Shown: positions 1 to 64,000, counted from the stretch's first letter. The stretch is 64,000 nt of DNA from Minisyncoccota bacterium (GCA_965267345.1 OZ253947.1:138814-202813), one strand, 5' to 3'. The notes: a model not told the origin generated them from the letters alone. Program-made: numbers and translations.

Positions 1-240
1 TCTCTGGTGGACGAGCATCTCACGTTTAATAAATCGTATATTGTAAAGCGTGCTCTGGAAAAAGAAGGGCTGACACTTGAGGGTTCAGTGGGCGTTGGAG
101 ATACAGAGAGCGATATCGCTTTTCTTGAATTGGTCGAAAAGCCAATATGTTTCAATCCAAACAGTCAGCTGTATCGTCATGCTAAACTACAGGGGTGGCA
201 CATTGTCGTAGAACGTAAAGATGTTATCTATGAACTTTAG
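1..240 (+). CDS. HAD-superfamily hydrolase, C-terminal fragment (runs off window start)
   Basis: ORF 7..240 is open to position 1. The GDTESDIAF motif resembles HAD motif IV; short C-terminal cap. Confidence 0.55.
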   Translation, partial: SLVDEHLTFNKSYIVKRALEKEGLTLEGSVGVGDTESDIAFLELVEKPICFNPNSQLYRHAKLQGWHIVVERKDVIYEL

Positions 241-967
241 CTTGGTCCTCTGGGGCATCCTTGCACTCATTGCCGTATACGGAGTGTATGAGTACGTGAA
301 CCTTGCCCGTGCAATCGGTATCGGTAACGAGTTAAGCGAAGCCGCGACAGCTTTTGAGCGTTCGGGCGACTATCCGCACACGATGCTCGTTGTTGGTGAC
401 AGTACAGCGGTGGGGGTTGGTGCACCTGCTGATGCGTCAGTACCGGCGCATATTGCCAAAGAAATTAAAGCGTCAGTTGAAAACTATGCCGTGAGTGGTG
501 CGGTACTTGCTGACGTTGTGACCCAATTTGAGTCCGCACAACGCGAACAATACGATCTGGTGCTCATACAGGCAGGCGCGAACGACATTATACTCTTTAG
601 CGATGCGGCTACCGTGCGAGAAAACATCAGCGCGGTGCTTGAAAACGCGACACAGTACAGTGAGAGGGTTGTACTGCTTACTTCAGGAGATGTTGGCAAA
701 GCGCCAATGTGGCCGTATCCACTCAAGCGCCTCTATACGTATCGCACGCAAAATACTCGGTCAATTATTATGGAGGCCGCACGCGCCTACAGCTCAGTTG
801 CGTACGTTGATCTGTACACAAAACACTTCCCAACGGGAGATGACGCAACGGCGTACTATGCTGCTGACGGCCTACACCTCTCGGGCGCCGGATACGGCGT
901 GTGGGCAGAGCATGTCCGCGACGTCATCGCCGACGCATGGCCTGCACTGTTGAATACGGGCAGGTAG
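221..967 (+). CDS. SGNH/GDSL-family hydrolase with N-terminal membrane anchor
   Basis: 248 aa. N-terminal hydrophobic helix, VVGDSTAVG (GDS block I) and a C-terminal DGLHLS (DxxH block V). Confidence 0.65.
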   Translation: MLSMNFSLVLWGILALIAVYGVYEYVNLARAIGIGNELSEAATAFERSGDYPHTMLVVGDSTAVGVGAPADASVPAHIAKEIKASVENYAVSGAVLADVVTQFESAQREQYDLVLIQAGANDIILFSDAATVRENISAVLENATQYSERVVLLTSGDVGKAPMWPYPLKRLYTYRTQNTRSIIMEAARAYSSVAYVDLYTKHFPTGDDATAYYAADGLHLSGAGYGVWAEHVRDVIADAWPALLNTGR

Positions 968-985
968 ATGCGGTAGTATGTACGT

Positions 986-1237
986 ATGAAAACATTATAT
1001 CGAACCGAAGGGTCTGAGCGGATGATCGCAGGTGTCTTGGGCGGTCTCGGTGTGTATTTTAATGTCGACGCAACCGTACTGCGCCTCGTCTATTTGGCAA
1101 TAACCATTTTCTCAGGTGTGCTCCCGGGCATTATTGTGTACCTCTTCGCCATTGTCATTATGCCGACGCAGTCGCGCGTATCCCGCCCGACAGTAACGGT
1201 AGCTGATGATGACACGTCAAAAGAGAGCACGCGCTAA
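986..1237 (+). CDS. PspC-domain membrane protein
   Basis: 83 aa. RMIAGVLGGLGVYFNVDATVLRLVYL followed by a TM helix is the PspC-domain pattern. Confidence 0.65.
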   Translation: MKTLYRTEGSERMIAGVLGGLGVYFNVDATVLRLVYLAITIFSGVLPGIIVYLFAIVIMPTQSRVSRPTVTVADDDTSKESTR

Positions 1238-2060
1238 AGCGCTGACACCACAACAGGTGCGTGCATTCCGCCATCGTGTATGGCGCTTTTATCGTGAGCA
1301 TGGGCGTCACACGTTACCGTGGCGAAAGACGACGCATCCGTACCGTGTCTTGGTCTCTGAAGTGATGCTGCAGCAAACGCAGGTTGATCGCGTCATCCCC
1401 AAGTACCGTGCCTTTATACGTGCATTTCCAACTGTCGCAGCGCTGGCACGAGCGCCGCTCGCTGATGTGTTGCGGCTCTGGAGTGGTCTTGGCTACAATC
1501 GACGGGCACGTATGTTACACCGTGCAGCACAGGTGGTGTGCCGTGACTATGCGGGGCGCATACCTAAGGACTATGAAGGCCTCCTGCAGTTACCGGGCGT
1601 GGGGTCGTATACCGCAGCGGCGGTCTGCGTGTTTGCCTACAATGCACCGATGACTATGATCGAGACGAACATTCGCAGTGTCTTTTTACACGAGTTTTTC
1701 GCCAAAGCCAGTGCAATTGCCGATCATGATATCGCCCCGCTCATTGCACAAACGCTTCCGCAACGGCGGGCACGAGAGTGGTACGCAGCGCTCATGGACT
1801 ACGGTACGTACATAAAAAAGCACACACCCAATCCAAGTCGCCGGAGTGCGCACCACACACGGCAGCGTCCGTTTCGCGGCTCGCGCCGCGAAGTACGCGG
1901 TGCAGTGGTCCGTGCGCTCCTGCAGGCATCACAGACAGCGAGGCAGCTCGTACGTGACACCGGTTTTCCCGCTGAACGTGTTACCGATGCACTTGCCGGT
2001 CTCGAGAAAGACGGTTTGGTGTATCGCAGCGGTACGCGATGGGCGCTCGTCGCTGATTAA
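1206..2060 (+). CDS. HhH-GPD DNA glycosylase (MutY/Nth-like) lacking the 4Fe-4S Cys cluster; C-terminal winged-helix-like region
   Basis: LPWR..PY..SEVMLQQTQV, the LPGVGSYTAAAV helix-hairpin-helix and an LMDYG catalytic Asp context. No C-x6-C-x2-C-x5-C cluster. The C-terminal 70 aa look wHTH-like. Confidence 0.65.
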   Translation: MMTRQKRARAKALTPQQVRAFRHRVWRFYREHGRHTLPWRKTTHPYRVLVSEVMLQQTQVDRVIPKYRAFIRAFPTVAALARAPLADVLRLWSGLGYNRRARMLHRAAQVVCRDYAGRIPKDYEGLLQLPGVGSYTAAAVCVFAYNAPMTMIETNIRSVFLHEFFAKASAIADHDIAPLIAQTLPQRRAREWYAALMDYGTYIKKHTPNPSRRSAHHTRQRPFRGSRREVRGAVVRALLQASQTARQLVRDTGFPAERVTDALAGLEKDGLVYRSGTRWALVAD

Positions 2061-3907
2061 ACACCGACGATAACGGGAATGACAATCGGATTCTTATGCG
2101 TTCGCTGTACGAGGAATTGCGAAACGACATCAGTGAGTTCATTTTTTACGGCGTCGATATCGGTACGACGTGATCCACGCATGCCATTCTCAACTGTTTT
2201 CTTGATGATTAGTCGCGTTTGTCCTAGCAGCTCTTGCGATTCGCGTAAGTAGATGAAGCCGCGTGAAATAATATCAGGTGATTTGCGCAGTTTGCCGGTG
2301 CGCAGATTTACCGTTGCAACAATGACAAAAATGCCGTCCTGTGCAAGTGTTTGACGATCTTTGATGACCGCTTCCTGCACATCGCGCACGTGCAGTCCTT
2401 CAACAACACGCATGGTCATCGGTGCTTTCTCAAGGAGACGCACCAAGGTTTCTCCCTTGTCGCGAATTTCAACGATCGTACCGTTGTCGGGAATGACGAT
2501 ATCTTCAGGTGCGAGTCCGCACGCTTCTTGTATGAGTGCGCCGTGTCCGCGAAGCATGTAGTGGTAGCCGTGCTGTGGAATAAAGAATTTTGGGCGAATT
2601 TGCTCGTGAATCCACTTTGCCTCTTCAGCATTTCCGTGACCTGAGGCGTGCACGTCACTTGTCTCGTACGTCAGAATATGTGGTCCTTGTCGTGCGATTT
2701 TGTCCTTCAGTGACTGCACTGCTCGTTCGTTGCCGGGAATCACCGATGATGAGAGCACAATGGTGTCTTGCGGTGTGAGCTTTACAAAGCGATGCATTTT
2801 GTTTGCCATGCGCATCAATGCGGCGTAGGCGTCACCTTGAGCGCCGGTGGCGAGAATGATGATTTTGCTTTCAGGATAGTCACTCATTTGTTCAGAAGTA
2901 ATCATCGTTCCTTTCTTTGGCTTGAGCAGTCCGAGCTCCATGGCGATATCGAGATTGTTCTTCATGCTGCGTCCTTCCACGACAACTTTTTTGCCGTTTT
3001 TCTCAGCAATCTCGATAATCTTGATAACGCGCTCTACCTGTGAGGCAAAGGTGCCGATAATCATGCGGTGTTTCGCTTCGGCAATAATTGTCTCAAAGGT
3101 CTCGAAGACGCGGTGTTCGGGGATAGACCATCCCGGACGACCCGTGTTAGTGGAGTCCATGAGCAAACAGAGGACTTTTTCGTCATTGAAGACACTAAAG
3201 TTCTCGATTTCATGCTTATGTACCGCGCCGTCGGTGTGATCGAGTTTGATGTCACCTGTGAATACAACGCTGCCGAATTTAGTGCGGATGATGACGCCCA
3301 TTGAGTCAGGAATGGTGTGGGTCACATTGAAGAAACCGAGCTCAAAACCGCCCACCTTTATTTTGTCACCAGGTTCGACGTCGCGCAGGTCAAGCGCAGG
3401 CAAGTGCGGGAACTCAGTCTGGCGTTTTTTCACCATTACTGACGTGAAGTTGTGTGTATAGATCGGCGGATTACCGATGCGGTCAATGATGTAGGGGATG
3501 CCACCGATGTGATCGAGGTGGCCGTGCGTGAGCACCATACCTTTAATTTTGTGCTTGCGCTCTTCAAGGTACTGCGTGTTCGGCAAGATGTAGTCAACAC
3601 CAGGTGTGTTTTCCTCTTGGAACATGAAACCACAGTCAACGACAATAATTTCATCGTTCAACTCAACGAGACTCATGTTGCGGCCGACCTCTTCCACACC
3701 GCCGAGCGGAATGATGCGGATTGTGTCCGGTGCGAGTTCCGGAATGACATCGTCCTTTTTGCGTGCATGCGGACGATCAAGTGTCAGTGGGCGACGGCGT
3801 ACACCGCGACCAGCGCGCTTACGTTTCGTACCGGCAGTTTTTCGTGCCGTGCCGTTTCGGGTGCCGCTGCGCCCAGCTGTGCGTTTTTTAGGTTGTTCTG
3901 AAGCCAT
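2057..3907 (-). CDS. rnj: Ribonuclease J (metallo-beta-lactamase/beta-CASP RNase) with basic N-terminal tail
   Basis: 616 aa. LTHGHLDHIGG HxHxDH motif and beta-CASP region. About 60 aa of K/R-rich N-terminal extension. Confidence 0.88.
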   Translation of the reverse strand: MASEQPKKRTAGRSGTRNGTARKTAGTKRKRAGRGVRRRPLTLDRPHARKKDDVIPELAPDTIRIIPLGGVEEVGRNMSLVELNDEIIVVDCGFMFQEENTPGVDYILPNTQYLEERKHKIKGMVLTHGHLDHIGGIPYIIDRIGNPPIYTHNFTSVMVKKRQTEFPHLPALDLRDVEPGDKIKVGGFELGFFNVTHTIPDSMGVIIRTKFGSVVFTGDIKLDHTDGAVHKHEIENFSVFNDEKVLCLLMDSTNTGRPGWSIPEHRVFETFETIIAEAKHRMIIGTFASQVERVIKIIEIAEKNGKKVVVEGRSMKNNLDIAMELGLLKPKKGTMITSEQMSDYPESKIIILATGAQGDAYAALMRMANKMHRFVKLTPQDTIVLSSSVIPGNERAVQSLKDKIARQGPHILTYETSDVHASGHGNAEEAKWIHEQIRPKFFIPQHGYHYMLRGHGALIQEACGLAPEDIVIPDNGTIVEIRDKGETLVRLLEKAPMTMRVVEGLHVRDVQEAVIKDRQTLAQDGIFVIVATVNLRTGKLRKSPDIISRGFIYLRESQELLGQTRLIIKKTVENGMRGSRRTDIDAVKNELTDVVSQFLVQRTHKNPIVIPVIVGV

Positions 3908-3950
3908 AATTTGTTACGTCGGTTAGTAATGTACTACTGCTAATAATGAA

Positions 3951-5717
3951 TTACTTAAAGAAGTGCCACACACGCTCGGTCTGTGTATGCCATGTATGCA
4001 CATCAGCGAAGCGTTCACTCGGTGTGGTGACGAGTCCGGCGTCAATGCCGTGCATGCGTGTGGGAACAAGGTACAAAAAGTCGGGTGAGTAGAGGAATAT
4101 CGCGGGAACGTCCGCACGGATCTCTTCTTCAAATGCGCGATACAGTTCGTCACGCTCATCGGTATCGGACAGCGTGCGCGCGTCTGCTAGAAGATCGTCA
4201 GCGGTGGTATTAGTATACAGTGCAATGTTAAGCCCCGGATCATCCCGCTGTGATGAGTGCCAGAAGGCAAACAGGTCCAGCTCGCGACCAATGACCTCAC
4301 CGAACAGCAGCGCCTCGTAGTCGCGTGGACGAATGATGCTCTGGTTCAGCTCACCTGTTTCAAAAATACTGACGCGCACCGGAATGCCGGCTTCACGCCA
4401 CATCTGTGTGGCGAGTTGTGCCGCCGCTTTCAGTTCAGGCGTGTTCGCGGTGGCAATTGAGAATGACAGAATCTGTTCGCCGTCAGTCCACTGGTTCAGG
4501 TCAGTATCAAACTCCCAACCGGCATCTTCAAGGATAGCGCGTGCCTGCGCTTGGCGTTCTTCTGTCGTACGCGTGTCTGTGGGCGCTTCATACTGTCCCT
4601 CAACTGTTTCGGGCGGGAGGGGTGAGTCAATCACCGTGCCGTAGCTGTTGAGTACCTCGTCAATGATTGCCTGCTTATCAATGAGCACAGTGAGTGCCTC
4701 ACGTACGGCACGGTCGGTAAAGATGTGGTTTTGGTTCTGATTGAAAAATACGGCAAAAATACGCGGGAAGGTTGCGCGTATCAGGCGACTATCATCGTCA
4801 ACGATGGTGTTCATTGATGCTGACGAGAGTGCGCTCAAGCTCTCGACGGCGCCCTGTGTGTAGGCGCGCACGAGGTCCTCCTCATTTGCATAGAAGTGAA
4901 TAAAGAGGGTATCGATATACGGCTGCCCGAGGGTGTACTGGCGATACGCAGATAGTTCGTATCGCGTTGGAATGCCTGCACCGTTGTAGGTGATGTCGTG
5001 GAGGGTAAACGGGCCCGCACCAATAGGTTGTGTGTTAAATGTGCTAAAGGGAAATTCCTGTGATGAGACGTTAATCCATATGTGGCGCGGCAAGATGCCC
5101 ATTGTCGTATTTTCGAGGAACGGCGCATAGGGTTGATCGAGCACGAAGCGTACGGTGCGATCGTCAACGCGTTCCACTGTGACGCCGTCCCAGTCGGCAC
5201 GACGAGGGCTCTTGAGCGCATTATCTTGTGCCGCTTCAACAGTAAAGATAATGTCGTCGGCAGTGACGGCAACACCATCGTGGAATCGGGCGTCATCGCG
5301 CAGTACGAAGGTATACTCGGTACCGTCTTCTGAGATGGTGTATCGTTCAGCCAGATCGGGTACTAACTCACCGCTCGCGGTTGGGCGCGTCAGTCCGGCA
5401 TAGATGAGTGCTGAAAGATCGCGGTCGGTATCTGAAATGGCAAGGAGCGGGTTAATGAAGCGCGGTGCACCGATGACGCCTTCGTGGAGTGTTCCGCCAC
5501 GTACCGGCACTTGTGTCGTCGCATACGTATTGAGCGATACAAATACCGCGAAGCTACTGACACTAACCGCTGCAACCAGCAGCCAAAACAGCACTTTCTC
5601 TGCAGGCGAGAGTGTAGCGACAATGCGATCGAGTACGTGCGCCTTTGGCAACATGCGCCACTGGCGTACACGAGCGAACAAACGCAGACCTGATTGTGGG
5701 TTCTCGTGATGAGTCAT
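3951..5717 (-). CDS. ABC transporter substrate-binding protein, family 5 (peptide/nickel-type), membrane-anchored
   Basis: Long ORF 3951..5777. N-terminal TM helix, then family-5 solute-binding-protein-like sequence. Start uncertain: GTG 5777, ATG 5732, ATG 5717 or ATG 5654. Confidence 0.7.
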   Translation of the reverse strand: MTHHENPQSGLRLFARVRQWRMLPKAHVLDRIVATLSPAEKVLFWLLVAAVSVSSFAVFVSLNTYATTQVPVRGGTLHEGVIGAPRFINPLLAISDTDRDLSALIYAGLTRPTASGELVPDLAERYTISEDGTEYTFVLRDDARFHDGVAVTADDIIFTVEAAQDNALKSPRRADWDGVTVERVDDRTVRFVLDQPYAPFLENTTMGILPRHIWINVSSQEFPFSTFNTQPIGAGPFTLHDITYNGAGIPTRYELSAYRQYTLGQPYIDTLFIHFYANEEDLVRAYTQGAVESLSALSSASMNTIVDDDSRLIRATFPRIFAVFFNQNQNHIFTDRAVREALTVLIDKQAIIDEVLNSYGTVIDSPLPPETVEGQYEAPTDTRTTEERQAQARAILEDAGWEFDTDLNQWTDGEQILSFSIATANTPELKAAAQLATQMWREAGIPVRVSIFETGELNQSIIRPRDYEALLFGEVIGRELDLFAFWHSSQRDDPGLNIALYTNTTADDLLADARTLSDTDERDELYRAFEEEIRADVPAIFLYSPDFLYLVPTRMHGIDAGLVTTPSERFADVHTWHTQTERVWHFFK

Positions 5718-5789
5718 ATGTACGGGGAGCATTAACGTACCGCGTGTGTGTACGCGTGCCGTACGCACGTCGCACACACGCCGGCAGCG

Positions 5790-6023
5790 TTACGATACAA
5801 GGAGATTGAGCAGTGCGGTGCCGGCGAAGAGTACACCGAGTACGATCGTCACATAAAAGAGCGTACGCTCCATGCCGCGACGTGTGTGAAAGCCCGAACT
5901 GAAGTTGTCCGCACCAAACGCTCCGCCAAGTCCCGAACCAGTCTGCTGAAGCAGAATAGTCACGATAAGCAGAATGGAGAGCGCAATCTGAATGTATGGC
6001 AATATGCCAACTAATGCTTCCAT
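5790..6023 (-). CDS. secG: Preprotein translocase subunit SecG
   Basis: About 77 aa from the internal ATG. Two TM helices with ILLQQTGSGLGGAFG, the SecG signature. Confidence 0.7.
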   Translation of the reverse strand: MEALVGILPYIQIALSILLIVTILLQQTGSGLGGAFGADNFSSGFHTRRGMERTLFYVTIVLGVLFAGTALLNLLVS

Positions 6024-6193
6024 GTGCAGCGAGTATACCAATGCTGCGCTAAATGACAAGCGCGCGACTGTGTTTTGTGAGATTTTGCATTGGGGTGTCT
6101 TTGGTTTTATACTAACCACACTTTGCGTGTGTGCTCGCTCTGCGCGTGTATGCACGCAGCATTTACGAGAATAGCCTAGACAAAAAAACAGCT

Positions 6194-6472
6194 ATGGCAA
6201 AAACGAATGTGAAGCCACTGGGGGACCGCGTGCTCGTCACGCCGATTCAGGAGGACATAACGTCGCCTGCGGGTATTATCATTCCTGATACGGCACAGCG
6301 CGAGAAGCCCAAACAGGGGAAAGTTGTTGCTGTCGGAGAGCTGAAAGAGGTGACGGACATTACGGTAGGCGACACAGTACTCTTCAGTGATTTTGGTTTT
6401 GATACCGTAAAGGTAGGTGATACGGAATACTACATTATTCGCAGCGAAAACCTGTTAGCAGTTGTTAAATAA
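6194..6472 (+). CDS. groES: Co-chaperonin GroES
   Basis: MAKTNVKPLGDRVLV..GIIIPDTAQEKP.QGKVVAVG. Start taken at the internal ATG of ORF 6131..6472. Confidence 0.95.
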   Translation: MAKTNVKPLGDRVLVTPIQEDITSPAGIIIPDTAQREKPKQGKVVAVGELKEVTDITVGDTVLFSDFGFDTVKVGDTEYYIIRSENLLAVVK

Positions 6473-6479
6473 GAAACGT

Positions 6480-8135
6480 ATGGCAGCAAAAAAAGTACTG
6501 TTCAATCACAAGGTGCGTGCGGCGCTGAAGCGCGGTGTTGACACGGTTGCCGATGCGGTACGCGTTACACTCGGCCCACGCGGACGTAATGTGGCACTTG
6601 CCAAAGGATTTGGCGGACCAACCATCACCAACGACGGTGTTTCGATCGCAAAAGAAATTGAGCTTGCTGACCCCTTTGAAAATATGGGGGCAGAGGTCAT
6701 CAAGGAAGTTGCCAGCAAAACGAATGACAAAGCAGGTGACGGTACCACCACCGCAATGGTACTCACCAGTGCAATCATCACCGAAGGCTTTAAACGAACG
6801 GCCATGGGCGCGAATGCAACCGTGGTGCGCCGCGGCATTGAAGCTGCAGCACGAGACGCCGTTGCTGAATTGCAGTCACTCGCCAAGCAGGTAAAGGGGA
6901 AAGAAGAGATTCGCAATGTGGCGAAAATTTCCGCCGAATCCGATCGTCTCGGTAAGGAAATTGCTGACACCATTGAAAAAGTCGGGAAAGACGGCGTGGT
7001 GACGGTTGAGGAATCGCAATCACTCGGTATTGAATCAGAGGTAGTCGAAGGACTCGAATTCGACCGCGGCTACGTGTCACCGTATATGGTGACCAACTCA
7101 GAGCGCATGGAGGCAGAGATGAAAGATGCAGCGATTCTGGTTACCGACAAAAAGATCTCAAGCGTGCAGGAGATTCTGCCGCTGCTTGAGAAACTGGCGC
7201 AAACCGGCAAGAAAGAGCTCACCATCATTGCTGATGATGTGGAAGGCGAGGCACTCGCGACATTTGTCGTGAACAAATTGCGCGGGGCGTTTACCGTACT
7301 GGCAGTGAAAGCCCCCGGGTACGGTGACCGCAAGAAAGAAATACTTGCCGACATCGCAACGGTTGTTGGCGCCGATGTCGTGTCGGAAGATCTTGGACGA
7401 AAGCTCGAAGAAGTCGACATGGCGGTACTGGGACGCGCGAGTCGCGTTGTGGCACGAAAAGACACAACCGTGATCGTTGGCGGTAAGGGCAAAAAGGCAG
7501 ATGTGCAGTCGCGCGTTGCGCAAATGCGTGCACAGCTTGCCAACACCGACTCGAAATACGATCGTGAAAAAATTGAGGAGCGCATTGCCAAGCTCAGCGG
7601 TGGTGTGGCAGTCATTCGCGTTGGTGCAGCAACGGAGACAGAAATGAAGTACCTCAAGGACAAGATTGAGGATGCCGTGAATGCAACCAAGGCAGCCATC
7701 GAAGAGGGTATCGTACCCGGTGGTGGTACCGCGCTGGTCAAGGTTGCCGCAAAACTCAGCAAGAGTAAGCACATGAACACACACGACGAGTTTTCAATCG
7801 GCTACCGCATTGTGGTTGACGCACTGCGCGCGCCGCTGACGCAGATTGTGACCAACGCCGGTCGCGATGACGCACAGGTCATTTTGCGTGAGATCGTAAG
7901 CAAGGGCGGCAACTACGGCTTTGATGCGTCCAGTGAAGACCACGAGGCACGCATCATTGACATGCTCGCCGAAGGCATTATTGATCCGGTGAAAGTGACC
8001 CGTAGTGGTATTGAAAATGCAGCGAGCGCGGCGGCTGTACTCCTCACGACTGAAGCAGCTGTGGCTGAAGATCCTGACGAAAAGGAGGAGCCACCTGCAA
8101 TGCCAGCCGGCGGCGGCATGCCCGGCATGATGTAG
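6480..8135 (+). CDS. groEL: Chaperonin GroEL
   Basis: MAAKKVLFN..AVKAPGYGDRKK..GGG, ending in a GGM-type tail (PAGGGMPGMM). Start at the ATG 9 nt after the groES stop. Confidence 0.97.
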   Translation: MAAKKVLFNHKVRAALKRGVDTVADAVRVTLGPRGRNVALAKGFGGPTITNDGVSIAKEIELADPFENMGAEVIKEVASKTNDKAGDGTTTAMVLTSAIITEGFKRTAMGANATVVRRGIEAAARDAVAELQSLAKQVKGKEEIRNVAKISAESDRLGKEIADTIEKVGKDGVVTVEESQSLGIESEVVEGLEFDRGYVSPYMVTNSERMEAEMKDAAILVTDKKISSVQEILPLLEKLAQTGKKELTIIADDVEGEALATFVVNKLRGAFTVLAVKAPGYGDRKKEILADIATVVGADVVSEDLGRKLEEVDMAVLGRASRVVARKDTTVIVGGKGKKADVQSRVAQMRAQLANTDSKYDREKIEERIAKLSGGVAVIRVGAATETEMKYLKDKIEDAVNATKAAIEEGIVPGGGTALVKVAAKLSKSKHMNTHDEFSIGYRIVVDALRAPLTQIVTNAGRDDAQVILREIVSKGGNYGFDASSEDHEARIIDMLAEGIIDPVKVTRSGIENAASAAAVLLTTEAAVAEDPDEKEEPPAMPAGGGMPGMM

Positions 8136-8171
8136 TAGCACTGGCTACTCGATTCGCAAACGTCGCTCACT

Positions 8172-8205
8172 CCCGAGCGACTTTTGCATTTTCGGGGCGG
8201 TTTGC
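8172..8205 (+). terminator. Rho-independent terminator after groEL
   Basis: Stem gtcgctc/gagcgac with loop actccc, followed by ttttgcatttt. Confidence 0.6.
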
Positions 8206-8221
8206 TATAGTGCTGCGCATT

Positions 8222-8866
8222 ATGGCAGTACAACTGAATGTAGCACCGCGCGATCCGAAGGTGAGCGCCCAAAAACTCCGCGATGAGGGGAAACTCGTTG
8301 GTGTCTTTTACGGTCCTAAGGAGGAGGCAACACCGGTGACAATTGACATGCCTGAATTCCTCCGTGTCTGGAATGATGCCGGCGGTTCGACTATTGTTGA
8401 CTTGGTTGGCATTGGTGACGACAAAGAAGTATTGATCCACGAAGTAGATGTCCACCCCGTGACTGAAAAACCGCAGCATGTCGACTTCTACTGCATCGAG
8501 CGCGGTAAAAAGCTCACGGTCTCAGTACCGTTGGTCTTTACCGGCACGGCACCTGCAGAAAAGCAGGGTGGTATTGTGGTCAAAGCACTGCACGAACTTG
8601 AGATTGAGGTACGCCCACGCGACATCCCACACGAAATTGAGGTTGACTTGAGCACTTTGACTGAACTCGACAGCAGCATCACAGTCGGTGATCTGCGCCT
8701 TGGTGAAGGTGTTGAGCCAACTGCCGAGGCTGAGGAAACGGTTGCCTCAATTACCGAAGCGAAGGACGAACCTGAAGAGGAAGAAGAGCGCGACATCTCC
8801 GACGTCGAAATTGAAGGCGAGAAACCCGACGAAGACACAAACGAGGAATCTACAGAAGATGAGTAA
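8222..8866 (+). CDS. rplY: Ribosomal protein L25 / general stress protein Ctc with acidic C-terminal tail
   Basis: MAVQLNVAPRD..KLRDEGKLVGVFYG..VDFYCIERGKKLTV; acidic E/D-rich C-terminal 40 aa. Confidence 0.88.
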   Translation: MAVQLNVAPRDPKVSAQKLRDEGKLVGVFYGPKEEATPVTIDMPEFLRVWNDAGGSTIVDLVGIGDDKEVLIHEVDVHPVTEKPQHVDFYCIERGKKLTVSVPLVFTGTAPAEKQGGIVVKALHELEIEVRPRDIPHEIEVDLSTLTELDSSITVGDLRLGEGVEPTAEAEETVASITEAKDEPEEEEERDISDVEIEGEKPDEDTNEESTEDE

Positions 8867-8870
8867 GAAG

Positions 8871-8893
8871 ACGCCCCACGGGGCGTCTTTTGC
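8871..8893 (+). terminator. Rho-independent terminator after rplY
   Basis: Stem agacgcccc/ggggcgtct with loop acg, followed by tttt. Confidence 0.65.
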
Positions 8894-8900
8894 TATACTA
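8891..8900 (+). promoter_or_regulatory. Extended -10 element TGCTATACT, 9 nt upstream of the ATG of the coiled-coil hydrolase gene (leaderless start)
   Basis: The same TGnTATAcT element recurs before the cupin gene (about 13968), dnaG (about 50633), malic enzyme (about 55711), smc (about 35926), gyrB (about 19190), rpmE (about 10322) and rpsP (about 41062). Confidence 0.5.
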
Positions 8901-8908
8901 GTACGCAC

Positions 8909-10255
8909 ATGATTCGTCTTCGCGACACAGTGTTCATTTTTGTCTGTGCCATTGCGCTCTGCGCCGGTGGGGTGAGTATGGCCCATGCCGAAACTGACGT
9001 TGAGCGCCGTGCGCGGCTGCAGGCGCAGCTCGACCAGCTCGACAAAGAAATTGCCGGCCTTGAGGTTGTGAAAGGAGAGGTCGCAAAAGAACGACAGACG
9101 CTCGAGCGCGATATCTCACTCCTTGATGCTGAAATTGAAAAAGCGCAGCTGGCGATTCGGCGTCGTGATCTCACCATTGAGCAGATTATCGACAACATCC
9201 ACGATCGCGAAGAGGCTATGCAGGCACTCGACGAAAAACTGCGTCGCGAAAAAGCATCACTGGCGCAGCTCTTGCGACGCACGAACGAAATTGACGACAT
9301 GAGCTTTGCCGAGATGGTACTGGGAGGAGATGATCTCTCTGATGTATTTGAAGACATTGATGCATTTGAGTCGGTGAAGTTGTCACTGACAAATTCATTC
9401 GAGCACATTGCCGAGACACGCGTCTCAATTCGTCGCCAGCGCGATGCACTTGAAAAAGAGCACATTGAAGAAGAGCAACTGCGCAAGCTCCAAGAGCTCG
9501 AGAAGCAGAAGGTGGAAGAGCGCAAGGGCGAGAAGAACACTATTCTTGAAGTAACCAAGGGCGAAGAAGAAACGTATCAGGCACTCATTAGTGAAAAACG
9601 TCAGACCGCAGCCGAAATTCGCTCAGCACTCTTTGCCTTGCGTGACACAGCTGCTATTCCGTTTGGTGACGCCTATGACTTTGCAAAAGAAGCAAGTGCA
9701 AAAACGGGTGTTCGTCCGGCCTTGATCCTCGCGATTTTGAAACAAGAAACGAACCTTGGTGAAAATGTGGGGCAGTGTCTGCTCACCAACTCACCAAACA
9801 AAGGTGATGGTAAAGGGGCAAACACGGGACGCTTTTTCTCACAGGTCATGAAGGGGTCTCGCGACGTCGATCCGTTCATCGCCATTACTGCAGAACTTGG
9901 GCTTGACCCATACAGTCAGGTGGTGTCGTGTCCGCCAGGATACGGTTATGGTGGCGCGATGGGGCCCGCACAATTTATTCCGTCGACGTGGGTACTGTAC
10001 AAAGATCGCCTCGGAAAGGTTACGGGACAGAATCCGCCGAACCCATGGGAGCCACGGACGGCGATCTTTGCCACGGCACTGCTCATGGAAGACAACGGCG
10101 CTGATGGCGGTACGTATGCGTCTGAAAAACTCGCGGCGCTTCGCTACTTTGCAGGATGGGCAAACGCACGCGATCCTGACTATGACTTCTACGGTAGGAG
10201 TGTTATGGAGCTTGCAGACGATTTCCAACGCCAGATTGACATTTTGGAAGGCTAA
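8909..10255 (+). CDS. Secreted coiled-coil protein with C-terminal lysozyme-like (lytic transglycosylase-like) domain
   Basis: Signal peptide and about 250 aa of heptad coiled coil. C-terminal ALILAILKQETNLGENVGQC (E-S/T motif of SLT-like folds). Architecture resembles PcsB/EnvC-type cell-wall hydrolase regulators. Confidence 0.5.
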   Translation: MIRLRDTVFIFVCAIALCAGGVSMAHAETDVERRARLQAQLDQLDKEIAGLEVVKGEVAKERQTLERDISLLDAEIEKAQLAIRRRDLTIEQIIDNIHDREEAMQALDEKLRREKASLAQLLRRTNEIDDMSFAEMVLGGDDLSDVFEDIDAFESVKLSLTNSFEHIAETRVSIRRQRDALEKEHIEEEQLRKLQELEKQKVEERKGEKNTILEVTKGEEETYQALISEKRQTAAEIRSALFALRDTAAIPFGDAYDFAKEASAKTGVRPALILAILKQETNLGENVGQCLLTNSPNKGDGKGANTGRFFSQVMKGSRDVDPFIAITAELGLDPYSQVVSCPPGYGYGGAMGPAQFIPSTWVLYKDRLGKVTGQNPPNPWEPRTAIFATALLMEDNGADGGTYASEKLAALRYFAGWANARDPDYDFYGRSVMELADDFQRQIDILEG

Positions 10256-10256
10256 G

Positions 10257-10310
10257 AAACCGCTATTTTGACGTCAAAATAGCGGTTTACCGCTTGCAGT
10301 CATTGCTTTT
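10257..10310 (+). terminator. Terminator-like 13 bp perfect hairpin (palindrome around GACGTC) with distal T-run
   Basis: aaccgctattttgacgtcaaaatagcggtt ... gcttttttaacc. Confidence 0.45.
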
Positions 10311-10338
10311 TTAACCGTCTAAGGTATACTCGGCACCC

Positions 10339-10599
10339 ATGAAAAAGGATATTCATCCAGACAATTACCGACCCGTACTCTTCGTCGACAATGCGTCAGG
10401 AGAGGAGTTTTTGCTGTGGTCAACCGTTGCCACCGACGAAACAGGAACCTTTGACGGAAAGGAGTATCCACTCTATCGCGTTGAGATCTCAAGTGCGTCA
10501 CACCCATTTTACACCGGTGTTAAGACGACTATCGACACCGCAGGACGTGTTGAGAAGTTCAAGGCACGCCGTCAGGCAGCTCAAAAAGACGCTCAGTAA
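10339..10599 (+). CDS. rpmE: Ribosomal protein L31
   Basis: [14 protein letters not shown] is the classic L31 N- and C-terminal signature. Confidence 0.9.
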
Positions 10600-10673
10600 C
10601 CGATGTATAGCTACGACGCCCGCTGTTCTTGCAGAGCGGGCGTCGTGTCTGCATGCTAAGCTACTACAAGCCT

Positions 10674-11663
10674 ATGACGAACGCTGAGGAACATCGACAC
10701 CCACTCATTGACGAGTACGCGAACGACCCACGCGTGGCTTTTTTGGTGCAGGAGTATGAGCGTCTCGAGGGTGAAGCGTACGAAGCACGCCAGCTTGGTA
10801 CTGCCGACGCGGAAATGATGGCACTGGCACGCGAGGACATTCAGCGCATTGAAGAAGCACAGCAGCAGCTCGTTGCACAGATTGAAACTATTGTAAAAAG
10901 CGACGAAGAAGAGCAGCAATTTCCGAATGAGGCAGTGCTTGAGGTGCGCGCCGGTGCCGGTGGCGAAGAAGCGGCACTTTTTTCAGAAGAATTGGCGCTG
11001 ATGTACCTGAAGTATGCTGAATCGCAACGATGGCAGACCCGTGTGCTCGATGAGTCGCGTGCCGCAATGGGTGGCTACAAGGAAGCATCATTTGAAATAA
11101 AGGGACAGGGGTGCTATAAGCGTCTGCGATTTGAAACCGGTGTGCATCGTGTCCAGCGTATTCCGGCAACAGAGAAACAGGGGCGCATCCACACATCAAC
11201 GGCGAGTATTGCCATGCTGCCGGTGTATAAGCGCACGACCGTTGAGATTAACCCAGCTGACCTAGAAATTGAGTTTTCACGGGCCGGCGGTAAAGGGGGA
11301 CAAAACGTCAACAAAGTTGAAACGGCGGTACGACTGACGCACAAACCAACCGGACTGACGGTGCGCTGTACCGCTGAGCGTAGTCAGCAAAAAAACCGTG
11401 AAAAAGCCTATTCCATTATTGCCTCACGCTTGCAGCAGATTCACGATGAAGAGCTTGAGCGAAAGCGCTCGACGCAACGCGCGGCGCAAGTGGGTAGTGC
11501 CGATCGCTCTGAGAAAATCAGAACCTACAATTTCCCGCAGGATCGCATTACCGACCACCGCATCAAGGAATCGTGGTCGGGCATCGAGAAAGTGATGGGC
11601 GGTGCACTAGACAGCATCCTCGATGCGGTGAGTGAGGGTCTTGACGCAGAAGACGAGCGCTAA
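10674..11663 (+). CDS. prfA: Peptide chain release factor 1
   Basis: GGQ motif ([18 protein letters not shown]) and a PAT tripeptide ([13 protein letters not shown]), which indicates RF1 rather than RF2. Start uncertain: ORF opens at 10629, internal ATG 10674 chosen. Confidence 0.88.
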
Positions 11664-11737
11664 AGCGCCTATTGCGATTCTGGAGGCAATCTGGTACTAT
11701 CGCGCTACCCGCAACGGCGGGGATTTGTAATACGATT

Positions 11738-12454
11738 ATGGCCACAGACAATAAAACAATGATTCAAGAGCTTTTTAGTGCAGGAACGCACTTTGGCTAC
11801 ACACGTACACGCCGCAATCCAAGTGTGGTTCCGTTTCTTTTCGGGCAAAAGAACCGAAACGACATTTTTGATCTCGAGCAGACCGTACAGAAGCTCGAGG
11901 AGGCACAGGGTGCCGTTGCTGACACTATTGCTGCAGGCAAGGAAGTGCTTTTTGTTGCGGGGAAAAATGAGGCGTTCCGCATCGTGCGCGCCGCTGCCGA
12001 CAAAGCAGGACAGCCGTACGTATGCGGTCGCTGGATTGGCGGTACACTCACGAACTTTAAAGAAATTAGCAAGCGCACCAAGCGTCTTGATACACTCCGT
12101 ACTGACAAACAGAAAGGAAACCTCGATAAGTACACGAAGAAAGAGCGCCTCTTGATTGATCGCGAAATTGAAGATCTCGAGGAGACATTTGGTGGTATTG
12201 CTGACATGAAGGAGCTTCCCGCAGCACTGTTTATTGTTGACCCGCGTCACGAAGACATTGCCGTACGCGAAGCACAGACACTCGGTATTCCGATTATTGC
12301 ATTGGCAAACTCTGACTGTGATCTCTCACGCATTGCATTCCCAATCCCGGGAAATGATGCTTCGACGAAGAGTATTCAGTACGTCGCTGACGCGATCGTA
12401 CAGGCTGTTGCGGACGGCAAAAAGCGTCGTCAGAGCACAGCAGCACAGAAGTAA
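11738..12454 (+). CDS. rpsB: Ribosomal protein S2
   Basis: FSAGTHFGYTRTRRNP..FGQKNRNDIFDLEQT is the S2 signature. Confidence 0.95.
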   Translation: MATDNKTMIQELFSAGTHFGYTRTRRNPSVVPFLFGQKNRNDIFDLEQTVQKLEEAQGAVADTIAAGKEVLFVAGKNEAFRIVRAAADKAGQPYVCGRWIGGTLTNFKEISKRTKRLDTLRTDKQKGNLDKYTKKERLLIDREIEDLEETFGGIADMKELPAALFIVDPRHEDIAVREAQTLGIPIIALANSDCDLSRIAFPIPGNDASTKSIQYVADAIVQAVADGKKRRQSTAAQK

Positions 12455-12529
12455 TTGCAGCAACGCACCACAAGCGGTGGAGAACCGCGGTGCCAACATA
12501 TTAATGGCGTAACACGACTACGTAGCACT

Positions 12530-13108
12530 ATGGTATCAACAGATGACATCAAGCAACTCCGAGACGAAACAGGGGTTTCTATTATGCAGTGTAAGAAGGC
12601 GCTTGAGGAAGCCGACGGCGACATTGAGAAGGCAAAGGTGAGCCTCCGCAAAATTAGCGCGCAGGTGGCAGCCAAGAAGTCAGATCGCGAACTCGGTAGT
12701 GGCGCAGTACAGGCGTACATCCACCAAGGAAACACCGTTGCGGGTGTTGTGGTACTTGCGTGCGAAACAGACTTCGTCGCAAAAAATGAGGAGTTTGTAC
12801 AGCTAGCCTACGACATTGCTATGCACGTTGCCGCGATTGCACCGGAATTTCTCTCAAAAGACGACGTGACTGAAGAAGCAACAAAGGCAGCGCGCGCGGT
12901 GTTTGAGGAGGAAGCTGCCGACAAGCCTGAGGACATGCGCGAGAAGATTGTAGCAGGGAAGTTGGATGCATTCCTCAAAGAAAAGGTGCTGCTCGACCAG
13001 CCATTTGTGAAAAATGCCGACACGACAGTGCGTCAGTTGCTCGATGAGGCAACACAGAAGTTCGGCGAGCGTGTTGAAATTGCCGAGTTCTCTCGCTACG
13101 CTGTGTAG
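12530..13108 (+). CDS. tsf: Elongation factor Ts (short form)
   Basis: IKQLRDETGVSIMQCKKALEEADGDIEKA (UBA-like N-terminus) and ..LACETDFVAKNEEF. Lies directly downstream of rpsB. Confidence 0.88.
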   Translation: MVSTDDIKQLRDETGVSIMQCKKALEEADGDIEKAKVSLRKISAQVAAKKSDRELGSGAVQAYIHQGNTVAGVVVLACETDFVAKNEEFVQLAYDIAMHVAAIAPEFLSKDDVTEEATKAARAVFEEEAADKPEDMREKIVAGKLDAFLKEKVLLDQPFVKNADTTVRQLLDEATQKFGERVEIAEFSRYAV

Positions 13109-13124
13109 GTACTACCGGCGGTCT

Positions 13125-13550
13125 ATGAGTACCATTATTACATTTGCCATAGCGCTTGGCGCTCTCGTACTCTTTTTTGCATACAAAGTACTTGAGCGAT
13201 CACGCTCATTTCCGCGCTATCAGCGGATACGTTCACGTGCAGATGCACTCGTTGTTCGTTGGGGTACAGCGGTTGAAGCACGCATCCGCTACGTTGAGGA
13301 TAAGGTGTCGCTGCATGGCGTCGTGCGCGACTTGGCACATACCGGTGCACATGGCGTTGCGTATGCTGCACGCACGGTTGAGCAGCGCGCATTGGCCGCA
13401 ACGCGGCGCTTATCGCGCAACGGCCATCGACAGGGTACCGAGAGTCGCTCACCTTTTTTGCATGAGGTGTCTTCTCACAAAAGTAGCCTTGACACTGACC
13501 GCGTAAAACGAGAGACTAGCTTGGCCGACGCTGATACAGCATCGGAATAG
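13125..13550 (+). CDS. Hypothetical small membrane protein
   Basis: ATG inside ORF 13014..13550. N-terminal TM helix (IITFAIALGALVLFFAY). No recognisable domain. Confidence 0.35.
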   Translation: MSTIITFAIALGALVLFFAYKVLERSRSFPRYQRIRSRADALVVRWGTAVEARIRYVEDKVSLHGVVRDLAHTGAHGVAYAARTVEQRALAATRRLSRNGHRQGTESRSPFLHEVSSHKSSLDTDRVKRETSLADADTASE

Positions 13551-13636
13551 CCCGCGTGCCAGAGTAAGAGAAATCTTCTTCTGTCTGCGTTCGCGGGGAA
13601 TACGAATGTGGTACACTCGTATTCCGCCACTCACTT

Positions 13637-13712
13637 GCCAGAGTAGCTCAGTTGGTAGAGCAACCGCCTTGTAAGCGGTAGGTCAGCGGTTCGAATCCGC
13701 TCTCTGGCTCCA
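13637..13712 (+). tRNA. tRNA-Thr (anticodon UGU)
   Basis: 76 nt cloverleaf folded by hand. Acceptor GCCAGAG/CTCTGGC, D-arm GCTC..GAGC, anticodon stem ACCGC/GCGGT with loop CTTGTAA (anticodon TGT), T-arm AGCGG TTCGAAT CCGCT, encoded CCA. Confidence 0.85.
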
Positions 13713-13725
13713 GAAATGACACACT
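13692..13725 (+). repeat. Direct repeat copy 1 (34 bp: last 21 nt of tRNA-Thr plus 13 nt downstream)
   Basis: cgaatccgctctctggctccagaaatgacacact is identical to copy 2 at 13880..13913. Confidence 0.9.
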
Positions 13726-13727
13726 CC

Positions 13728-13760
13728 CAAGCTGAAAGGTTGGGAGTTTTGTATTTCTTG
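13728..13760 (+). terminator. Terminator hairpin downstream of tRNA-Thr
   Basis: Stem ctcccaa/ttgggag with loop gctgaaagg, followed by ttttgtattt. Confidence 0.5.
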
Positions 13761-13879
13761 CCAGATACTGATTCGAAAGACGGAGCCGGTATACAAGACG
13801 AAGCGCAGCGAAGTGCTTGTCGGCGAGTCCGGGCAGGAGCCACTTATCCTGAGCGCACGAAGGATTAGTGAGCTGACGC

Positions 13880-13913
13880 CGAATCCGCTCTCTGGCTCCA
13901 GAAATGACACACT
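13880..13913 (+). repeat. Direct repeat copy 2 (duplicated tRNA-Thr 3' end; att-like scar)
   Basis: Perfect 34/34 match to 13692..13725. The upstream sequence does not reconstitute a tRNA. Confidence 0.9.
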
Positions 13914-13986
13914 ACTCAAAGTAGGGTGCAAAACTCTTGAATTAACTCTAGAGCTGCCTCCAGAGTTTTTGCTATACTGAGTATCT

Positions 13987-14376
13987 ATGAAAGGATTTAT
14001 CACCAATATCGAAAACGATACGCTCGGTAATGAGCACTATCGTCGCGTGCTCTACACTGCACGCTACAGCCAGTTAGTAGTTATGAACCTTCGTCCAGGT
14101 GAAGAAATTGGGGAAGAGGTACATGGCCTCGATCAGTTTATTCGCATTGAGCAGGGGCAGGGTAGTGTAGTCCTTGATGGAGTTACTTCTGAGGTGCAGG
14201 CCGAGTGGGCCATTGTGATTCCTGCCGGCACACGACACAATGTCATCAACACGTCCGAGGTCACTGATTTGAAGCTCTACACCATCTACTCACCACCCGA
14301 GCACAAAGACGGGGTGCAGCAGGCAACAAAAGCCGACGAGTACGAGGAACACTTTGACGGTACGACAACTGAATAA
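13987..14376 (+). CDS. Cupin-domain protein
   Basis: 129 aa. ..HYRRVLYTARYSQLVVMNLRPGEEIGEEVH..DQFIRIEQGQG..PAGTRHNVIN is a conserved small cupin barrel pattern. Confidence 0.65.
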   Translation: MKGFITNIENDTLGNEHYRRVLYTARYSQLVVMNLRPGEEIGEEVHGLDQFIRIEQGQGSVVLDGVTSEVQAEWAIVIPAGTRHNVINTSEVTDLKLYTIYSPPEHKDGVQQATKADEYEEHFDGTTTE

Positions 14377-14404
14377 AAACGCCCCAAGTGGGGCGTTTTT
14401 ATTG
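14377..14404. terminator. Bidirectional terminator between the cupin gene and the convergent membrane protein gene
   Basis: A-run, stem cgcccca/tggggcg with loop ag, then a T-run. Confidence 0.65.
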
Positions 14405-15100
14405 ACTGTCCTCGTCGCCGAGCGCATCAGTACTGGTGGCAATTGTTGCCAGCTCGGGCAGAATTGCCTCAATGTCAGCAACGCTCTGAAAGCCTGAGTA
14501 AGCAGTATCGTTAATCACCAGTGCGGGAAGCTCATTCGGGATGTCACGCACTGAAATGAGCGTCTGCAGTGCAGCTAAATCAAGGTTGTAGTCGAATGAG
14601 TAGATGCGCAGTGTCGGGTAGGTGCGAGTCAGCTCAGTGAGGACGTAGCCTTGGCGCTCACAATCTTCACAGCTGCCGTCATTTGCGTAGAAGTAGAGGA
14701 GAAAGATCGGCTCAAGATCACACTTTTCAGCAACCTTTTCCATAAGGAGTAGGTCTTTGATTTCAAGCAGTGAGTAGTGGCGCTTGAGACGGCGCACCTC
14801 TTCATTGTTGACGCCAAGCTGTGATTCCGCGAATGAGAGTTTACGCGCGAGCGACTCAAGTTCACTGGAGAGCACCGAGTTTTCGGAAATGGTTTTGCAC
14901 GACTGCTCCTCGAGTAGTTGGAATTGTGTCTCGAGCGAAAGAATGTCAATAGAAATACCTTCTTCAATGGCGCGCAGCTGCTCAACACGCTTCTCATTAA
15001 AAAACGTGTTCACGGCAATGGCGGTGATAAAGATGAGTGTCGCAATGACGAATGCAAGCAAGTATTTTGTCCACGGAGTTGAGCGCATAGGTGAGTTCAC
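14399..15100 (-). CDS. Membrane-anchored coiled-coil protein with C-terminal CxxC thioredoxin-like region
   Basis: N-terminal TM helix, central heptad region, and C-terminal YFYANDGSCEDCERQGYVL (CxxC). Lies downstream of, and co-oriented with, the GT2 gene. Confidence 0.4.
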   Translation of the reverse strand: MNSPMRSTPWTKYLLAFVIATLIFITAIAVNTFFNEKRVEQLRAIEEGISIDILSLETQFQLLEEQSCKTISENSVLSSELESLARKLSFAESQLGVNNEEVRRLKRHYSLLEIKDLLLMEKVAEKCDLEPIFLLYFYANDGSCEDCERQGYVLTELTRTYPTLRIYSFDYNLDLAALQTLISVRDIPNELPALVINDTAYSGFQSVADIEAILPELATIATSTDALGDEDSQ

Positions 15101-15143
15101 TAATTACTGTGCGCGAAACTGTAGCACGAGCACGTACGGGGCG

Positions 15144-16376
15144 CTAGCGCCACCGTACGCCGCTGCTTGCAACAGCTTTGTAGAGCGCTGCGGTAAGCCA
15201 TAGTGGTGCAATAAAACCGTAGAGAGCGATGTAGACAGGAATATCGGCTGAAAATGACGGATCCTGAGCGAGGCGCTTCCCGATACCCATCAGCACGACG
15301 GTGAGTGCCACCACCACGATGGTCATGCTCAGCACTACATCGGTACTAATGTAGAAGAGTTCGATATCAGCGTGCGGCAGCGAAACGCCGACGGTCTGCA
15401 TGCGCGTCAACTCTTGCGCAATGAGTACCAGTACATTCCAGAGTACCGACATGAATAAGAAAATTGCTCCGAGTAGTGAGAAGAGGGTGATGGGAAGCAC
15501 CAGCAGACCGAGCGTGCCGTAGTGTGGATTGAGGAACATAAAGCGGTAATCGACCGCATTTTTCAAGAAGCCGTAGGTCCAGCGTACGCGCTGGCGCACG
15601 AGCTGCGCAAACGATTCAGGTGTTTTGGTGTATACGCGCGCCCGTGGCTCATTGACAATTCGTTTGTGGAATCGTTGCAGGCGAAGTCCCATCTCAAGGT
15701 CCTCAGTGCTGTGTGCGTGCTTCCACGGTCCCACTTCTTCGATAACGCTGCGACGGAAAAACGAAAACGGTCCAGGGGTGATGAATACTGCGTCGGCAAG
15801 TGCAAACGTTTTACGTATAAAAATAGAAAGGCCGTACTCCGCCTTTTGCACCACCTGTAGGAGACTGCGAGCACCGGCGACCTTGATGCTCGGTGTGATT
15901 GCCGCTACCTGCTCGTTGGCGACAAAGTGCGGTACCAAGTATAGGAGCGCATCAGCGTCCACGTACGAGTCGGCGTCGAGGCAGCCAATGAGGTCGGCGG
16001 TGGTGTGGGCGAGTGCCGCATTCATGGCACTGTGCTTGCCGCCGTTTTTCTTGTCGATAATGTGCACTGACGGATACTGCGCAAATGCAGAGAGGGTCTG
16101 CAGGGTCGCATCAGTTGAACCGTCATTGACCGCAATAATTTCAAGTTTGTCTTTCGGGTACGTGAGTGCAAGCAGTGATTCGATGGTACGTCCCACGGTC
16201 GCCTCTTCATTGAAGCACGGCACGATCACTGCCACACGCGGAAGTGTCGCATCGTCAGGTGACGCCGGTGCGCTGTGCTCTACGCCGAGGTGCTCAAGAA
16301 AGGTGATGAGCAGAAAAATCTCAAAATAGAGTGACACAAACAACACCGCGTGCATGAGTATACTCGCAATGTCCAT
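15144..16376 (-). CDS. Family-2 glycosyltransferase, processive type (QxxRW), integral membrane
   Basis: VIVPCFNEE, DGSTD, LDADS (DxD) and QRVRW. N-terminal TM and C-terminal multi-TM region, like PgaC/cellulose-synthase-type GT2. Confidence 0.85.
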   Translation of the reverse strand: MDIASILMHAVLFVSLYFEIFLLITFLEHLGVEHSAPASPDDATLPRVAVIVPCFNEEATVGRTIESLLALTYPKDKLEIIAVNDGSTDATLQTLSAFAQYPSVHIIDKKNGGKHSAMNAALAHTTADLIGCLDADSYVDADALLYLVPHFVANEQVAAITPSIKVAGARSLLQVVQKAEYGLSIFIRKTFALADAVFITPGPFSFFRRSVIEEVGPWKHAHSTEDLEMGLRLQRFHKRIVNEPRARVYTKTPESFAQLVRQRVRWTYGFLKNAVDYRFMFLNPHYGTLGLLVLPITLFSLLGAIFLFMSVLWNVLVLIAQELTRMQTVGVSLPHADIELFYISTDVVLSMTIVVVALTVVLMGIGKRLAQDPSFSADIPVYIALYGFIAPLWLTAALYKAVASSGVRWR

Positions 16377-16481
16377 GGGTCGATTCTAGCACGTGTGCGC
16401 AAAAAATGGCAGCAGTACTGCTGTTTTGAGGATAGTGACGTGTTTGGTCCGCAGTGTTTCTTGATGCTATACTCACAGGTA

Positions 16482-17210
16482 ATGGCGCACGAAGATTCGC
16501 ACTACATACACCCCATTACTGACGCGATTCGGCACATCACTGCTATTTTTTCTGATCTCGGATTTGAAGTTGCGTCAGGACCTGAGCGGGAGACGGAGCA
16601 CTATAACTTTGATGCTCTTAATGTTGCTAAAGATCACCCTGCACGCGATATGCAGGACACCTTCTGGGTTGACGACGACCACGTGCTGCGCACACACGAC
16701 ACGGCGGTGACGGCGCGTAAGCTCGAAGAGCACGACGGAGCGATGCGCTTTGTCTCATGTGGTAAAGCGTATCGCAATGAGGCAACTGACATGACGCACG
16801 AGGCGCAATTCTTTCAGGTAGATGCATTTGCGCTCGGCGAAGATGTTTCACTTGCGCACCTGAAGGGCACACTCGAGACATTCTTTACCCGCTTTCTTGG
16901 GAGTGCTGTCGACATACGATTCCGACCGGGATACTTTCCGTTTGTTGAACCGGGTGTTGAGGTAGACATGCGCCTCAAGGGTGCGTCAGTACCCGAGCGC
17001 CTCAAGGGCAAGTGGATTGAGATTCTCGGCGCCGGTATGCTCCATCCGAACGTACTGCGCGCCGGTGGTATTGATCCGGAAACCTATCAGGGGTGGGCAT
17101 TTGGCGGTGGTATTGAGCGCTTGTGCATGCTCAAGTGGGGGATCGACGACATTAGGGCATTTCATGCAGGAGATCTGCGCGTTATTCAGCAATTTCACGC
17201 AAACGTATGA
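16482..17210 (+). CDS. pheS: Phenylalanyl-tRNA synthetase alpha subunit (short, catalytic core only)
   Basis: FRPGYFPFVEPGVEVD class II motif. Stop overlaps the pheT start (ATGA). Start chosen at ATG 16482 (AGGT 5 nt upstream); ORF opens at 16350. Confidence 0.88.
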   Translation: MAHEDSHYIHPITDAIRHITAIFSDLGFEVASGPERETEHYNFDALNVAKDHPARDMQDTFWVDDDHVLRTHDTAVTARKLEEHDGAMRFVSCGKAYRNEATDMTHEAQFFQVDAFALGEDVSLAHLKGTLETFFTRFLGSAVDIRFRPGYFPFVEPGVEVDMRLKGASVPERLKGKWIEILGAGMLHPNVLRAGGIDPETYQGWAFGGGIERLCMLKWGIDDIRAFHAGDLRVIQQFHANV

Positions 17211-19129
17211 AAGTAAGCTACGAATGGCTCCAGAGTTTTTTTGCTGAAAGCTCACTGCCACCGGCAGCAGCTGTTGCGGAAAAGCTTGTCTTTCACGCGT
17301 ATGAAATCGAGGATGTCGCAGACGTGAACGGCACCGCAGTACTGGATGTTGACGTGTTGCCCAATCGCTCATCCGACTCGCTTTCGCACCGCGGCATTGC
17401 CCGAGAGGTGTCGGCGCTGTTTGAAATACCAATGGCACGTGACCCGCTCCGCACGACTCCGGAGCTGCAACCACAGACTGATGCAGTGACGGTGCAGCTC
17501 GATCCCGACGCCTCGTGTTCGTACTACGTGGCAGCACACATACAGGGCGTGACGATTGGCGAATCACCTGCATGGTTAAAAGAGCGACTTGCTGCAATTG
17601 GACAAAAACCAATCAACAACGTCGTTGATGCGACAAATTATGTACTGTTTGAACTCGGTCAACCAACGCACGTATTTGATGCGCGCAAACTTTCGGGCGC
17701 ACCGGCACACATCGCGACGCGTCGCGCTCGCGACGGTGAGCACATAACACTCCTCGGAGAAGCGCTGGTGCAGTTGGATACGTCGATGACGGTTATCGTT
17801 GACGGCACGAACGACACGCCGCTTGCAGTTGCCGGCGTGAAAGGAGGGACTGCCGCAGAGGTGACGGACGACACTGTCGATATCATCGTCGAGTCAGCAC
17901 TGTTTGATCCGGTCGCAACGCGCAAAACGGCACAGGCACTCAAACTGCGCACTGATGCATCGACTCGTTTCGAGAATCGTGTGCCGGCACCACTGCCGGC
18001 GTATGGGGCACAGGCGCTCGCGGCGCTCATTGTCGATAGTGCAGGCGGCACCTGCACCGGATTTACTCGCGCCGGCGGCGCAACACACACACCCGCAACA
18101 ATTACCGTGACGACAGCACACATTGCACGTTTGCTCGGTGCATCAATTGATGCAGACACCGTTGCGGGCATTCTTGATCGACTGCAGTGCACGTACACAC
18201 ACGAAGCGGGCAGCTTTACGGTGACGCCGCCATTTGAACGCACCGATCTTGTGATTCCCGAAGACATTATTGAAGAAATTGGCCGCGTATACGGCTATAG
18301 CACTATCGAAAGTGCGCAGCTCGCAGTGCCACCTGAGCGGCCGCCACACCTGCATAAAAAGTATGCCTACGCTGAGCGTATCCGTGCGGCACTTGATGCT
18401 GTTGGGTGCACTGAAGTGTACTTGTACTCACTGCGTGATAGCGGCGACGTGGAATTGCGTAATGCACTTGCAAGCGACAAAGATCATCTCCGTGCGTGCC
18501 TCGCTGACGGTATTACCGAGACACTTGATGCAAACGAGCCGCGCATGCCGCTCCTTGGTCTGTATGATGCGGTGCGCGTGTATGAAATCGGCACTGTATT
18601 TGCGCCTGAGACAGAGGCAACGCACGTTGCCGTCGGTGTGCGGGTCGCCGGTACTAAGAAGCGCGCCGAGCGCACCGCAGCGGCATTCGCACCGATACGC
18701 GACGCACTGCAGGGCGTGCTCGGTGCCGATGCAGTTCCTGAGCCAGACGGCGAGGTGATCGAGATCAACCTCGATGCGCTTCTCGACACACTCCCCGATG
18801 TTGACGCATACCCCGAAGGGGCGCGAATCGACGAGGCGGTCAGCTATTGTGCGCCATCGAGCTACCCGTTCGTACTACGCGACATCGCGGTGTGGGTGCC
18901 CGACGCAACGGCTACCGACGAACTCACCGCCCTCATTACTACGCACGGCGGCACGCTTTTACAGCGCATCGATTTGTTTGATGTGTTCAGTAAGGACGGA
19001 CGCACGTCGTATGCATTTCACCTTGTGTTCCAGTCGCGCGAGAAAACACTAACCGATGCAGCAGTCGGCACGATTATGGACGCACTTGAGTCCGATATCA
19101 GCCGTCGGGACGGCTGGGAGGTTCGCTAG
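17207..19129 (+). CDS. pheT: Phenylalanyl-tRNA synthetase beta subunit (lacks N-terminal tRNA-binding domain)
   Basis: MKVSYEWLQSFF.. is the B3/B4 core start. 640 aa. Translationally coupled to pheS. Confidence 0.9.
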   Translation: MKVSYEWLQSFFAESSLPPAAAVAEKLVFHAYEIEDVADVNGTAVLDVDVLPNRSSDSLSHRGIAREVSALFEIPMARDPLRTTPELQPQTDAVTVQLDPDASCSYYVAAHIQGVTIGESPAWLKERLAAIGQKPINNVVDATNYVLFELGQPTHVFDARKLSGAPAHIATRRARDGEHITLLGEALVQLDTSMTVIVDGTNDTPLAVAGVKGGTAAEVTDDTVDIIVESALFDPVATRKTAQALKLRTDASTRFENRVPAPLPAYGAQALAALIVDSAGGTCTGFTRAGGATHTPATITVTTAHIARLLGASIDADTVAGILDRLQCTYTHEAGSFTVTPPFERTDLVIPEDIIEEIGRVYGYSTIESAQLAVPPERPPHLHKKYAYAERIRAALDAVGCTEVYLYSLRDSGDVELRNALASDKDHLRACLADGITETLDANEPRMPLLGLYDAVRVYEIGTVFAPETEATHVAVGVRVAGTKKRAERTAAAFAPIRDALQGVLGADAVPEPDGEVIEINLDALLDTLPDVDAYPEGARIDEAVSYCAPSSYPFVLRDIAVWVPDATATDELTALITTHGGTLLQRIDLFDVFSKDGRTSYAFHLVFQSREKTLTDAAVGTIMDALESDISRRDGWEVR

Positions 19130-19162
19130 GCGCACGAAGCTATCCACCGTGATTCGGGCGCG

Positions 19163-19192
19163 CTTTTCAGCGCGTTTTTTGGTATACTAGGG
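19163..19192 (+). terminator. Terminator after pheT
   Basis: Stem gcgcgc/gcgcg with loop ttttca, followed by tttttt. Confidence 0.5.
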
Positions 19193-19232
19193 TGACGTTG
19201 AGGGCGCCTCACAGCGCTCTCTTTGTAAGAAT

Positions 19233-21278
19233 ATGGCAGCAAAAAAAGCAGTAAAAAAATCCTCATACGGCGCATCCGATATTACCGTCTTGGAAGGTCT
19301 TGAAGCCGTGCGTCGCCGTCCGGGCATGTACATCGGTACCACGGGCATTGACGGTCTCCACCACCTTATCTGGGAAGTGTTCGACAACTCACGTGACGAG
19401 GCGATGGGTGGACATGCAAATGATATTGAAGTGGCGCTCCTGCCGAACAATCGTGTACGCGTCGTTGATAACGGTCGCGGTATTCCCGTTGATAAACATA
19501 GCAAAACAAAAGTCTCTGCCTTGGAGACGATTATGACCACCCTGCACGCCGGCGGTAAATTTGGCGGCGAAGGCTACAAGTACTCGGGCGGATTGCACGG
19601 TGTTGGTATTTCAGTGGTGAACGCGCTCTCAAGCTGGGCGCGCGCTGAGGTGCACCGCGATGGCGGGAAGCACGTACAAGAGTACAAAAGCGGCGGCAAA
19701 CGAGTTGCAGCCGTCAAAAAGGAAGGGGCATCAGATCGTACGGGCACCATTATTACCTTTGAGGCAGACACCGAGATTTTCCCTGACGTGACATTTAACT
19801 GGAAGACGATTGTTGAGCACTTGCGTCAGCAGGCGTACTTGGTGCGCGGTATGCGCATTACCATTATTGACGCTCGTGACTACGCAGGCACCGTGAACGA
19901 CACGAGTGTCTTCTACCTGCGCGAACTCGGCCTCGACGTGCCGTCGATGACGTTCTATTTTGAGGGTGGTCTCTCGAGTCTGGTCGCATTTCAAAATCGC
20001 CACCAGAAAGAGCTGCATAAGAGCATTTTCTATGTTGAACGCGAACAGGACGATGTGCAGGTTGAGATTGCACTGCAGTACGTCGATGATATCTCAGCCC
20101 GCTTAAGTGCATTTGCAAACAATATCTACAACCTTGAAGGCGGCACACATATTACGGGGTTCAAGACTGCACTGACACGTACCCTGAATAACTACGTTAA
20201 GAAAGCGAACCTCAAAGGCGTTGAGGCGGGATTTACGGGTGACGACGTACTTGAAGGGCTCACGGCAGTGGTATCCGTAAAAATGCAGGAAATTCAGTTT
20301 GAAGGGCAAACGAAAGCAAAACTCGGTAGTGTTGAGGCGCGTGGCGCTGTTGACGCTGTGTTTGCTGCATCGTTTACCGATTTCCTCGAAGAAAATCCAA
20401 ATGATGCCAAGGCAATCATCGGCAAAGCGGTATTGGCAATGAAAGCGCGTAAAGCCGCAAAAGCCGCAAAAGATTCGGTGTTGCGCAAAGGGGCACTTGA
20501 AGGGCTCACGCTGCCGGGTAAACTGGCCGACTGTCAGGTCCGCAGTGCGGAAGAAGGAGAGCTGTTTATTGTCGAGGGTGATTCGGCAGGTGGTTCATCA
20601 AAGCAGGGACGCGATCGTCGCACGCAGGCTATTTTGCCGCTCCGCGGTAAGATTTTGAACGTTGAGCGTGCGCGCCTCGACAAAATGCTCGCGAACAACG
20701 AGATTAAAGCACTGGTGGTCGCACTCGGTACTGCCATTGGTGATACATTCGATGTTTCGAAACTCCGCTACCACAAGATCATTATTGCCACTGACGCCGA
20801 TGTTGACGGTGCACACATCCGTACATTGTTGTTGACGCTGTTTTATCGCTACTTCAAGCCAATCGTGGAGGGCGGATACCTCTACATTGCACAGCCGCCG
20901 CTGTATAAAATCAAGAAAGGGCGCGATGTGCAGTACGCATACACTGAGGAGGAAAAGGTGGTACTGGCCGGTGAGATTCCCGAAGACGCTGAAGAAGCGA
21001 CGGATGATGACGAGGGCGATGAGGCTGCCGAAGAAACCACCAAAGTTGATGCGAAGGGGAATAAGATCAGCGTACAGCGATACAAAGGTCTTGGTGAGAT
21101 GAACCCTGATGAACTCTGGGAGACCACTATGGATCCCGAGCGCCGCCTGCTCAAGCAGGTAACCATTGAAGACGCCCGCGAAGCAGACAAGGTCTTTGAT
21201 ACGCTGATGGGGACGGATGTTGCTTCGCGCAAGTCATTCATTCAGTCGCACGCCAAAGAAGCAACGCTGGACATTTAA
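19233..21278 (+). CDS. gyrB: DNA gyrase subunit B (type IIA topoisomerase ATPase/TOPRIM subunit)
   Basis: GLHHLIWEVFDNSRDEAM, GGKFGG and EGDSAGGS (TOPRIM). 681 aa. gyrB versus parE cannot be resolved from sequence alone. Confidence 0.88.
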   Translation: MAAKKAVKKSSYGASDITVLEGLEAVRRRPGMYIGTTGIDGLHHLIWEVFDNSRDEAMGGHANDIEVALLPNNRVRVVDNGRGIPVDKHSKTKVSALETIMTTLHAGGKFGGEGYKYSGGLHGVGISVVNALSSWARAEVHRDGGKHVQEYKSGGKRVAAVKKEGASDRTGTIITFEADTEIFPDVTFNWKTIVEHLRQQAYLVRGMRITIIDARDYAGTVNDTSVFYLRELGLDVPSMTFYFEGGLSSLVAFQNRHQKELHKSIFYVEREQDDVQVEIALQYVDDISARLSAFANNIYNLEGGTHITGFKTALTRTLNNYVKKANLKGVEAGFTGDDVLEGLTAVVSVKMQEIQFEGQTKAKLGSVEARGAVDAVFAASFTDFLEENPNDAKAIIGKAVLAMKARKAAKAAKDSVLRKGALEGLTLPGKLADCQVRSAEEGELFIVEGDSAGGSSKQGRDRRTQAILPLRGKILNVERARLDKMLANNEIKALVVALGTAIGDTFDVSKLRYHKIIIATDADVDGAHIRTLLLTLFYRYFKPIVEGGYLYIAQPPLYKIKKGRDVQYAYTEEEKVVLAGEIPEDAEEATDDDEGDEAAEETTKVDAKGNKISVQRYKGLGEMNPDELWETTMDPERRLLKQVTIEDAREADKVFDTLMGTDVASRKSFIQSHAKEATLDI

Positions 21279-21282
21279 CGTA

Positions 21283-21330
21283 CACCCATACGAAAAAACG
21301 CCGCAATTGCGGCGTTTTTTCGTATGGGTG
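21283..21330. terminator. Bidirectional terminator: 22 bp perfect inverted repeat between the convergent gyrB and CARDB-protein genes
   Basis: Arms cacccatacgaaaaaacgccgc and gcggcgttttttcgtatgggtg around loop aatt. A-runs and T-runs are built into both arms. Confidence 0.7.
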
Positions 21331-21337
21331 TCGGTAA

Positions 21338-22393
21338 TTAGTAGGCGTGCCCGCCAACGGTAAACGCGCCGGTTACCGTGTTGTTGTATTCACTTTGCTC
21401 GCGAATGAAGTTGCGTGGATCGGCGACAACCGAGAAGTACTGTGTACCAGCACGAATTTGATCAAAGGCGATACGGATTTCAACACGAGCACCGGGGAGT
21501 AGCGACGTCTGTGCTTCTGAGAAGAGTGGGTAGCCCCCTTGAATCGGGAGTTGCGCGTTGAAGTACCATGGGCCGGTTGCCTTCGTCCCGCGGTTGGTTA
21601 CTGCAAAGACAAACGCACCGCGCTGATTTGGCTGGACGGTTGTTGCGGGACGGTAGATACCGTAGCCGTCGACAAACCCAACAGAAACGAGTGATACTGC
21701 CAAGTCGGGCGTGCCGTTTGGATCAGAGTAACCCGTGTACTGCGCAGTGTACGATTGCTGTGTGCTATTCGTGGTGTTTTGTGTCGCGTTCTGGCGTGAT
21801 GGAGTGATCGTGAGACCGTCAGGTGTGCTGGTGGTACCTGTGGTGGCATCGTCAGTGCTGCTGTCCGTAGTGGTGGTCGGTGCGGTGTTATCGGTGGCAA
21901 CGCTACCGGCTGCTGCTGCCTGTACGGTAATGGTGTGGGTGTCACGAATGCTCTCACCTGCGTCGTCGGTGAGTGTAATGGCAAACGGCACCGTAAGCGT
22001 TTCGCTGCCGGCGTCAACGAGCACTGGGGTGACCTGCAACTCAGTCGCATCTTCGGCAAGTGTATGCGCGAGATTACACGGCACCGGCTCGCCGGCAATT
22101 TCAAAGTAGAAGCCGTCCTGACATGCGTATGAAAATGACAACACACCTTCTGAGGTAGTGCGCTCCCACGTCACCGCAAGCGGTTCACCTGAGGTGGCAG
22201 TATCCGCTGCAGTAGCCACAACAATCGTTTCTGCCGCTGCGTTACCGCCTTGCGGCGTATCGGCATCACTAAAGAGTCGTGGAATGTATGAAATGACCTG
22301 AATGGCGCTCCAGACACCGATAATGAGGAGGATAATAAAACCGCCGATGGCGATAATGTTTTTAAACGATACGTCAGTTTTTCCGTTTGTCAT
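21338..22393 (-). CDS. Membrane-anchored surface protein with Thr/Ser-rich linker and C-terminal CARDB-like domain
   Basis: N-terminal TM helix, about 60 aa T/S/D-rich low-complexity linker, and C-terminal DLAVSLVS..FVFAVTNRGTKATGPWYFNA..PGARVEIRIAFD (CARDB-like beta-sandwich). ATG at 22393 preferred over TTG at 22405. Confidence 0.5.
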   Translation of the reverse strand: MTNGKTDVSFKNIIAIGGFIILLIIGVWSAIQVISYIPRLFSDADTPQGGNAAAETIVVATAADTATSGEPLAVTWERTTSEGVLSFSYACQDGFYFEIAGEPVPCNLAHTLAEDATELQVTPVLVDAGSETLTVPFAITLTDDAGESIRDTHTITVQAAAAGSVATDNTAPTTTTDSSTDDATTGTTSTPDGLTITPSRQNATQNTTNSTQQSYTAQYTGYSDPNGTPDLAVSLVSVGFVDGYGIYRPATTVQPNQRGAFVFAVTNRGTKATGPWYFNAQLPIQGGYPLFSEAQTSLLPGARVEIRIAFDQIRAGTQYFSVVADPRNFIREQSEYNNTVTGAFTVGGHAY

Positions 22394-22500
22394 ATGGGGT
22401 AACAAAGTAAGTAAAGTCGATCAATGTGCCACTAGTATGGCACAGTACCGTGGGCGACACACCACCGGTACGCTCCGTAAACGGTACCATAGCATACAGC

Positions 22501-22529
22501 TTGACACATTGCAATATAGTACGTATAGT
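22501..22529 (+). promoter_or_regulatory. Consensus sigma70-type promoter upstream of the sortase gene
   Basis: TTGACA, a 17 nt spacer, then TATAGT. The -10 ends about 9 nt before ATG 22539, so a leaderless or near-leaderless transcript is likely. Confidence 0.6.
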
Positions 22530-22538
22530 ATTAATTCT

Positions 22539-23237
22539 ATGACGCAACAGAAGCGTATTTCAATTGCGCACATTGCTGAATCAGTATTCCAGACCGAAGT
22601 GCTTGTCGGGCTCTTTCTTGCGTGGTTCATCCTCGTGGGGACTGGGGCAAGTATTGCCATTGTCATGACCAAGTACACCGAGCATGTGTACGCTGAGCAA
22701 CTTGCACAGCTGCCTGAAGACGAGCAACTCCCTGAGGCAACAAATGTTGCTGAAAGTGCGCAGCGGGACACCGGCGCAGCTGAGAGTGCTGTACCCATGG
22801 CATTTCCAGAACGCCTCGTTATCGACACACTCGACATCAGCTTGCCGGTGAGCAACCCGACAACACGCGACATTGCGGCGCTCGACGAAGAGCTCAAAAA
22901 GGCTGCCGTGCGTTATCCTGACTCGGGTATTCTTGGCGAAGACAATGCAAATACCCTTATTTTCGGCCATAGTAGCCGTCTACCATTGGTGCGCAACCAG
23001 CTCTACAAAGCTTTTAACGATATTGAAACCCTAAATGTGGGTGTACGTATTGAGGTTGTTGCAACAAATGGCTCTGTATACGTCTACCACGTATCTCGTG
23101 TGTACCGCGCCAGCGCTGAAGATGACAGCATTGCCATCACTACAGACGGCCACATGCTCACATTGCTCACGTGTGACTCATTTGGACAGCGCACAGATCG
23201 TTGGGTTGTCGAAGCTCGGTTTGTCGGCATTGAATAG
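22539..23237 (+). CDS. Sortase-family transpeptidase
   Basis: N-terminal TM anchor, TLIFGHSS (catalytic His) and LTLLTCD (TLxTC catalytic Cys motif), followed by a conserved Arg region. Confidence 0.7.
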   Translation: MTQQKRISIAHIAESVFQTEVLVGLFLAWFILVGTGASIAIVMTKYTEHVYAEQLAQLPEDEQLPEATNVAESAQRDTGAAESAVPMAFPERLVIDTLDISLPVSNPTTRDIAALDEELKKAAVRYPDSGILGEDNANTLIFGHSSRLPLVRNQLYKAFNDIETLNVGVRIEVVATNGSVYVYHVSRVYRASAEDDSIAITTDGHMLTLLTCDSFGQRTDRWVVEARFVGIE

Positions 23238-23302
23238 GGAATTGACCGCGGAACCACGCCGTGCTTTGCTACAGCTGGACAGTTCTGCTGGAGGAGCAAA
23301 TT

Positions 23303-23476
23303 ATGCGGACACTTGTCGTCGTGTGTGCGGCTCTGGCCCTCGCCGGTTGCACACTATCTGGATTCGGTGGAAGTTCACTGCGAACGGAGGCAGTGCAAAA
23401 GGTATTTCCGTCGGCGCATGAGTGCATGCACCGTGGGGAACCACATCTGTGCGTCAGTGACAATCAGCGAATTTAG
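23303..23476 (+). CDS. Small putative lipoprotein with CxH..HxC motif
   Basis: MRTLVVVCAALALAGC lipobox. Mature peptide about 40 aa with HECMHRGEPHLC. Strong SD (GGAGGAG) 8 nt upstream. Terminator hairpin follows. Confidence 0.45.
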   Translation: MRTLVVVCAALALAGCTLSGFGGSSLRTEAVQKVFPSAHECMHRGEPHLCVSDNQRI

Positions 23477-23595
23477 CGAAAAACGGCTCAACACAGCAAA
23501 AACAGGGCGCTTCGGCGCCCTGTTATGCTATTGACATATTGTATAAAAATGGTATTCTTCCGTCCAGATCAACGTGAACGAAAGGAGGAAATCCA

Positions 23596-23850
23596 ATGTT
23601 CACAGTGGTTCGTACGGCCTGCGTACTTGGTGCGCTTGTGGTCGCGGGTTGCGCGGCGCAGGGACGCCATGTGAGTGGGTCGCCAGTGCCGCCGTCGCCG
23701 AGCGACCTCTTACGGCATTGCGGGGACGTGGAGGTTGTCGTTGACAACCGAGTACCACGACGTCCGCGTGGTCCGTGGTTGCGTCTCGTGCAGGGAACAC
23801 GAGTGTATCCTGACTTCTGCCGCGTGGAAAAGAGCTACGTGTGGCGATGA
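23596..23850 (+). CDS. Small putative lipoprotein, Pro/Arg-rich with 2 mature Cys
   Basis: LGALVVAGC lipobox. AAAGGAGG SD 7 nt upstream. Own terminator. Confidence 0.5.
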   Translation: MFTVVRTACVLGALVVAGCAAQGRHVSGSPVPPSPSDLLRHCGDVEVVVDNRVPRRPRGPWLRLVQGTRVYPDFCRVEKSYVWR

Positions 23851-24144
23851 GGAAAGCACACAAGCAAGACAAAAAGCGGGGCGCCCACACGGTGCCCCGC
23901 TTAGTTTTTGGTACAGGATAGTACTTGACACAATAAGTTATATATGCCACTATATCGCCACGACGCGTTCTCTCTTTGATGCCAAACATACGCTGTTTTT
24001 ACGGCGTATGTTTGGCTTCGTAGAGGCCGCAGAAGCTCATTGTGTTCATTGAAACGCTCCTCATTGTGGGGAGCTGGTGGTCGGCGCCATGGCACACATC
24101 ACCAGCTCCCCGTGATGGAGGGAGTACAAAAGGGAGATTCAAAG

Positions 24145-24522
24145 ATGTCTGAAAAGACCAAAGGTGTTTTCTGGGGTTTCATCGTATGTGCAGCACTCGT
24201 TTTCGTGCTGGGGGGCTTCTGGTTTTCCTTCACGAACGACAAGGGTGTGCGCGATGGGGTGCGCCAGGAGGTATCGCTTGAAGGCGATCGGCATTCGGCA
24301 CCCACTTCCTCAGATCAGAACTCTGTTCGTTCGGAATCGGACGATCCGGTATCCAACGCGGATGTTCTTGCGGCATGGGAGAGGGCGATCAACGATACGC
24401 CTCCTCCCGCAGGAGCTGATGGCTGGAAACGGATCAAGCCGAGGGCAACGGGCGAGAAGGGCTGCACGCCTGGGGAAACGCGGGTCAACCCGAATACCGG
24501 CAGACTTCAGGGCTGCTTGTAG
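24145..24522 (+). CDS. Small membrane-anchored secreted protein with C-terminal Cys-x18-Cys loop
   Basis: N-terminal signal anchor (GVFWGFIVCAALVFVLGGFWF). GCTPGETRVNPNTGRLQGCL at the C-terminus. GGGAG SD. Strong terminator (13 bp stem plus T9) at about 24527-24583. Confidence 0.45.
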   Translation: MSEKTKGVFWGFIVCAALVFVLGGFWFSFTNDKGVRDGVRQEVSLEGDRHSAPTSSDQNSVRSESDDPVSNADVLAAWERAINDTPPPAGADGWKRIKPRATGEKGCTPGETRVNPNTGRLQGCL

Positions 24523-24526
24523 ACAT

Positions 24527-24583
24527 CGTAGCGGAATGTGTTTGATACACATTCCGCTACCCCCCTTTTTTTAAAATTTGAGC
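24527..24583 (+). terminator. Strong rho-independent terminator after the small Cys-loop protein gene
   Basis: 13 bp stem (tagcggaatgtgt/acacattccgcta), followed by ccccccttttttttt. Confidence 0.7.
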
Positions 24584-24678
24584 TTAAAGAGATTGTGGAG
24601 AGCTCCAGCAGCGTAATCTTTGTTATTTTGTTGCAGGTCTTCACAAGAGACCTCATGTCAACAACGAAAGGAGGTGAC

Positions 24679-25191
24679 ATGAAGACGTTCTTTGTAGTAG
24701 CAGTCTTGGCGGTTGCATGTACGTTGTTTTTCTACGATGACGCACATGCAGGATATCGCTGCGACGGCGGCACCCGCTGCCTCGAACATCTGAAGGATGA
24801 TGGTCCCCGCGCCTACAGCGGGCCGCTTACGTGCATTGATTTCCGGCAACGGGGCACGGAGCGTGAGGTCTACCTTCGGTTTTTCGATCGCGACGGGCGT
24901 GTGTTGTTCGCCAGCGGTGACCCGCAAGGTGCAACCACGAATCTGGTGAGGGGAACGAGCTTGGAAGGAGTTGGTTTCGAAACCTACTCTGAGGGGCGCA
25001 TCGTGTGGGATCCGAAGAAACGGAAATACCCGCGCATTTGTACCGGACCGTGGCGTTGGAAAATGGCCTATTCCTTTGAACTCTGCAACGATGTGCAGAC
25101 GTACAAAGGTCGCCGCCTTCCTGGCAGGAGCCTATATCAACGTCTGGTGTCCGGTGACTTCCCGCAGCCAGTACTTCTGTGGAAGCACTGA
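24679..25191 (+). CDS. Secreted cysteine-rich protein (6 Cys in mature chain)
   Basis: Signal peptide MKTFFVVAVLAVA..AHA. Cys in YRCDGGTRC, LTCIDF, RICTGP and ELCNDV. AAAGGAGG SD 7 nt upstream. Terminator hairpin downstream. Confidence 0.5.
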   Translation: MKTFFVVAVLAVACTLFFYDDAHAGYRCDGGTRCLEHLKDDGPRAYSGPLTCIDFRQRGTEREVYLRFFDRDGRVLFASGDPQGATTNLVRGTSLEGVGFETYSEGRIVWDPKKRKYPRICTGPWRWKMAYSFELCNDVQTYKGRRLPGRSLYQRLVSGDFPQPVLLWKH

Positions 25192-25249
25192 AGAATCGTC
25201 AAGGCCCAAGTTCCCGACAGAGCATTCTTCAAAACGAATAGCTCTGTCG

Positions 25250-25279
25250 GGCACTTGACTACTTTTAATATATATTGTA
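25250..25279 (+). promoter_or_regulatory. Sigma70-type promoter upstream of the tandem-repeat surface protein
   Basis: TTGACT, a 17 nt spacer, then TATATT. Confidence 0.5.
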
Positions 25280-25349
25280 TATTCTCATTGAGTCATTTAC
25301 TCTTGCTGCGGCAGTGGTAGGTGAACAAAAGCAACATAATGTAATTATC

Positions 25350-26600
25350 ATGGAAAACGTGATTTCAAAAATAACTTTCATATCATTGGCCGTACTATTC
25401 GGTGTGGTGTTTGGGCTTGGAAGTCAATTGGTTTCTCCGCATCTCGCGCAGGCGTATAATACCGGCGAATGGTACGACATCGCGGAACCTGCATACGGCT
25501 ACGATGATGGCTGGGGGTATACTAACGAAGGATGCTGCGATACTAACGAATGGTACGACATCGCGGAACCAACTTTCGACACAAGCGAATGGTACGACAT
25601 CGCGGAGCCCGCATACGAATATAATACCGGCGAATGGTACGACATCGCGGAACCAACTTTCGACACAAGCGAATGGTACGATATCGCAGAGCCAATACAC
25701 GATGTGTATTCATACGACTATGGCTACGATGTATACGACTACGACGTATATGACACCTACTCATACGACTACTACACCGCACCGTCACGTCACTACGTGT
25801 CACCGACGGTACATTACGGTGTGACATCAAGTTACGCAGCAGCGCCACGATACGAGGCGCGCAGCAACACACAGATCAGTAACACCAACACAACGGTAGA
25901 CAACAGCGTGGTGCAGATCGATAACAGTGTTGTCGACAACAGTGTCGTTGATAACAGCATCAACAACTCATTTAACTCAGGTGGCTACATCGGTGTTGCA
26001 AATCCGCAGCCGATCGTTGTACAGCCGTACTACTACCCAACGTACTACCCTGAGACACTGACGTGTTCACTGACACTGACGCAGAACAGCTACGGAAACG
26101 CCGTGCTGCACTGGACGACACAGGGCGCAACCCGCGCAACCATCAACAATGGTGTTGGTAGTGTGTCTGTCGGTTCAGGTTCACGTGCTGTCGGGCCGGC
26201 ATACACGCCATACACCATGACAGTGTGGGGTACACGCGGTAACACCACGACGTGTGCCGCATCAGCAAACTACACGCCGCACCGACCAAACGTCACGGTT
26301 GATATTGCACACGTGCCATACACTGGTGTTGATCCACTTCCATACACACTCGGGCTTATTGCCACCGCTCTTGCCGCCGGTGCTGCACTCTTTGTCTTCC
26401 GCCGTCGTCTTACCCCTGTCTTTGGTGCATTTGCTCCCGCATTTGCCGGATTTACGCAGCATCAGGACGAAGTGGCTGCTGACACGTATCAGTTTGACGG
26501 TGACGAGGACGACGCAGATAGCGACGATCGCGAGGCAGTTGATACGCTTGTTGTTGAAAAGGGTGAGGGAGGACCACAATTCTCGTTCATTCGTCGCTAA
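25350..26600 (+). CDS. Tandem-repeat surface protein (EWYDIAEP repeats, Tyr/Asp-rich) with sorting-signal-like C-terminal region
   Basis: Signal peptide, then 5 or more EWYDIAEP(A/T)(Y/F) repeats, YDY low complexity and DNSVV repeats. C-terminus has VPYTG..PLPYTLG, a hydrophobic helix, RRR, and a 60 aa acidic tail. Confidence 0.55.
   Translation: MENVISKITFISLAVLFGVVFGLGSQLVSPHLAQAYNTGEWYDIAEPAYGYDDGWGYTNEGCCDTNEWYDIAEPTFDTSEWYDIAEPAYEYNTGEWYDIAEPTFDTSEWYDIAEPIHDVYSYDYGYDVYDYDVYDTYSYDYYTAPSRHYVSPTVHYGVTSSYAAAPRYEARSNTQISNTNTTVDNSVVQIDNSVVDNSVVDNSINNSFNSGGYIGVANPQPIVVQPYYYPTYYPETLTCSLTLTQNSYGNAVLHWTTQGATRATINNGVGSVSVGSGSRAVGPAYTPYTMTVWGTRGNTTTCAASANYTPHRPNVTVDIAHVPYTGVDPLPYTLGLIATALAAGAALFVFRRRLTPVFGAFAPAFAGFTQHQDEVAADTYQFDGDEDDADSDDREAVDTLVVEKGEGGPQFSFIRR
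25455..25700 (+). repeat. Imperfect tandem DNA repeats (units about 39-45 bp nested in an 83 bp higher-order unit) encoding EWYDIAEP repeats
   Basis: gaatggtacgacatcgcggaacc recurs at about 25467, 25548, 25587, 25632 and 25671. tataataccggcgaatggtacgacatcgcggaacc is duplicated at about 25454 and 25618. Confidence 0.85.
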
Positions 26601-26688
26601 CGCAGCGACCGCTGTACAATTGCGTGCCGCTATTGCCTAATTTCTGCACGCGTTGACAACCCGTCTGCGAAGCGCATTATTGAGAGAT

Positions 26689-27150
26689 ATGACGTACACA
26701 AACACATTGCGTTGGAGTATCGCCGCACTGTTCATCGGTGGCGCTGCTCTGTTCGCGTTTCCGTACAGCGCCCACGCACTCTCATACATTGATTGGAATT
26801 ACCCGTATACACGGTCATCGAACCAGTACGTCGTGACGTCGGCAACGTACGGCAATCAGTACAACAACTGGAACGCCAATCCGAATTGGAACTGGACGCA
26901 CCGGAACTGGAACCGCAACACAGCAAACGGCTACACCGTGACATTTCCGCAATCAACGCACCATAACTACACACCGGCAACGTATACGTACTACGATTAC
27001 TACCAGCCGCAATGGTACTACACGACGCCCGTAACGTACCGCTATGATGATTGGTACTATCCAACAAATACGTGCTGGAACTGCACATCATGGCCGTACA
27101 ACAATGGGTGGGGTATTAACGTCGGTGGCTACTACTCAAATTCGTGGTAG
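26689..27150 (+). CDS. Secreted Trp/Tyr/Asn-rich low-complexity protein
   Basis: Signal peptide (..AALFAFPYSAHA). Mature chain is dominated by W, Y, N and T (NWNANPNWNWTHRNWNRN, YYDYYQPQWYY). Confidence 0.45.
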   Translation: MTYTNTLRWSIAALFIGGAALFAFPYSAHALSYIDWNYPYTRSSNQYVVTSATYGNQYNNWNANPNWNWTHRNWNRNTANGYTVTFPQSTHHNYTPATYTYYDYYQPQWYYTTPVTYRYDDWYYPTNTCWNCTSWPYNNGWGINVGGYYSNSW

Positions 27151-27218
27151 GTGCGCCTTACGCGGACCCCTTCCGTAGGACTTGACACTATAGCATAAAT
27201 ATGCTACAGTATACCCCT

Positions 27219-27659
27219 ATGAACGTACAGAGTACGGGTATAGCGCGATTTACCGCAACGGCATTTGTTGTCGTCATTGCAGTGGTAGGTTTCGCGATAC
27301 CAAAAAGTGCAGACGCCGCTTATCAATATGGCATCGGGGCGTCGATTTGTGGGAATGATCCTTTCATGTATTGTGGCAACCTTGGATACAAGGAGCGCAG
27401 CAATGGTCAGTGGCAAGTAACCGCCGGCGGAACAGTTGGGTTCGGAAACACATACAGCACGTACCGCCCAGCATCACGTCCGACGTACTACACGACCAGT
27501 CATCGCAGTGCACCGAGTGTGTACACGGTCGGGAGCGCATACTCACGCCAGAAGCGTCCCGTATACGTTGGTTCGCGTACGCAGTCAACGTACGTTGTCA
27601 CATCAAACAATGCTCGTGCACCGCGCACGTCATACCCAAACTGGTTGGTCATGTACTAA
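27219..27659 (+). CDS. Secreted Tyr/Thr/Ser-rich protein
   Basis: Signal peptide (..FAIPKSADA). Mature chain rich in Y, T, S and R with short repeats (STYRPASRPTYYT..). Confidence 0.45.
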   Translation: MNVQSTGIARFTATAFVVVIAVVGFAIPKSADAAYQYGIGASICGNDPFMYCGNLGYKERSNGQWQVTAGGTVGFGNTYSTYRPASRPTYYTTSHRSAPSVYTVGSAYSRQKRPVYVGSRTQSTYVVTSNNARAPRTSYPNWLVMY

Positions 27660-27671
27660 CCCGCATACTAC

Positions 27672-27702
27672 AAAACGCTCGGCTACACGCCGAGCGTTTT
27701 GT
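27672..27702. terminator. Bidirectional terminator between the Y/T/S-rich protein gene and thrS
   Basis: Stem aaaacgctcggc/gccgagcgtttt with loop tacac. Confidence 0.65.
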
Positions 27703-27703
27703 G

Positions 27704-29458
27704 TTAGATCGCGGTTTCTTCTGCGAGTCGCTTGAGAAATTCCTCCAGTGTCAGTGCGCCTACCTTTTCATCGCGATGCTCAACCATAAGCGTCTGCGCC
27801 GATACTTCTGTGTCGCCTACGACGAGAATGTAGGGGACTTTCGCTACCTTTGCGTTACGTATGCGCTTACCGAGTGTCTCTGCTGATGTGTCACATGAAG
27901 CGCGATATCCTGCACCGGTGAGTTGTGTTGTAACATCATGTGCGTACGGAGCATGCGTGTCGGCAACGGGGATCACCCGTACCTGTTCCGGTGCCAACCA
28001 CGTCGGGAATGCACCCGCAAAGTGCTCAATGATGACCGACAAGAAGCGTTCAAGCGAGCCGGCGACGGCACGGTGGATCATAACGGGACGCTCTTTCTCA
28101 CCTGATTCGTTTACGTACTCGAGTTCAAAGCGTTCAGGCATGACAAAGTCGAGTTGAATGGTGGCGAGCTGCCACTCACGACCGATGGCGTCCTTAAACA
28201 TAAAGTCGACTTTGGGACCGTAGAACGCCGCTTCGCCTTCAACGCGGGTGTAGGGGAGCGACTCGCTCTGCACGACCTCTTCGAGAATCGTTTCAGCTTC
28301 ACGCCATGCGTCGTCACTGCCAAGGTATTTCTCAGGCTCTTCCGGATCGCGTACTGAAACTGAGACCCAGTAGTTACCTTCATCAAACATGCCCAGCGAG
28401 GTGTAGAACGTGCGGATAACCGACGCAATATTGCTGATCTCCTCGCGGATCTGATCGGGGCGGGCAAAGACGTGCCCGTCGTCTTGGGTGATACTGCGCA
28501 CGCGTGACAGCCCCAACAACTCACCTGCCTGTTCGTCACGGTAGACCATCGTGGTTTCCGAGTAGCGAATGGGAAGGTCTTTGTAGCTACGCTGTTTGCC
28601 TGCGTAGATCTGCGTGTGGTGCGGGCAGTTCATCGGCTTCATCACGAATTCCGCCGCGCTCTGGCCGGTGACCTTGAACAGCTCGTCGCCAAATTTCTCC
28701 CAGTGTCCCGATGTTTCGTAGAGTTCTTTTTTGGTGATGTGCGGAATGGTGACGGGCTCAAACCCGAAGCGCTGCTGAATTGTCTGAATACGCTGTGTAA
28801 TGAGGTCGCGCAGGAGCGTGCCGCGCGGTGTCCAGAGCGGCAGTCCGGGTCCCACGAGATCAGAAAAGGTAAAGAGGTCCATTTCCTTACCGATCTTACG
28901 GTGGTCTCGTTTACGCGCTTCTTCAAGCAAGGTGAGGTGCTCTTGCAGTGCGTCAGGCGTATCAAACGCGAGTCCGTAGATGCGCGTGAGCATCTGGTTT
29001 TTCTCGTCACCGCGCCAGTAGGCGCCGGCAATACTCGTGAGCATAAATGCCTTGGGGTCAATGGTCTCGGCAGGATTTTCAGCATGTCCGCCGCGGCACA
29101 AATCGGTGAATTCACCGCAGGTGTAGAGCGTTATCTCAGCGTCACCTTTTTCCAGCTCATCAATCAACTCCTGCTTATACGGATTCTCGGCAAAACGCTC
29201 GCGGGCGTCATCAGGGGTGACGACCGCTCGTTCCCACGCAGTCCAGCGTGAGAGATTTTTACGCATGGCCGTCTGGAGTGCTTTGAGGTCACCTTCACTC
29301 GGCGTGTCACCACCGGAAAAGTCGAAGTCGTAGTAGAAGCCCGTACTCGTCGCCGGTCCGATGGTTGGTTTCGCGTGCGGGTACGCGTTGCACACTGCCT
29401 GCGCGAGGAGGTGCGCCAGTGTGTGGCGCATGTGCATCAGTTGTTCATCGGGTTCCAT
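27704..29458 (-). CDS. thrS: Threonyl-tRNA synthetase (lacks N-terminal TGS domain)
   Basis: Class II motifs and the HMRHTLAHLLAQA zinc-site region. 584 aa. Confidence 0.92.
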   Translation of the reverse strand: MEPDEQLMHMRHTLAHLLAQAVCNAYPHAKPTIGPATSTGFYYDFDFSGGDTPSEGDLKALQTAMRKNLSRWTAWERAVVTPDDARERFAENPYKQELIDELEKGDAEITLYTCGEFTDLCRGGHAENPAETIDPKAFMLTSIAGAYWRGDEKNQMLTRIYGLAFDTPDALQEHLTLLEEARKRDHRKIGKEMDLFTFSDLVGPGLPLWTPRGTLLRDLITQRIQTIQQRFGFEPVTIPHITKKELYETSGHWEKFGDELFKVTGQSAAEFVMKPMNCPHHTQIYAGKQRSYKDLPIRYSETTMVYRDEQAGELLGLSRVRSITQDDGHVFARPDQIREEISNIASVIRTFYTSLGMFDEGNYWVSVSVRDPEEPEKYLGSDDAWREAETILEEVVQSESLPYTRVEGEAAFYGPKVDFMFKDAIGREWQLATIQLDFVMPERFELEYVNESGEKERPVMIHRAVAGSLERFLSVIIEHFAGAFPTWLAPEQVRVIPVADTHAPYAHDVTTQLTGAGYRASCDTSAETLGKRIRNAKVAKVPYILVVGDTEVSAQTLMVEHRDEKVGALTLEEFLKRLAEETAI

Positions 29459-29488
29459 TGCAGAGAATATAGCATAGATACAGCGATC

Positions 29489-32400
29489 CTACAGCGCTTT
29501 TACTGCCTCAATGACAAAACTGCTCTCGTCATTTCGCATGGAAATACGCCCTTTGAGCAGAATACAGCGATCGCCTTCAAGCAGTTCTGCGTACTCTTTC
29601 AGCACACGCGGAAAGGCCACGGCTTCAATTGAGTCGTTAAAGTCAGCGACACGCAAAAAAGCCATTTTGTCACCGTTTTTTGTCAGAATCGTTTTATATT
29701 CAGCGATGATACCTGCAATAACCGTTGCCGTGCCGTGGCGATGCTTTACCTTAACGTTCGCGATGTCAGGTTTTCCTTTGAGTTTGTCGGTATGGGCATC
29801 AAGCGGGTGGCCGGAAACGTAGAGCCCGAGCAGTTCTTTTTCCCATCGCAGGCGCTGCTCCATACTCACGTCTTCGGCCTCGTCGAGCTGCAGGGCAGTA
29901 GTTGTTTCAAGCGCACCAAATAGCGAGTCCTGTCCCTCGGGTCGCTTGGCAATTTCGCGTTGAAACTCTAAGAGCGTTTCAATGTTTGCCAGCAGTACGC
30001 CGCGTGAGCCAAAACGGTCGAGTGCGCCGCTTTGGATCAGCGACTCCAATCCGCGGCGGTTCATGTTGGCGCCACGTACACGCTCAAGGAAGTCTTCAAT
30101 ACTTTGGTAGTGGCCACGCGCTTTTCGTTCCGCAACAATGGCGTGTGCGGTGTTGCGCCCGAAGTTTTTTATCGAGTTTAGACCAAAGCGAATTTGTGGT
30201 GCTCCCGCCACCACGGCGAATTCTTCGTAACTCTCGTTGACGTCCGGCGGCAGAATTTCAATATCCATCGCGCGACACTCTTCAATAATTTCGGCAATTT
30301 TATCAACGTCACCCGAGTCGGCAGTAAGGAGTGCCGACATAAATTCGAGCGGATAGTTTGCTTTCATGTAGGCGGTTTTGTAGGCCAAGTTTCCGTAACT
30401 GGCAGCGTGTGCTTTGTTGAACCCGTATGCCGCAAACGTTTCAATCTGCTCCCAGAGTGCTTTCACCTGTGCGTCGGTCATGCCGTATTCCAAACAGCCC
30501 GCAATGAAGCGCTCTTTCTGCGCCGCCATTTCCTCAGGAATCTTTTTTCCGATGGCCTTGCGGAATTTGTCGGCCTCGAGCCATGAGTAGTTCGCGAACT
30601 TAATGGCAATCATCAACACGTCGTCTTGATAGGTAATAATGCCAAACGATTTATTCAAAATCGGCTCCATGTCGGGATGCAGGTAGCTCACTCGTGATGG
30701 ATCGTGTTTGCGTTCGATGTACGCGGGAATGAACTCCATCGGGCCGGGGCGATAGAGCGCGACCATGGCGTTAATGTCGTGAATGGTGGTGGGCTTCAGC
30801 TCAACAAGGTAGCGCGTCATGCCGGCGCCTGCCATTTGAAAGACACCCATGGTACGTCCGGCCGAGAGCATCGCAAATGTTTTTTCATCGTCGAGGGGAA
30901 TGTCATCGACATCAATCGCAATATCGTGAATTTTCTGCACCCGCTTAATGGAATCACCCAGCACGGCGAGGTTCTTGAGTCCGAGAAAGTCGAATTTGAG
31001 CAAGCCGGCATCTTCCACGGCGTGCATGTCGTACTGCGTTACGAGTTTGCCGCCCTTCGGATCGTATTGGATCGGGGTGAACTCAACGACAGGGCGCGGC
31101 GCAATTACGACACCGGCGGCGTGCACACCCATGTGACGCGCATTTCCTTCAATTTTCTTTGCTAAGTCAATGATCTCGCGTGTATCAGCGTCGTTTGTGT
31201 ACGCCTCTTTGAGTTCGGGCTCCATGCTCAGCGCACGATCAATGGTCATGGGGAATCCCTGTGCCCCCATCGGAATGAGCTTGGCGATGCGGTCACCTAC
31301 ATTGTACGAGTGTCCAAGAGCGCGTGCGACATCGCGTACCACAGCACGTGCCATCATTGTCCCGAAGGTGCCAATTTGTGCAACGTGATCAGTACCGTAT
31401 TTTTGTCGCGCGTACTCAATGAGATCGTCGCGGCGGTTGTCGGCGAGGTCCATATCAATATCAGGCGGTGACGGTCGCTCAGGGTTGAGGAAACGCTCAA
31501 AGGGAAGGTCGTAGGCAAGCGGGTCGACGGTCGTGATGCCCGTCAGATATGACACGAGTGAACCGGCGGCCGAGCCTCGCGTGTTCGTCAAAATACCGAC
31601 GCTGGTTGCGTGCTGGAGCAGGTCTGACACGACGAGAAAGTAGGGCGAGTAGCCTTTCTTCTGAATAATACCCAGTTCATATTCAATACGCTCTTTCACC
31701 GCATCCGTGAGCTCCATGTCGCGCTCCTTCAGACCGGCATACGCCGCGTCGCGCAGCATGGCGTCGTAGTCTTTGCCGTCGGTCTTTGGGTAGTCGGGGA
31801 AGACCCACTCGCCCAAGGTGAGCTCAACCGTACACGCATCGGCAATGCGCTGTGTGTTCTCAAGCGCTTCAGGATATTTCTTGAAAAAGGTAGCCGCCTG
31901 CTTTTTGGTGATAAACGAAAAGTCGTCCGTGTGGTCCGCCTCATCACCAAGTAGCGGGGTGCCGCTTTGGATTTTGCGTACGAGCTCGCGAGCGATGTTG
32001 TCGCTCTTGTTGAGGTAGTACACATCGTGTGCCGCAACGAGCGGCACGTCGTGTTCGCGCGCAAGTGCCACAATGCGTTCCTGTAGTTCACTGTGTCCCG
32101 CAATTTCAGGATGATGGGTGAGTTCGAGGTAGAGATTGTCACCGAATACGTCGCGATACCACGTCAGCACTTCGGCAGCTTTTTCAGTGTCATTGTCTTT
32201 GAGTGCTTTTGCAGTCGGCGCGGCAAATGACGGGAGGATCGCGATGAGATCGGCGCTATACTCCTGAATGAGTTCGGCATCAATGCGTGGACGGTAGTAA
32301 AAGCCCTCAAGGTAGGCGATACTCACGAGCTTCATGAGATTGTCGTAGCCGTTTTTATTTTTCGCCAGTAGTACAAGACGCGATGTATAGTTGTCGATAC

Positions 32401-32644
32401 GGTGCTCTTTATCGTGACGGGTGCGTGGTGCGACAAAAAAATCAACGCCAATAATTGGCTTGATGTCAGCTTTCTTGCATGCGGTATAGAATTCAATGGC
32501 GCCGTAGAGGTTGCCGTCGTCAGTGAGCGCTAGTGCGCGCTGTCCATCATTGGCAGCAGCAGCAACCAGATCAGGAATTTTCGGGATCGCATTCAGTAGA
32601 GAAAAGTGGCTGTGCGTGTGAAGATGGACGAAGTCGGCACTCAT
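29489..32644 (-). CDS. dnaE: DNA polymerase III alpha subunit
   Basis: PHP domain (HLHTHSHFSLL), palm and fingers. 1051 aa. Confidence 0.95.
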   Translation of the reverse strand: MSADFVHLHTHSHFSLLNAIPKIPDLVAAAANDGQRALALTDDGNLYGAIEFYTACKKADIKPIIGVDFFVAPRTRHDKEHRIDNYTSRLVLLAKNKNGYDNLMKLVSIAYLEGFYYRPRIDAELIQEYSADLIAILPSFAAPTAKALKDNDTEKAAEVLTWYRDVFGDNLYLELTHHPEIAGHSELQERIVALAREHDVPLVAAHDVYYLNKSDNIARELVRKIQSGTPLLGDEADHTDDFSFITKKQAATFFKKYPEALENTQRIADACTVELTLGEWVFPDYPKTDGKDYDAMLRDAAYAGLKERDMELTDAVKERIEYELGIIQKKGYSPYFLVVSDLLQHATSVGILTNTRGSAAGSLVSYLTGITTVDPLAYDLPFERFLNPERPSPPDIDMDLADNRRDDLIEYARQKYGTDHVAQIGTFGTMMARAVVRDVARALGHSYNVGDRIAKLIPMGAQGFPMTIDRALSMEPELKEAYTNDADTREIIDLAKKIEGNARHMGVHAAGVVIAPRPVVEFTPIQYDPKGGKLVTQYDMHAVEDAGLLKFDFLGLKNLAVLGDSIKRVQKIHDIAIDVDDIPLDDEKTFAMLSAGRTMGVFQMAGAGMTRYLVELKPTTIHDINAMVALYRPGPMEFIPAYIERKHDPSRVSYLHPDMEPILNKSFGIITYQDDVLMIAIKFANYSWLEADKFRKAIGKKIPEEMAAQKERFIAGCLEYGMTDAQVKALWEQIETFAAYGFNKAHAASYGNLAYKTAYMKANYPLEFMSALLTADSGDVDKIAEIIEECRAMDIEILPPDVNESYEEFAVVAGAPQIRFGLNSIKNFGRNTAHAIVAERKARGHYQSIEDFLERVRGANMNRRGLESLIQSGALDRFGSRGVLLANIETLLEFQREIAKRPEGQDSLFGALETTTALQLDEAEDVSMEQRLRWEKELLGLYVSGHPLDAHTDKLKGKPDIANVKVKHRHGTATVIAGIIAEYKTILTKNGDKMAFLRVADFNDSIEAVAFPRVLKEYAELLEGDRCILLKGRISMRNDESSFVIEAVKAL

Positions 32645-32702
32645 AGCACTCTCAGTATAGCAGAGACCACTGCGGCAACCGCATCGAGAAAATAGTTCAC
32701 AG

Positions 32703-33344
32703 ATGTGTCAATTTGACTACTCAGTGCGGTGGTATACTAAGAGTGTGAAAGTGCGCTATATTGTCGGCATTGACGAGGCAGGGCGAGGGCCGCTCGCCGG
32801 ACCGCTGGCAGTTGGCGCCGTCTGCGCCCCCGCCGCATTTACCGTCGACCACGCGTTTTTTGAGAAAGGGATTCGCGACTCCAAAAAACTCACGATGGGG
32901 AAGCGCGAAGAGCTCTTCGGCTGGATCCGACACCACGACGAGCTGCGCCACGTTGTGTCGATGGTTGGTCCGCGCGTTGTTGATCGCGACGGCATCACCG
33001 CGGCAACGAATATCGCTATCATGCGCGCATTGCGTCGCGTGCTCCCTGAGGGGGTTACCGAGCGCGAGGTGCTCATTCTGCTTGACGGCGGCCTGCGGGC
33101 ACCACGCGCCTACCCGCAACAAGCAACGATCATTAAAGGTGATGAGCAGGAACCCCTCATCGCACTGGCATCTGTGGTGGCAAAGGTTTCTCGTGATGCA
33201 AAAATGCGCGCGCTTGCAGCACAATTTCCTGACTACGGGTTCGACGGCCACAAGGGCTATGGCACCAAGGAGCACATTAAGGCCATCAAAGCCTTTGGTA
33301 TGTGTAACTCCCACCGCCGCAGTTTTTTGACACGCTTTGCATAA
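32703..33344 (+). CDS. rnhB: Ribonuclease HII
   Basis: IVGIDEAGRGPLAGPL is the canonical RNase HII start motif. The ATG at 32703 adds a 14 aa leader; a later GTG start is possible. Confidence 0.85.
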   Translation: MCQFDYSVRWYTKSVKVRYIVGIDEAGRGPLAGPLAVGAVCAPAAFTVDHAFFEKGIRDSKKLTMGKREELFGWIRHHDELRHVVSMVGPRVVDRDGITAATNIAIMRALRRVLPEGVTEREVLILLDGGLRAPRAYPQQATIIKGDEQEPLIALASVVAKVSRDAKMRALAAQFPDYGFDGHKGYGTKEHIKAIKAFGMCNSHRRSFLTRFA

Positions 33345-33390
33345 CGTTGTACAGTGCAGCTACGCCAATTTCAGAGGCCAAGGAGGAATC

Positions 33391-33645
33391 GTGGCTGATA
33401 AAGGAAATGACGCAGAAACCGTTCTTACGGCTGAACGCCTTCGCAAGGTGCTAGACCGCGGCGTTCCTGAGCTGATTGCGAGTCAGTGCGTATGTTGCCC
33501 TTTTTGCCGCCATAAATCGGCGGGTCAGGTATGCAACATGTGCGAGGAGGATGATCATTTCGAGCCTCTTTCGGGACTTGATCCCGACAGCGATGAGTTC
33601 AAGAATCGCATGGATGCACACCTCAAAAAGGTGCATAGCCAATAA
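33391..33645 (+). CDS. Small Cys-cluster (zinc-ribbon-like) protein upstream of rpmF
   Basis: GTG start 5 nt after AAGGAGG. CVCCPFC..x9..CNMC. The position upstream of L32 is where DUF177/YceD-type Cys4 proteins usually sit. Confidence 0.4.
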   Translation: MADKGNDAETVLTAERLRKVLDRGVPELIASQCVCCPFCRHKSAGQVCNMCEEDDHFEPLSGLDPDSDEFKNRMDAHLKKVHSQ

Positions 33646-33760
33646 GACAATCTCTGCGACTAACATGGCGTACGGGCGCATTGCTGCAAAGCGATGCGCC
33701 CGTAGTTATATCTGCAAAAAACCATTGCTATTTACCAAATTTTACGTATAATCTCACACC

Positions 33761-34048
33761 ATGTCAGTACGAATGCGCGTCACGCGCTCACATACCGGCA
33801 ATCGCCGTAGCCACCACGCGCTCAAGGAGCCGCGTCTTTCAAAGTGCGCCAACTGCAGCGCTGAGCACTTGCGCCACCGCATGTGCCCTGAGTGTGGCCA
33901 CTACCGCGGCAAGCAGGTTGTTGACGTTGTTGCACAGCGCGAGAAGCGCATGCAGCGTCGCGAAGAGCGACTCAAAGAAAGTGGCGCCGCAGCAACTGAA
34001 GACGAAGCAGAAGCTGAAGCACAAGAAGAAGAGGATGCAAAAAAGTAA
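33761..34048 (+). CDS. rpmF: Ribosomal protein L32 with acidic C-terminal extension
   Basis: MSVRMRVTRSHTGNRRSHH..CANCS..CPECG; C-terminal AEAEAQEEEDAKK. Confidence 0.85.
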   Translation: MSVRMRVTRSHTGNRRSHHALKEPRLSKCANCSAEHLRHRMCPECGHYRGKQVVDVVAQREKRMQRREERLKESGAAATEDEAEAEAQEEEDAKK

Positions 34049-34137
34049 CCACAAACGTACGTAGCGCAAGACGCCGGAAATACACAGTATGCACTTCCGG
34101 CGTATTTTAATGTGCTACAGTATAGTCACGTTGTACC

Positions 34138-35043
34138 ATGTCAAATCGGCACACCGCACGTTCGATTGTTCTTCAGACACTCTTCGAGCTTGACTCGGAG
34201 GGTGGCGATGTTTCTCGTGCCGATGACACACTCGTAGCCAATGCGCAGGAGTTTGCGCCAAATGCACAATCACTGTTTCCGTTCATGAAGCAGCTGATGG
34301 AGACGGCGCTGGCAAAGCGTGGCGAAATCGACACGATTATCACCAAGGCCGCTCCTGAGTGGCCGCTTGAGCGTATTGCGGTCATGGATCGTAATATTCT
34401 GCGTATTGGTCTCACCGAGCTCCTTTTTGGTGACCGCGAGCAGGTACCGCCTAAGGTTGCCATTAACGAGGCGATTGAGTTGGCAAAAGAGTTCGGTGGT
34501 GAATCAAGCGGACGCTTCGTCAACGGCGTACTCGGTGCCGTCTACAAGGAAATCGGTGAGCCGGGAAAAGAAGAGACAGGAAAGAAAAAACTTCTTGAAG
34601 ATGAGACGCTGGCAACCGAAGAGGTCATTGGCGCCGTTGTCTATGCAGAGGAAGACGGCGAACTCTACGTTGCCCTCGTGCACGATGTATTTGGCCACTG
34701 GACGCTACCGAAAGGTAAGCTCAAAGACAGTGAAGACCCACACGACGGGGTGGTGCGGAAAATTAAAGAAGAGATCGGCCTTGCGGTCACCGTTGAGCAT
34801 GAGTTGGGCGAGAATACCTACATTGCCAGTAATCCTGACGAGGGGCGCAAAAAACGCCACGGACGCTATTACCTCGCGAAAGCGCCATTTAATGAGCTAC
34901 AACTCAAAGGCGAGGGCGGACTTGATGACGCACAGTGGTTTAAATTAGCTAACATTGTCGAACTCAACTTCTACGACGATATTTTGCCCGTCATTACGCG
35001 AGCAGTTAACGTACTCGCGCAACCACGCACACCACAGGAGTAA
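34138..35043 (+). CDS. nusB: NusB-like antitermination domain fused to a C-terminal NUDIX hydrolase domain
   Basis: Residues 1 to about 140 are NusB-like (ARSIVLQTLFELD.., RIAVMDRNILRIGLTELLF, INEAIELAKEFGGE). Residues from about 160 carry a NUDIX box (GKLKDSEDPHDGVVRKIKEEIGL). Confidence 0.7.
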   Translation: MSNRHTARSIVLQTLFELDSEGGDVSRADDTLVANAQEFAPNAQSLFPFMKQLMETALAKRGEIDTIITKAAPEWPLERIAVMDRNILRIGLTELLFGDREQVPPKVAINEAIELAKEFGGESSGRFVNGVLGAVYKEIGEPGKEETGKKKLLEDETLATEEVIGAVVYAEEDGELYVALVHDVFGHWTLPKGKLKDSEDPHDGVVRKIKEEIGLAVTVEHELGENTYIASNPDEGRKKRHGRYYLAKAPFNELQLKGEGGLDDAQWFKLANIVELNFYDDILPVITRAVNVLAQPRTPQE

Positions 35044-35083
35044 TTATTCGTGTATACCAACACACGACACGACAACGAAACCT

Positions 35084-35773
35084 ATGATTGACTTTACCCC
35101 ATTTGAAACACGCATTGGCGTGACGTTTCAGGACAAGACGCTGTTACAGACAGCGTTTACGCACCGTTCATACGTCAACGAAAATCGTGCAACAGTGAAG
35201 GAGCACAACGAGCGCCTTGAGTTTCTCGGTGACGCAGTGCTCGAGCTGGTCATTACTGACTTTCTCTATAAGAAATACCCCGAGCGCCCCGAGGGTGAAC
35301 TCACGGCGTTCCGTGCCGCGCTGGTAAATACCCAGAGTATTTCTGAAGCGGCGAGCGAGCTGGGTATGAATGACTATCTGCTCCTCTCACGTGGTGAGGC
35401 AAAAGACACGGGACGCGCGCGGCAGTACATACTCGCAAATACATTTGAGGCACTGATCGGCGCGCTGTACTTAGATCAGGGTTACGATGCTGCACACGCA
35501 TTCATTCGCAGCACGCTGTTTGATAAAATCGAGACTATTGTTGCCGAGCGACTCTGGCAAGATGCAAAAAGCTATTTTCAGGAAAAAGCGCAAGAAACGT
35601 ATTCCGCAACTCCGTCGTACGAACTCGTGGATGAAGTTGGGCCCGATCACGATAAGAAGTTCGTTGCCGCAGCGCTGATTAATGATGAACGCATCGCCAC
35701 CGGCGAAGGGCGCTCAAAACAAGAGGCTGAGCAAGAAGCGGCGCGTAAGGCACTCGAAGTTAAGGGGTGGTAG
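35084..35773 (+). CDS. rnc: Ribonuclease III
   Basis: HRSY..ERLEFLGDAVLELV signature and a C-terminal dsRBD. Confidence 0.9.
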   Translation: MIDFTPFETRIGVTFQDKTLLQTAFTHRSYVNENRATVKEHNERLEFLGDAVLELVITDFLYKKYPERPEGELTAFRAALVNTQSISEAASELGMNDYLLLSRGEAKDTGRARQYILANTFEALIGALYLDQGYDAAHAFIRSTLFDKIETIVAERLWQDAKSYFQEKAQETYSATPSYELVDEVGPDHDKKFVAAALINDERIATGEGRSKQEAEQEAARKALEVKGW

Positions 35774-35865
35774 CCAGTACTTGGGGCATCGGATGTCCTA
35801 AGTGTTCGCGGGCGATATTGAGTTTTAAATCACTCTTGTGACGTCATAAGCACGGCGCATACACC

Positions 35866-35889
35866 ACTACTATAGTTAACTATAGTAGT
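35866..35889. promoter_or_regulatory. 24 bp perfect palindrome (ACTACTATAGTT|AACTATAGTAGT), candidate operator upstream of smc
   Basis: Perfect dyad centred on GTTAAC, about 35 nt upstream of the TGGTATACT -10 element of the smc gene. Confidence 0.4.
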
Positions 35890-35944
35890 CGTTGTCCTGC
35901 AGTGTGCTACTACGACCACAGCGGGGGTTTGGTATACTTTGCAC

Positions 35945-38116
35945 ATGCATCTCAAGCGCATAGAGCTGTCAGGATTTAAGTCATTTGCGAAAAAAGGTGC
36001 GCTTGAATTTACGTCACCCATTGCCGCTATTGTGGGGCCGAACGGCTCAGGCAAGTCAAATACTGCAGAAGCATTTCGCTTCGTACTCGGTGAGCAGTCA
36101 ATGAAGGCCATGCGCGGCAAGCGCGGTCCCGATTTAATCTGGTCGGGGAATGAGCGCACGCCACGGGCAAACCGTGCGCGGGTGACGGTGGTGTTCAACA
36201 ATACCGACCGCTTTTTAGATATTGATTTCGAAGAAGTGGCGATTGAGCGTAGCGTGTATCGTGATGGTGCCAATGAGTACACGATCAACGGAAGCAAGGT
36301 TCGCTTGAAAGATGTTGCCGCACTCCTTGCCGGCGCAAATATCGGCGGCTCAGGGCATCACATTATTTCACAAGGAGAAGCTGACCGTATTCTCGGTGCC
36401 TCGCCGCGCGAACGCCGCGACATGATCGAAGACGCACTCGGCCTTAAAACGTATCAGTACAAAAAGGTCGAAAGCGAAAAGAAGCTTGAAAAAACGATTG
36501 AAAACGTCAAAGACGCCAAGGGGCTGCGACGGGAGATTGCGCCGCACCTTGCCTTTTTGCAACGACAAATGGAAAAGCGCGAACGGGCGCAACAGCTTAC
36601 TCACGAACTTGCCGAACACTACGCTGTGTACTGCGCTACTGAGGCCGCGCGTCTTGATGCTGAGGAGCAGCGCATACGCGAAGCACGCACGCAGCCGACC
36701 GATGCACTTGCGGCCATTGAGCGTGCGCTCAAACAGCTCCAGACGCAGCACACCACAGCAACACAGGCAGAGCAGACGAAACCCCTAAAAGACATTGAGA
36801 CACGCCGCCACCAACTGATGGAGGAAACTGCGTCACTGGAACGTGCACGCGGGCGCATTGAAGGACAGATTGCGCTCGTTGAAAAGAATACGCGCGCGGC
36901 GTCAGGCGAGTCGCATGTGGCGTTTGGTACAGTACGCACGGAATTGGATCACATCAAACAGACGCTCACCCGCGTTGCAGAAACCGGCAATACCGATGAA
37001 CTCAATGCGGTTATCACCCGCATCGACGCATTTTTGCAGACACATGCTGACGATACGACTGGCGCCGCACACGACACTGAGGCACTGGCGCAGGAACTGC
37101 GCGACGAACGACACGCAATTGAAGCCTCATTGCAGAAAGTGGCTGAACAGAGTGCGACGCTCGAGAATGAGTACACGGCACTCATGCAGACGATTGAGCA
37201 GGAGCGTGCGCAAGAGCGCGAAGCGCAGAAAGAACTCTATGAGTATCGTGAACAAAAACGTGAACGTGAACGCGAACTCGAAGCACTTGACCGCGAACAC
37301 GCGCAACTCACCCAAGAGCGCAATGAGTTGGCGGCGGTACTTGAAGACGCGCGCCGCGTGTGCGATGAGAGCTCGCTCGCCGGCGCACCTGCACACGAGG
37401 CGGCAACGCGGACGCAGCAGCGTGAGCGTTTGCGCGAGATCGAACGTATTACAGTGCGCCTTGATGAGGCAGGTGTGGTTGATGAAGATACAGTGAAAGA
37501 GTTTGATGAAACACAAAAGCGTGATGCCTTTCTTGAGCGTGAAATTGCCGATCTGGAACAGTCGCGACAGCAGCTCCTCGATATCATTGCGCAACTCGAG
37601 AGTGAGATTGCGACACGATTCACTCATGGTCTCGAAAAAATTAATGGCGAATTTCAGACGTTCTTTGCGATGCTCTTTGATGGCGGCAAGGCAAAGCTGC
37701 ACATAGTCAAGAAAGAGCGTGCAACTGACGAGGAGGGTGACGATGATGCCGACGAGGGGAAAGAGGGTATTGATATTCAGGTGCAGTTGCCGCGTAAGAA
37801 AATCACCACACTTGATGTCCTTTCAGGTGGTGAGCGCGCACTAACGTCAATTGCACTGATTTTTGCGATGTCACAGGTTAATCCACCGCCATTTATCATT
37901 CTCGACGAAACAGATGCAGCGCTCGATGAGGCGAACTCGCGTAAGTACGCCGATATGGTGCGGACTCTCTCGAAGCACAGTCAGCTCATTTTAATTACGC
38001 ACAACCGCCAAACCATGGAAGCTGCCGGTGAACTCTACGGGGTCACCATGGGGAGCGACGGGATCTCAAAACTGCTCTCAGTAAAATTTGACGAAGCAGT
38101 CCAAGTGGCTAAGTAG
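35945..38116 (+). CDS. smc: SMC-family chromosome segregation ATPase (short)
   Basis: Walker A (GPNGSGKSN), long coiled coils, ABC signature (LSGGERALTSIAL) and Walker B (FIILDETDAALD). About 723 aa. Confidence 0.72.
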   Translation: MHLKRIELSGFKSFAKKGALEFTSPIAAIVGPNGSGKSNTAEAFRFVLGEQSMKAMRGKRGPDLIWSGNERTPRANRARVTVVFNNTDRFLDIDFEEVAIERSVYRDGANEYTINGSKVRLKDVAALLAGANIGGSGHHIISQGEADRILGASPRERRDMIEDALGLKTYQYKKVESEKKLEKTIENVKDAKGLRREIAPHLAFLQRQMEKRERAQQLTHELAEHYAVYCATEAARLDAEEQRIREARTQPTDALAAIERALKQLQTQHTTATQAEQTKPLKDIETRRHQLMEETASLERARGRIEGQIALVEKNTRAASGESHVAFGTVRTELDHIKQTLTRVAETGNTDELNAVITRIDAFLQTHADDTTGAAHDTEALAQELRDERHAIEASLQKVAEQSATLENEYTALMQTIEQERAQEREAQKELYEYREQKRERERELEALDREHAQLTQERNELAAVLEDARRVCDESSLAGAPAHEAATRTQQRERLREIERITVRLDEAGVVDEDTVKEFDETQKRDAFLEREIADLEQSRQQLLDIIAQLESEIATRFTHGLEKINGEFQTFFAMLFDGGKAKLHIVKKERATDEEGDDDADEGKEGIDIQVQLPRKKITTLDVLSGGERALTSIALIFAMSQVNPPPFIILDETDAALDEANSRKYADMVRTLSKHSQLILITHNRQTMEAAGELYGVTMGSDGISKLLSVKFDEAVQVAK

Positions 38117-38693
38117 TAGGCGCTTGTTTTTTCAGAAGGCGTACTTCTTTCCCTTTGAAGTCACGAAGCATATCTTCTAGCGAAGAGACCATGATCTCTC
38201 CTGCACGACCGTATACGGATATAAAGAGATTTTTCCCAACGGAGACGGCAGCGTGGTGGAAGTGCGTGTATTTCTCCTCGGGCGTAATAATTACAATCAC
38301 ATCTCCCTGATGTAAATGTTTTGGTAGAGGCAGTATTTCAAAGTGCTTGTTCAAATCATTTTGCGAATAGAAAGGTTCGCCCATCACCATACAGGCGAAA
38401 CTGAAACAATCCTTATCCAGGTGTTTCCCTTGTGCAACCATCCTCAAGTACCCACTTATTGCGTGTGCGACAAAATCAGGTATATCTAGTCGCTTTTTGC
38501 GCCAAGTTTTTTCCAAATATAACTCGATGTCATGAGCGTTCTCAAGATTTTTGAGCGATGAGAGTTCAATGACAGGGTCTTTTGCATGTCGGTGCACGCC
38601 AACTTTGTGCACGTCCATAATATAGCCGTCCTCCGTTTGTACGGATCCTTTTTCCTTGCCAATGACGAGTTTAGTTGCAGGTCTTTCTCGCAT
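38109..38693 (-). CDS. Hypothetical protein in an AT-rich islet
   Basis: 194 aa. No confident family match. Local GC is clearly below the flanks. Conserved-looking Cys and His (CFSFACMVMG .. THFHHAAV). Confidence 0.35.
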   Translation of the reverse strand: MRERPATKLVIGKEKGSVQTEDGYIMDVHKVGVHRHAKDPVIELSSLKNLENAHDIELYLEKTWRKKRLDIPDFVAHAISGYLRMVAQGKHLDKDCFSFACMVMGEPFYSQNDLNKHFEILPLPKHLHQGDVIVIITPEEKYTHFHHAAVSVGKNLFISVYGRAGEIMVSSLEDMLRDFKGKEVRLLKKQAPTT

Positions 38694-38849
38694 GTGGACA
38701 TTGTACCACTCTCGACGTTATCAGGTAGCAGTCTTTGATTTCTCTGCAAATGATGGAAATGTAAATCCTTCCACACCACTGTGGTACTACACCTTTACCC
38801 TAGCACACGACTCGTGCACGTGCCGAAGGTGCGTGGCGTGATAGGGGGA

Positions 38850-40799
38850 TTAGGACGCGGCGATCGTCCAGTCGAGTTGCCGTGCATCGGTATCAACGTT
38901 CGTGAGCGTGATTCGCACGGTGTCGCCAATACGAAATGTCTTGCCGGTTTTGGTGCCGACGACCGCGTAGTTTTTTTCATCGAGCTCGTACCAATCATTG
39001 GGCATATCGCTCAGGCGCACCATGCCTTCAGCGCGGCTCTTTTCCTCAGCAACAAAAATGCCGTTTTTGCCGACACCCGTAATGGTACCGGTGAACGTTT
39101 CACCTACGTGTCCTTCCATGTACTCAATTTGTTTGAGCTTAACGGATGCACGCTCAGCGTCGACGGCTTCAACTTCACGCTGGCTCGAGCGAATTGCCTG
39201 ATCGTGGTAGAGCGCCAACTCTTTTGGTGAAAACGATGAGCCGTTGAGGTGTGCGGCGAGCAAGCGGTGTACCATCATGTCAGGGTAGCGGCGAATTGGC
39301 GACGTGAAGTGTGTGTAGTCGCTAAAGCCGAGCGAAAAGTGTCCGATGTTCTTGTCGCTGTACACTGCTTTCGCCATCGTACGCAGTGTTGCCATTTGAA
39401 TGACCGCTTCTTCGGGTGATCCCTTAATCGCACGGAGGAGCTTTGCAATATCACGTGCCTCAATACGTGTCGGATCTTTGTCGAGTTGGTCGTACCCGAG
39501 TGCTTTCACAAAGACGTTGAGTGTTTGAATCTTTTCCGGATCAGGTGCGTCGTGTACGCGATACACACGTGGCGACGCCCCCTTGGTGTGTTCGGTCAGG
39601 TGTTTCGCGACGGTGCGGTTTGCCAGTAGCATAAACTCCTCGATGAGCTTCATGGTGTCGAGGCGCTCTTTAACGTACACGTCTATCGGGCGTCCTGCCG
39701 CGTCGAGCTCAAACTGAATTTCCTCACTGTCAAAGTCGAGTGCGCCGGCGGCGAAACGCTTAGCACGCAGAGTTTGTGCAAGCTTCCACAGCGCACCGAG
39801 TTCGTGTGCGTAGTCGCCACGACCGCTATCAATCGCATCTTGTGCGGTGCGGTAGGTGAAGCGCTTATCTGAGGAGATCAGCGTTTTGGCAAAGTGATAA
39901 TCGACAACGGTGCCATCGTCAGCGAGTGTGAAAATAACAGAAAAAGCCCGCTTTTCCTCATTCGGATTCAGACTACATAAGTCATTTGAAAGTACTTCGG
40001 GGAGCATCGGGATGGTGCGGTCAACAAGATACACCGAGGTCGCCCGCTTTTTCGCCTCCTTGTCGAGTTCTGAGTGCGGCTGCACGTAGTGGGTCGCGTC
40101 GGCAATGTGCACGCCTACTTGCAGCGTGCCGTCCTCAAGTGTTTGCACGGAAAGGGCGTCGTCAAAGTCTTTTGCATCAACGGGGTCAATGGTGAATGTC
40201 GGCGCTGTGCGGAAATCCTCCCGCGCGGCAACGTCCGACTCGGTAATGGCACGCTCGTCAAGAAGTGCCTGCGCTTCTTGTTCAACAGCAGCGGGGAAGC
40301 CGCTCTGGAATCCACGCTCGAGCAGAATGGCTTTCATTTCTACTTCGTGATCACCGGCAGGGCCAAGAACCGTAACGAGACGTGCACGTGGCGCATGTGC
40401 ATCCGATGCCCACTCGCGCATTTCGATAAGCACTTTGTGACCCGATTCAAGCGTGCGCGATGGCTCTTCGAGTACAAACGGCATGCGGACTCGCTGGTTA
40501 TCGGGCTTCACGATCCATACATCTTCAGTGCCCTTGTCGCGCGTGCGCTGATTCTTCTCAAGAGTACCGACGAACTGATGTTGCGCTCGTTCGATAATGC
40601 GCGTGACGATACCTTCAGCTCGGTGCCCATTCTTATGTGGAAGTAGCTGTACCGCAACGGTATCGCCGTGGAATGCGGTGCCGAGGTTATCACGCGAAAT
40701 TAAAATGTCTTCGCCCTGATGGGCAATAGGAAAAAAGCCCAAACCGCTGCGAATGATGGTGATTGGTCCGGTGTATGTTTTGGTATCTTTCGTTTTCAT
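38850..40799 (-). CDS. rnr: Ribonuclease R (RNB-family 3'-5' exoribonuclease with C-terminal S1 domain)
   Basis: RNB catalytic region and a C-terminal S1-like region. ATG at 40799 chosen; ORF opens at 40823. Confidence 0.88.
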   Translation of the reverse strand: MKTKDTKTYTGPITIIRSGLGFFPIAHQGEDILISRDNLGTAFHGDTVAVQLLPHKNGHRAEGIVTRIIERAQHQFVGTLEKNQRTRDKGTEDVWIVKPDNQRVRMPFVLEEPSRTLESGHKVLIEMREWASDAHAPRARLVTVLGPAGDHEVEMKAILLERGFQSGFPAAVEQEAQALLDERAITESDVAAREDFRTAPTFTIDPVDAKDFDDALSVQTLEDGTLQVGVHIADATHYVQPHSELDKEAKKRATSVYLVDRTIPMLPEVLSNDLCSLNPNEEKRAFSVIFTLADDGTVVDYHFAKTLISSDKRFTYRTAQDAIDSGRGDYAHELGALWKLAQTLRAKRFAAGALDFDSEEIQFELDAAGRPIDVYVKERLDTMKLIEEFMLLANRTVAKHLTEHTKGASPRVYRVHDAPDPEKIQTLNVFVKALGYDQLDKDPTRIEARDIAKLLRAIKGSPEEAVIQMATLRTMAKAVYSDKNIGHFSLGFSDYTHFTSPIRRYPDMMVHRLLAAHLNGSSFSPKELALYHDQAIRSSQREVEAVDAERASVKLKQIEYMEGHVGETFTGTITGVGKNGIFVAEEKSRAEGMVRLSDMPNDWYELDEKNYAVVGTKTGKTFRIGDTVRITLTNVDTDARQLDWTIAAS

Positions 40800-41082
40800 A
40801 CGTATCTTGTAGCACCTTTGCACAGAAATCGTAGGCGCAACTTATCAACAACTAGTCGCGGTGTGTGTCTGTGCTAGAATAGCGAACAGGTGTTCGTTCG
40901 CTCTCTCTAACAGGAGGGCGCGGCCGCACGCCTCAATTTTGGAGGGGTGCGGTATTTTTTACCTGACCGGTAGATTAGAACGCACAAACCGATCAGTGTC
41001 AATCACGCCGAGAATGACGGAGCAGCAGAAAAGGCAGAAACTATAGACATTGGATATTATTTTGCTATAGTTGCGCGCACAT

Positions 41083-41574
41083 ATGTTGAAAATTCGATTA
41101 CAACGAGCCGGACGACGCAACGACCCAACATTTCGTGTTGTGGTGACCGAGCACACACACGGCCCAAAGAGCCAGAAACACGCAGACCGTGTTGGTTTCT
41201 ACAACCCAAAAACAAAAGAGAAAGAGCTTGATGCAGAGCGCATCACCTACTGGATTAACAATGGTGCACAGCCGAGCCCGACGGTACACAACATGCTCGT
41301 GAAGGCAGGTATCATCAAAGGTGAGACAATTAACGTATTGCCACAGAAGTCGCCGGTGGTGAGCGAGGAAGAGCAGCAGGAAGCTGAGGAGGTTGCAGCC
41401 GCAGAAAGCGAGGCCGCACCTGCAGCAGAGGGCAGCGATACGAGCGAGGAGCCGGCAGCGGAACAAACGGAAGAGGAGCAACCGGCAGCTGAAGAAACCC
41501 CCAAGGCAACAGAAGAGGAACCAGCAGAAGCTCCAGCCGAAGAAGCGGCTGAAGAGGAGAAGAAAGAGGGTTAA
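41083..41574 (+). CDS. rpsP: Ribosomal protein S16 with Glu/Ala-rich C-terminal extension
   Basis: MLKIRLQRAGRRNDPTFRVVV..; C-terminal 70 aa of E/A/P-rich low complexity. Confidence 0.9.
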   Translation: MLKIRLQRAGRRNDPTFRVVVTEHTHGPKSQKHADRVGFYNPKTKEKELDAERITYWINNGAQPSPTVHNMLVKAGIIKGETINVLPQKSPVVSEEEQQEAEEVAAAESEAAPAAEGSDTSEEPAAEQTEEEQPAAEETPKATEEEPAEAPAEEAAEEEKKEG

Positions 41575-41663
41575 GACGCGTTGACGCGCGTAAGCCCAGC
41601 GTGCGATAATGAGCACGCTGTCACGCTGATGCGTGACGTTACTAAGTAACTGACAGAGTTTTC

Positions 41664-42083
41664 ATGGAACAAGATCAGGAATTTCTGGAATTCGTTGTGA
41701 AGGCGTTGGTAGACAACCCGAACGACGTGAAGATTAACCGTACGGTAGATGAGATGGGCGTTCTGCTCACCCTCGATGTGAATAAAGACGATATGGGTAA
41801 GGTTATTGGTCGCGCAGGTAACACTGCTAAGGCCATTCGTACCCTGTTGCGCGTTGTTGGCATGAAGCACGACGCACGTGTCAATCTCAAAATTAACGAG
41901 CCGGAAGGCGGTATGCCAACAGCAGCAGCTGCCGGCGCTGCAGCTATGGAAGCCGCACCAATGGCAGCCGAGGCTGCAACTCCTGAGCCAGCTGAGCAAC
42001 CACAGGAGGAAGAAATGAGCGACGAAGAGCGCAGTGCAGCATCAAAATCAGTTGACGAGGCAATGAAAGACCTTGGGCTTTAG
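41664..42083 (+). CDS. KH-domain RNA-binding protein (YlqC/UPF0109-like) with Ala/Glu-rich tail
   Basis: LLTLDVNKDDMGKVIGRAGNTAKAIRTLL (KH GxxG loop). Conserved position between rpsP and trmD. Confidence 0.75.
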   Translation: MEQDQEFLEFVVKALVDNPNDVKINRTVDEMGVLLTLDVNKDDMGKVIGRAGNTAKAIRTLLRVVGMKHDARVNLKINEPEGGMPTAAAAGAAAMEAAPMAAEAATPEPAEQPQEEEMSDEERSAASKSVDEAMKDLGL

Positions 42084-42189
42084 AAAGCGCAAAGCTTCTG
42101 GCTCTCAGCTGAAAGCTAGCAAAACACCGCTCGGACGAGCGGTGTTTTGCATTGCCCGCACAGAGGAAGCGCGGTAGAGTACAGACGCC

Positions 42190-42834
42190 ATGATTCACTT
42201 TCATATCATTACACTCTTTCCCGAGTCAATCGAGTGCTATTTCAACGCCTCCATGCTCAAGCGCGCTCAGGCGGACAAAAAAATACGCGTGTCATTCTAC
42301 AATCCACGTGACTACACGACTGACAAACATCGCCGCGTTGATTACCGACCGTACGGCGGCGGCCCGGGGATGGTGCTGGAAGCCGAGAGCGTCTTGCGAG
42401 CTGCTGAAGCAGCAATTGGCCGTAAAAAGGATGTGGAGGTGATCTTTTTCTCGCCAAGCGCCAAGCAGTTTGAACAAAAAGACGCAGTGCGCATTGCAAA
42501 AAAAGCAAAGCACGTTGTCTTTCTCTGCGGGCACTACGAAGGCATTGATGCTCGTGCTGTTAAGATTTTAAAGGCGAAGCCACTTTCAATTGGTCCGTAT
42601 GTGCTCACTGGTGGGGAGTTGCCGGCGGCACTTGTTGCCGATGCGGTTGCGCGTAATGTTGAAGGAGTGCTTGGTAACGCCGAGTCACTTGAAGACTCAC
42701 GTGTTGCTAGCCCAGAAGTGTACACGCGCCCCGAGGTATTTGAATGGAAGAAAAAGAAGTACCGTGTGCCAAAGGTGCTCGTCTCCGGACATCACAAAAA
42801 AATAGAAGAGTGGAAAGCAAAAAAGAAAAAGTAG
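42190..42834 (+). CDS. trmD: tRNA (guanine37-N1)-methyltransferase
   Basis: MIHFHIITLFPE .. YGGGPGMVL is the SPOUT/TrmD signature. Confidence 0.92.
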   Translation: MIHFHIITLFPESIECYFNASMLKRAQADKKIRVSFYNPRDYTTDKHRRVDYRPYGGGPGMVLEAESVLRAAEAAIGRKKDVEVIFFSPSAKQFEQKDAVRIAKKAKHVVFLCGHYEGIDARAVKILKAKPLSIGPYVLTGGELPAALVADAVARNVEGVLGNAESLEDSRVASPEVYTRPEVFEWKKKKYRVPKVLVSGHHKKIEEWKAKKKK

Positions 42835-43085
42835 CCCGCTACCCAACAGTACTACGCAATAAGTTATAGCTCTCCTTCTATAGGAACTGACGCTCTTACC
42901 ACCCCATGCACCAGATCCCGCACGAGGACCGCCCTCACGCAAACAAGGTCGGTCCTTGTTGCAACGGAAAACCGGCGGGGTTGGGGAACCCGCCGGCATT
43001 GGTGGTGTTTAGCTTGGCCCTACAAATACTTTTGCGAAAATCAAAAGGCAATTTAGGTGAGTACAATGTGTGATAATGTAGTCGT

Positions 43086-43547
43086 ATGACAGAAGGAAAA
43101 GATTCAGACTATGAGAAGTTTCTTAGGGCAGCAGGTACTGACTTAGACGAAACCACAATAATTCTACGTTCACATCTTTTGGCGGAGTACTATCTTGACC
43201 ACTTTTTGCTTGAAAGTTTAGCGCGTGGTGATTTGATAACTGATAGCAGAATCACATTCTCCACTAAACTCCAAGTGGTAGAGGCTCTAGATATTCTCCC
43301 CCGAGCTTTTGTTGATTCGGTCAGAAATTTAAATGTAGTGCGCAACAGGTGTGCTCACAGTCTAGATTACAAAGTAACCGAATCTGACATAGATAAAATT
43401 GGACGACCTTTTGGAAAAGACTATCGAGAGATGAAAAGGGAGCACGAGCACAATAACAAAGAACTTTTGCATTGGACCATGGGAATGATCTTCGCAAAAA
43501 CAAGCGGGAGGTTGAGAGGTATCACTAGTGCCGCGAGTGAAGAATAA
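43086..43547 (+). CDS. HEPN-like protein (RNxxAH motif; Abi/DUF4145-like) in an AT-rich islet
   Basis: 153 aa, all-alpha composition. VVRNRCAHS matches the Rx4-6H HEPN signature as found in AbiD/AbiF and DUF4145 families. The local AT-rich stretch contrasts with the flanking GC content. Confidence 0.5.
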   Translation: MTEGKDSDYEKFLRAAGTDLDETTIILRSHLLAEYYLDHFLLESLARGDLITDSRITFSTKLQVVEALDILPRAFVDSVRNLNVVRNRCAHSLDYKVTESDIDKIGRPFGKDYREMKREHEHNNKELLHWTMGMIFAKTSGRLRGITSAASEE

Positions 43548-43590
43548 AACTGCCTTGGCAGATTTAATCTCGGGAGACGTTTGACACCCT

Positions 43591-43619
43591 TGCGCCTATA
43601 GGCTAGAATACCGCCATCT
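43591..43619 (+). promoter_or_regulatory. Sigma70-type promoter upstream of rpoB (leader of about 140 nt)
   Basis: TTGACA, a 17 nt spacer, then TAGAAT. Confidence 0.5.
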
Positions 43620-43766
43620 TTTTGACGATTGTGTCACGGGTGCAATAAAAAGAGTTTTAATACAAGTGTGTTGTGCGGCTAACCAATGTGCCGCGTAACT
43701 CTTTTACTAGGTGTGTGTAATTAGAAAACGAGAACGCTCGGTGGAGCGATTCTTGTGCTGTGTGTT

Positions 43767-46700
43767 ATGAGCAAAACCACGCTTCCTAAGAAGTACTTCG
43801 GTCAGTTTACCGAAAACATGACCGAGACGCCAAACCTTGTGCGTGAACAACTCGATTCGTACGAGTGGCTCATCGAAGAAGGAGTCAAATCTGTCTTCGA
43901 CGAGTTCTCGCCGATTGCCGACTACTCCGGCAAAAAGTTCGACCTGAGCATTTCCAAGTTCAGTTTCGGCAAGCCTGAGTACGACGAGCACTACGCAAAA
44001 CTCAAGCGACTTACCTACAAAATCCCGCTGCGCATTGATGCGAAGCTGGTGAATAAGACAACAGGAGAAACCAAGAGCCAAGAAATCTTCATGGCCGACT
44101 TCCCGTACATGACCGATCACGGTACGTTCATCATCAACGGTGTTGAGCGTGTGATCGTGCCGCAGCTTGCGCGTTCCTACGGCGTATTCTTCCTGAAGAA
44201 TCTGCTTAAGGGTGCCGAGTACTTCGGTGCGAAAATTATCCCCGCACGTGGCGCATGGGTGGAGATCGAAAGCGAACCGGATGGTGCCATTTACGTCAAG
44301 ATTGACCGCAAGCGCAAATTCTCCGTTACCATTTTGCTCAAAGTCTTCGGACTCGAAACACCTGAGAAAATGCAGAAAGCATTTAAGGGCGTGAAAGGCG
44401 CTGAGGATGTTCTGAAGGCATCACTCGACCACGATGCAACCGAAACACTCGACGACGCTTACATCGAAATCTACAAGCGCCTTCGCGACGGCGACTTGGC
44501 GACACCGGAAAATGCTCGCGAGTTTGTCAACAGCATCTTCAGCGAAGATCGCTACGACCTGTCACGCGTTGGTCGCTACCAGTTCAACCACCGCTTCGGC
44601 CTTGAAACAAAGGAGAAAGCACTCGGCGACCAGATTCTCTCACAGGACGACATAGTACGCATCGTCAGCAACATTATTGAGCTCAACAACACACCACACG
44701 CACAAGAGGACGACATCGACCACCTTGGCTTTCGTCGCGTGCGCTACGTTGGTGAAATGATGCAGCACCAAGTACGCATTGGTATGAGCCGCATGAAGCG
44801 CAACATCCAAGACCGCATGTCTACCGTTGATGTTGAGACGAGTTTGCCGATTCAGTTCATCAACCCACGTCCGTTCCAAGCGGCGATTATGGAGTTCTTC
44901 TCAACGAACCAATTGTCGCAGTTTATGGATCAGAACAACATCCTCGGTGAGCTGGAGCACTTGCGTACACTCTCGGCACTCGGTCCCGGAGGACTCACAC
45001 GTGAGCGTGCGGGCTTTGACGTTCGCGACGTGCACACCAGTCACTACGGACGCCTCTGCCCAATTCAGACACCGGAAGGTCAGAACATCGGTCTGATTCT
45101 TCGCTTGGCCGTCCACGCGCGCCTCAACGACTTTGGTATTATCGAAACACCATACGCGCGGGTCAAAAACGGCAAGGTGACAGACGAAATTGTCTACCTC
45201 AACGCACTTGAAGAAGAAGAGCACCTTATCGTGCACGCAGCAACAAAGCGCGACAAGAGCGGTAAGATTCTTGCCGACCTTGTTGAAGCGCGCCGCCACG
45301 GTGAGCCGGAATTCGTCTCACCAAATGACGTTGCCTTCATTGAAGTGGCAACGAACCAAGCTTTCTCGGTGGCAACAACCATGATTCCATTCCTTGAGCA
45401 CGACGACGCAAACCGTGCGCTCATGGGTTCGAACATGCAGAAGCAGGCAACACCATGCGTGGTGCCCGAGGTGCCGTTCGTCGCCACCGGTATTGAAGAG
45501 AATGCTGCGCGCGACTCAGGGCGCCTCATTATTGCCGACGAAGCGGGTACCATCACCTACGCAGATTCACGCAAGATTGTCCTGAAAGACACCAAAGGTA
45601 AAGAGCATGAGTACTCACTCGTAAACTTCTCGCGCACCAACAACATGTCGGTACTGCACCAGCGTGTGTCGGTGGCGGTCGGCGACAAGGTCAAGCGCGG
45701 CGACGTCTTGGCCGACAACTCATCGAGTGTTGACGGACAAATTGCCATCGGGCAAAACGTGCGTGTCGCATTTATGTCATGGGCCGGCGCAAACTACGAG
45801 GACGCGATTGTCATCTCAGAGCGTCTGGTGAAGCAGAGTAAATTCACGACGATTCACGTAGAAGAGTTCGTTGCGTACGTACGCGACACCAAGCTCGGCC
45901 CTGAAGTGACCACACACGACATTCCAAACGTAAGCGAGATGAAGCTTCGCAACCTCGACGAAGAGGGCGTGGTACGCATCGGTGCGGAGGTACGCCCCGG
46001 TGATATTCTGGTTGGTAAAGTCACCCCAAAGGGTGAGACACAGCTGACACCGGAAGAGCGCCTGCTACGTTCTATCTTCGGTGAAAAGGCAAAAGACGTG
46101 AAAGACACGTCACTGCGCATGGAAGCAGGGAAGCGCGGCCGCATTGTTGGCGTGCGTGTATTCTCACGCGAAAATGGCGACCAGCTCGAGAGCGGCATCA
46201 TCAAGCGTATTCACATTGAAGTTGCACAGCTCCGTAACGTGTCAGTCGGTGACAAGCTCGCCGGTCGTCACGGTAACAAGGGTGTGATCTCTCGTGTCCT
46301 TCCTGAGGAAGACATGCCGTACACGAAAGACGGTGAGCCAATTGACATCATTCTGACACCGCTGGGCGTGCCAAGTCGTATGAACTTGGGACAGATTCTT
46401 GAAATGCACCTCGGGCTCGCTGCCGGTGAGCTCGGCTATCAGGCTATCGTGCCGCCATTCTCAGGCACCACAGAAGACGAAATCGTTGCCGAACTCAAGG
46501 CGGCGGGATTCCCTGAGAGCGGAAAAATGACACTCAAAGACGGTCGCACGGGCGAAGCATTCGATCAGGACATTGCGGTCGGCAATATGTACATCTTGAA
46601 GCTGCACCACATGGTGGAAGACAAAATCCACATGCGCTCGGTTGGACCATACTCAATCACGACGCAGCAGCCACTCGGTGGTAAGGCCCAGAACGGTGGT

Positions 46701-46940
46701 CAGCGAATCGGAGAGATGGAAGTGTGGGCATTCCTCGGCTACGGTGCGGCGTACGCACTGCGGGAAGTGCTCACCATCAAATCTGACGACATTCTGGGAC
46801 GTTCAGCAGCCTTTGACGCCATTGTGAAGGGCGAGCGTATCCGCCAGCCAAACGTGCCGGCGACCTTCAACGTGTTGATTCGTCACCTGCGTGGTTTGGC
46901 ACTGGACATCAATTTAGAAAAAGATAGCGAGACTAAGTAG
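43767..46940 (+). CDS. rpoB: DNA-directed RNA polymerase beta subunit (compact form)
   Basis: Full set of rpoB conserved blocks, including the rifampicin-region-like segment. 1058 aa from ATG 43767. Confidence 0.97.
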   Translation: MSKTTLPKKYFGQFTENMTETPNLVREQLDSYEWLIEEGVKSVFDEFSPIADYSGKKFDLSISKFSFGKPEYDEHYAKLKRLTYKIPLRIDAKLVNKTTGETKSQEIFMADFPYMTDHGTFIINGVERVIVPQLARSYGVFFLKNLLKGAEYFGAKIIPARGAWVEIESEPDGAIYVKIDRKRKFSVTILLKVFGLETPEKMQKAFKGVKGAEDVLKASLDHDATETLDDAYIEIYKRLRDGDLATPENAREFVNSIFSEDRYDLSRVGRYQFNHRFGLETKEKALGDQILSQDDIVRIVSNIIELNNTPHAQEDDIDHLGFRRVRYVGEMMQHQVRIGMSRMKRNIQDRMSTVDVETSLPIQFINPRPFQAAIMEFFSTNQLSQFMDQNNILGELEHLRTLSALGPGGLTRERAGFDVRDVHTSHYGRLCPIQTPEGQNIGLILRLAVHARLNDFGIIETPYARVKNGKVTDEIVYLNALEEEEHLIVHAATKRDKSGKILADLVEARRHGEPEFVSPNDVAFIEVATNQAFSVATTMIPFLEHDDANRALMGSNMQKQATPCVVPEVPFVATGIEENAARDSGRLIIADEAGTITYADSRKIVLKDTKGKEHEYSLVNFSRTNNMSVLHQRVSVAVGDKVKRGDVLADNSSSVDGQIAIGQNVRVAFMSWAGANYEDAIVISERLVKQSKFTTIHVEEFVAYVRDTKLGPEVTTHDIPNVSEMKLRNLDEEGVVRIGAEVRPGDILVGKVTPKGETQLTPEERLLRSIFGEKAKDVKDTSLRMEAGKRGRIVGVRVFSRENGDQLESGIIKRIHIEVAQLRNVSVGDKLAGRHGNKGVISRVLPEEDMPYTKDGEPIDIILTPLGVPSRMNLGQILEMHLGLAAGELGYQAIVPPFSGTTEDEIVAELKAAGFPESGKMTLKDGRTGEAFDQDIAVGNMYILKLHHMVEDKIHMRSVGPYSITTQQPLGGKAQNGGQRIGEMEVWAFLGYGAAYALREVLTIKSDDILGRSAAFDAIVKGERIRQPNVPATFNVLIRHLRGLALDINLEKDSETK

Positions 46941-46945
46941 CGCCT

Positions 46946-49900
46946 ATGAAGACAAACAAAGAAACACTCATCAACGACTTCGATCAGGTGACGCTTAAGC
47001 TCGCCAGTCCGGAGCGCATCGAAGAATGGTCACGCGGCGAAGTAACCAAGCCCGAGACCATTAACTACCGCACGCAGCGACCGGAGAAGAACGGTTTGTT
47101 CGACGAAAAGATTTTCGGTCCGGAAAAAGACTTCGAATGTTACTGTGGGAAGTACCGCGGCATTCGCTTTAAGGGCATTGTGTGTGAAAAGTGTGGTGTT
47201 GAAGTCACCCGCAGCGTCGTGCGTCGTGAGCGCATGGGGCACATTGAATTGGCGACACCTGTTGCCCATATCTGGTTCCTGCGCGGCATTCCGTCACGCA
47301 TCGCACTGATGCTCGGCATTTCAGCGTCTGACGTTGAAAAGGTGGTCTACTTTGCCGGCTACATCATTACGAAGGTGATCGACGAAGAGAAGGCACGCTT
47401 GCTGAAGGATCTGGAAAACGAATTTAAAGCAAAGGCGAAAGACCTCAAAGACGAAAACGCCAAAAAGAAACTCAAAGACATGGCAAGTGCTGCCAAGAAG
47501 GAAATTGAGAGTATTAAGGAAGGTATCGTGCTCGACGAGGCCGACTACCACAAGTTTGCCCTCAAGTACTCAGCATGTTTTGAGGCACGCATTGGTGCGG
47601 AAGCACTGTACGACATCTTCAAAAATGTCGACCTTAAAACGTTCAAAGACGAGCTGCTTACCCAGTACGAAAAAGCAGGTGCTGCTGATCGCGCGAAACT
47701 GCAGAAGCGCATTGCACTCGTCAGCAACATGATTGAGGCCAACATCCGCCCTGAGTGGATGTTTATGACGCGACTCCCTGTTATTCCGCCGGCGCTGCGT
47801 CCGATGGTGGCACTGGAAGGTGGTCGCCACGCCAGCTCCGACATCAACGACCTCTACCGTCGTGTCATCAACCGAAACAATCGACTCAAAAAACTGAAAG
47901 ACATTTACGCACCCGACGTTATTTTGCGTAACGAAAAGCGCATCTTGCAGGAAGCGGTTGACGCGCTGCTCGATAACTCAGTACGTCGCGGCAACACGGC
48001 CTACTCGGTCGGTGGGCAACGCACCCGTCCGCTGAAGTCACTCGCTGATTACCTGAAGGGTAAGCAGGGGTACTTCCGTCAGAACTTGCTCGGTAAGCGT
48101 GTCGACTACTCAGGTCGCTCGGTGATTGTGATCGGTCCGACACTCGCACTCGACCAGTGTGGTCTGCCAAAGATGATGGCACTTGAGCTGTTCCGTCCGT
48201 TTGTGATTGCGGGACTGCTCGAGCGAGAAATTGCCTACAACATTCGCGGCGCCGGTCGCCTCATTGAAGAGGGTATTCCGGAAGTGTGGGCGATCCTCGA
48301 AGAGGTGATTAAAGACAAATTCGTATTGCTCAACCGCGCACCAACACTGCACCGTCAGAGTATGCAGGCATTTCGTCCGGTGCTCATCGAAGGTTCGGCA
48401 ATTCAGCTGCATCCGCTCGTCTGTGAAGCATTCAACGCCGACTTCGACGGTGACCAGATGGCCGTGCACGTACCGCTGTCAGCGGAAGCACAGCTTGAGG
48501 CACGCGAAATCATGTCGGCACACAAAAATATTCTCAAGCCCGGATCCGGTGACGTGACGACCAACGCGCGTCAGGACATGATTCTCGGTATCTACTGGAT
48601 GACCAAAGAGGTAGCGGGCGCCAAAGGCGAGGGCCGCACCTTCGAGAGCACCAACCGCGCTATCGGTGCGTACGACTACGACATCGTTGACTTCCGCGCA
48701 AAAATTCAGGTGCTCCCAAGTGATTCACCAAAGTACGCACAGTTTGAGGGCAAACTCTTCGAGACAACCGTTGGCCGTCTGCTCTTTAACTCAGTGCTGC
48801 CGACCGACTTCCCGTACATTAACGAGACCATTGACCGTCGCAAGATGAGCGCCATCGTGGATGATCTCATCGCACAGTACGGACTCGAAGGCATGCCAAG
48901 CATCCTCGACAAGATCAAAGACTTCGGCTTCAAGTACGCAACACACGCCGGTATTACGTGGGGACTCTCAGACTTGGCAACACCGGTGAAGAAAGACGAC
49001 ATTATCGAAGAGAGTACGAAGGCCGTCCTCGAACTGCGCGAGCAGTACAATGAAGGACTCCTCTCTGACGCAGAGCGTCGCCGTATGACCATTGAAATCT
49101 GGCACAAGGCGAAAACGGCAATTGAGGAATCGGTTATGGAGGCTGTTGATCCAAACGGATCAGTGCACGACATGATTACCTCAGGTGCGCGTGGTTCTGT
49201 CGGACAGCTCACCCACATGACGGGTATGAAGGGACTCATCCAGAACCCGAACGGTGACATTATTGAGACTCCCGTTATTGCCTCATACAAAGAGGGTATG
49301 ACGCCAATTGAGTACTTCATTACCACACACGGTTCGCGTAAGGGTCTGGCCGACACGGCACTCAAGACCGCACAGGCGGGATACCTGACCCGTCGTCTGT
49401 TCGACGTGGCACAGGACATTGTGGTGACCGAAGACGACTGTGGTACGCGTGACGGTATTACCATTTACCGTGTGAACGCACTTGGCATGGAAATTCCGTT
49501 CGATCACTCACTCAAAGGTCGCGTGCTCGCTGAAGAGCTGAAGGTTGGAGACGATACCTTCAAGAAGGGACACTTGGTGACCACACTCGAGGCAATCGCC
49601 ATTCAGGCATCTGACATTCAGGAAGCAGTGGTGCGCTCGCCAATGACCTGTAAGACACAGCGTGGCGTCTGCCAGAAGTGTTACGGTTTCGACATGACCA
49701 CAAATGAACTGGTACGCATCGGTGAAGCCGTTGGTACCGTTGCTGCGCAGTCACTGGGTGAGCCATCAACACAGCTGACCATGAACACGAAGCACGCCGG
49801 TGGTGCCGCCTCAGTTGGTGGTGACATTACCCAAGGTTTGCCGCGTGTTGAAGAAGTGTTCGACCGCCGTTCACCAAAGAACCCGACTGCCATTGCACAC

Positions 49901-50623
49901 ATTGATGGTGTGGTGTCAGACCTGATCAAAGACGGTGACGACACAATCATCACACTGCTCCCTGAGGGTAGCAGCAAGAACGCGCGTAAGCGTGATATCG
50001 AGTACCGCGTGCCGGCCATTCGCCAAATTCTCGTGAAGAAGGGCGAGGCAGTCACCAAGGGACAATTCATGACTGATGGTTCTGCCGACCTTGAGGATCT
50101 CTTCCGCTACGGTGGCAAGGAGGCGACGCAGGAGTACATCATTTCTGAAATCAATAAGATTTACGAGCTGCAGGGTATTACGGTATCGCGCAAGCACCTC
50201 GAAGTCGTCATCAAACAGATGTTCTCACGTCGCAAAATTAAGACAGCGGGTGATACGAAATTCACTGCCGGTCAGGTGGTTGAAGATGTTGAACTCGAGC
50301 GCGAAAACGAGCGCGTAAAGGGCGAAGGTGGCACTGCTGCCGTTGGTGAACAGCTCGTCAGTGGTATTACCGAAACTGCACTGACACGTGACAGCTTCCT
50401 GTCAGCGTCATCATTCCAGAACACGACCCGCAAGCTCTCTGAAGCAGCGGTACGTGGTGCGGTTGATAAACTCGAAGGACTGAAAGAAAACGTTATCGTT
50501 GGACGCCTCATTCCGGCCGGTAGTGGCTTTGAGGGCAGCGAAAAGTATGCAGCAGTACACGAACTCAAGAACGAACTCGATCGTCTCGATCGCGAGGCGA
50601 TGGCAGCAGCAGACGACGAGTAG
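46946..50623 (+). CDS. rpoC: DNA-directed RNA polymerase beta' subunit
   Basis: Zinc-binding CxxC..CxxC N-terminus and NADFDGD catalytic motif. 1225 aa. Confidence 0.97.
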   Translation: MKTNKETLINDFDQVTLKLASPERIEEWSRGEVTKPETINYRTQRPEKNGLFDEKIFGPEKDFECYCGKYRGIRFKGIVCEKCGVEVTRSVVRRERMGHIELATPVAHIWFLRGIPSRIALMLGISASDVEKVVYFAGYIITKVIDEEKARLLKDLENEFKAKAKDLKDENAKKKLKDMASAAKKEIESIKEGIVLDEADYHKFALKYSACFEARIGAEALYDIFKNVDLKTFKDELLTQYEKAGAADRAKLQKRIALVSNMIEANIRPEWMFMTRLPVIPPALRPMVALEGGRHASSDINDLYRRVINRNNRLKKLKDIYAPDVILRNEKRILQEAVDALLDNSVRRGNTAYSVGGQRTRPLKSLADYLKGKQGYFRQNLLGKRVDYSGRSVIVIGPTLALDQCGLPKMMALELFRPFVIAGLLEREIAYNIRGAGRLIEEGIPEVWAILEEVIKDKFVLLNRAPTLHRQSMQAFRPVLIEGSAIQLHPLVCEAFNADFDGDQMAVHVPLSAEAQLEAREIMSAHKNILKPGSGDVTTNARQDMILGIYWMTKEVAGAKGEGRTFESTNRAIGAYDYDIVDFRAKIQVLPSDSPKYAQFEGKLFETTVGRLLFNSVLPTDFPYINETIDRRKMSAIVDDLIAQYGLEGMPSILDKIKDFGFKYATHAGITWGLSDLATPVKKDDIIEESTKAVLELREQYNEGLLSDAERRRMTIEIWHKAKTAIEESVMEAVDPNGSVHDMITSGARGSVGQLTHMTGMKGLIQNPNGDIIETPVIASYKEGMTPIEYFITTHGSRKGLADTALKTAQAGYLTRRLFDVAQDIVVTEDDCGTRDGITIYRVNALGMEIPFDHSLKGRVLAEELKVGDDTFKKGHLVTTLEAIAIQASDIQEAVVRSPMTCKTQRGVCQKCYGFDMTTNELVRIGEAVGTVAAQSLGEPSTQLTMNTKHAGGAASVGGDITQGLPRVEEVFDRRSPKNPTAIAHIDGVVSDLIKDGDDTIITLLPEGSSKNARKRDIEYRVPAIRQILVKKGEAVTKGQFMTDGSADLEDLFRYGGKEATQEYIISEINKIYELQGITVSRKHLEVVIKQMFSRRKIKTAGDTKFTAGQVVEDVELERENERVKGEGGTAAVGEQLVSGITETALTRDSFLSASSFQNTTRKLSEAAVRGAVDKLEGLKENVIVGRLIPAGSGFEGSEKYAAVHELKNELDRLDREAMAAADDE

Positions 50624-50685
50624 AGCGCGCGGTGCGCTATACTGTGAGTCACGGGCAGACCAGCCCGCGCACCAATACGCGTATG

Positions 50686-52419
50686 AGTACTGTTGACCAA
50701 ATCAAAGGACGTCTGTCTATTGAGGATGTTGTTGCGCAGTACGTAAAACTGACACCTGCCGGCGCAAACATGAAGGCGCGCTGTCCCTTTCACAATGAGC
50801 GTACGCCGTCATTCATGATTTCACCGGCGCGGCAGACGTACCACTGCTTCGGGTGCGGTGTCGGTGGCGATATGTTCACCTTCATTCAGGAAATCGAAGG
50901 GCTCGATTTCAAAGGTGCACTCAAGCTTCTTGCCGACAAGGCGGGTGTGGAGATCACCTACGAACCGCGCGAGGATCGCGACGAGAAGGACGAGCTGTAC
51001 GCGCTCATGGAAGCAGCGACAGTGTTCTTTGAGAAGCAGTTTGCCGACCACACAGCGGCACAGAAGTACATGGACGAGCGCGGGGTTACGCAGAAAACGC
51101 GCACGGCGTTTCGTATCGGATTTGCACCCGACGCATGGGATGCACTACTCACACATCTCAGGGCGCAGGGCTTTAGCGACGCGCGTATTGAAGCGGCCGG
51201 ACTCAGTAAGCGTGGCGAGCGTGCCAATCGATACTACGATCGATTTCGCTCGCGCATCATGTTCCCGATTGCCGACAGCGCCGGACGCGTCGTTGCGTTT
51301 TCGGGGCGAATTTTCTCGTCTGAACAGCAAAAAAGCACAAAAGGGGAGGGCGAGGTCGCTAAGTACATTAACTCGCCGGAGACACCGCTCTATCACAAAT
51401 CGCGTTTGTTGTACGGCTACGATCGCGCACGGCAGAGCATCCGAAAACTCGACTTTGCTATTTTGGTTGAAGGGCAGATGGATCTGCTTGCCACGCATCA
51501 GGCAGGGTACACAAATACAGTGGCACTTTCCGGCACGGCACTCACACCCGAGCACATTACGCTGTTGAGTCGCATGTCGCACAATCTCGTCATCGCGCTT
51601 GACGCTGATGACGCGGGTGTCGCCAGTGCAGGGAAGAGTGCGCGCGCAGCGCTCCGTGCCGGTTTTGACGTGAAGATTGCCGAACTCCCCGAAGGAAGCG
51701 ACCCCGCCGACATTCTTGCCGCGGGCGACGCTGACGTATGGCGCGACGTCATTAAAAATGCGGGGCACGTTATTGAGTTTCTACTTGCACGGTACCGTCG
51801 CCGCGCAGCCGACGAACGTGCATTCAAGCGAGCTGTCGAAAAGCACGTGCTGCCGTTTCTTGCCGACATTACGAGTGAAATAGATAAAACGCACTTCATA
51901 CAACTCGTCGCAGCGCGCTTGAAGGTAAGTGAAGAAGTGGTACGGACTGCACTTGCCGATGTTGCGCGGAACGAAGATTCGTTTGTTACATCTGCCGCTG
52001 ATAGCGCACACAAGCGAACAACTGCGCCTGATGCACAGGAAACACTTATACAGCTCCTCAAGTGGCAGAAACAATTACCGAAACCCGCGGTTGACGTTGC
52101 GAACGTGGAAGCGCAGCTCGAGGAACTCCTCACTCCAGTCGGCGTGTCGGCGCTACAGGAGAAGCTCAAAGACGACACGCACGCTGCGTTTCGCTTCGAA
52201 GCACTGTTTGGTGATGCTGAGAGCGTGCAGCATGCAACAGAAGAGCTCCTCATTCGTCTCAAGAAAGAGCTGCTCACGGCAGCACTGCAGCAGGCGATTG
52301 AGCAACTGCGACAGGCAGAGAGTGAAGGGGATACCGCGCGCGTCGCGCAGTACCAGAAGGACTGTCAGGATTTACATACCCAATTACGTGATTTGCAAGA
52401 TGCAGGTGTTGAAAATTAG
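50686..52419 (+). CDS. dnaG: DNA primase
   Basis: CPFHNERTPSF..YHCFGCGVGGD zinc ribbon and TOPRIM. ATG 50686 chosen; the ORF's GTG at 50632 overlaps the -10 element. Confidence 0.9.
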   Translation, partial: STVDQIKGRLSIEDVVAQYVKLTPAGANMKARCPFHNERTPSFMISPARQTYHCFGCGVGGDMFTFIQEIEGLDFKGALKLLADKAGVEITYEPREDRDEKDELYALMEAATVFFEKQFADHTAAQKYMDERGVTQKTRTAFRIGFAPDAWDALLTHLRAQGFSDARIEAAGLSKRGERANRYYDRFRSRIMFPIADSAGRVVAFSGRIFSSEQQKSTKGEGEVAKYINSPETPLYHKSRLLYGYDRARQSIRKLDFAILVEGQMDLLATHQAGYTNTVALSGTALTPEHITLLSRMSHNLVIALDADDAGVASAGKSARAALRAGFDVKIAELPEGSDPADILAAGDADVWRDVIKNAGHVIEFLLARYRRRAADERAFKRAVEKHVLPFLADITSEIDKTHFIQLVAARLKVSEEVVRTALADVARNEDSFVTSAADSAHKRTTAPDAQETLIQLLKWQKQLPKPAVDVANVEAQLEELLTPVGVSALQEKLKDDTHAAFRFEALFGDAESVQHATEELLIRLKKELLTAALQQAIEQLRQAESEGDTARVAQYQKDCQDLHTQLRDLQDAGVEN

Positions 52420-52446
52420 CAAAAACAATATAGAGTAGTAAGAATT

Positions 52447-53718
52447 ATGGCTCAAAAGAAGGCGGCGAAAAAAGCTGCTCGCACGAAAGGCGCTGCTGCC
52501 AAAAAAGCGGCAACACCAAAAAAGCGCGCAGTAAAAAAGAAGACCACATCACGCAGCACACGCACTGCGGCGAAAAAGGCTACAGGCCGCAAAACGCCGG
52601 TACGTAGGACAGCAGCGAAAGCGGCGAAAAGCACGAAGAGTACGCCAGATAGCCGCGAAAAGCACGCAAAGTTGCTGATGAAGCAGGGGCATGAGCGTGG
52701 CTACGTGACGTACGACGAAATACTCAAGGAGGTGCCGACTATTGAGCAAGATATTGATTTTCTCGAGGAAATGTACGAGCGGTTTGCCGCTGCTGGCATT
52801 GATGTGATTGAAGGCGGCGGTATGCTCGAGGACAACACTGCCGAGTTGCTGGACAATCGCAAGTTTGGTTCCGGAAGCGAGGGCGCCCGCGATTCAGTGC
52901 AAATGTATTTGCGCGAAATCGGGCAGTACCCGCTTTTGAATGCCGAACAGGAGAAAGAGCTGGCAAAACGCATTGAAGCGGGTGATGACGAAGCGCGTGG
53001 TATCTTGGCGCGTTCAAACTTGCGCTTGGTGGTATCTATCGCCAAAAAGTACGTTGGCCGCTCGAGCGACCTCACGCTGCTTGATCTGATTCAAGAAGGT
53101 AACATCGGCCTCTTTAAGGCAGTTGATAAATTTGATTACACAAAGGGCTACAAGTTTTCAACGTATGCGACCTGGTGGATTCGTCAGGCAATCACCCGCG
53201 CACTTGCTGATCAGTCGCGCACCATTCGTATCCCCGTGCATATGGTGGAAACCATTGCCAAGTATAAGCAGCGCGTGCGCGAGCTTTCACAGCACCTCGG
53301 CCGCGACCCGATGCCCGAAGAAATTGCCGTTGAGATGGGGCTCGACGTTGATAAGGTGCATCACATTCAAAAGATTAGCCAAGCGACGGTGTCACTGGAG
53401 TCACCTGTGGGTGACGAAGGAGAAGACAAGTCGACACTCGGAAACTTCATTGCTGACGATAAAATTGAGTCACCTGATCAGGCGGCGAGTCGCCGCATTC
53501 TCTCTGAGCATATTATGGCGGTACTCGACGAGCTTTCCGATAAAGAGCGTAAGATTCTCGAGATGCGTAACGGTCTCAATGAGGAGGGCATTTGCTACAC
53601 ACTTGAGGAAGTGGGGCGCATGTTTGGTGTGACGCGTGAGCGTATTCGCCAGATTGAAGCAAAAGCACTTGAGAAAATTCGTTTCCACGAACGCGCTGAG
53701 CAACTCAAAAACTACTAG
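52447..53718 (+). CDS. rpoD: RNA polymerase sigma-70 factor with Lys/Ala-rich N-terminal tail
   Basis: Regions 1.2 to 4.2 are present ([42 protein letters not shown]). The first 80 aa or so form a histone-H1-like AKK-rich tail. Confidence 0.93.
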
Positions 53719-53774
53719 AATACAAAAACCCTGCCACTCTGGCGTGGTTTTTGTATTGTGTTTGGATTAAGTCG

Positions 53775-55076
53775 TTAGGATACGAAGCCGGTCGTGTGGA
53801 AGATAATGAGCGCGACGGTGGCTATCGACAGGCCGACGGCGGTCACGACTGCACCCGACTTGAGCCACTTGATGAAGGAGATTGGTTCATCAGTTTGTTC
53901 TGCTTTTGAAACAACGATAATACCGGCGGTTGAGCCAATTGGTGATCCATTACCACCAAAGCCAACACCAAAGACCAGTGCCCACCAGAGCAGGTCAACC
54001 GGTATGCCAGAGCTTTCAAGGTAGAGCACGATCGGAATCATTGCCACGGTCAGTGGGATGTTGTCGACGATAGCTGACGCAATAGCCGATACCCACAAAA
54101 TAATGATGGCGGTGAGTAGCAAGTTACTCTCGGCACTTGCCGTGATGAGATGCGCCAGCTGTTCAAGGACACCGGCGTGTTCGAGACCACCAACGGTGAT
54201 AAACAATGAGGCGAAGAAGAGCAGCACGGAGAGCTCAGTTCTTTGAATAATCGGCTGCGGGTCTTCAGTTGCCGTTACGAGAAGCAAAATGACTGATGCA
54301 CCCATGAGTGCAATGAGTGATGCCTCCAAGTGGAGCATGCCGTGCAAAAAGAAGAGTACAACAACACCGCCGAGTACGATAAGCGCTTTCTTGAGCGTGT
54401 GCGGATCGGTGATCGCCTCGCGCTCATTCATCTGCATCAGCTCGTCAATGTGCTGTGGTTCCTGCGCAATTTCCTTTTTGAAGAGAAAGCGGAACACAAG
54501 GAAGGTAATGGCGCCAACAACAATAGTCACCGGCAACGAGTGCAAGAGGAAGGTGTTAAAGGTAAAGTCAGCCGCCGAGCCGATCATGATGTTTGGCGGA
54601 TCACCAACCAGTGTGGCGGTACCACCGACGTTCGAGAGCATCGCCTCGACGAGCAAAATTGGCGTCGCACTAATGCCGAGCATACGCGCGATAATAATAG
54701 TGATTGGTACAATCAGAATGATCGTGGTGACGTTATCGAGAATCATCGACAGGAACGCCGTCAACGAACCTAGCGCCAGCATCAAGAGCCATGGTTTCCC
54801 GCCTGTTTTCTTTGCGGTGAGAATACCGAGGTACTGGAACACACCCGTGCGTTCGAGCACCACAACGAGCACCATCATACCGAATAAGAGGCCGAGTGTG
54901 TTGAAGTCAACGGCCATCAAAGCATCTTCGGGGTGGTAGAAATCAAATGCGATGCCGGCAACCACCATCAAGACGGCACCGGCCATGGCGACAACGGTGC
55001 GATGGACGCGCTCGGTGAGGATGAGTGCGAACGTGACACCGAAGATGAGACTACTGATTATTGCTGCAAGTGACAT
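53775..55076 (-). CDS. ArsB/NhaD-superfamily anion permease (CitMHS/DASS-like)
   Basis: About 12 TM segments, internal duplication, and conserved GG/Pro-rich hairpin motifs (GDPPNIMIG, GGNGSPIGSTAG). Confidence 0.65.
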   Translation of the reverse strand: MSLAAIISSLIFGVTFALILTERVHRTVVAMAGAVLMVVAGIAFDFYHPEDALMAVDFNTLGLLFGMMVLVVVLERTGVFQYLGILTAKKTGGKPWLLMLALGSLTAFLSMILDNVTTIILIVPITIIIARMLGISATPILLVEAMLSNVGGTATLVGDPPNIMIGSAADFTFNTFLLHSLPVTIVVGAITFLVFRFLFKKEIAQEPQHIDELMQMNEREAITDPHTLKKALIVLGGVVVLFFLHGMLHLEASLIALMGASVILLLVTATEDPQPIIQRTELSVLLFFASLFITVGGLEHAGVLEQLAHLITASAESNLLLTAIIILWVSAIASAIVDNIPLTVAMIPIVLYLESSGIPVDLLWWALVFGVGFGGNGSPIGSTAGIIVVSKAEQTDEPISFIKWLKSGAVVTAVGLSIATVALIIFHTTGFVS

Positions 55077-55134
55077 ACAAATGAAAGACGGTGCGCCCCG
55101 TATATGAGAGCGCACCAGTTACGTTACCCGTGAG

Positions 55135-55638
55135 TTATTTATCGTCTAAGTCAGTGAAGCAGTCGCCGCAGAGTCCGAGCGTCATACCGATAACCTGCTT
55201 CAGTTCGGTGCGCGTCAGAATGCCAAGCGGCTTTCGCGCATCATCGACAACCACAATGCGTCCGCGACCTGATTGCGCGGCAATGACTGCCGCTTCAATA
55301 ATGTTGCCGTCCGCCTGCATTGAGGGCACGTCGGTGTCCATGAATTCAGTGACGGGCGTATCTTTAACGCGCTCAGCGTCTTTTTTAAGGAGTGAGAGGT
55401 TTGCGAATCGCGCGGCCACTTCACTTTCCTCGAGGTAGTCGGGGAGTACGGCTTTGATGATATCAAGTGCCGTGACCATACCAACCAGCGCACCACTGTC
55501 ATCGACAACCGTGAGCGAATTGCGCTTCTCTTCGATCATTTTTTTGAGCGTTGAGAAAAGCGTCTCTGTATTAGGGATAAGAATAGATGGACGCATGATG
55601 GCGTCCGCATTTACGCGTGTGCTATGAATATCAATCAT
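55135..55638 (-). CDS. CBS-domain pair protein, probably a regulatory partner of the downstream permease
   Basis: Two CBS motifs (..LTVVDDSGALVGMVTALDII.., ..RIVVVDDARKPLGILTRTEL..). Co-oriented with the permease and 20 nt upstream of it. Confidence 0.7.
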   Translation of the reverse strand: MIDIHSTRVNADAIMRPSILIPNTETLFSTLKKMIEEKRNSLTVVDDSGALVGMVTALDIIKAVLPDYLEESEVAARFANLSLLKKDAERVKDTPVTEFMDTDVPSMQADGNIIEAAVIAAQSGRGRIVVVDDARKPLGILTRTELKQVIGMTLGLCGDCFTDLDDK

Positions 55639-55728
55639 AAACGGCGCAAATATACACCCGTCACCACACGGGTGCAAGGGGTGCTGTGCACAGAGCGCTG
55701 CAGCGGTGTGTGCTATACTGCGCGAATT

Positions 55729-56883
55729 ATGGATTACGGCGCAGAGTCACTGAAACAGCATGCAGCAAAGAAGGGCAAGCTCAGTGTTGAGAGTACCTTT
55801 CCGCTGACCACTACCGATGAGCTCTCCATTGCCTACACTCCGGGCATTGCATCAGTGTCACAAGAGCTTGCAGCACATCCTGAGCGCGCTGCTGAGTTTG
55901 TCACGGCAAAGCGTACGGTGGCGGTAGTTACCGACGGCTCCGCCGTACTCGGGCTGGGCAATATCGGGCCTGTTGCCGCACTGCCTGTCATGGAGGGAAA
56001 GGCGGCACTCTTTAAGCGTTTTGCCGATATTGATGCATTTCCTATTGCTCTTAATACGCAAGACGTTGACGAAATCGTTGAAACCATTGTACGCATTACA
56101 CCGACGTTTGGCGGCATTAACCTCGAAGACATTGCTGCGCCGCGCTGTTTTGAAATTGAAGAGCGGCTCAAGCGCATCCTGCCGATTCCCGTATTTCATG
56201 ACGATCAGCACGGCACGGCGATTGTGGTACTTGCGGCACTACTCAATGCGCTCACGGTTACGAAGCGGGAGAAGGAAACCACAAAAATTGTTGTTGCCGG
56301 TTCAGGTGCTGCCGGCATTGCTATTGTGAGCCTCCTGAACAAGGCAGGATTTCCGCGTGTGTCGCTCGTTGATCGTGGTGGTATTGTCTCGGAGTGCCGA
56401 GATGACCTCAATCACGCACAACAGCGCATGCTCGAGTGCTGTGCGATTAGTGAAATATGTGGTGACCTCAAGGACGTTGTGGTAAATGCGGATGTGTTTA
56501 TCGGTGTTTCAGCCGCTAATATTCTCACGTCCGAAATGGTTGTCACGATGCAAAAGAATCCGATTATTTTTGCGCTCGCAAACCCGACGCCGGAAATTAC
56601 ACCTGAAGATGCGCACGCTGCGGGTGCCGCCGTTGTCGCAACGGGGCGGTCCGATTATCCGAATCAGGTAAACAACGTCCTCGCATTTCCAGGGATCTTT
56701 AAGGGCGCATTTGCGGCGGGTGTTAAACAAATTACTGATGATATGAAGCTACGCGCAGCGCATGTACTGGCTGCGCTGGTGCCGACGCCAACAGCGGAGT
56801 GTATTATTCCGAATCCATTTCTCGACGGTGTAGCTGATGCTGTTGCCGACGCCGTGTGCGCCGCAGCTGCATCAGATGAATAG
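55729..56883 (+). CDS. NAD(P)-dependent malic enzyme (short form)
   Basis: LSIAYTPGIA, VVTDGSAVLGLGNIGP, GINLEDIAAPRCFEIE, FHDDQHGTAIV and a GSGAAG Rossmann motif. Confidence 0.85.
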   Translation: MDYGAESLKQHAAKKGKLSVESTFPLTTTDELSIAYTPGIASVSQELAAHPERAAEFVTAKRTVAVVTDGSAVLGLGNIGPVAALPVMEGKAALFKRFADIDAFPIALNTQDVDEIVETIVRITPTFGGINLEDIAAPRCFEIEERLKRILPIPVFHDDQHGTAIVVLAALLNALTVTKREKETTKIVVAGSGAAGIAIVSLLNKAGFPRVSLVDRGGIVSECRDDLNHAQQRMLECCAISEICGDLKDVVVNADVFIGVSAANILTSEMVVTMQKNPIIFALANPTPEITPEDAHAAGAAVVATGRSDYPNQVNNVLAFPGIFKGAFAAGVKQITDDMKLRAAHVLAALVPTPTAECIIPNPFLDGVADAVADAVCAAAASDE

Positions 56884-57696
56884 CACTAAACTCAGCGCCA
56901 TAATGGCCATGCCCACGATAAGCCCATAGGTGGCGATATGGTGGCGTCGGTAGGCTTGTGCCGCGGGCAGTAGCTGATCGAGTGAGATGAACACCATGAC
57001 GCCGCCGACAGCAGCAAATACCAGACCAAATACCATATCGTTAAATACGTGCAGCAGCACAAAGTAGCCAAGCAGCGCGCCGAGTGGCTCTGACAGTCCG
57101 GAGGCAAATGAGTACCAGAATGCTTTGAGGCGACTCCCCGTCGCATGGTAAATCGGAATTGCTACGGCGATGCCCTCAGGGATGTTATGAATCGCGATGG
57201 CAACGGCAATCGCGCTACCCAGTGCCGGATCGCTGAGTGCCGAGAGAAACGTCGCCAGTCCTTCAGGGAAATTGTGAATCGTAATCGCCAGTGCCGTAAA
57301 CAGACCCATGCGGAGTAATTTATGGCGTTCTTGCAACTCCTCGTCATCCATTTCAGTTGGGTCGTGAATTTCATGCGCATTGCCGTGGTCGCGGTCGAGA
57401 AGGCGGTCGAGCATTGCAACGAGTGCGATACCAACGAAAAAGGCGATCGTGGTGAGGGTATAGGCGATCGGTTCACTTGTAGTGGTCATGAGTGCGTCGC
57501 GCGCTTTCGGAAAAATTTCAATAAACGATACGTAGAGCATCACACCTGCAGACACCCCGAGGATGAATGAGAAAAATGCTTTGTTTGTCGGTTTCGCGAG
57601 AAAGGCGATGAGGCTGCCGATACCGGTTGAGAGACCGGCAAGTGCGGTGAGCGCAAATGCAATAAAGAGTGGATCAAATGACATGGCCAGTATCAT
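56872..57696 (-). CDS. zupT: ZIP-family zinc transporter
   Basis: HNFPEGLA and HNIPEGIAVA ZIP signatures, with a His-rich loop. Confidence 0.85.
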   Translation of the reverse strand: MILAMSFDPLFIAFALTALAGLSTGIGSLIAFLAKPTNKAFFSFILGVSAGVMLYVSFIEIFPKARDALMTTTSEPIAYTLTTIAFFVGIALVAMLDRLLDRDHGNAHEIHDPTEMDDEELQERHKLLRMGLFTALAITIHNFPEGLATFLSALSDPALGSAIAVAIAIHNIPEGIAVAIPIYHATGSRLKAFWYSFASGLSEPLGALLGYFVLLHVFNDMVFGLVFAAVGGVMVFISLDQLLPAAQAYRRHHIATYGLIVGMAIMALSLVLFI

Positions 57697-57765
57697 ATCG
57701 TATACTGGGTAAAACCGAAAGGCCGCTGCATTATGCAGCGGCCTTTACTGTTTTCGAACGGTACG

Positions 57766-58068
57766 TCACCTGTTGAATTCCTTAAGGTCATCAATCGTGC
57801 AGCCGCCCGTTGCCCATAGCACGCCCTGCGCAAAGCAAAGCCACCGCATTCCTTTCTCCGTTTTCCCACGCTCTAGGTGTGTTTGTGCCACACGGTGCAT
57901 GGCTCGCGTGTGGGCCAAAGCGTCCCGCATACTTGCTCGTGAGCCCGTTTCAAGGACTACATTCGGCGGCACACGATAGATGAGTTCACCACCAAAGAGT
58001 CGTCCTTGGTGTGTCCCTACCAGTGAGCTTGTTTGGTCGAAGGCGATTACTACATGCTGAGCATCCAT
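57766..58068 (-). CDS. Hypothetical protein
   Basis: About 100 aa from the internal ATG of ORF 57766..58209. Divergent from the helicase gene. No recognisable domain. Confidence 0.3.
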   Translation of the reverse strand: MDAQHVVIAFDQTSSLVGTHQGRLFGGELIYRVPPNVVLETGSRASMRDALAHTRAMHRVAQTHLERGKTEKGMRWLCFAQGVLWATGGCTIDDLKEFNR

Positions 58069-58119
58069 TGGCCGTCCTCCTTTCTCGAGAAAAGGTAGCA
58101 CAGAGCACCACATGCTACA

Positions 58120-61100
58120 ATGCGCCCAATGTCCCGCGCACGACTGACCCCACAATTTAATGAAGCGCTCGCACGGCTGAATGCCGAGCAGCGCGCTGCC
58201 GTGACGCATATCGAGGGCCCCGTTATGGTCATTGCCGGTCCCGGAACCGGCAAGACGCAGATTTTAACGGTGCGTATTGCGAATATCCTCAAAGAGATCG
58301 ACGCTGAGCCATCCGCACTTCTTGCACTTACTTTTACTGAAGCCGGTGTGTCGGCGATGCGACGACGACTGGTAACGCTCATTGGTGCTGATGCCTATCG
58401 CGTCGGCATCTATACATTCCACGGATTTTGCAACGCGATGATCCAGCGATTCCCTGATGATTTCCCCCGTCTGATTAGCTCAGACGCGATTACCGATATC
58501 GATAAGGTGCTCCTCGTGCGCGACATTATTGCCGAGCGAGACACACTGGCACACTTACGCCCGTTCTACGACAACTTTGCATACGTCAAAGACATCATCG
58601 GCGCTATGAGCACGTTGAAACGCGAGTACGTGCACCCCGACACCTTTCAGCAGCGCATACGCGACGAGGAAGCTGCATTTACGGCGCGTGACGATCTGTA
58701 TCACGAGAAAGGTGCGCATAAGGGAAAAATGAAAACAGAGCACCAGCGCACGCTCAAGTTTATCGAACGCAACAAGGAATTGGCCGATATCTACGAGCAG
58801 TATGAGGCGGCATTGCGTGAGCGAAAACTTTACGACTACGAAGACATGATTGGTGTAGTGGTGCAGCGTCTTGAGGAAGATGCGGATGTACTGCATCGTC
58901 TGCAGGAAGAGTACCACTACATTCTCGCCGACGAGCATCAAGATGCGAACACGGCACAAAACCGGTTGCTTGAGTTGCTCGTCGACTACCACGACGACCC
59001 GAACCTTTTTATTGTCGGTGACGAGAAGCAGGCTATTTTTCGGTTTCAGGGCGCGTCGCTGGATAACTTTCTGTACTTTAAAGGAAAGTACCCGTCGGCA
59101 AAGGTCGTTGAGTTGACGCGGTCGTATCGCTCAGGGCAACCCATCCTTGATGCGGCGCACGGCGTAATCACCACCGATACACCGGAGGAGGTTGCACGGG
59201 TGCCACTTACTTCACACGCTGCGATTACCCACGCTCAGGTACAGGTGCGCAGTTTTACCGCCGACGAGATGGAACTGCACTGGGTTGCGCAGGATATTGC
59301 AGAGCGTATTACCGACGGCGTTGCCGCTGATGAAATTGCCGTGCTCTACCGCACGAACGGTGATGCGGCTGCCGTCGTGCGCGCCCTCGAGCGCCTACGT
59401 ATTCCACATACGGTTGAGTCTGATCGTAACGTGCTCGATGATCCTGCTATTGCCCAATTCGTGATGCTCCTGCGCGCCGTAGCTGACTACGGGAATGATG
59501 AGCTGCTCGCGCGTGTACTGCACGCCCGCTTTCTTAACCTCGACCCACTCGACGTATACAAGGTTATTAAGATGAGCGCCCGCGAACGCATACCACTTCA
59601 CGACTGCATTCGCAGTGAAAAGCGCATGGCCGAAAGTGGTGTCAGCGATCCGAAAGCACTCGCGGTATTTGCACGCCGCCTCACACAGTGGGCGCAGGCG
59701 GGTGAGAACGATCCCGTTCCTGATGTATTCAACCGTGTGCTTGAAGCATCGGGCTTTCTCACGTTTGCGCTGAATGCGACGCGATCGGTTGAAATGCTCG
59801 AGAAGGTGAGCGGCCTTGCTCGCGACACGGAGCAGCTCGCGTCGGGAAATCGCACATACAGTCTGCGCGATCTCATTCACCATTTCGATTTACTCGACGA
59901 GTATCGTCTCTCCATCACCAAGCAGAATCGCACCGACACTAAAGCGCACGGGGTGCGCTTGATGACAGCGCATCGATCAAAGGGGTTGGAGTTTGACTAC
60001 GTATACATCGTTGGCGCGTGGGATACGCACTGGGGAAATCGACGTCGCAGTGATACGTTCGCATTACCACTTGCCGGTGGTGACGAGGAGGAAAACGCCG
60101 ACGAGCGACGGCTTTTCTATGTGGCACTTACTCGAGCGCGTATTGGCGTGTCACTGAGCTACGGGCGCGTTGCCGCGAGTGGGCGTGAGCGCCTCCCCTG
60201 CCAGTTTATTGAAGAAATGCACGGCGCACACAAAGAGGTCATCGACATGAGCAGCTTTGAGGCCTCTATTGACCCTGACGCGCTACTGCGCGCCCCGCAA
60301 CAGGGCACCGCACCATCAGTTGCTGATCGCGAATACATCAGTGAGCTGTTTGCCGATCAGGGGCTGTCGGTCACGGCACTGAATAACTACCTAACGTGCC
60401 CATGGCAGTATTTTTATAGCAATCTCATCCGCATTCCTAAAATCCCGACAAAGTACATGGTGTTAGGTACCGCGGTGCACGTCGCACTGAAGCGGTTTTT
60501 TGATGCGCTTCGCGACACCACTGCCGACGAGGCAATACTACTTGAAGCATTTGATACGGCATTGACGCACACATCGCTCTCGGGTGCGGTGTACGATCAG
60601 GTCCACGACCGCGGCCGTGAAGCACTCGCGGGATGGTTCAAGACGTATGCGGGCACCTGGCACACCGATACCCGTAATGAGTATCGTGTTGACACGAGCA
60701 TTACGCTCAACAGCACCGAGGTGCCGCAGCTGCGCGTCCGTGGTGACCTCGACAAGCTCGAGGTACACAGTGATGGCGTAGTCGTTGTCGACTACAAAAC
60801 CGGCGCGCCAAAGACACGGAATCATATGCTCGGCAAAACAAAAGCTGTTGACGCCGGTGACTACTTCCGTCAATTGGTATTTTACAAAATGCTCCTCGAC
60901 GCCGAGGGGGTGTATCACATGCGCGAAGGTGTTATCGATTTTGTGCAACCAAAGACCGTGGGCACGCGCGAAGTGTATGTGAAAGAATCCTTCCGCATCA
61001 GCACTGACGACGTGGCACAGTTGATTGATGACATCACGCGCGTAGCGCAGGAGATTAGCACGCTCGCATTTTGGGACGAACGATGCGATCGCCACAAAAA

Positions 61101-61143
61101 AGGGGAGTGTGAATACTGTGCGCTGCGCGATACTATGCACTAA
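58120..61143 (+). CDS. UvrD/PcrA-like superfamily-1 helicase fused to a C-terminal PD-(D/E)XK (RecB-like) nuclease domain (AddA-like)
   Basis: AGPGTGKTQ Walker A, DEHQDAN, and helicase motifs through VI. The C-terminus has GDLDKLEV..VVVDYKTG..YFRQLVFYKML and terminal Cys (CDRHKKGECEYC), typical of RecB-family nucleases with an FeS or Zn staple. Confidence 0.8.
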   Translation: MRPMSRARLTPQFNEALARLNAEQRAAVTHIEGPVMVIAGPGTGKTQILTVRIANILKEIDAEPSALLALTFTEAGVSAMRRRLVTLIGADAYRVGIYTFHGFCNAMIQRFPDDFPRLISSDAITDIDKVLLVRDIIAERDTLAHLRPFYDNFAYVKDIIGAMSTLKREYVHPDTFQQRIRDEEAAFTARDDLYHEKGAHKGKMKTEHQRTLKFIERNKELADIYEQYEAALRERKLYDYEDMIGVVVQRLEEDADVLHRLQEEYHYILADEHQDANTAQNRLLELLVDYHDDPNLFIVGDEKQAIFRFQGASLDNFLYFKGKYPSAKVVELTRSYRSGQPILDAAHGVITTDTPEEVARVPLTSHAAITHAQVQVRSFTADEMELHWVAQDIAERITDGVAADEIAVLYRTNGDAAAVVRALERLRIPHTVESDRNVLDDPAIAQFVMLLRAVADYGNDELLARVLHARFLNLDPLDVYKVIKMSARERIPLHDCIRSEKRMAESGVSDPKALAVFARRLTQWAQAGENDPVPDVFNRVLEASGFLTFALNATRSVEMLEKVSGLARDTEQLASGNRTYSLRDLIHHFDLLDEYRLSITKQNRTDTKAHGVRLMTAHRSKGLEFDYVYIVGAWDTHWGNRRRSDTFALPLAGGDEEENADERRLFYVALTRARIGVSLSYGRVAASGRERLPCQFIEEMHGAHKEVIDMSSFEASIDPDALLRAPQQGTAPSVADREYISELFADQGLSVTALNNYLTCPWQYFYSNLIRIPKIPTKYMVLGTAVHVALKRFFDALRDTTADEAILLEAFDTALTHTSLSGAVYDQVHDRGREALAGWFKTYAGTWHTDTRNEYRVDTSITLNSTEVPQLRVRGDLDKLEVHSDGVVVVDYKTGAPKTRNHMLGKTKAVDAGDYFRQLVFYKMLLDAEGVYHMREGVIDFVQPKTVGTREVYVKESFRISTDDVAQLIDDITRVAQEISTLAFWDERCDRHKKGECEYCALRDTMH

Positions 61144-61176
61144 AAACGCCTGTCCTTGAGACAGGCGTTTTTATTT
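61144..61176. terminator. Bidirectional terminator between the helicase-nuclease gene and the dsbA-like gene
   Basis: Stem aaaaacgcctgtc/gacaggcgttttt with loop cttga. Confidence 0.65.
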
Positions 61177-61193
61177 GTGTATGGTGCGAAGAA

Positions 61194-61904
61194 TTACTCG
61201 CCACCAATTTCACCAGCAAGGAGCTGATCAACGATCTGGCGCATCGTCTCAATAGACTGGGCTCCCTCAAGTGTGTACTGCTCACCGTTGTAGAGAATGA
61301 TGTTGTGTGGAGTGCCACGGCCACCGGCAGCGACAACCTCATCGTAGTCTTCTTGTACCCGTGGTGCCATGTCACCGCTTTCAAGACAGGTGGTGAATGC
61401 GTCGACATCAAGACCGGCGAATTCGGCAATTTCAGGGAGCTGTGAATCAGCTAGGCCGTCGTTTGATGGCGTAATGTCGTAGAGGCGGTTGGTGTATGCC
61501 CAGAATCCGTCGTTGCCGCCAAGCTCAGCGGCACACTCAATTGCTTCTGCCTCACGCTGTGCTTTTGCGTGGAGCTGCGGGATGGGGAAGTGACGGTAGA
61601 CCCATGCCAGTTCGCTGTCGTCGTACTCAGTGATGAGCTGATTCATCGTTTCGTGGAAGTTCTTGCAGAACGGACACTCCGTATCTGAGAACTCAACGAT
61701 AACAACTTCGGCATCAGGGTTTCCCTGAATGTGGTCATCAGTTTGCACACCGCGGATGTCTTGTGCGGGTTCTTGTTGCACGTCGTTTGGAGTACCTGTA
61801 CCACCGGCACCGGTGCCGAGTGCAAAATATAATGCTGCCGCAATGAGTGCACCTGCTGCCACAATGGCAACGGCGATTGCAACATTTCCTTTGTGTTGTG
61901 TCAT
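61194..61904 (-). CDS. DsbA-family thiol:disulfide oxidoreductase, membrane-anchored
   Basis: N-terminal TM helix and a CPFC active site in a thioredoxin fold. Confidence 0.8.
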   Translation of the reverse strand: MTQHKGNVAIAVAIVAAGALIAAALYFALGTGAGGTGTPNDVQQEPAQDIRGVQTDDHIQGNPDAEVVIVEFSDTECPFCKNFHETMNQLITEYDDSELAWVYRHFPIPQLHAKAQREAEAIECAAELGGNDGFWAYTNRLYDITPSNDGLADSQLPEIAEFAGLDVDAFTTCLESGDMAPRVQEDYDEVVAAGGRGTPHNIILYNGEQYTLEGAQSIETMRQIVDQLLAGEIGGE

Positions 61905-62075
61905 AGCGTTAATATGCGTTTCGCGTTTGTTGTTAATACGGTAGGATTATAGCACACCCAGTATCAGTGTCTCTGGCACTGATGACGGTAGCTATGCAGC
62001 AACGTTTTACACATACTCAAGCGAACGCGACAATCAGCGGCAGCACCCGAAGAAGCTGCCGCATAATGAAAGTGT

Positions 62076-62909
62076 ATGTTTGAGCTCGCTAGTGTTACCA
62101 GCGCGCTCCTTGGTCTACTCCAAGGGCTCACCGAATTTCTCCCCGTTTCATCATCGGGGCATCTTGTGCTCGCGCATGCTTTGTTTGGCAGTAGTGGTGC
62201 TGACGACTTAGCCTTTGACGCCCTTTTGCATTTTGCAACTGCTGCGGCAATCGTAGTGTACTTTCGGCATGATTTTGTCGCACTCGTGCGCGCGATGCTC
62301 CAGTTGCCACAACGACTCCATGGAAACATGCCGCTCGAGACGCAGCACGTAACGGCACTCGCCCTTATCGTGGGCACGATTCCCGCAGTTGTGCTCGGAC
62401 TTGCACTTGAAGAGCTTCTCGCCACTGCATTTCGTAACCCGCTACTCGTTGCGGCCGCGCTCGTCGTCGGCTCAATGCTGATGGTTTACGCAGAACGCGT
62501 GCACGCGCGACAGCAGACGGTACACAGCGGTGTACGTTCCTGGCGTGACGGTTTAGTTGTCGGACTGTTTCAATCACTTGCGCTCATTCCGGGCATGAGT
62601 CGCTCGGGCATGGCGATTTCAGGTGCTATGTGTCTTGGATTGACGCGACAGGGCGCCGCTCGCTTTGCTTTTTTACTTGGGGCGCCGCTATTACTCGGCG
62701 CCGGTGCAAAAAAGGCACTTGATGTGTATATGAGCGGTGCATTCAGTGAGAGCACTATCAGCATCGCCACGGGCGTTGTGGTGGCATTCGTAAGCGCGCT
62801 CGTTGTCATTCACGTGCTGCTGCGCTTTTTGCGCCGTCATAGCCTCTACTGGTTTGTCGGCTACCGCCTTGCACTGGCGCTTGGTGTGGTCCTCGTCGTG
62901 CTGCTTTAG
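62076..62909 (+). CDS. uppP: Undecaprenyl-diphosphatase
   Basis: LQGLTEFLPVSSSGHL and PGMSRSG are BacA/UppP signatures. Confidence 0.9.
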   Translation: MFELASVTSALLGLLQGLTEFLPVSSSGHLVLAHALFGSSGADDLAFDALLHFATAAAIVVYFRHDFVALVRAMLQLPQRLHGNMPLETQHVTALALIVGTIPAVVLGLALEELLATAFRNPLLVAAALVVGSMLMVYAERVHARQQTVHSGVRSWRDGLVVGLFQSLALIPGMSRSGMAISGAMCLGLTRQGAARFAFLLGAPLLLGAGAKKALDVYMSGAFSESTISIATGVVVAFVSALVVIHVLLRFLRRHSLYWFVGYRLALALGVVLVVLL

Positions 62910-63481
62910 AAGGGGAGAGTGTGCGTGAACGCCGCGTCCTGCTTCTCTTCCCAGTGTGAGGTGTCAAAAGCTATATCGCGGACCTTGCCGAGATCTTTGT
63001 AGTGCACCTTATTGTGTGCACGGGCGTAGTCGTATACGCGTTTCGTCACTTTCACGTCTTGCGTGCAGTAGTTAACGACGCGCTGCACCTCGCCATTGCG
63101 CCACCACTCAATTGCTTGTAGGCCGTGACCACTTTTCTTTTCGCCCAGTGTCGCCTCGGCAATGGTGTCGAGCTTGATGCGTCGACCGAGCACGGCATAA
63201 ATCTCCTTCAAAAGATCGAGGCTTTTGATTCGTGACAGATCACCAGGGTAGTACTTGTTAAGCAGTGGAATATCGAAGTGGTCTGAGTTAAAGCCAATGA
63301 GCATGTCGGTGCGCTCGAGGATCGGCCACAATTCATACAGTGTCTCTTGGAAATAGTGTGAGTAGGTGTTGGTTTCTGAGTCGTGGATACACACGACCGC
63401 CAGATCAAGTGCGGCGGCATCGCTGGAACCAACATCGGAGAAGACGTTGCTGGTTTCAATATCAAACACGACCTTACGCAT
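62906..63481 (-). CDS. DEDD-family 3'-5' exonuclease
   Basis: VVFDIETS (Exo I), FNSDHFDIPLL (Exo II) and YCTQDVKVT (Exo III-like). Confidence 0.7.
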   Translation of the reverse strand: MRKVVFDIETSNVFSDVGSSDAAALDLAVVCIHDSETNTYSHYFQETLYELWPILERTDMLIGFNSDHFDIPLLNKYYPGDLSRIKSLDLLKEIYAVLGRRIKLDTIAEATLGEKKSGHGLQAIEWWRNGEVQRVVNYCTQDVKVTKRVYDYARAHNKVHYKDLGKVRDIAFDTSHWEEKQDAAFTHTLPF

Positions 63482-63538
63482 GTGCGTGAGAGTATAGCAG
63501 CTGGCACTGCGTGTGTGTAGGTGGAAAGCTCTAGGGCT

Positions 63539-64000
63539 CTAGAGTTCCTGCGTGAAGATGTGATCAGCGATAGCCGCTGCAGGCAGCGTGGTTTCCTCGC
63601 GGCTCGCAAGGTGCTTCACGGTGAATTGTTCCGTGGCGACTTCCTGTGCGCCGATACAAATGACGAACGGGATGCCCTTCTTGTCGGCAACCTTGATCTG
63701 ATCGCCTGCTTTTTTATATGAATAGTTGACCGCGACGCTGATATCCTGCTCGCGGAGTGTCTGCGCCAGATTCGTGGCGACGGTGGCTGCATCATCCTCG
63801 AGCACACAGAGCATGACGTCGGTGGCAGGTACGTAGGCAGGCAGTAAACTATGTGTTTCTAAAAAGTCGCGCATAGTGACATCGCCCATACCAAACCCAA
63901 CCGTTGGTGTCGCGGTGGAACCGAACACTTCCAGCAGATTGTCGTAGCGGCCACCGCCAAACAGCGCGCGACTATTTTCCGGTGCCGTATCGTACACCTC
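63539..64000 (-). CDS. hisS: Histidyl-tRNA synthetase, C-terminal part (N-terminus beyond window end)
   Basis: GGGRYDNL (class II motif 3) followed by the anticodon-binding domain. The ORF is open at the window edge. Confidence 0.85.
   Translation of the reverse strand, partial: EVYDTAPENSRALFGGGRYDNLLEVFGSTATPTVGFGMGDVTMRDFLETHSLLPAYVPATDVMLCVLEDDAATVATNLAQTLREQDISVAVNYSYKKAGDQIKVADKKGIPFVICIGAQEVATEQFTVKHLASREETTLPAAAIADHIFTQEL

Follow-up and report, generated by a model that had tools for sequence, protein, structure and literature searches.

NusB is a universal protein, normally made of a single domain, which nucleates the rRNA antitermination complex. In the NusB-NusE-BoxA complex of Aquifex, F122 of NusB stacks on U8 of BoxA, and E81 as well as helix alpha7 contact the BoxA RNA (PMC3177189). 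A protein with an enzyme fold, SuhB, is also known as a subunit of the rrn antitermination complex (PMC6614797, PMC6614801). As to the Nudix family, Ap4A hydrolases stack the adenine on a Tyr or Phe following the Nudix box and on a second aromatic residue (PMC2425470, PMC4734340), and the adenine-stacking aromatic of ApnA hydrolases is found about 17 residues after the box (PMC2425470). There are also Nudix domains that bind their ligand without cleaving it. CF Im25 binds Ap4A without hydrolysis within an RNA-processing factor (PMC2425470), and constructs carrying the NUDT9-H box of TRPM2 bind ligand without hydrolysis, for which the authors blame critical substitutions in the box (PMC4974056).

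Here we describe a gene, nusB-nudix, which joins these two kinds of domain in one polypeptide. The window, i.e. the whole stretch of 64,000 nucleotides that was analysed, comes from a small CPR genome, has a GC content of 53% and is about 95% coding. At 34138..35043 on the plus strand, a reading frame read from the sequence runs uninterrupted from ATG to TAA over 301 codons plus the stop. Pfam recognises both halves: PF01029 (NusB) matches residues 5-137 over model positions 1-133 of 133 (E 2.3e-31, 109.4 bits vs a cut-off of 23.1), and PF00293 (NUDIX) matches residues 164-278 (E 6e-13, 49.4 bits vs a gathering score of 21.1). An all-helical NusB domain takes up residues 1-139 (34138..34554, plus strand), as delimited by PF01029, TIGR01951 and Foldseek; a Lys/Glu-rich linker, GEPGKEETGKKKLLEDETLATE, follows at residues 140-160 (34555..34617, plus strand) and is marked by low pLDDT and low identity among relatives; the rest, residues ~161-296 (34618..35025, plus strand), is a Nudix-fold domain which looks like an Ap4A/Ap6A hydrolase by PF00293 and Foldseek. 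The preliminary description had read a single ORF of 301 aa with a complete NusB and a NUDIX domain, and the reading frame, Pfam and TIGR01951 agree with it. No alternative-frame ORF at this locus encodes either domain.

The NusB half reaches 117.7 bits with the nusB equivalog TIGR01951 (cut-off 88.35) over model positions 1-130 of 131, is modelled by AlphaFold (AF2) with a pLDDT of ~90-97 across residues 1-139, and is superposed by Foldseek on the Aquifex NusB chain 3r2d_B with a TM of 0.89 and an rmsd of 1.9 A. Contacts to BoxA were mapped by combining a HMMER alignment to Aquifex NusB with the residue list of PMC3177189. In this mapping, the stacking F122 of Aquifex becomes F127, which is invariant in alignments of 42 and 74 sequences reaching down to 28% identity, and E81 becomes D84, which is at least 90% conserved in the same two alignments; both are conserved even in orthologues with 28-59% identity. 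Equivalog score, all-alpha fold and BoxA-contact residues are thus all those of a NusB. In this organism the nusB-nudix product very probably functions as NusB, and its NusB half would be expected to bind S10 and BoxA. Neither a second NusB gene nor a second Nudix gene occurs within the 64-kb window. Models of RsmB match the NusB half as well (E 7e-11, 41.5 bits vs a cut-off of 319); identity with RsmB/Sun was rejected, as these models cover the NusB part only and the methyltransferase domain is absent.

Regarding the distribution of the fusion, we searched 5.8 billion clustered proteins, and the best 120 of 8000 matches all carry PF01029 together with PF00293, with lengths of 294-317 aa in 110 of them, 249-278 aa in four and 323-366 aa in six. 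A search with a profile of divergent members listed 8000 candidates, every one with E<=1e-10, and again the best 120 are all fused, so that the survey of domain architectures in related genomes proposed by the preliminary description gives the same answer in both searches. The ~300-aa NusB-Nudix architecture is shared by thousands of protein clusters, and at the 50% clustering level there are 42 fused full-length representatives with identity down to 28%. The fused relatives derive from independent NCBI, JGI, ENA, Logan and Tara assemblies; one of them (P0001) is 100% identical to our protein and is encoded on a contig of 644,490 bp. In a GTDB scan with one genome per species, relatives are encoded in more than 506 species representatives, and all 80 loci examined match nearly all of the query, beginning at residue 1-2 and ending at residue 287-300. 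The group names, where recorded, are Paceibacterota, Minisyncoccia, Parcubacteria and Patescibacteria, as well as Kaiser-, Adler-, Wolfe-, Zambryski-, Yonath-, Nomura- and Moranbacteria; essentially all carriers of nusB-nudix belong to the Paceibacteria/Parcubacteria group of Patescibacteria. The fusion is ancient and vertically inherited across this clade. Within the close family, the mean pairwise identity is 67% for NusB, 62% for Nudix and 48% for the linker, values which point to a similar constraint on the two domains.

The C-terminal half belongs to the Nudix superfamily by both its PF00293 score above the cut-off and its alpha/beta/alpha fold. In Foldseek comparisons it matches the Aquifex Ap4A hydrolase 3i7u_A (aq_158; TM 0.85-0.86, rmsd 2.3 A) and the Thermus Ap6A hydrolase Ndx1 (1vc8_A; TM 0.82-0.85), and further matches are the Ap4A hydrolases of Chlamydia (CT771, 4MPO), C. 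elegans (1KTG) and human (NUDT2, 3U53), together with the mycobacterial MutT1/Rv2985 (9CXX), titled 'Nudix diadenosine polyphosphatase'. The non-catalytic Nudix domain of NrtR (3gz8) had the top E-value in one Foldseek run, and Dcp2 and BdRppH gave significant matches ranked below the ApnA hydrolases. Judged from the predicted model, Ap4A/Ap6A hydrolases are the closest solved folds. Among the substrates suggested in the preliminary description, Np4A fits these folds, while (p)ppGpp and NAD caps find no specific support. Subfamily models all stay far below their cut-offs, with 30.7 of 475 bits for MutT1 (NF052459), 24.5 of 118 for RppH (PRK00714) and 23.7 of 148 for MutT. RppH membership was rejected at this equivalog cut-off; a MutT1-type 8-oxo-(d)GTP phosphatase was rejected since the match is limited to model positions 4-116 of 292 and no histidine-phosphatase domain follows the Nudix domain, with which the protein ends. 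The Nudix domain is acidic, with a pI of 4.9 and a net charge of -10, a charge more in keeping with a small Mg-nucleotide ligand than with extended RNA binding, and one that speaks against a general RNA-binding surface.

An exhaustive phmmer search with the Nudix domain alone found 135 proteins at E<=1e-10 among 1.84 billion cluster representatives, so this is a narrow Nudix subfamily. The best 150 matches comprise 42 full-length fusions, some of them as little as 28% identical to the query domain, and 23 stand-alone-like proteins of ~140 aa; the remainder are mostly fragments or truncated fusions. Two relatives of 140 aa with lower identity, P0251 and P0260, are truly stand-alone: their genes are surrounded by unrelated metabolic genes, and nusB is absent from the vicinity. 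The 'stand-alone' matches of highest identity (e.g. P0124 and P0134) were discounted as probable fragments of fused genes, for their contigs measure 0.7-1.8 kb and their sequences show the signature of the fused family.

The Nudix box lies at residues 193-215 (34714..34782, plus strand) and reads GKLKDSEDPHDGVVRKIKEEIGL, that is, GX5EX7-R-K-IXEEXGL. Compared with GX5EX7REUXEEXGU, six of the seven signature positions are canonical; at the seventh, Lys208 (AAA, 34759-34761) replaces the Glu of 'RE', and the box, which had been called intact in the preliminary description, is therefore not a canonical one. The replacement is a clade-level state: over the seven signature positions, 99 of the 120 nearest relatives have GERKEEG and 8 have GEREEEG. 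In the central clade, represented by the 120 sequences nearest the family profile, GEREEEG is found in 64 and RE in 92, and 15-17 show a 'KR' swap. The catalytic residues erode further in the 42 divergent fused representatives, where R207 is kept in 27, E211 in 22, E212 in 36 and G214 in 31, and position 208 is K in 9, E in 9, V in 9, I in 8 and A in 5. The box positions are canonical in 17-22 of the 23 stand-alone-like relatives, and none of 240 close relatives departs from E212. Covariation with position 208 (K vs E) gave strong signals that are clade-confounded, and no compensatory change can be inferred from them.

Outside the box, the domain is held much more tightly in the 42 fused representatives, where W188, T189, K192, Y244, W267 and Y279 are each present in at least 40 and Y228 in 37. 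Erosion of the box is not an alignment artefact, because this part of the alignment has no gaps and W-T-x-x-K-G serves as its anchor; the lysine of the corresponding motif holds a sulphate at the P1 phosphate site of the substrate (PMC4734340). With catalytic residues eroding and the domain kept, a constitutive hydrolase activity should not be assumed. In a sequence alignment, Y228 and Y279 fall on tyrosines of the Aquifex Ap4A hydrolase, Y228 standing 13 residues after the box vs ~17 for the stacking residue of ApnA hydrolases. We infer, moreover, that Y279-x-D281 may resemble F128-x-E130 of the human enzyme; the C-terminal half alone, compared with PDB sequences, gave no meaningful match to map Y279 and D281 onto human F128 and E130. 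By alignment and motif resemblance, Y228, Y279 and D281 are candidates for the adenine-contact positions of Ap4A hydrolases.

The two domains are connected by a linker that begins straight after helix alpha7 of NusB, i.e. the BoxA-binding helix. Its start, GEPGK, is at least 93% conserved, and in 181 relatives G143 and E161 are mostly 18-22 residues apart. The preliminary description had named a lack of linker continuity in relatives as an argument against the fusion; the linker does vary in sequence and length, and the reading frame is never broken within it. With a shallow alignment, AlphaFold predicted two confident domains with a pLDDT below 50 at residues 142-154 and a pTM of 0.51, and with a diverse alignment of 74 sequences the mean pLDDT was 92.3, the pTM 0.69, and the only low-confidence stretch 146-149. 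The rise in pTM may hint at a preferred packing between the domains.

In the window, the local gene order is dnaE (minus strand), rnhB, a small non-conserved ORF, rpmF, nusB-nudix, rnc and a short SMC-like gene, beyond which, farther along, comes a gene of the RNase R/II type. Upstream of nusB-nudix on the plus strand are rnhB (RNase HII; 32703..33344, PF01351) and rpmF (ribosomal protein L32; 33761..34048, PF01783), and rnc (RNase III; 35084..35773, plus strand; Pfam Ribonucleas_3_3, Ribonuclease_3 and dsrm) starts 40 nt downstream. Between rpmF and nusB-nudix, a hairpin followed by AUUUUAA (34070..34108, plus strand) folds as RNA with -28.1 kcal/mol (z -2.84); it went unflagged in the consensus terminator scan, its loop apparently exceeding the limit of the scan. 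The same neighbours recur in related loci: rnc is directly downstream in 78 of 80, with a median gap of 59 nt, rpmF lies upstream in 75 of 80, and rnhB (72/80), dnaE (68/80) and smc (64/80) are present likewise. Divergent orthologues with an eroded box keep the order dnaE(-)/rnhB/(rpmF)/nusB-nudix/rnc, with a gap to rnc of 2-10 nt. The context of nusB-nudix with rnc is operon-like and conserved. Within the 64-kb window, the Rfam scan found one tRNA only, with no rRNA and no leader element, and neither an rRNA operon nor rpsJ was found.

From these results we propose that the gene encodes a NusB to which a nucleotide-binding module of the ApnA type is tethered, one whose ancestral form was hydrolytic, a reading to which we give equal chances of being right and of being wrong. 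Early in the lineage, the NusB of Paceibacteria would have gained a C-terminal Nudix domain from a small ApnA hydrolase. The NusB half would serve as the subunit of the rRNA antitermination complex that binds BoxA RNA and S10, and the Nudix module, on its flexible linker of 18-22 residues, would be placed beside the nascent rRNA leader, because the linker starts at the BoxA-binding helix alpha7. Since the fold and the non-box residues are kept everywhere and the catalytic glutamates are not, the function common to all members is most likely ligand binding, presumably of an adenine-nucleotide or polyphosphate ligand at the antitermination/processing complex; candidates would be free ApnA or NTP, or an Np4 or triphosphate RNA 5' end. 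Going by the boxes, hydrolysis is probably ancestral and would still be present in the central clade; in the RK clade, where the outcome is uncertain, it has probably become weaker or different, and several divergent side lineages have probably lost it. Which ligand is bound, and whether transcription or processing is affected, belong to the conjectural part of this proposal, and the link with rRNA biogenesis is strengthened by the neighbouring rnc and the conserved BoxA-contact residues.

There are points that speak against this explanation. Hydrolysis may be the main selected function in the canonical central clade, with erosion confined to fast-evolving side lineages, and a real hydrolase activity of the RK protein is quite possible, given its six of seven canonical positions and the invariant E212. 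The acidic Nudix domain also argues against extensive binding of the RNA body. A further claim, which we regard as rather doubtful, is that the Nudix domain is an integral, Paceibacteria-specific subunit of the antitermination/processing complex, being either an enzyme, brought in by NusB, that processes 5' ends (ppp or Np4 caps) during transcription, or a pseudo-enzyme with a SuhB-like role as a sensor of ApnA-type alarmones. If the pseudo-enzyme reading were true, rRNA synthesis and RNase III processing would be coupled to nucleotide status.

The main rival is a fully active pyrophosphohydrolase or decapping enzyme for RNA 5' ends, like RppH or Dcp2, tethered by NusB. NusB would sit on BoxA, close to the 5' end of the nascent leader of the rRNA, and the Nudix domain would turn 5'-triphosphates or Np4A/NAD-type caps into 5'-monophosphates, which would license turnover of the leader after RNase III cleavage. 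Np4 caps and their removal by a Nudix enzyme (RppH) are established in bacteria (PMC8833179, PMC7044304, PMC13010140), and with RNase III as the neighbour in 78 of 80 loci this makes the idea attractive. It is also in keeping with the ApnA hydrolases as closest fold and the significant matches to Dcp2 and BdRppH, with the order of helical domain, hinge and Nudix that parallels Dcp2, with the canonical box of the central clade, and with a linker starting at the BoxA-binding helix. However, the RK protein has Lys for the first Glu of REUXEE, and the low activity of NUDT9-H was explained by loss of a conserved Nudix-box Glu, constructs with its box being inactive (PMC4974056). In many orthologues that retain this operon context the box is heavily eroded; the Nudix domain, moreover, is acidic, and the score with RppH models is far below their cut-off (24.5 vs 118 bits). 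We consider such an enzyme unlikely.

Less likely still is a functionally unrelated fusion, in which a housekeeping Nudix protein that cleans Ap4A or NTP was joined to nusB in a streamlined genome for co-expression only. CPR genomes are small, the contig bearing nusB-nudix being 644 kb, the linker is flexible and poorly conserved, the first AlphaFold model had no confident interface (pTM 0.51), and the stand-alone relatives, encoded in unrelated surroundings, are small Nudix proteins of the ordinary kind. Nevertheless, the fusion is unsplit across more than 500 species and down to 28% identity, and the diverse alignment raises the pTM to 0.69. Orthologues without the catalytic residues keep a full-length Nudix domain, which a pure housekeeping enzyme leaves unexplained, and it is this retention after catalytic loss that makes a 'Rosetta-stone' fusion of unrelated parts improbable. 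A sequencing, assembly or gene-calling error that merged two neighbouring genes, which the preliminary description had advised checking, and for which the A-rich stretch GAAAGAAAAAAC in the linker region (~34580-34591) is frameshift-prone in principle, has virtually no chance of being right and is refuted, because the fusion is conserved with a continuous linker across a large lineage, hundreds of independent assemblies and more than 506 species representatives sharing the same frame with differing linker sequences, and either domain lacks any alternative-frame ORF.

Both domains are already known, as are fusions of NusB-like domains with enzymes (RsmB), and the proteins have public entries named 'transcription antitermination factor NusB'. 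What seems new is the NusB-Nudix architecture, which appears to be undescribed: neither the Nudix clan survey of 2017 (PMC5389931) nor any other paper found in the searchable literature mentions such a fusion. In this sense the preliminary description was right to regard the architecture as undescribed in print, although the proteins themselves are abundant in databases under the NusB annotation. A whole lineage of ultra-small uncultivated bacteria thus joins a Nudix domain of the ApnA-hydrolase type to NusB, beside RNase III. Should the Nudix domain work at the complex, it would tie dinucleoside-polyphosphate or 5'-cap chemistry physically and directly to rRNA transcription and processing, and the series from canonical to RK to eroded boxes would show an enzyme becoming a binding module. 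If it is there for co-expression only, the fusion would be a curiosity of streamlined genomes together with an annotation gap, the label being just 'NusB'.

Compared with known systems, the protein shares with the stand-alone NusB of Aquifex (PDB 3R2C/3R2D) the all-helical fold, the FVNGVL motif in alpha7 with F127, and D84 in place of Glu81; unlike it, the fusion has ~160 extra C-terminal residues, and its binding to S10 and BoxA is putative. With the Nudix Ap4A/Ap6A hydrolases and MutT1/Rv2985 it has in common a fold at TM 0.75-0.86, a length of ~135 aa and the W-T-x-x-K-G before the box, whereas the sequence identity is only 20-27% and the domain here is fused to NusB with Lys as the first Glu of REUXEE. 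The 16S rRNA m5C967 methyltransferase RsmB/Sun is alike in combining a NusB-like N-terminal RNA-binding domain with an enzyme domain acting on rRNA. However, the enzyme part of RsmB/Sun is a SAM methyltransferase, and at its N-terminus stands a paralogue of the cell's NusB, whereas the NusB half here passes the nusB equivalog cut-off. RppH and Dcp2 have the same Nudix fold, which in their case acts on RNA 5' ends, and Dcp2 has the same helical-hinge-Nudix order, but the family scores are far below the cut-offs and the domain here is acidic with a catalytic Glu replaced.

CF Im25/NUDT21, TRPM2 NUDT9-H and NrtR offer another comparison, since in them the Nudix fold is kept for a ligand (Ap4A, ADP-ribose) with the box glutamates substituted; they are not close homologues, and in our protein only one box residue is changed, so that activity may be kept. 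In the case of SuhB, a metabolic-enzyme fold was recruited beside NusB/NusE, and SuhB, the last to join, stabilises the E. coli complex; it has an inositol monophosphatase fold and is a separate polypeptide, so that the likeness is one of analogy only. Taken as analogies, the non-hydrolysing Nudix domains and SuhB are precedents that make it plausible to read the Nudix half of this NusB as a binding module.

The fusion of NusB and Nudix domains is found on both L045 (JBLHGD010000002.1) and L080 (JBLIMJ010000003.1), two contigs labelled 'Azotimanducaceae' and 'Acidimicrobiales', with an identity of 57-58%. Paceibacteria-type neighbours are collinear in all of the 80 related loci, and the two are probably MAG contigs that were placed in the wrong bin or given a wrong label. 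A different situation is met on L091 (ERZ25072076 ctg227973), which encodes the divergent fused protein P0270 of 315 aa with the Nudix box G-E-R-A-K-E-G. Its neighbours there, namely QRPTase, isochorismatase, PRA-CH, Fe-ADH and a large TPR protein, differ from the usual context, and both rpmF and rnc are absent from this neighbourhood; the locus may belong to a different lineage or be a relocated copy.

Regarding the variation within the protein itself, family position 158, directly before the Nudix domain, is occupied by Met in 120 of 181 relatives, where it might initiate a Nudix product of its own from within the gene, and by Leu (codon 34609-34611) in the protein of the window. Other, longer architectures occur in a few members of this narrow Nudix subfamily, that is P0213 (577 aa), P0225 (379 aa) and P0240 (1074 aa), the first of which carries NusB-like and Nudix segments within one protein.

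Between rpmF and nusB-nudix, RNA folding of the 92-nt intergenic region gave -28.1 kcal/mol with a z of -2.84, and a stable hairpin is located at 34070-34108, with the sequence ACGCCGGAA...UUCCGGCGU and AUUUUAA after it. By appearance it looks like a terminator or an attenuator; it was not flagged in the consensus terminator scan, apparently because its loop is long. Another hairpin, with a 15-bp stem, lies upstream of rpmF at 33671-33704, just past a Cys-rich ORF of 102 aa (33337-33645) which overlaps the end of rnhB. Pfam gave no match for this ORF and tblastn none across the 80 related loci, and therefore it is probably not a gene.

Downstream of rnc, an SMC-like gene (35939-38116) keeps the same position in 64 of the 80 related loci. 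Its product has only 725 aa, matched in pieces by the SMC_N model over residues 4-710, while bacterial SMC proteins are typically far longer. An RNase R/II-type exoribonuclease gene with RNB, CSD2 and S1 domains (38853-40823, reverse strand) is also near the cluster of rnhB, nusB-nudix and rnc, so that several RNA-processing genes are gathered in this region. Farther along, a tRNA (m1G) methyltransferase gene (42190-42834) precedes a single head-to-tail block (43755-53718) of rpoB, rpoC, dnaG (primase) and rpoD (sigma-70).

As for known systems, the predicted model of 34138-35040 was compared by Foldseek with two-domain Dcp2 structures, which gave about 250 aligned columns at an rmsd of about 11 A and 11-15% identity. 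The correspondence gives no evidence for homology of the helical halves and is an analogy of domain order: Dcp2 consists of a helical regulatory domain, a hinge and a Nudix domain, and the NusB-Nudix fusion has its domains in the same order.

Follow-up and report, generated by a model that had tools for sequence, protein, structure and literature searches.

What is a small, AT-rich gene with a HEPN-like motif doing between trmD and rpoB, and how did it come to lie there? We approached this question within a 64-kb stretch of DNA (64,000 nucleotides, hereafter the window), the source genome of which is, as judged from protein sequence, Kaiserbacteria-like and a member of the candidate phyla radiation. 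In a protein search, its TrmD matched entries of Candidatus Kaiserbacteria and Parcubacteria assemblies at 80-86% identity, and a TrmD scan of GTDB representatives returned distant relatives only (≤55% identity). The gene, referred to here as ORF153, encodes a predicted protein of 153 amino acids in which the motif VVRNRCAHS occupies residues 84-92, and an identical copy of it is on record from a contig of 644 kb. We consider it rather probable that ORF153 is a horizontally acquired, single-gene HEPN ribonuclease of the HepS type that resides in a variable slot between trmD and rpoB.

Layout and composition of the trmD-rpoB interval

The genes follow each other in the order rpsP, KH-domain gene, trmD, a 251-nt spacer, ORF153, 207 nt of non-coding DNA, rpoB and rpoC (cf. 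Table 1), and ORF153 lies on the same strand as trmD and rpoB. The wider surroundings consist of core housekeeping genes (nusB, rnc, smc, rnr, dnaG, and rpoD). The most likely start of rpoB, based on the alignment given in Table 1, is the ATG at position 43767 (the ORF listing begins at GTG 43755). The consensus promoter that the initial annotation had assigned to rpoB is indeed present, and both its boxes (-35 and -10), as well as the leader that follows, are kept in three related genomes (L111, L112, and L113, see below).

Table 1. Features of the rpsP-rpoB region, in window coordinates
Feature	Position	Strand	Basis
rpsP (S16, acidic C-terminal tail)	41071..41574	+	Pfam Ribosomal_S16, E 3e-16
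KhpA-type KH-domain protein	41664..42083	+	Pfam KH_KhpA-B, E 1.3e-21
trmD, left slot anchor	42190..42834	+	Pfam tRNA_m1G_MT, E 4e-43
Spacer after trmD, GC ~0.57, non-conserved	42835..42967	.	no blastn, Rfam or tblastn signal
Terminator-like GC-rich hairpin	42972..43000	.	folds at -18.5 to -19.7 kcal/mol
Possible extended -10 element TGTGATAAT	43069..43077	+	putative, read from sequence
ORF153, low-GC slot cargo, predicted solo HEPN-domain protein	43086..43547	+	profiles, AF2 model, composition
R86-N87-R-C-A-H91 codons, HEPN Rx4H motif	43341..43358	+	166-sequence family alignment
rpoB promoter TTGACA-17-TAGAAT, right slot anchor	43581..43609	+	11/12 consensus matches
rpoB	43767..46940	+	ATG 43767 aligns with starts in relatives

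The GC content of ORF153 is 0.416 as compared with a mean of 0.531 (sd 0.028) for the 64-kb window, which corresponds to a z-score of -4.05, and just 0.17% of all 462-nt segments of the 64 kb are as poor in GC. The segment of this length with the lowest GC content in the entire 64 kb begins at position 43021, that is, in this very interval. Similarly, the GC content at third codon positions is 0.383 in ORF153 versus 0.50-0.64 in rpsP, the KH-domain gene, trmD, rpoB and rpoC. The AT-rich islet reported initially is therefore real, and by both GC and GC3 the gene is aberrant against its neighbours.

The same cannot be said of the "250 bp GC-rich structured spacer" that had been described downstream of trmD. 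The GC content of the whole 251-nt spacer (0.51) is below the window mean, and only its first 176 nt reach 0.57, while the fold of the whole spacer is no better than that of shuffled sequences (z -1.46, with 12 out of 200 shuffles folding equally well). A structured RNA element in the spacer was thus dropped as a candidate, except for one hairpin. A search of Rfam with the spacer and ORF153 gave no match at gathering thresholds, and matches with E≤10 were chance-level similarities to snoRNA and miRNA families. In the segment 42835-42967, no coding signal was found, and blastn against the related genomes gave no match.

The remaining hairpin, read on the plus strand, has an A-run on its 5' side and a weak T tail on its 3' side, and on the minus strand a T-run comes after the stem. 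It falls inside a stretch that otherwise shows no homology to the relatives and has a counterpart in one of them (L113, positions 2342-2392; 78% identity over 51 nt), where it comes after a minus-strand gene. The stems of the two hairpins differ by a compensatory change from G:C to A:U. In the window, the hairpin may be left over from an earlier arrangement, or else it terminates the trmD operon as a bidirectional element.

The slot between trmD and rpoB in related genomes

Five relatives whose TrmD is 81-86% identical to that of the window (84% for L110) were compared, namely L110, L111, L112, L113, and L118. All of them share the arrangement rnr(-)-rpsP-KH-(optional gene)-trmD-[cargo]-rpoB, in which rpsP is the opening gene of a conserved core block and holds an equal position throughout. 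The DNA homology between the window and these genomes ends at the stop codon of trmD and restarts at the -35 box of the rpoB promoter, and what lies between these two points is unrelated from one genome to another. In the window, the interval spans 932 nt and carries ORF153. It measures 1241 nt in L113 (two small minus-strand ORFs, hydrophobic by reading), 1974 nt in L112 (three small ORFs and a NUDIX gene), 2142 nt in L110 (AbiLi, PADLOC E 3e-64, and an AbiLii-like protein), 3118 nt in L118 (small ORFs and a hydrolase-like protein), and 4053 nt in L111 (Ham1, a purH fragment, a MazE-like protein followed by a 135-aa ORF, and purD). ORF153 is absent from the slot in all five relatives, and a tblastn search for their cargo genes in the slot of the window revealed no remnant. 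We infer that the cargo is swapped by homologous recombination via the conserved flanking genes. AbiL, which comprises the ATPase AbiLi and AbiLii, is a known abortive-infection system and occupies in L110 the slot that holds ORF153 in the window; however, it is a two-gene, ATPase-based system, and its proteins are unrelated to ORF153.

The gene arrangement had initially been explained by an insertion that displaced rplS, the gene assumed to end this operon. That assumption, based on the canonical order rpsP-rimM-trmD-rplS, applies to many bacteria, but not to this lineage. A tblastn search with E. coli L19 as a query placed L19 beside trmD in 49 out of 84 loci, whereas it did so in none of the six loci from Patescibacteria; the 49 matched loci serve as a positive control for this query. 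In a relative from Saccharibacteria, trmD is followed by a convergent dnaE and no L19. Neither do the gene tables of the five close relatives contain rplS after trmD, nor did the L19 query yield anything but noise in the 64-kb window, i.e., no rplS remnant. A trmD-rplS junction lacking the insert, which one would look for in relatives if rplS had been displaced, was not found in any of them; there, the slot holds other cargo. The lack of rplS after trmD in the relatives, together with the variable cargo, points to an insertion into a variable slot and not to a replacement of rplS. The idea of a horizontal insertion agrees with the foreign composition of ORF153 and with the variability of the slot, while the displacement of rplS had to be abandoned.

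Fold, motif and family of the ORF153 protein

The AF2 model of ORF153 is all-alpha and consists of eight helices (pLDDT 89, pTM 0.83), with a variable N-terminus of low confidence and a helical C-terminus, which agrees with the all-alpha protein carrying VVRNRCAHS that had been predicted at the outset. HEPN proteins are characterised by an all-alpha fold with a four-helix core, by an Rx4-6H motif (often RN...H) in the catalytic helix, and by metal-independent RNase activity at a composite dimeric active site, the last of which is a prediction for ORF153. Seventeen close homologues of ORF153 were found (128-181 aa, 35-54% identity), and a family profile compared with 1.84 billion cluster representatives, the clusters being defined at 50% identity, retrieved 2,682 of them at E≤1e-3, 466 at E≤1e-10 and 79 at E≤1e-30. 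Nearly all of these matches are single-domain proteins of 120-210 aa. In an alignment of 166 family sequences, the median length of which is 167 aa, the motif residues R86 (165/166), N87 (162/166) and H91 (163/165), as well as E34 (162/163), are almost invariant, H30, K61 and N83 are nearly so, and the full motif is retained in 161 members. Such near-invariance establishes that the Rx4H site, which is of the HEPN type, is under purifying selection.

The initial annotation had assigned the protein to HEPN RNases of the AbiD/AbiF (Abi_2) or DUF4145 type. The HEPN part of this assignment is borne out by the fold and the motif, whereas the named families are not. In Pfam, ORF153 scored 14.2 bits against Abi_2 (cut-off 25.6, E 0.055, residues 59-92 only) and 13.9 bits against DUF4145 (cut-off 23.1, E 0.057), both below the gathering thresholds, and these matches extend over no more than 34-49 residues surrounding the motif. 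Some affinity to the two families does exist: they share the RNxxAH-type HEPN motif and an abortive-infection or restriction-associated context, nine out of 18 family members match DUF4145 weakly (best E 4.7e-4) and four match Abi_2, and PHROG 2158, annotated as "abortive infection resistance protein", reaches E 0.051 with ORF153. HEPN_Cthe2314 is a further sub-threshold Pfam match of family members. Nevertheless, only the motif helix of Abi_2 and DUF4145 aligns with ORF153. Moreover, proteins of the AbiD/AbiF type have roughly double the length of ORF153, and DUF4145 domains tend to occur in fusion with, or beside, restriction-modification components. No PADLOC or NCBIfam model matched ORF153, and HepS is a far better match than either family. 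True membership of ORF153 in Abi_2 or DUF4145 is accordingly quite improbable. PHROG 5483, which matches it at E 2.7e-11, has no annotated function. The family is essentially unannotated, with no model in Pfam, NCBIfam or PADLOC.

The best match came from comparisons with proteins of known structure. A profile built from 18 family sequences matched HepS (PDB 9oij/9oik) at E 2.2e-7, and with a profile of 133 sequences HepS was the sole significant match in the PDB (E 6.3e-9). Aligning the family with HepS by hhalign gave a probability of 93.7% over 121 columns, and in another comparison 96.4% (E 1.2e-9); the HepS target was a 188-aa composite of two partial fragments, and the C-terminus of this composite is unreliable. 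Foldseek also ranked HepS (9oij_A) first among PDB structures with a TM-score of 0.69 and a probability of 1.0, albeit with modest E-values (7e-3). Taken together, the sequence profiles and the structural model show that ORF153 has the HEPN fold and carries a conserved Rx4H motif, and the profile match makes its distant homology to HepS significant. The HepS matches, in profile as in fold, indicate that the HEPN assignment was correct and the choice of family was not.

HepS ("HEPN Solo") is a single-protein abortive-infection anticodon nuclease from the Salmonella prophage Gifsy-1 (Sargen et al., Nature 2026, PMC13043305). It forms a tetramer in which the R100/H105 sites are buried, and it is opened allosterically by the siphophage tail-tip protein J, which docks on a beta-sheet built from the N- and C-terminal segments of HepS; the activated enzyme then cuts tRNA anticodon loops (PMC13043305). 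There is no partner or inhibitor gene, HepS expressed alone is non-toxic, and 393 homologues have been published (PMC13043305). The trigger is bound by S13, D15 and Y20 and by S202 and T203, the tetramer interface involves F66, K78 and L83, K71 contacts tRNA, and I107 is a switch residue (PMC13043305).

The resemblance of ORF153 to HepS comprises the following points: (i) R86, N87 and H91 are aligned to R100, N101 and H105, (ii) the helix-1 glutamate E34 corresponds to E48 and the lysine K61 to K76, (iii) a hydrophobic residue is found two positions after the histidine (L93 in ORF153, I107 in HepS), (iv) both are single-domain HEPN proteins encoded with no partner, and (v) both are mobile and compositionally foreign and have relatives in temperate phages. 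The differences are likewise clear. The two proteins share only 22-25% identity, and the alignments are confined to residues 35-157 of HepS, a core of approximately 87-120 residues. HepS is at least 203 aa long, whereas ORF153 has 153 aa and no equivalent of the segments that contribute the trigger-binding strands of HepS (residues 1-34 and everything after approximately residue 157). Furthermore, F66, K71 and K78 are not conserved, as they align with I51, I56 and Q63 in the hhalign register, and HepS is borne by a prophage, while ORF153 lies between core genes in a bacterium of the candidate phyla radiation. Since the trigger-binding termini are missing, the trigger and the mode of activation of ORF153 probably differ from those of HepS.

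A scan of the upstream region with consensus sequences disclosed no full -35/-10 promoter for ORF153. The element TGTGATAAT is placed 8 nt before the ATG and, if it acts as an extended -10, would possibly give rise to a leaderless or near-leaderless mRNA; expression of ORF153 is presumed. One could argue instead that ORF153 is what is left of an earlier insertion, decaying and without function, as it is somewhat shorter than the family median and has neither a consensus promoter nor an evident Shine-Dalgarno sequence. However, rpoB of the same genome has no obvious Shine-Dalgarno sequence either, the reading frame of ORF153 is intact, every nearly invariant residue of the family is present, and the AF2 model, taken over its full length, is a confident one. 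We regard decay as highly improbable.

Solo status, mobility and proposed function

The gene had been described as standing alone, with no visible antitoxin, and this description was upheld by the genomic context of its homologues. At 20 family loci searched for ORFs of at least 70 aa, none but the HEPN gene was common across unrelated contigs, and at 22 loci searched for ORFs of at least 30 aa within 700 nt on each side, no gene was common beyond pairs of near-identical contigs. A gene for a minimal nucleotidyltransferase (MNT), the antitoxin of HEPN/MNT pairs of type II/VII, adjoining the HEPN gene was absent from the slot of the window and from all family loci examined.

These observations bear on the possibility that ORF153 is the toxin of a toxin-antitoxin pair, either HEPN/MNT-like or counteracted by an RNA or a very small antitoxin, and serves as an addiction or stress element and not in phage defence. 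HEPN toxins with MNT antitoxins are common pairs, the gene is mobile and of foreign composition, and the MazE-like small protein with its 135-aa successor in the slot of L111 would fit such a role for the slot. Nonetheless, neither a nucleotidyltransferase nor any other conserved neighbour was found across the 22 loci down to ORFs of 30 aa. Tandem repeats, from which a type III RNA antitoxin might derive, are absent from the ORF153 locus, and there was no Rfam match. In addition, the closest characterised homologue, HepS, works without an antitoxin (PMC13043305). We therefore find a toxin-antitoxin role unlikely.

Several features suggest that ORF153 is mobile. The HEPN gene has a lower GC content than its flanks at 18 out of 20 family loci (z down to -3.9), and its neighbours, commonplace housekeeping genes, differ from locus to locus (groES/methyltransferase, peptidase M16, ftsH, CSD/msrA, and others). 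Even the closest homologue (61% identity) is located elsewhere, after ftsH. Distant relatives are found in temperate phages, namely orf29 of phiCTX, which is placed in an accessory region between the tail gene D and regulators, and gp60 of Mycobacterium phage IdentityCrisis, to which the match with PHROG 5483 may be added. On a contig from IMG/VR, a relative adjoins ORFs that appear, by reading only, to encode a phage-type integrase and a repressor-like protein. In the window, no integrase, transposase or phage genes were detected near ORF153, and searches for repeats, both direct and inverted, gave no sign of a transposon or an integration site. Judging by composition and context, ORF153 looks horizontally acquired.

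The same data are relevant to a reading in which ORF153, with its HEPN fold, has a housekeeping or regulatory task, be it as an MtlR/YggD-like regulator or in RNA processing, and owes its position to that function. The next Foldseek matches after HepS were indeed the HEPN-fold proteins YggD and MtlR (PDB 3brj, 3c8g, and 6kcr; TM-scores of 0.57-0.67, probability 1.0), which have the same all-alpha fold and a similar size, and ORF153 is flanked by trmD and rpoB, all three on one strand. Yet ORF153 is missing from the slot in all five close relatives, its homologues occur in unrelated contexts, and its composition differs from that of its surroundings. MtlR and YggD are proteobacterial regulators of mannitol metabolism and not mobile solo genes, and the sequence profiles match HepS but neither of them. 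The catalytic R, N and H residues are, moreover, nearly invariant. We judge a housekeeping role to be improbable.

These findings led us to propose that ORF153, a presumably acquired HepS-type nuclease, most likely works like HepS in outline, that is, as a latent solo RNase, and by the same analogy most likely serves as a small suicide nuclease against phages. ORF153 would oligomerise, with R86 and H91 from a pair of protomers coming together in a composite RNase site, and its latency would stem from its own conformation and not from an antitoxin. A phage-derived cue would then activate the enzyme, which would cut cellular RNA, at best guess tRNA anticodon loops, and thereby abort the infection. 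This presumed defence function is drawn from the comparison with HepS and from what is known of HEPN proteins in general, and the absence of a PADLOC match for ORF153 speaks against it.

Part of this picture was already known: solo HEPN nucleases from the 2026 HepS paper, HEPN defence nucleases from earlier work, and variable gene slots; nothing is overturned by the finding of ORF153. New, by contrast, are (i) a large unannotated family tied to HepS by profile and fold comparison only, (ii) the occurrence of this family, devoid of the sensor termini of HepS, in genomes of the candidate phyla radiation, a taxonomic range that rests on one named protein from Gottesmanbacteria and on the affiliation of the window, and (iii) the trmD-rpoB interval of Kaiserbacteria as a variable slot, with AbiL in one relative. 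More tentatively, and with considerable doubt, one may imagine that ORF153 represents a miniature (~150 aa) branch of HepS-type solo HEPN immunity that extends across the candidate phyla radiation and differs in sensing, and that the trmD-rpoB interval is a so far unrecognised hotspot for defence and accessory genes (AbiL, HEPN) in Kaiserbacteria. Reports of recognised anti-phage systems in bacteria of the candidate phyla radiation seem to be few. If the idea were true, one could search such a hotspot for immune genes in lineages believed to lack them almost entirely, and the slot between trmD and rpoB offers a concrete place to seek further accessory or defence genes of Kaiserbacteria. For the tiny genomes of the candidate phyla radiation, a HepS-type sensor and effector combined in one gene of 150 codons would be an economical form of immunity.

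Gene content of the trmD-rpoB and smc-rnr intervals

Inspection of the corresponding loci in five Kaiserbacteria-like relatives (L110, L111, L112, L113 and L118) revealed further cargo between trmD and rpoB (see table). At L110, whose TrmD is 84% identical to that of the window, the AbiLi gene is adjoined by one for a 157-aa AbiLii-like protein (E 0.002). A small protein was found in three of the five relatives but not in L110, L113 or the window itself; its L111 copy faintly matches MazE_antitoxin in the precomputed Pfam annotation.

The window also carries a 194-aa ORF flanked by smc and rnr, for which Pfam and PADLOC scans returned no family above threshold, the sole hint being a sub-threshold match to NlpC/P60 (E 0.04). 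Other small genes occupy this position in relatives, namely a 55-aa DUF6693 protein at L110 and a 154-aa unknown protein at L111. The smc-rnr interval may be a second variable slot.

Features of the window and of related loci
Feature	Position	Strand or context	Remark
AbiL abortive-infection system	L110 5843-7498	same trmD-rpoB slot as ORF153 (the window's HEPN gene)	AbiLi E 3e-64
61-62 aa protein (MKTRKRLGENLVRKL...)	L111 7312-7500; L112 6768-6953; L118 8240-8425	just upstream of rpoB	highly conserved
194-aa ORF	window 38109-38693	-	within second-lowest-GC stretch of the window
GC-rich hairpin	window 42972-43000; L113 2342-2392	T-run on minus strand	conserved, window vs L113
S16 (rpsP)	window 41071-41574		167 aa in total
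KH protein	window 41664-42083

Hairpin, translation starts and acidic tails

Between trmD and ORF153 lies a hairpin whose stem shows a compensatory G:C to A:U change relative to its L113 counterpart. At L113 it comes after a minus-strand 78-aa ORF, whereas the window has no minus-strand gene for it to terminate. The mechanical rpoB ORF starts at GTG 43755, and alignment with relatives places the conserved start at ATG 43767; no obvious Shine-Dalgarno sequence precedes either rpoB or ORF153. Further upstream, S16 bears a long, acidic, Glu/Ala-rich C-terminal tail, and the KH protein likewise has an Ala/Glu-rich tail, which weakly matches the Ribosomal_60s (acidic P-protein) profile (E 8e-4).

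Variants of TrmD and of the HEPN family

The TrmD homologue P0172 (308 aa, 72% identity) is interrupted after roughly residue 45 by a GIY-YIG domain (PF01541), an arrangement that suggests a homing-endonuclease-type insertion within trmD of a related genome. In P0063, a 350-aa member of the HEPN family of ORF153, the HEPN unit is duplicated in tandem and the R-N-x-C-x-H motif is kept in both units, so this protein may form an intramolecular 'dimer'.
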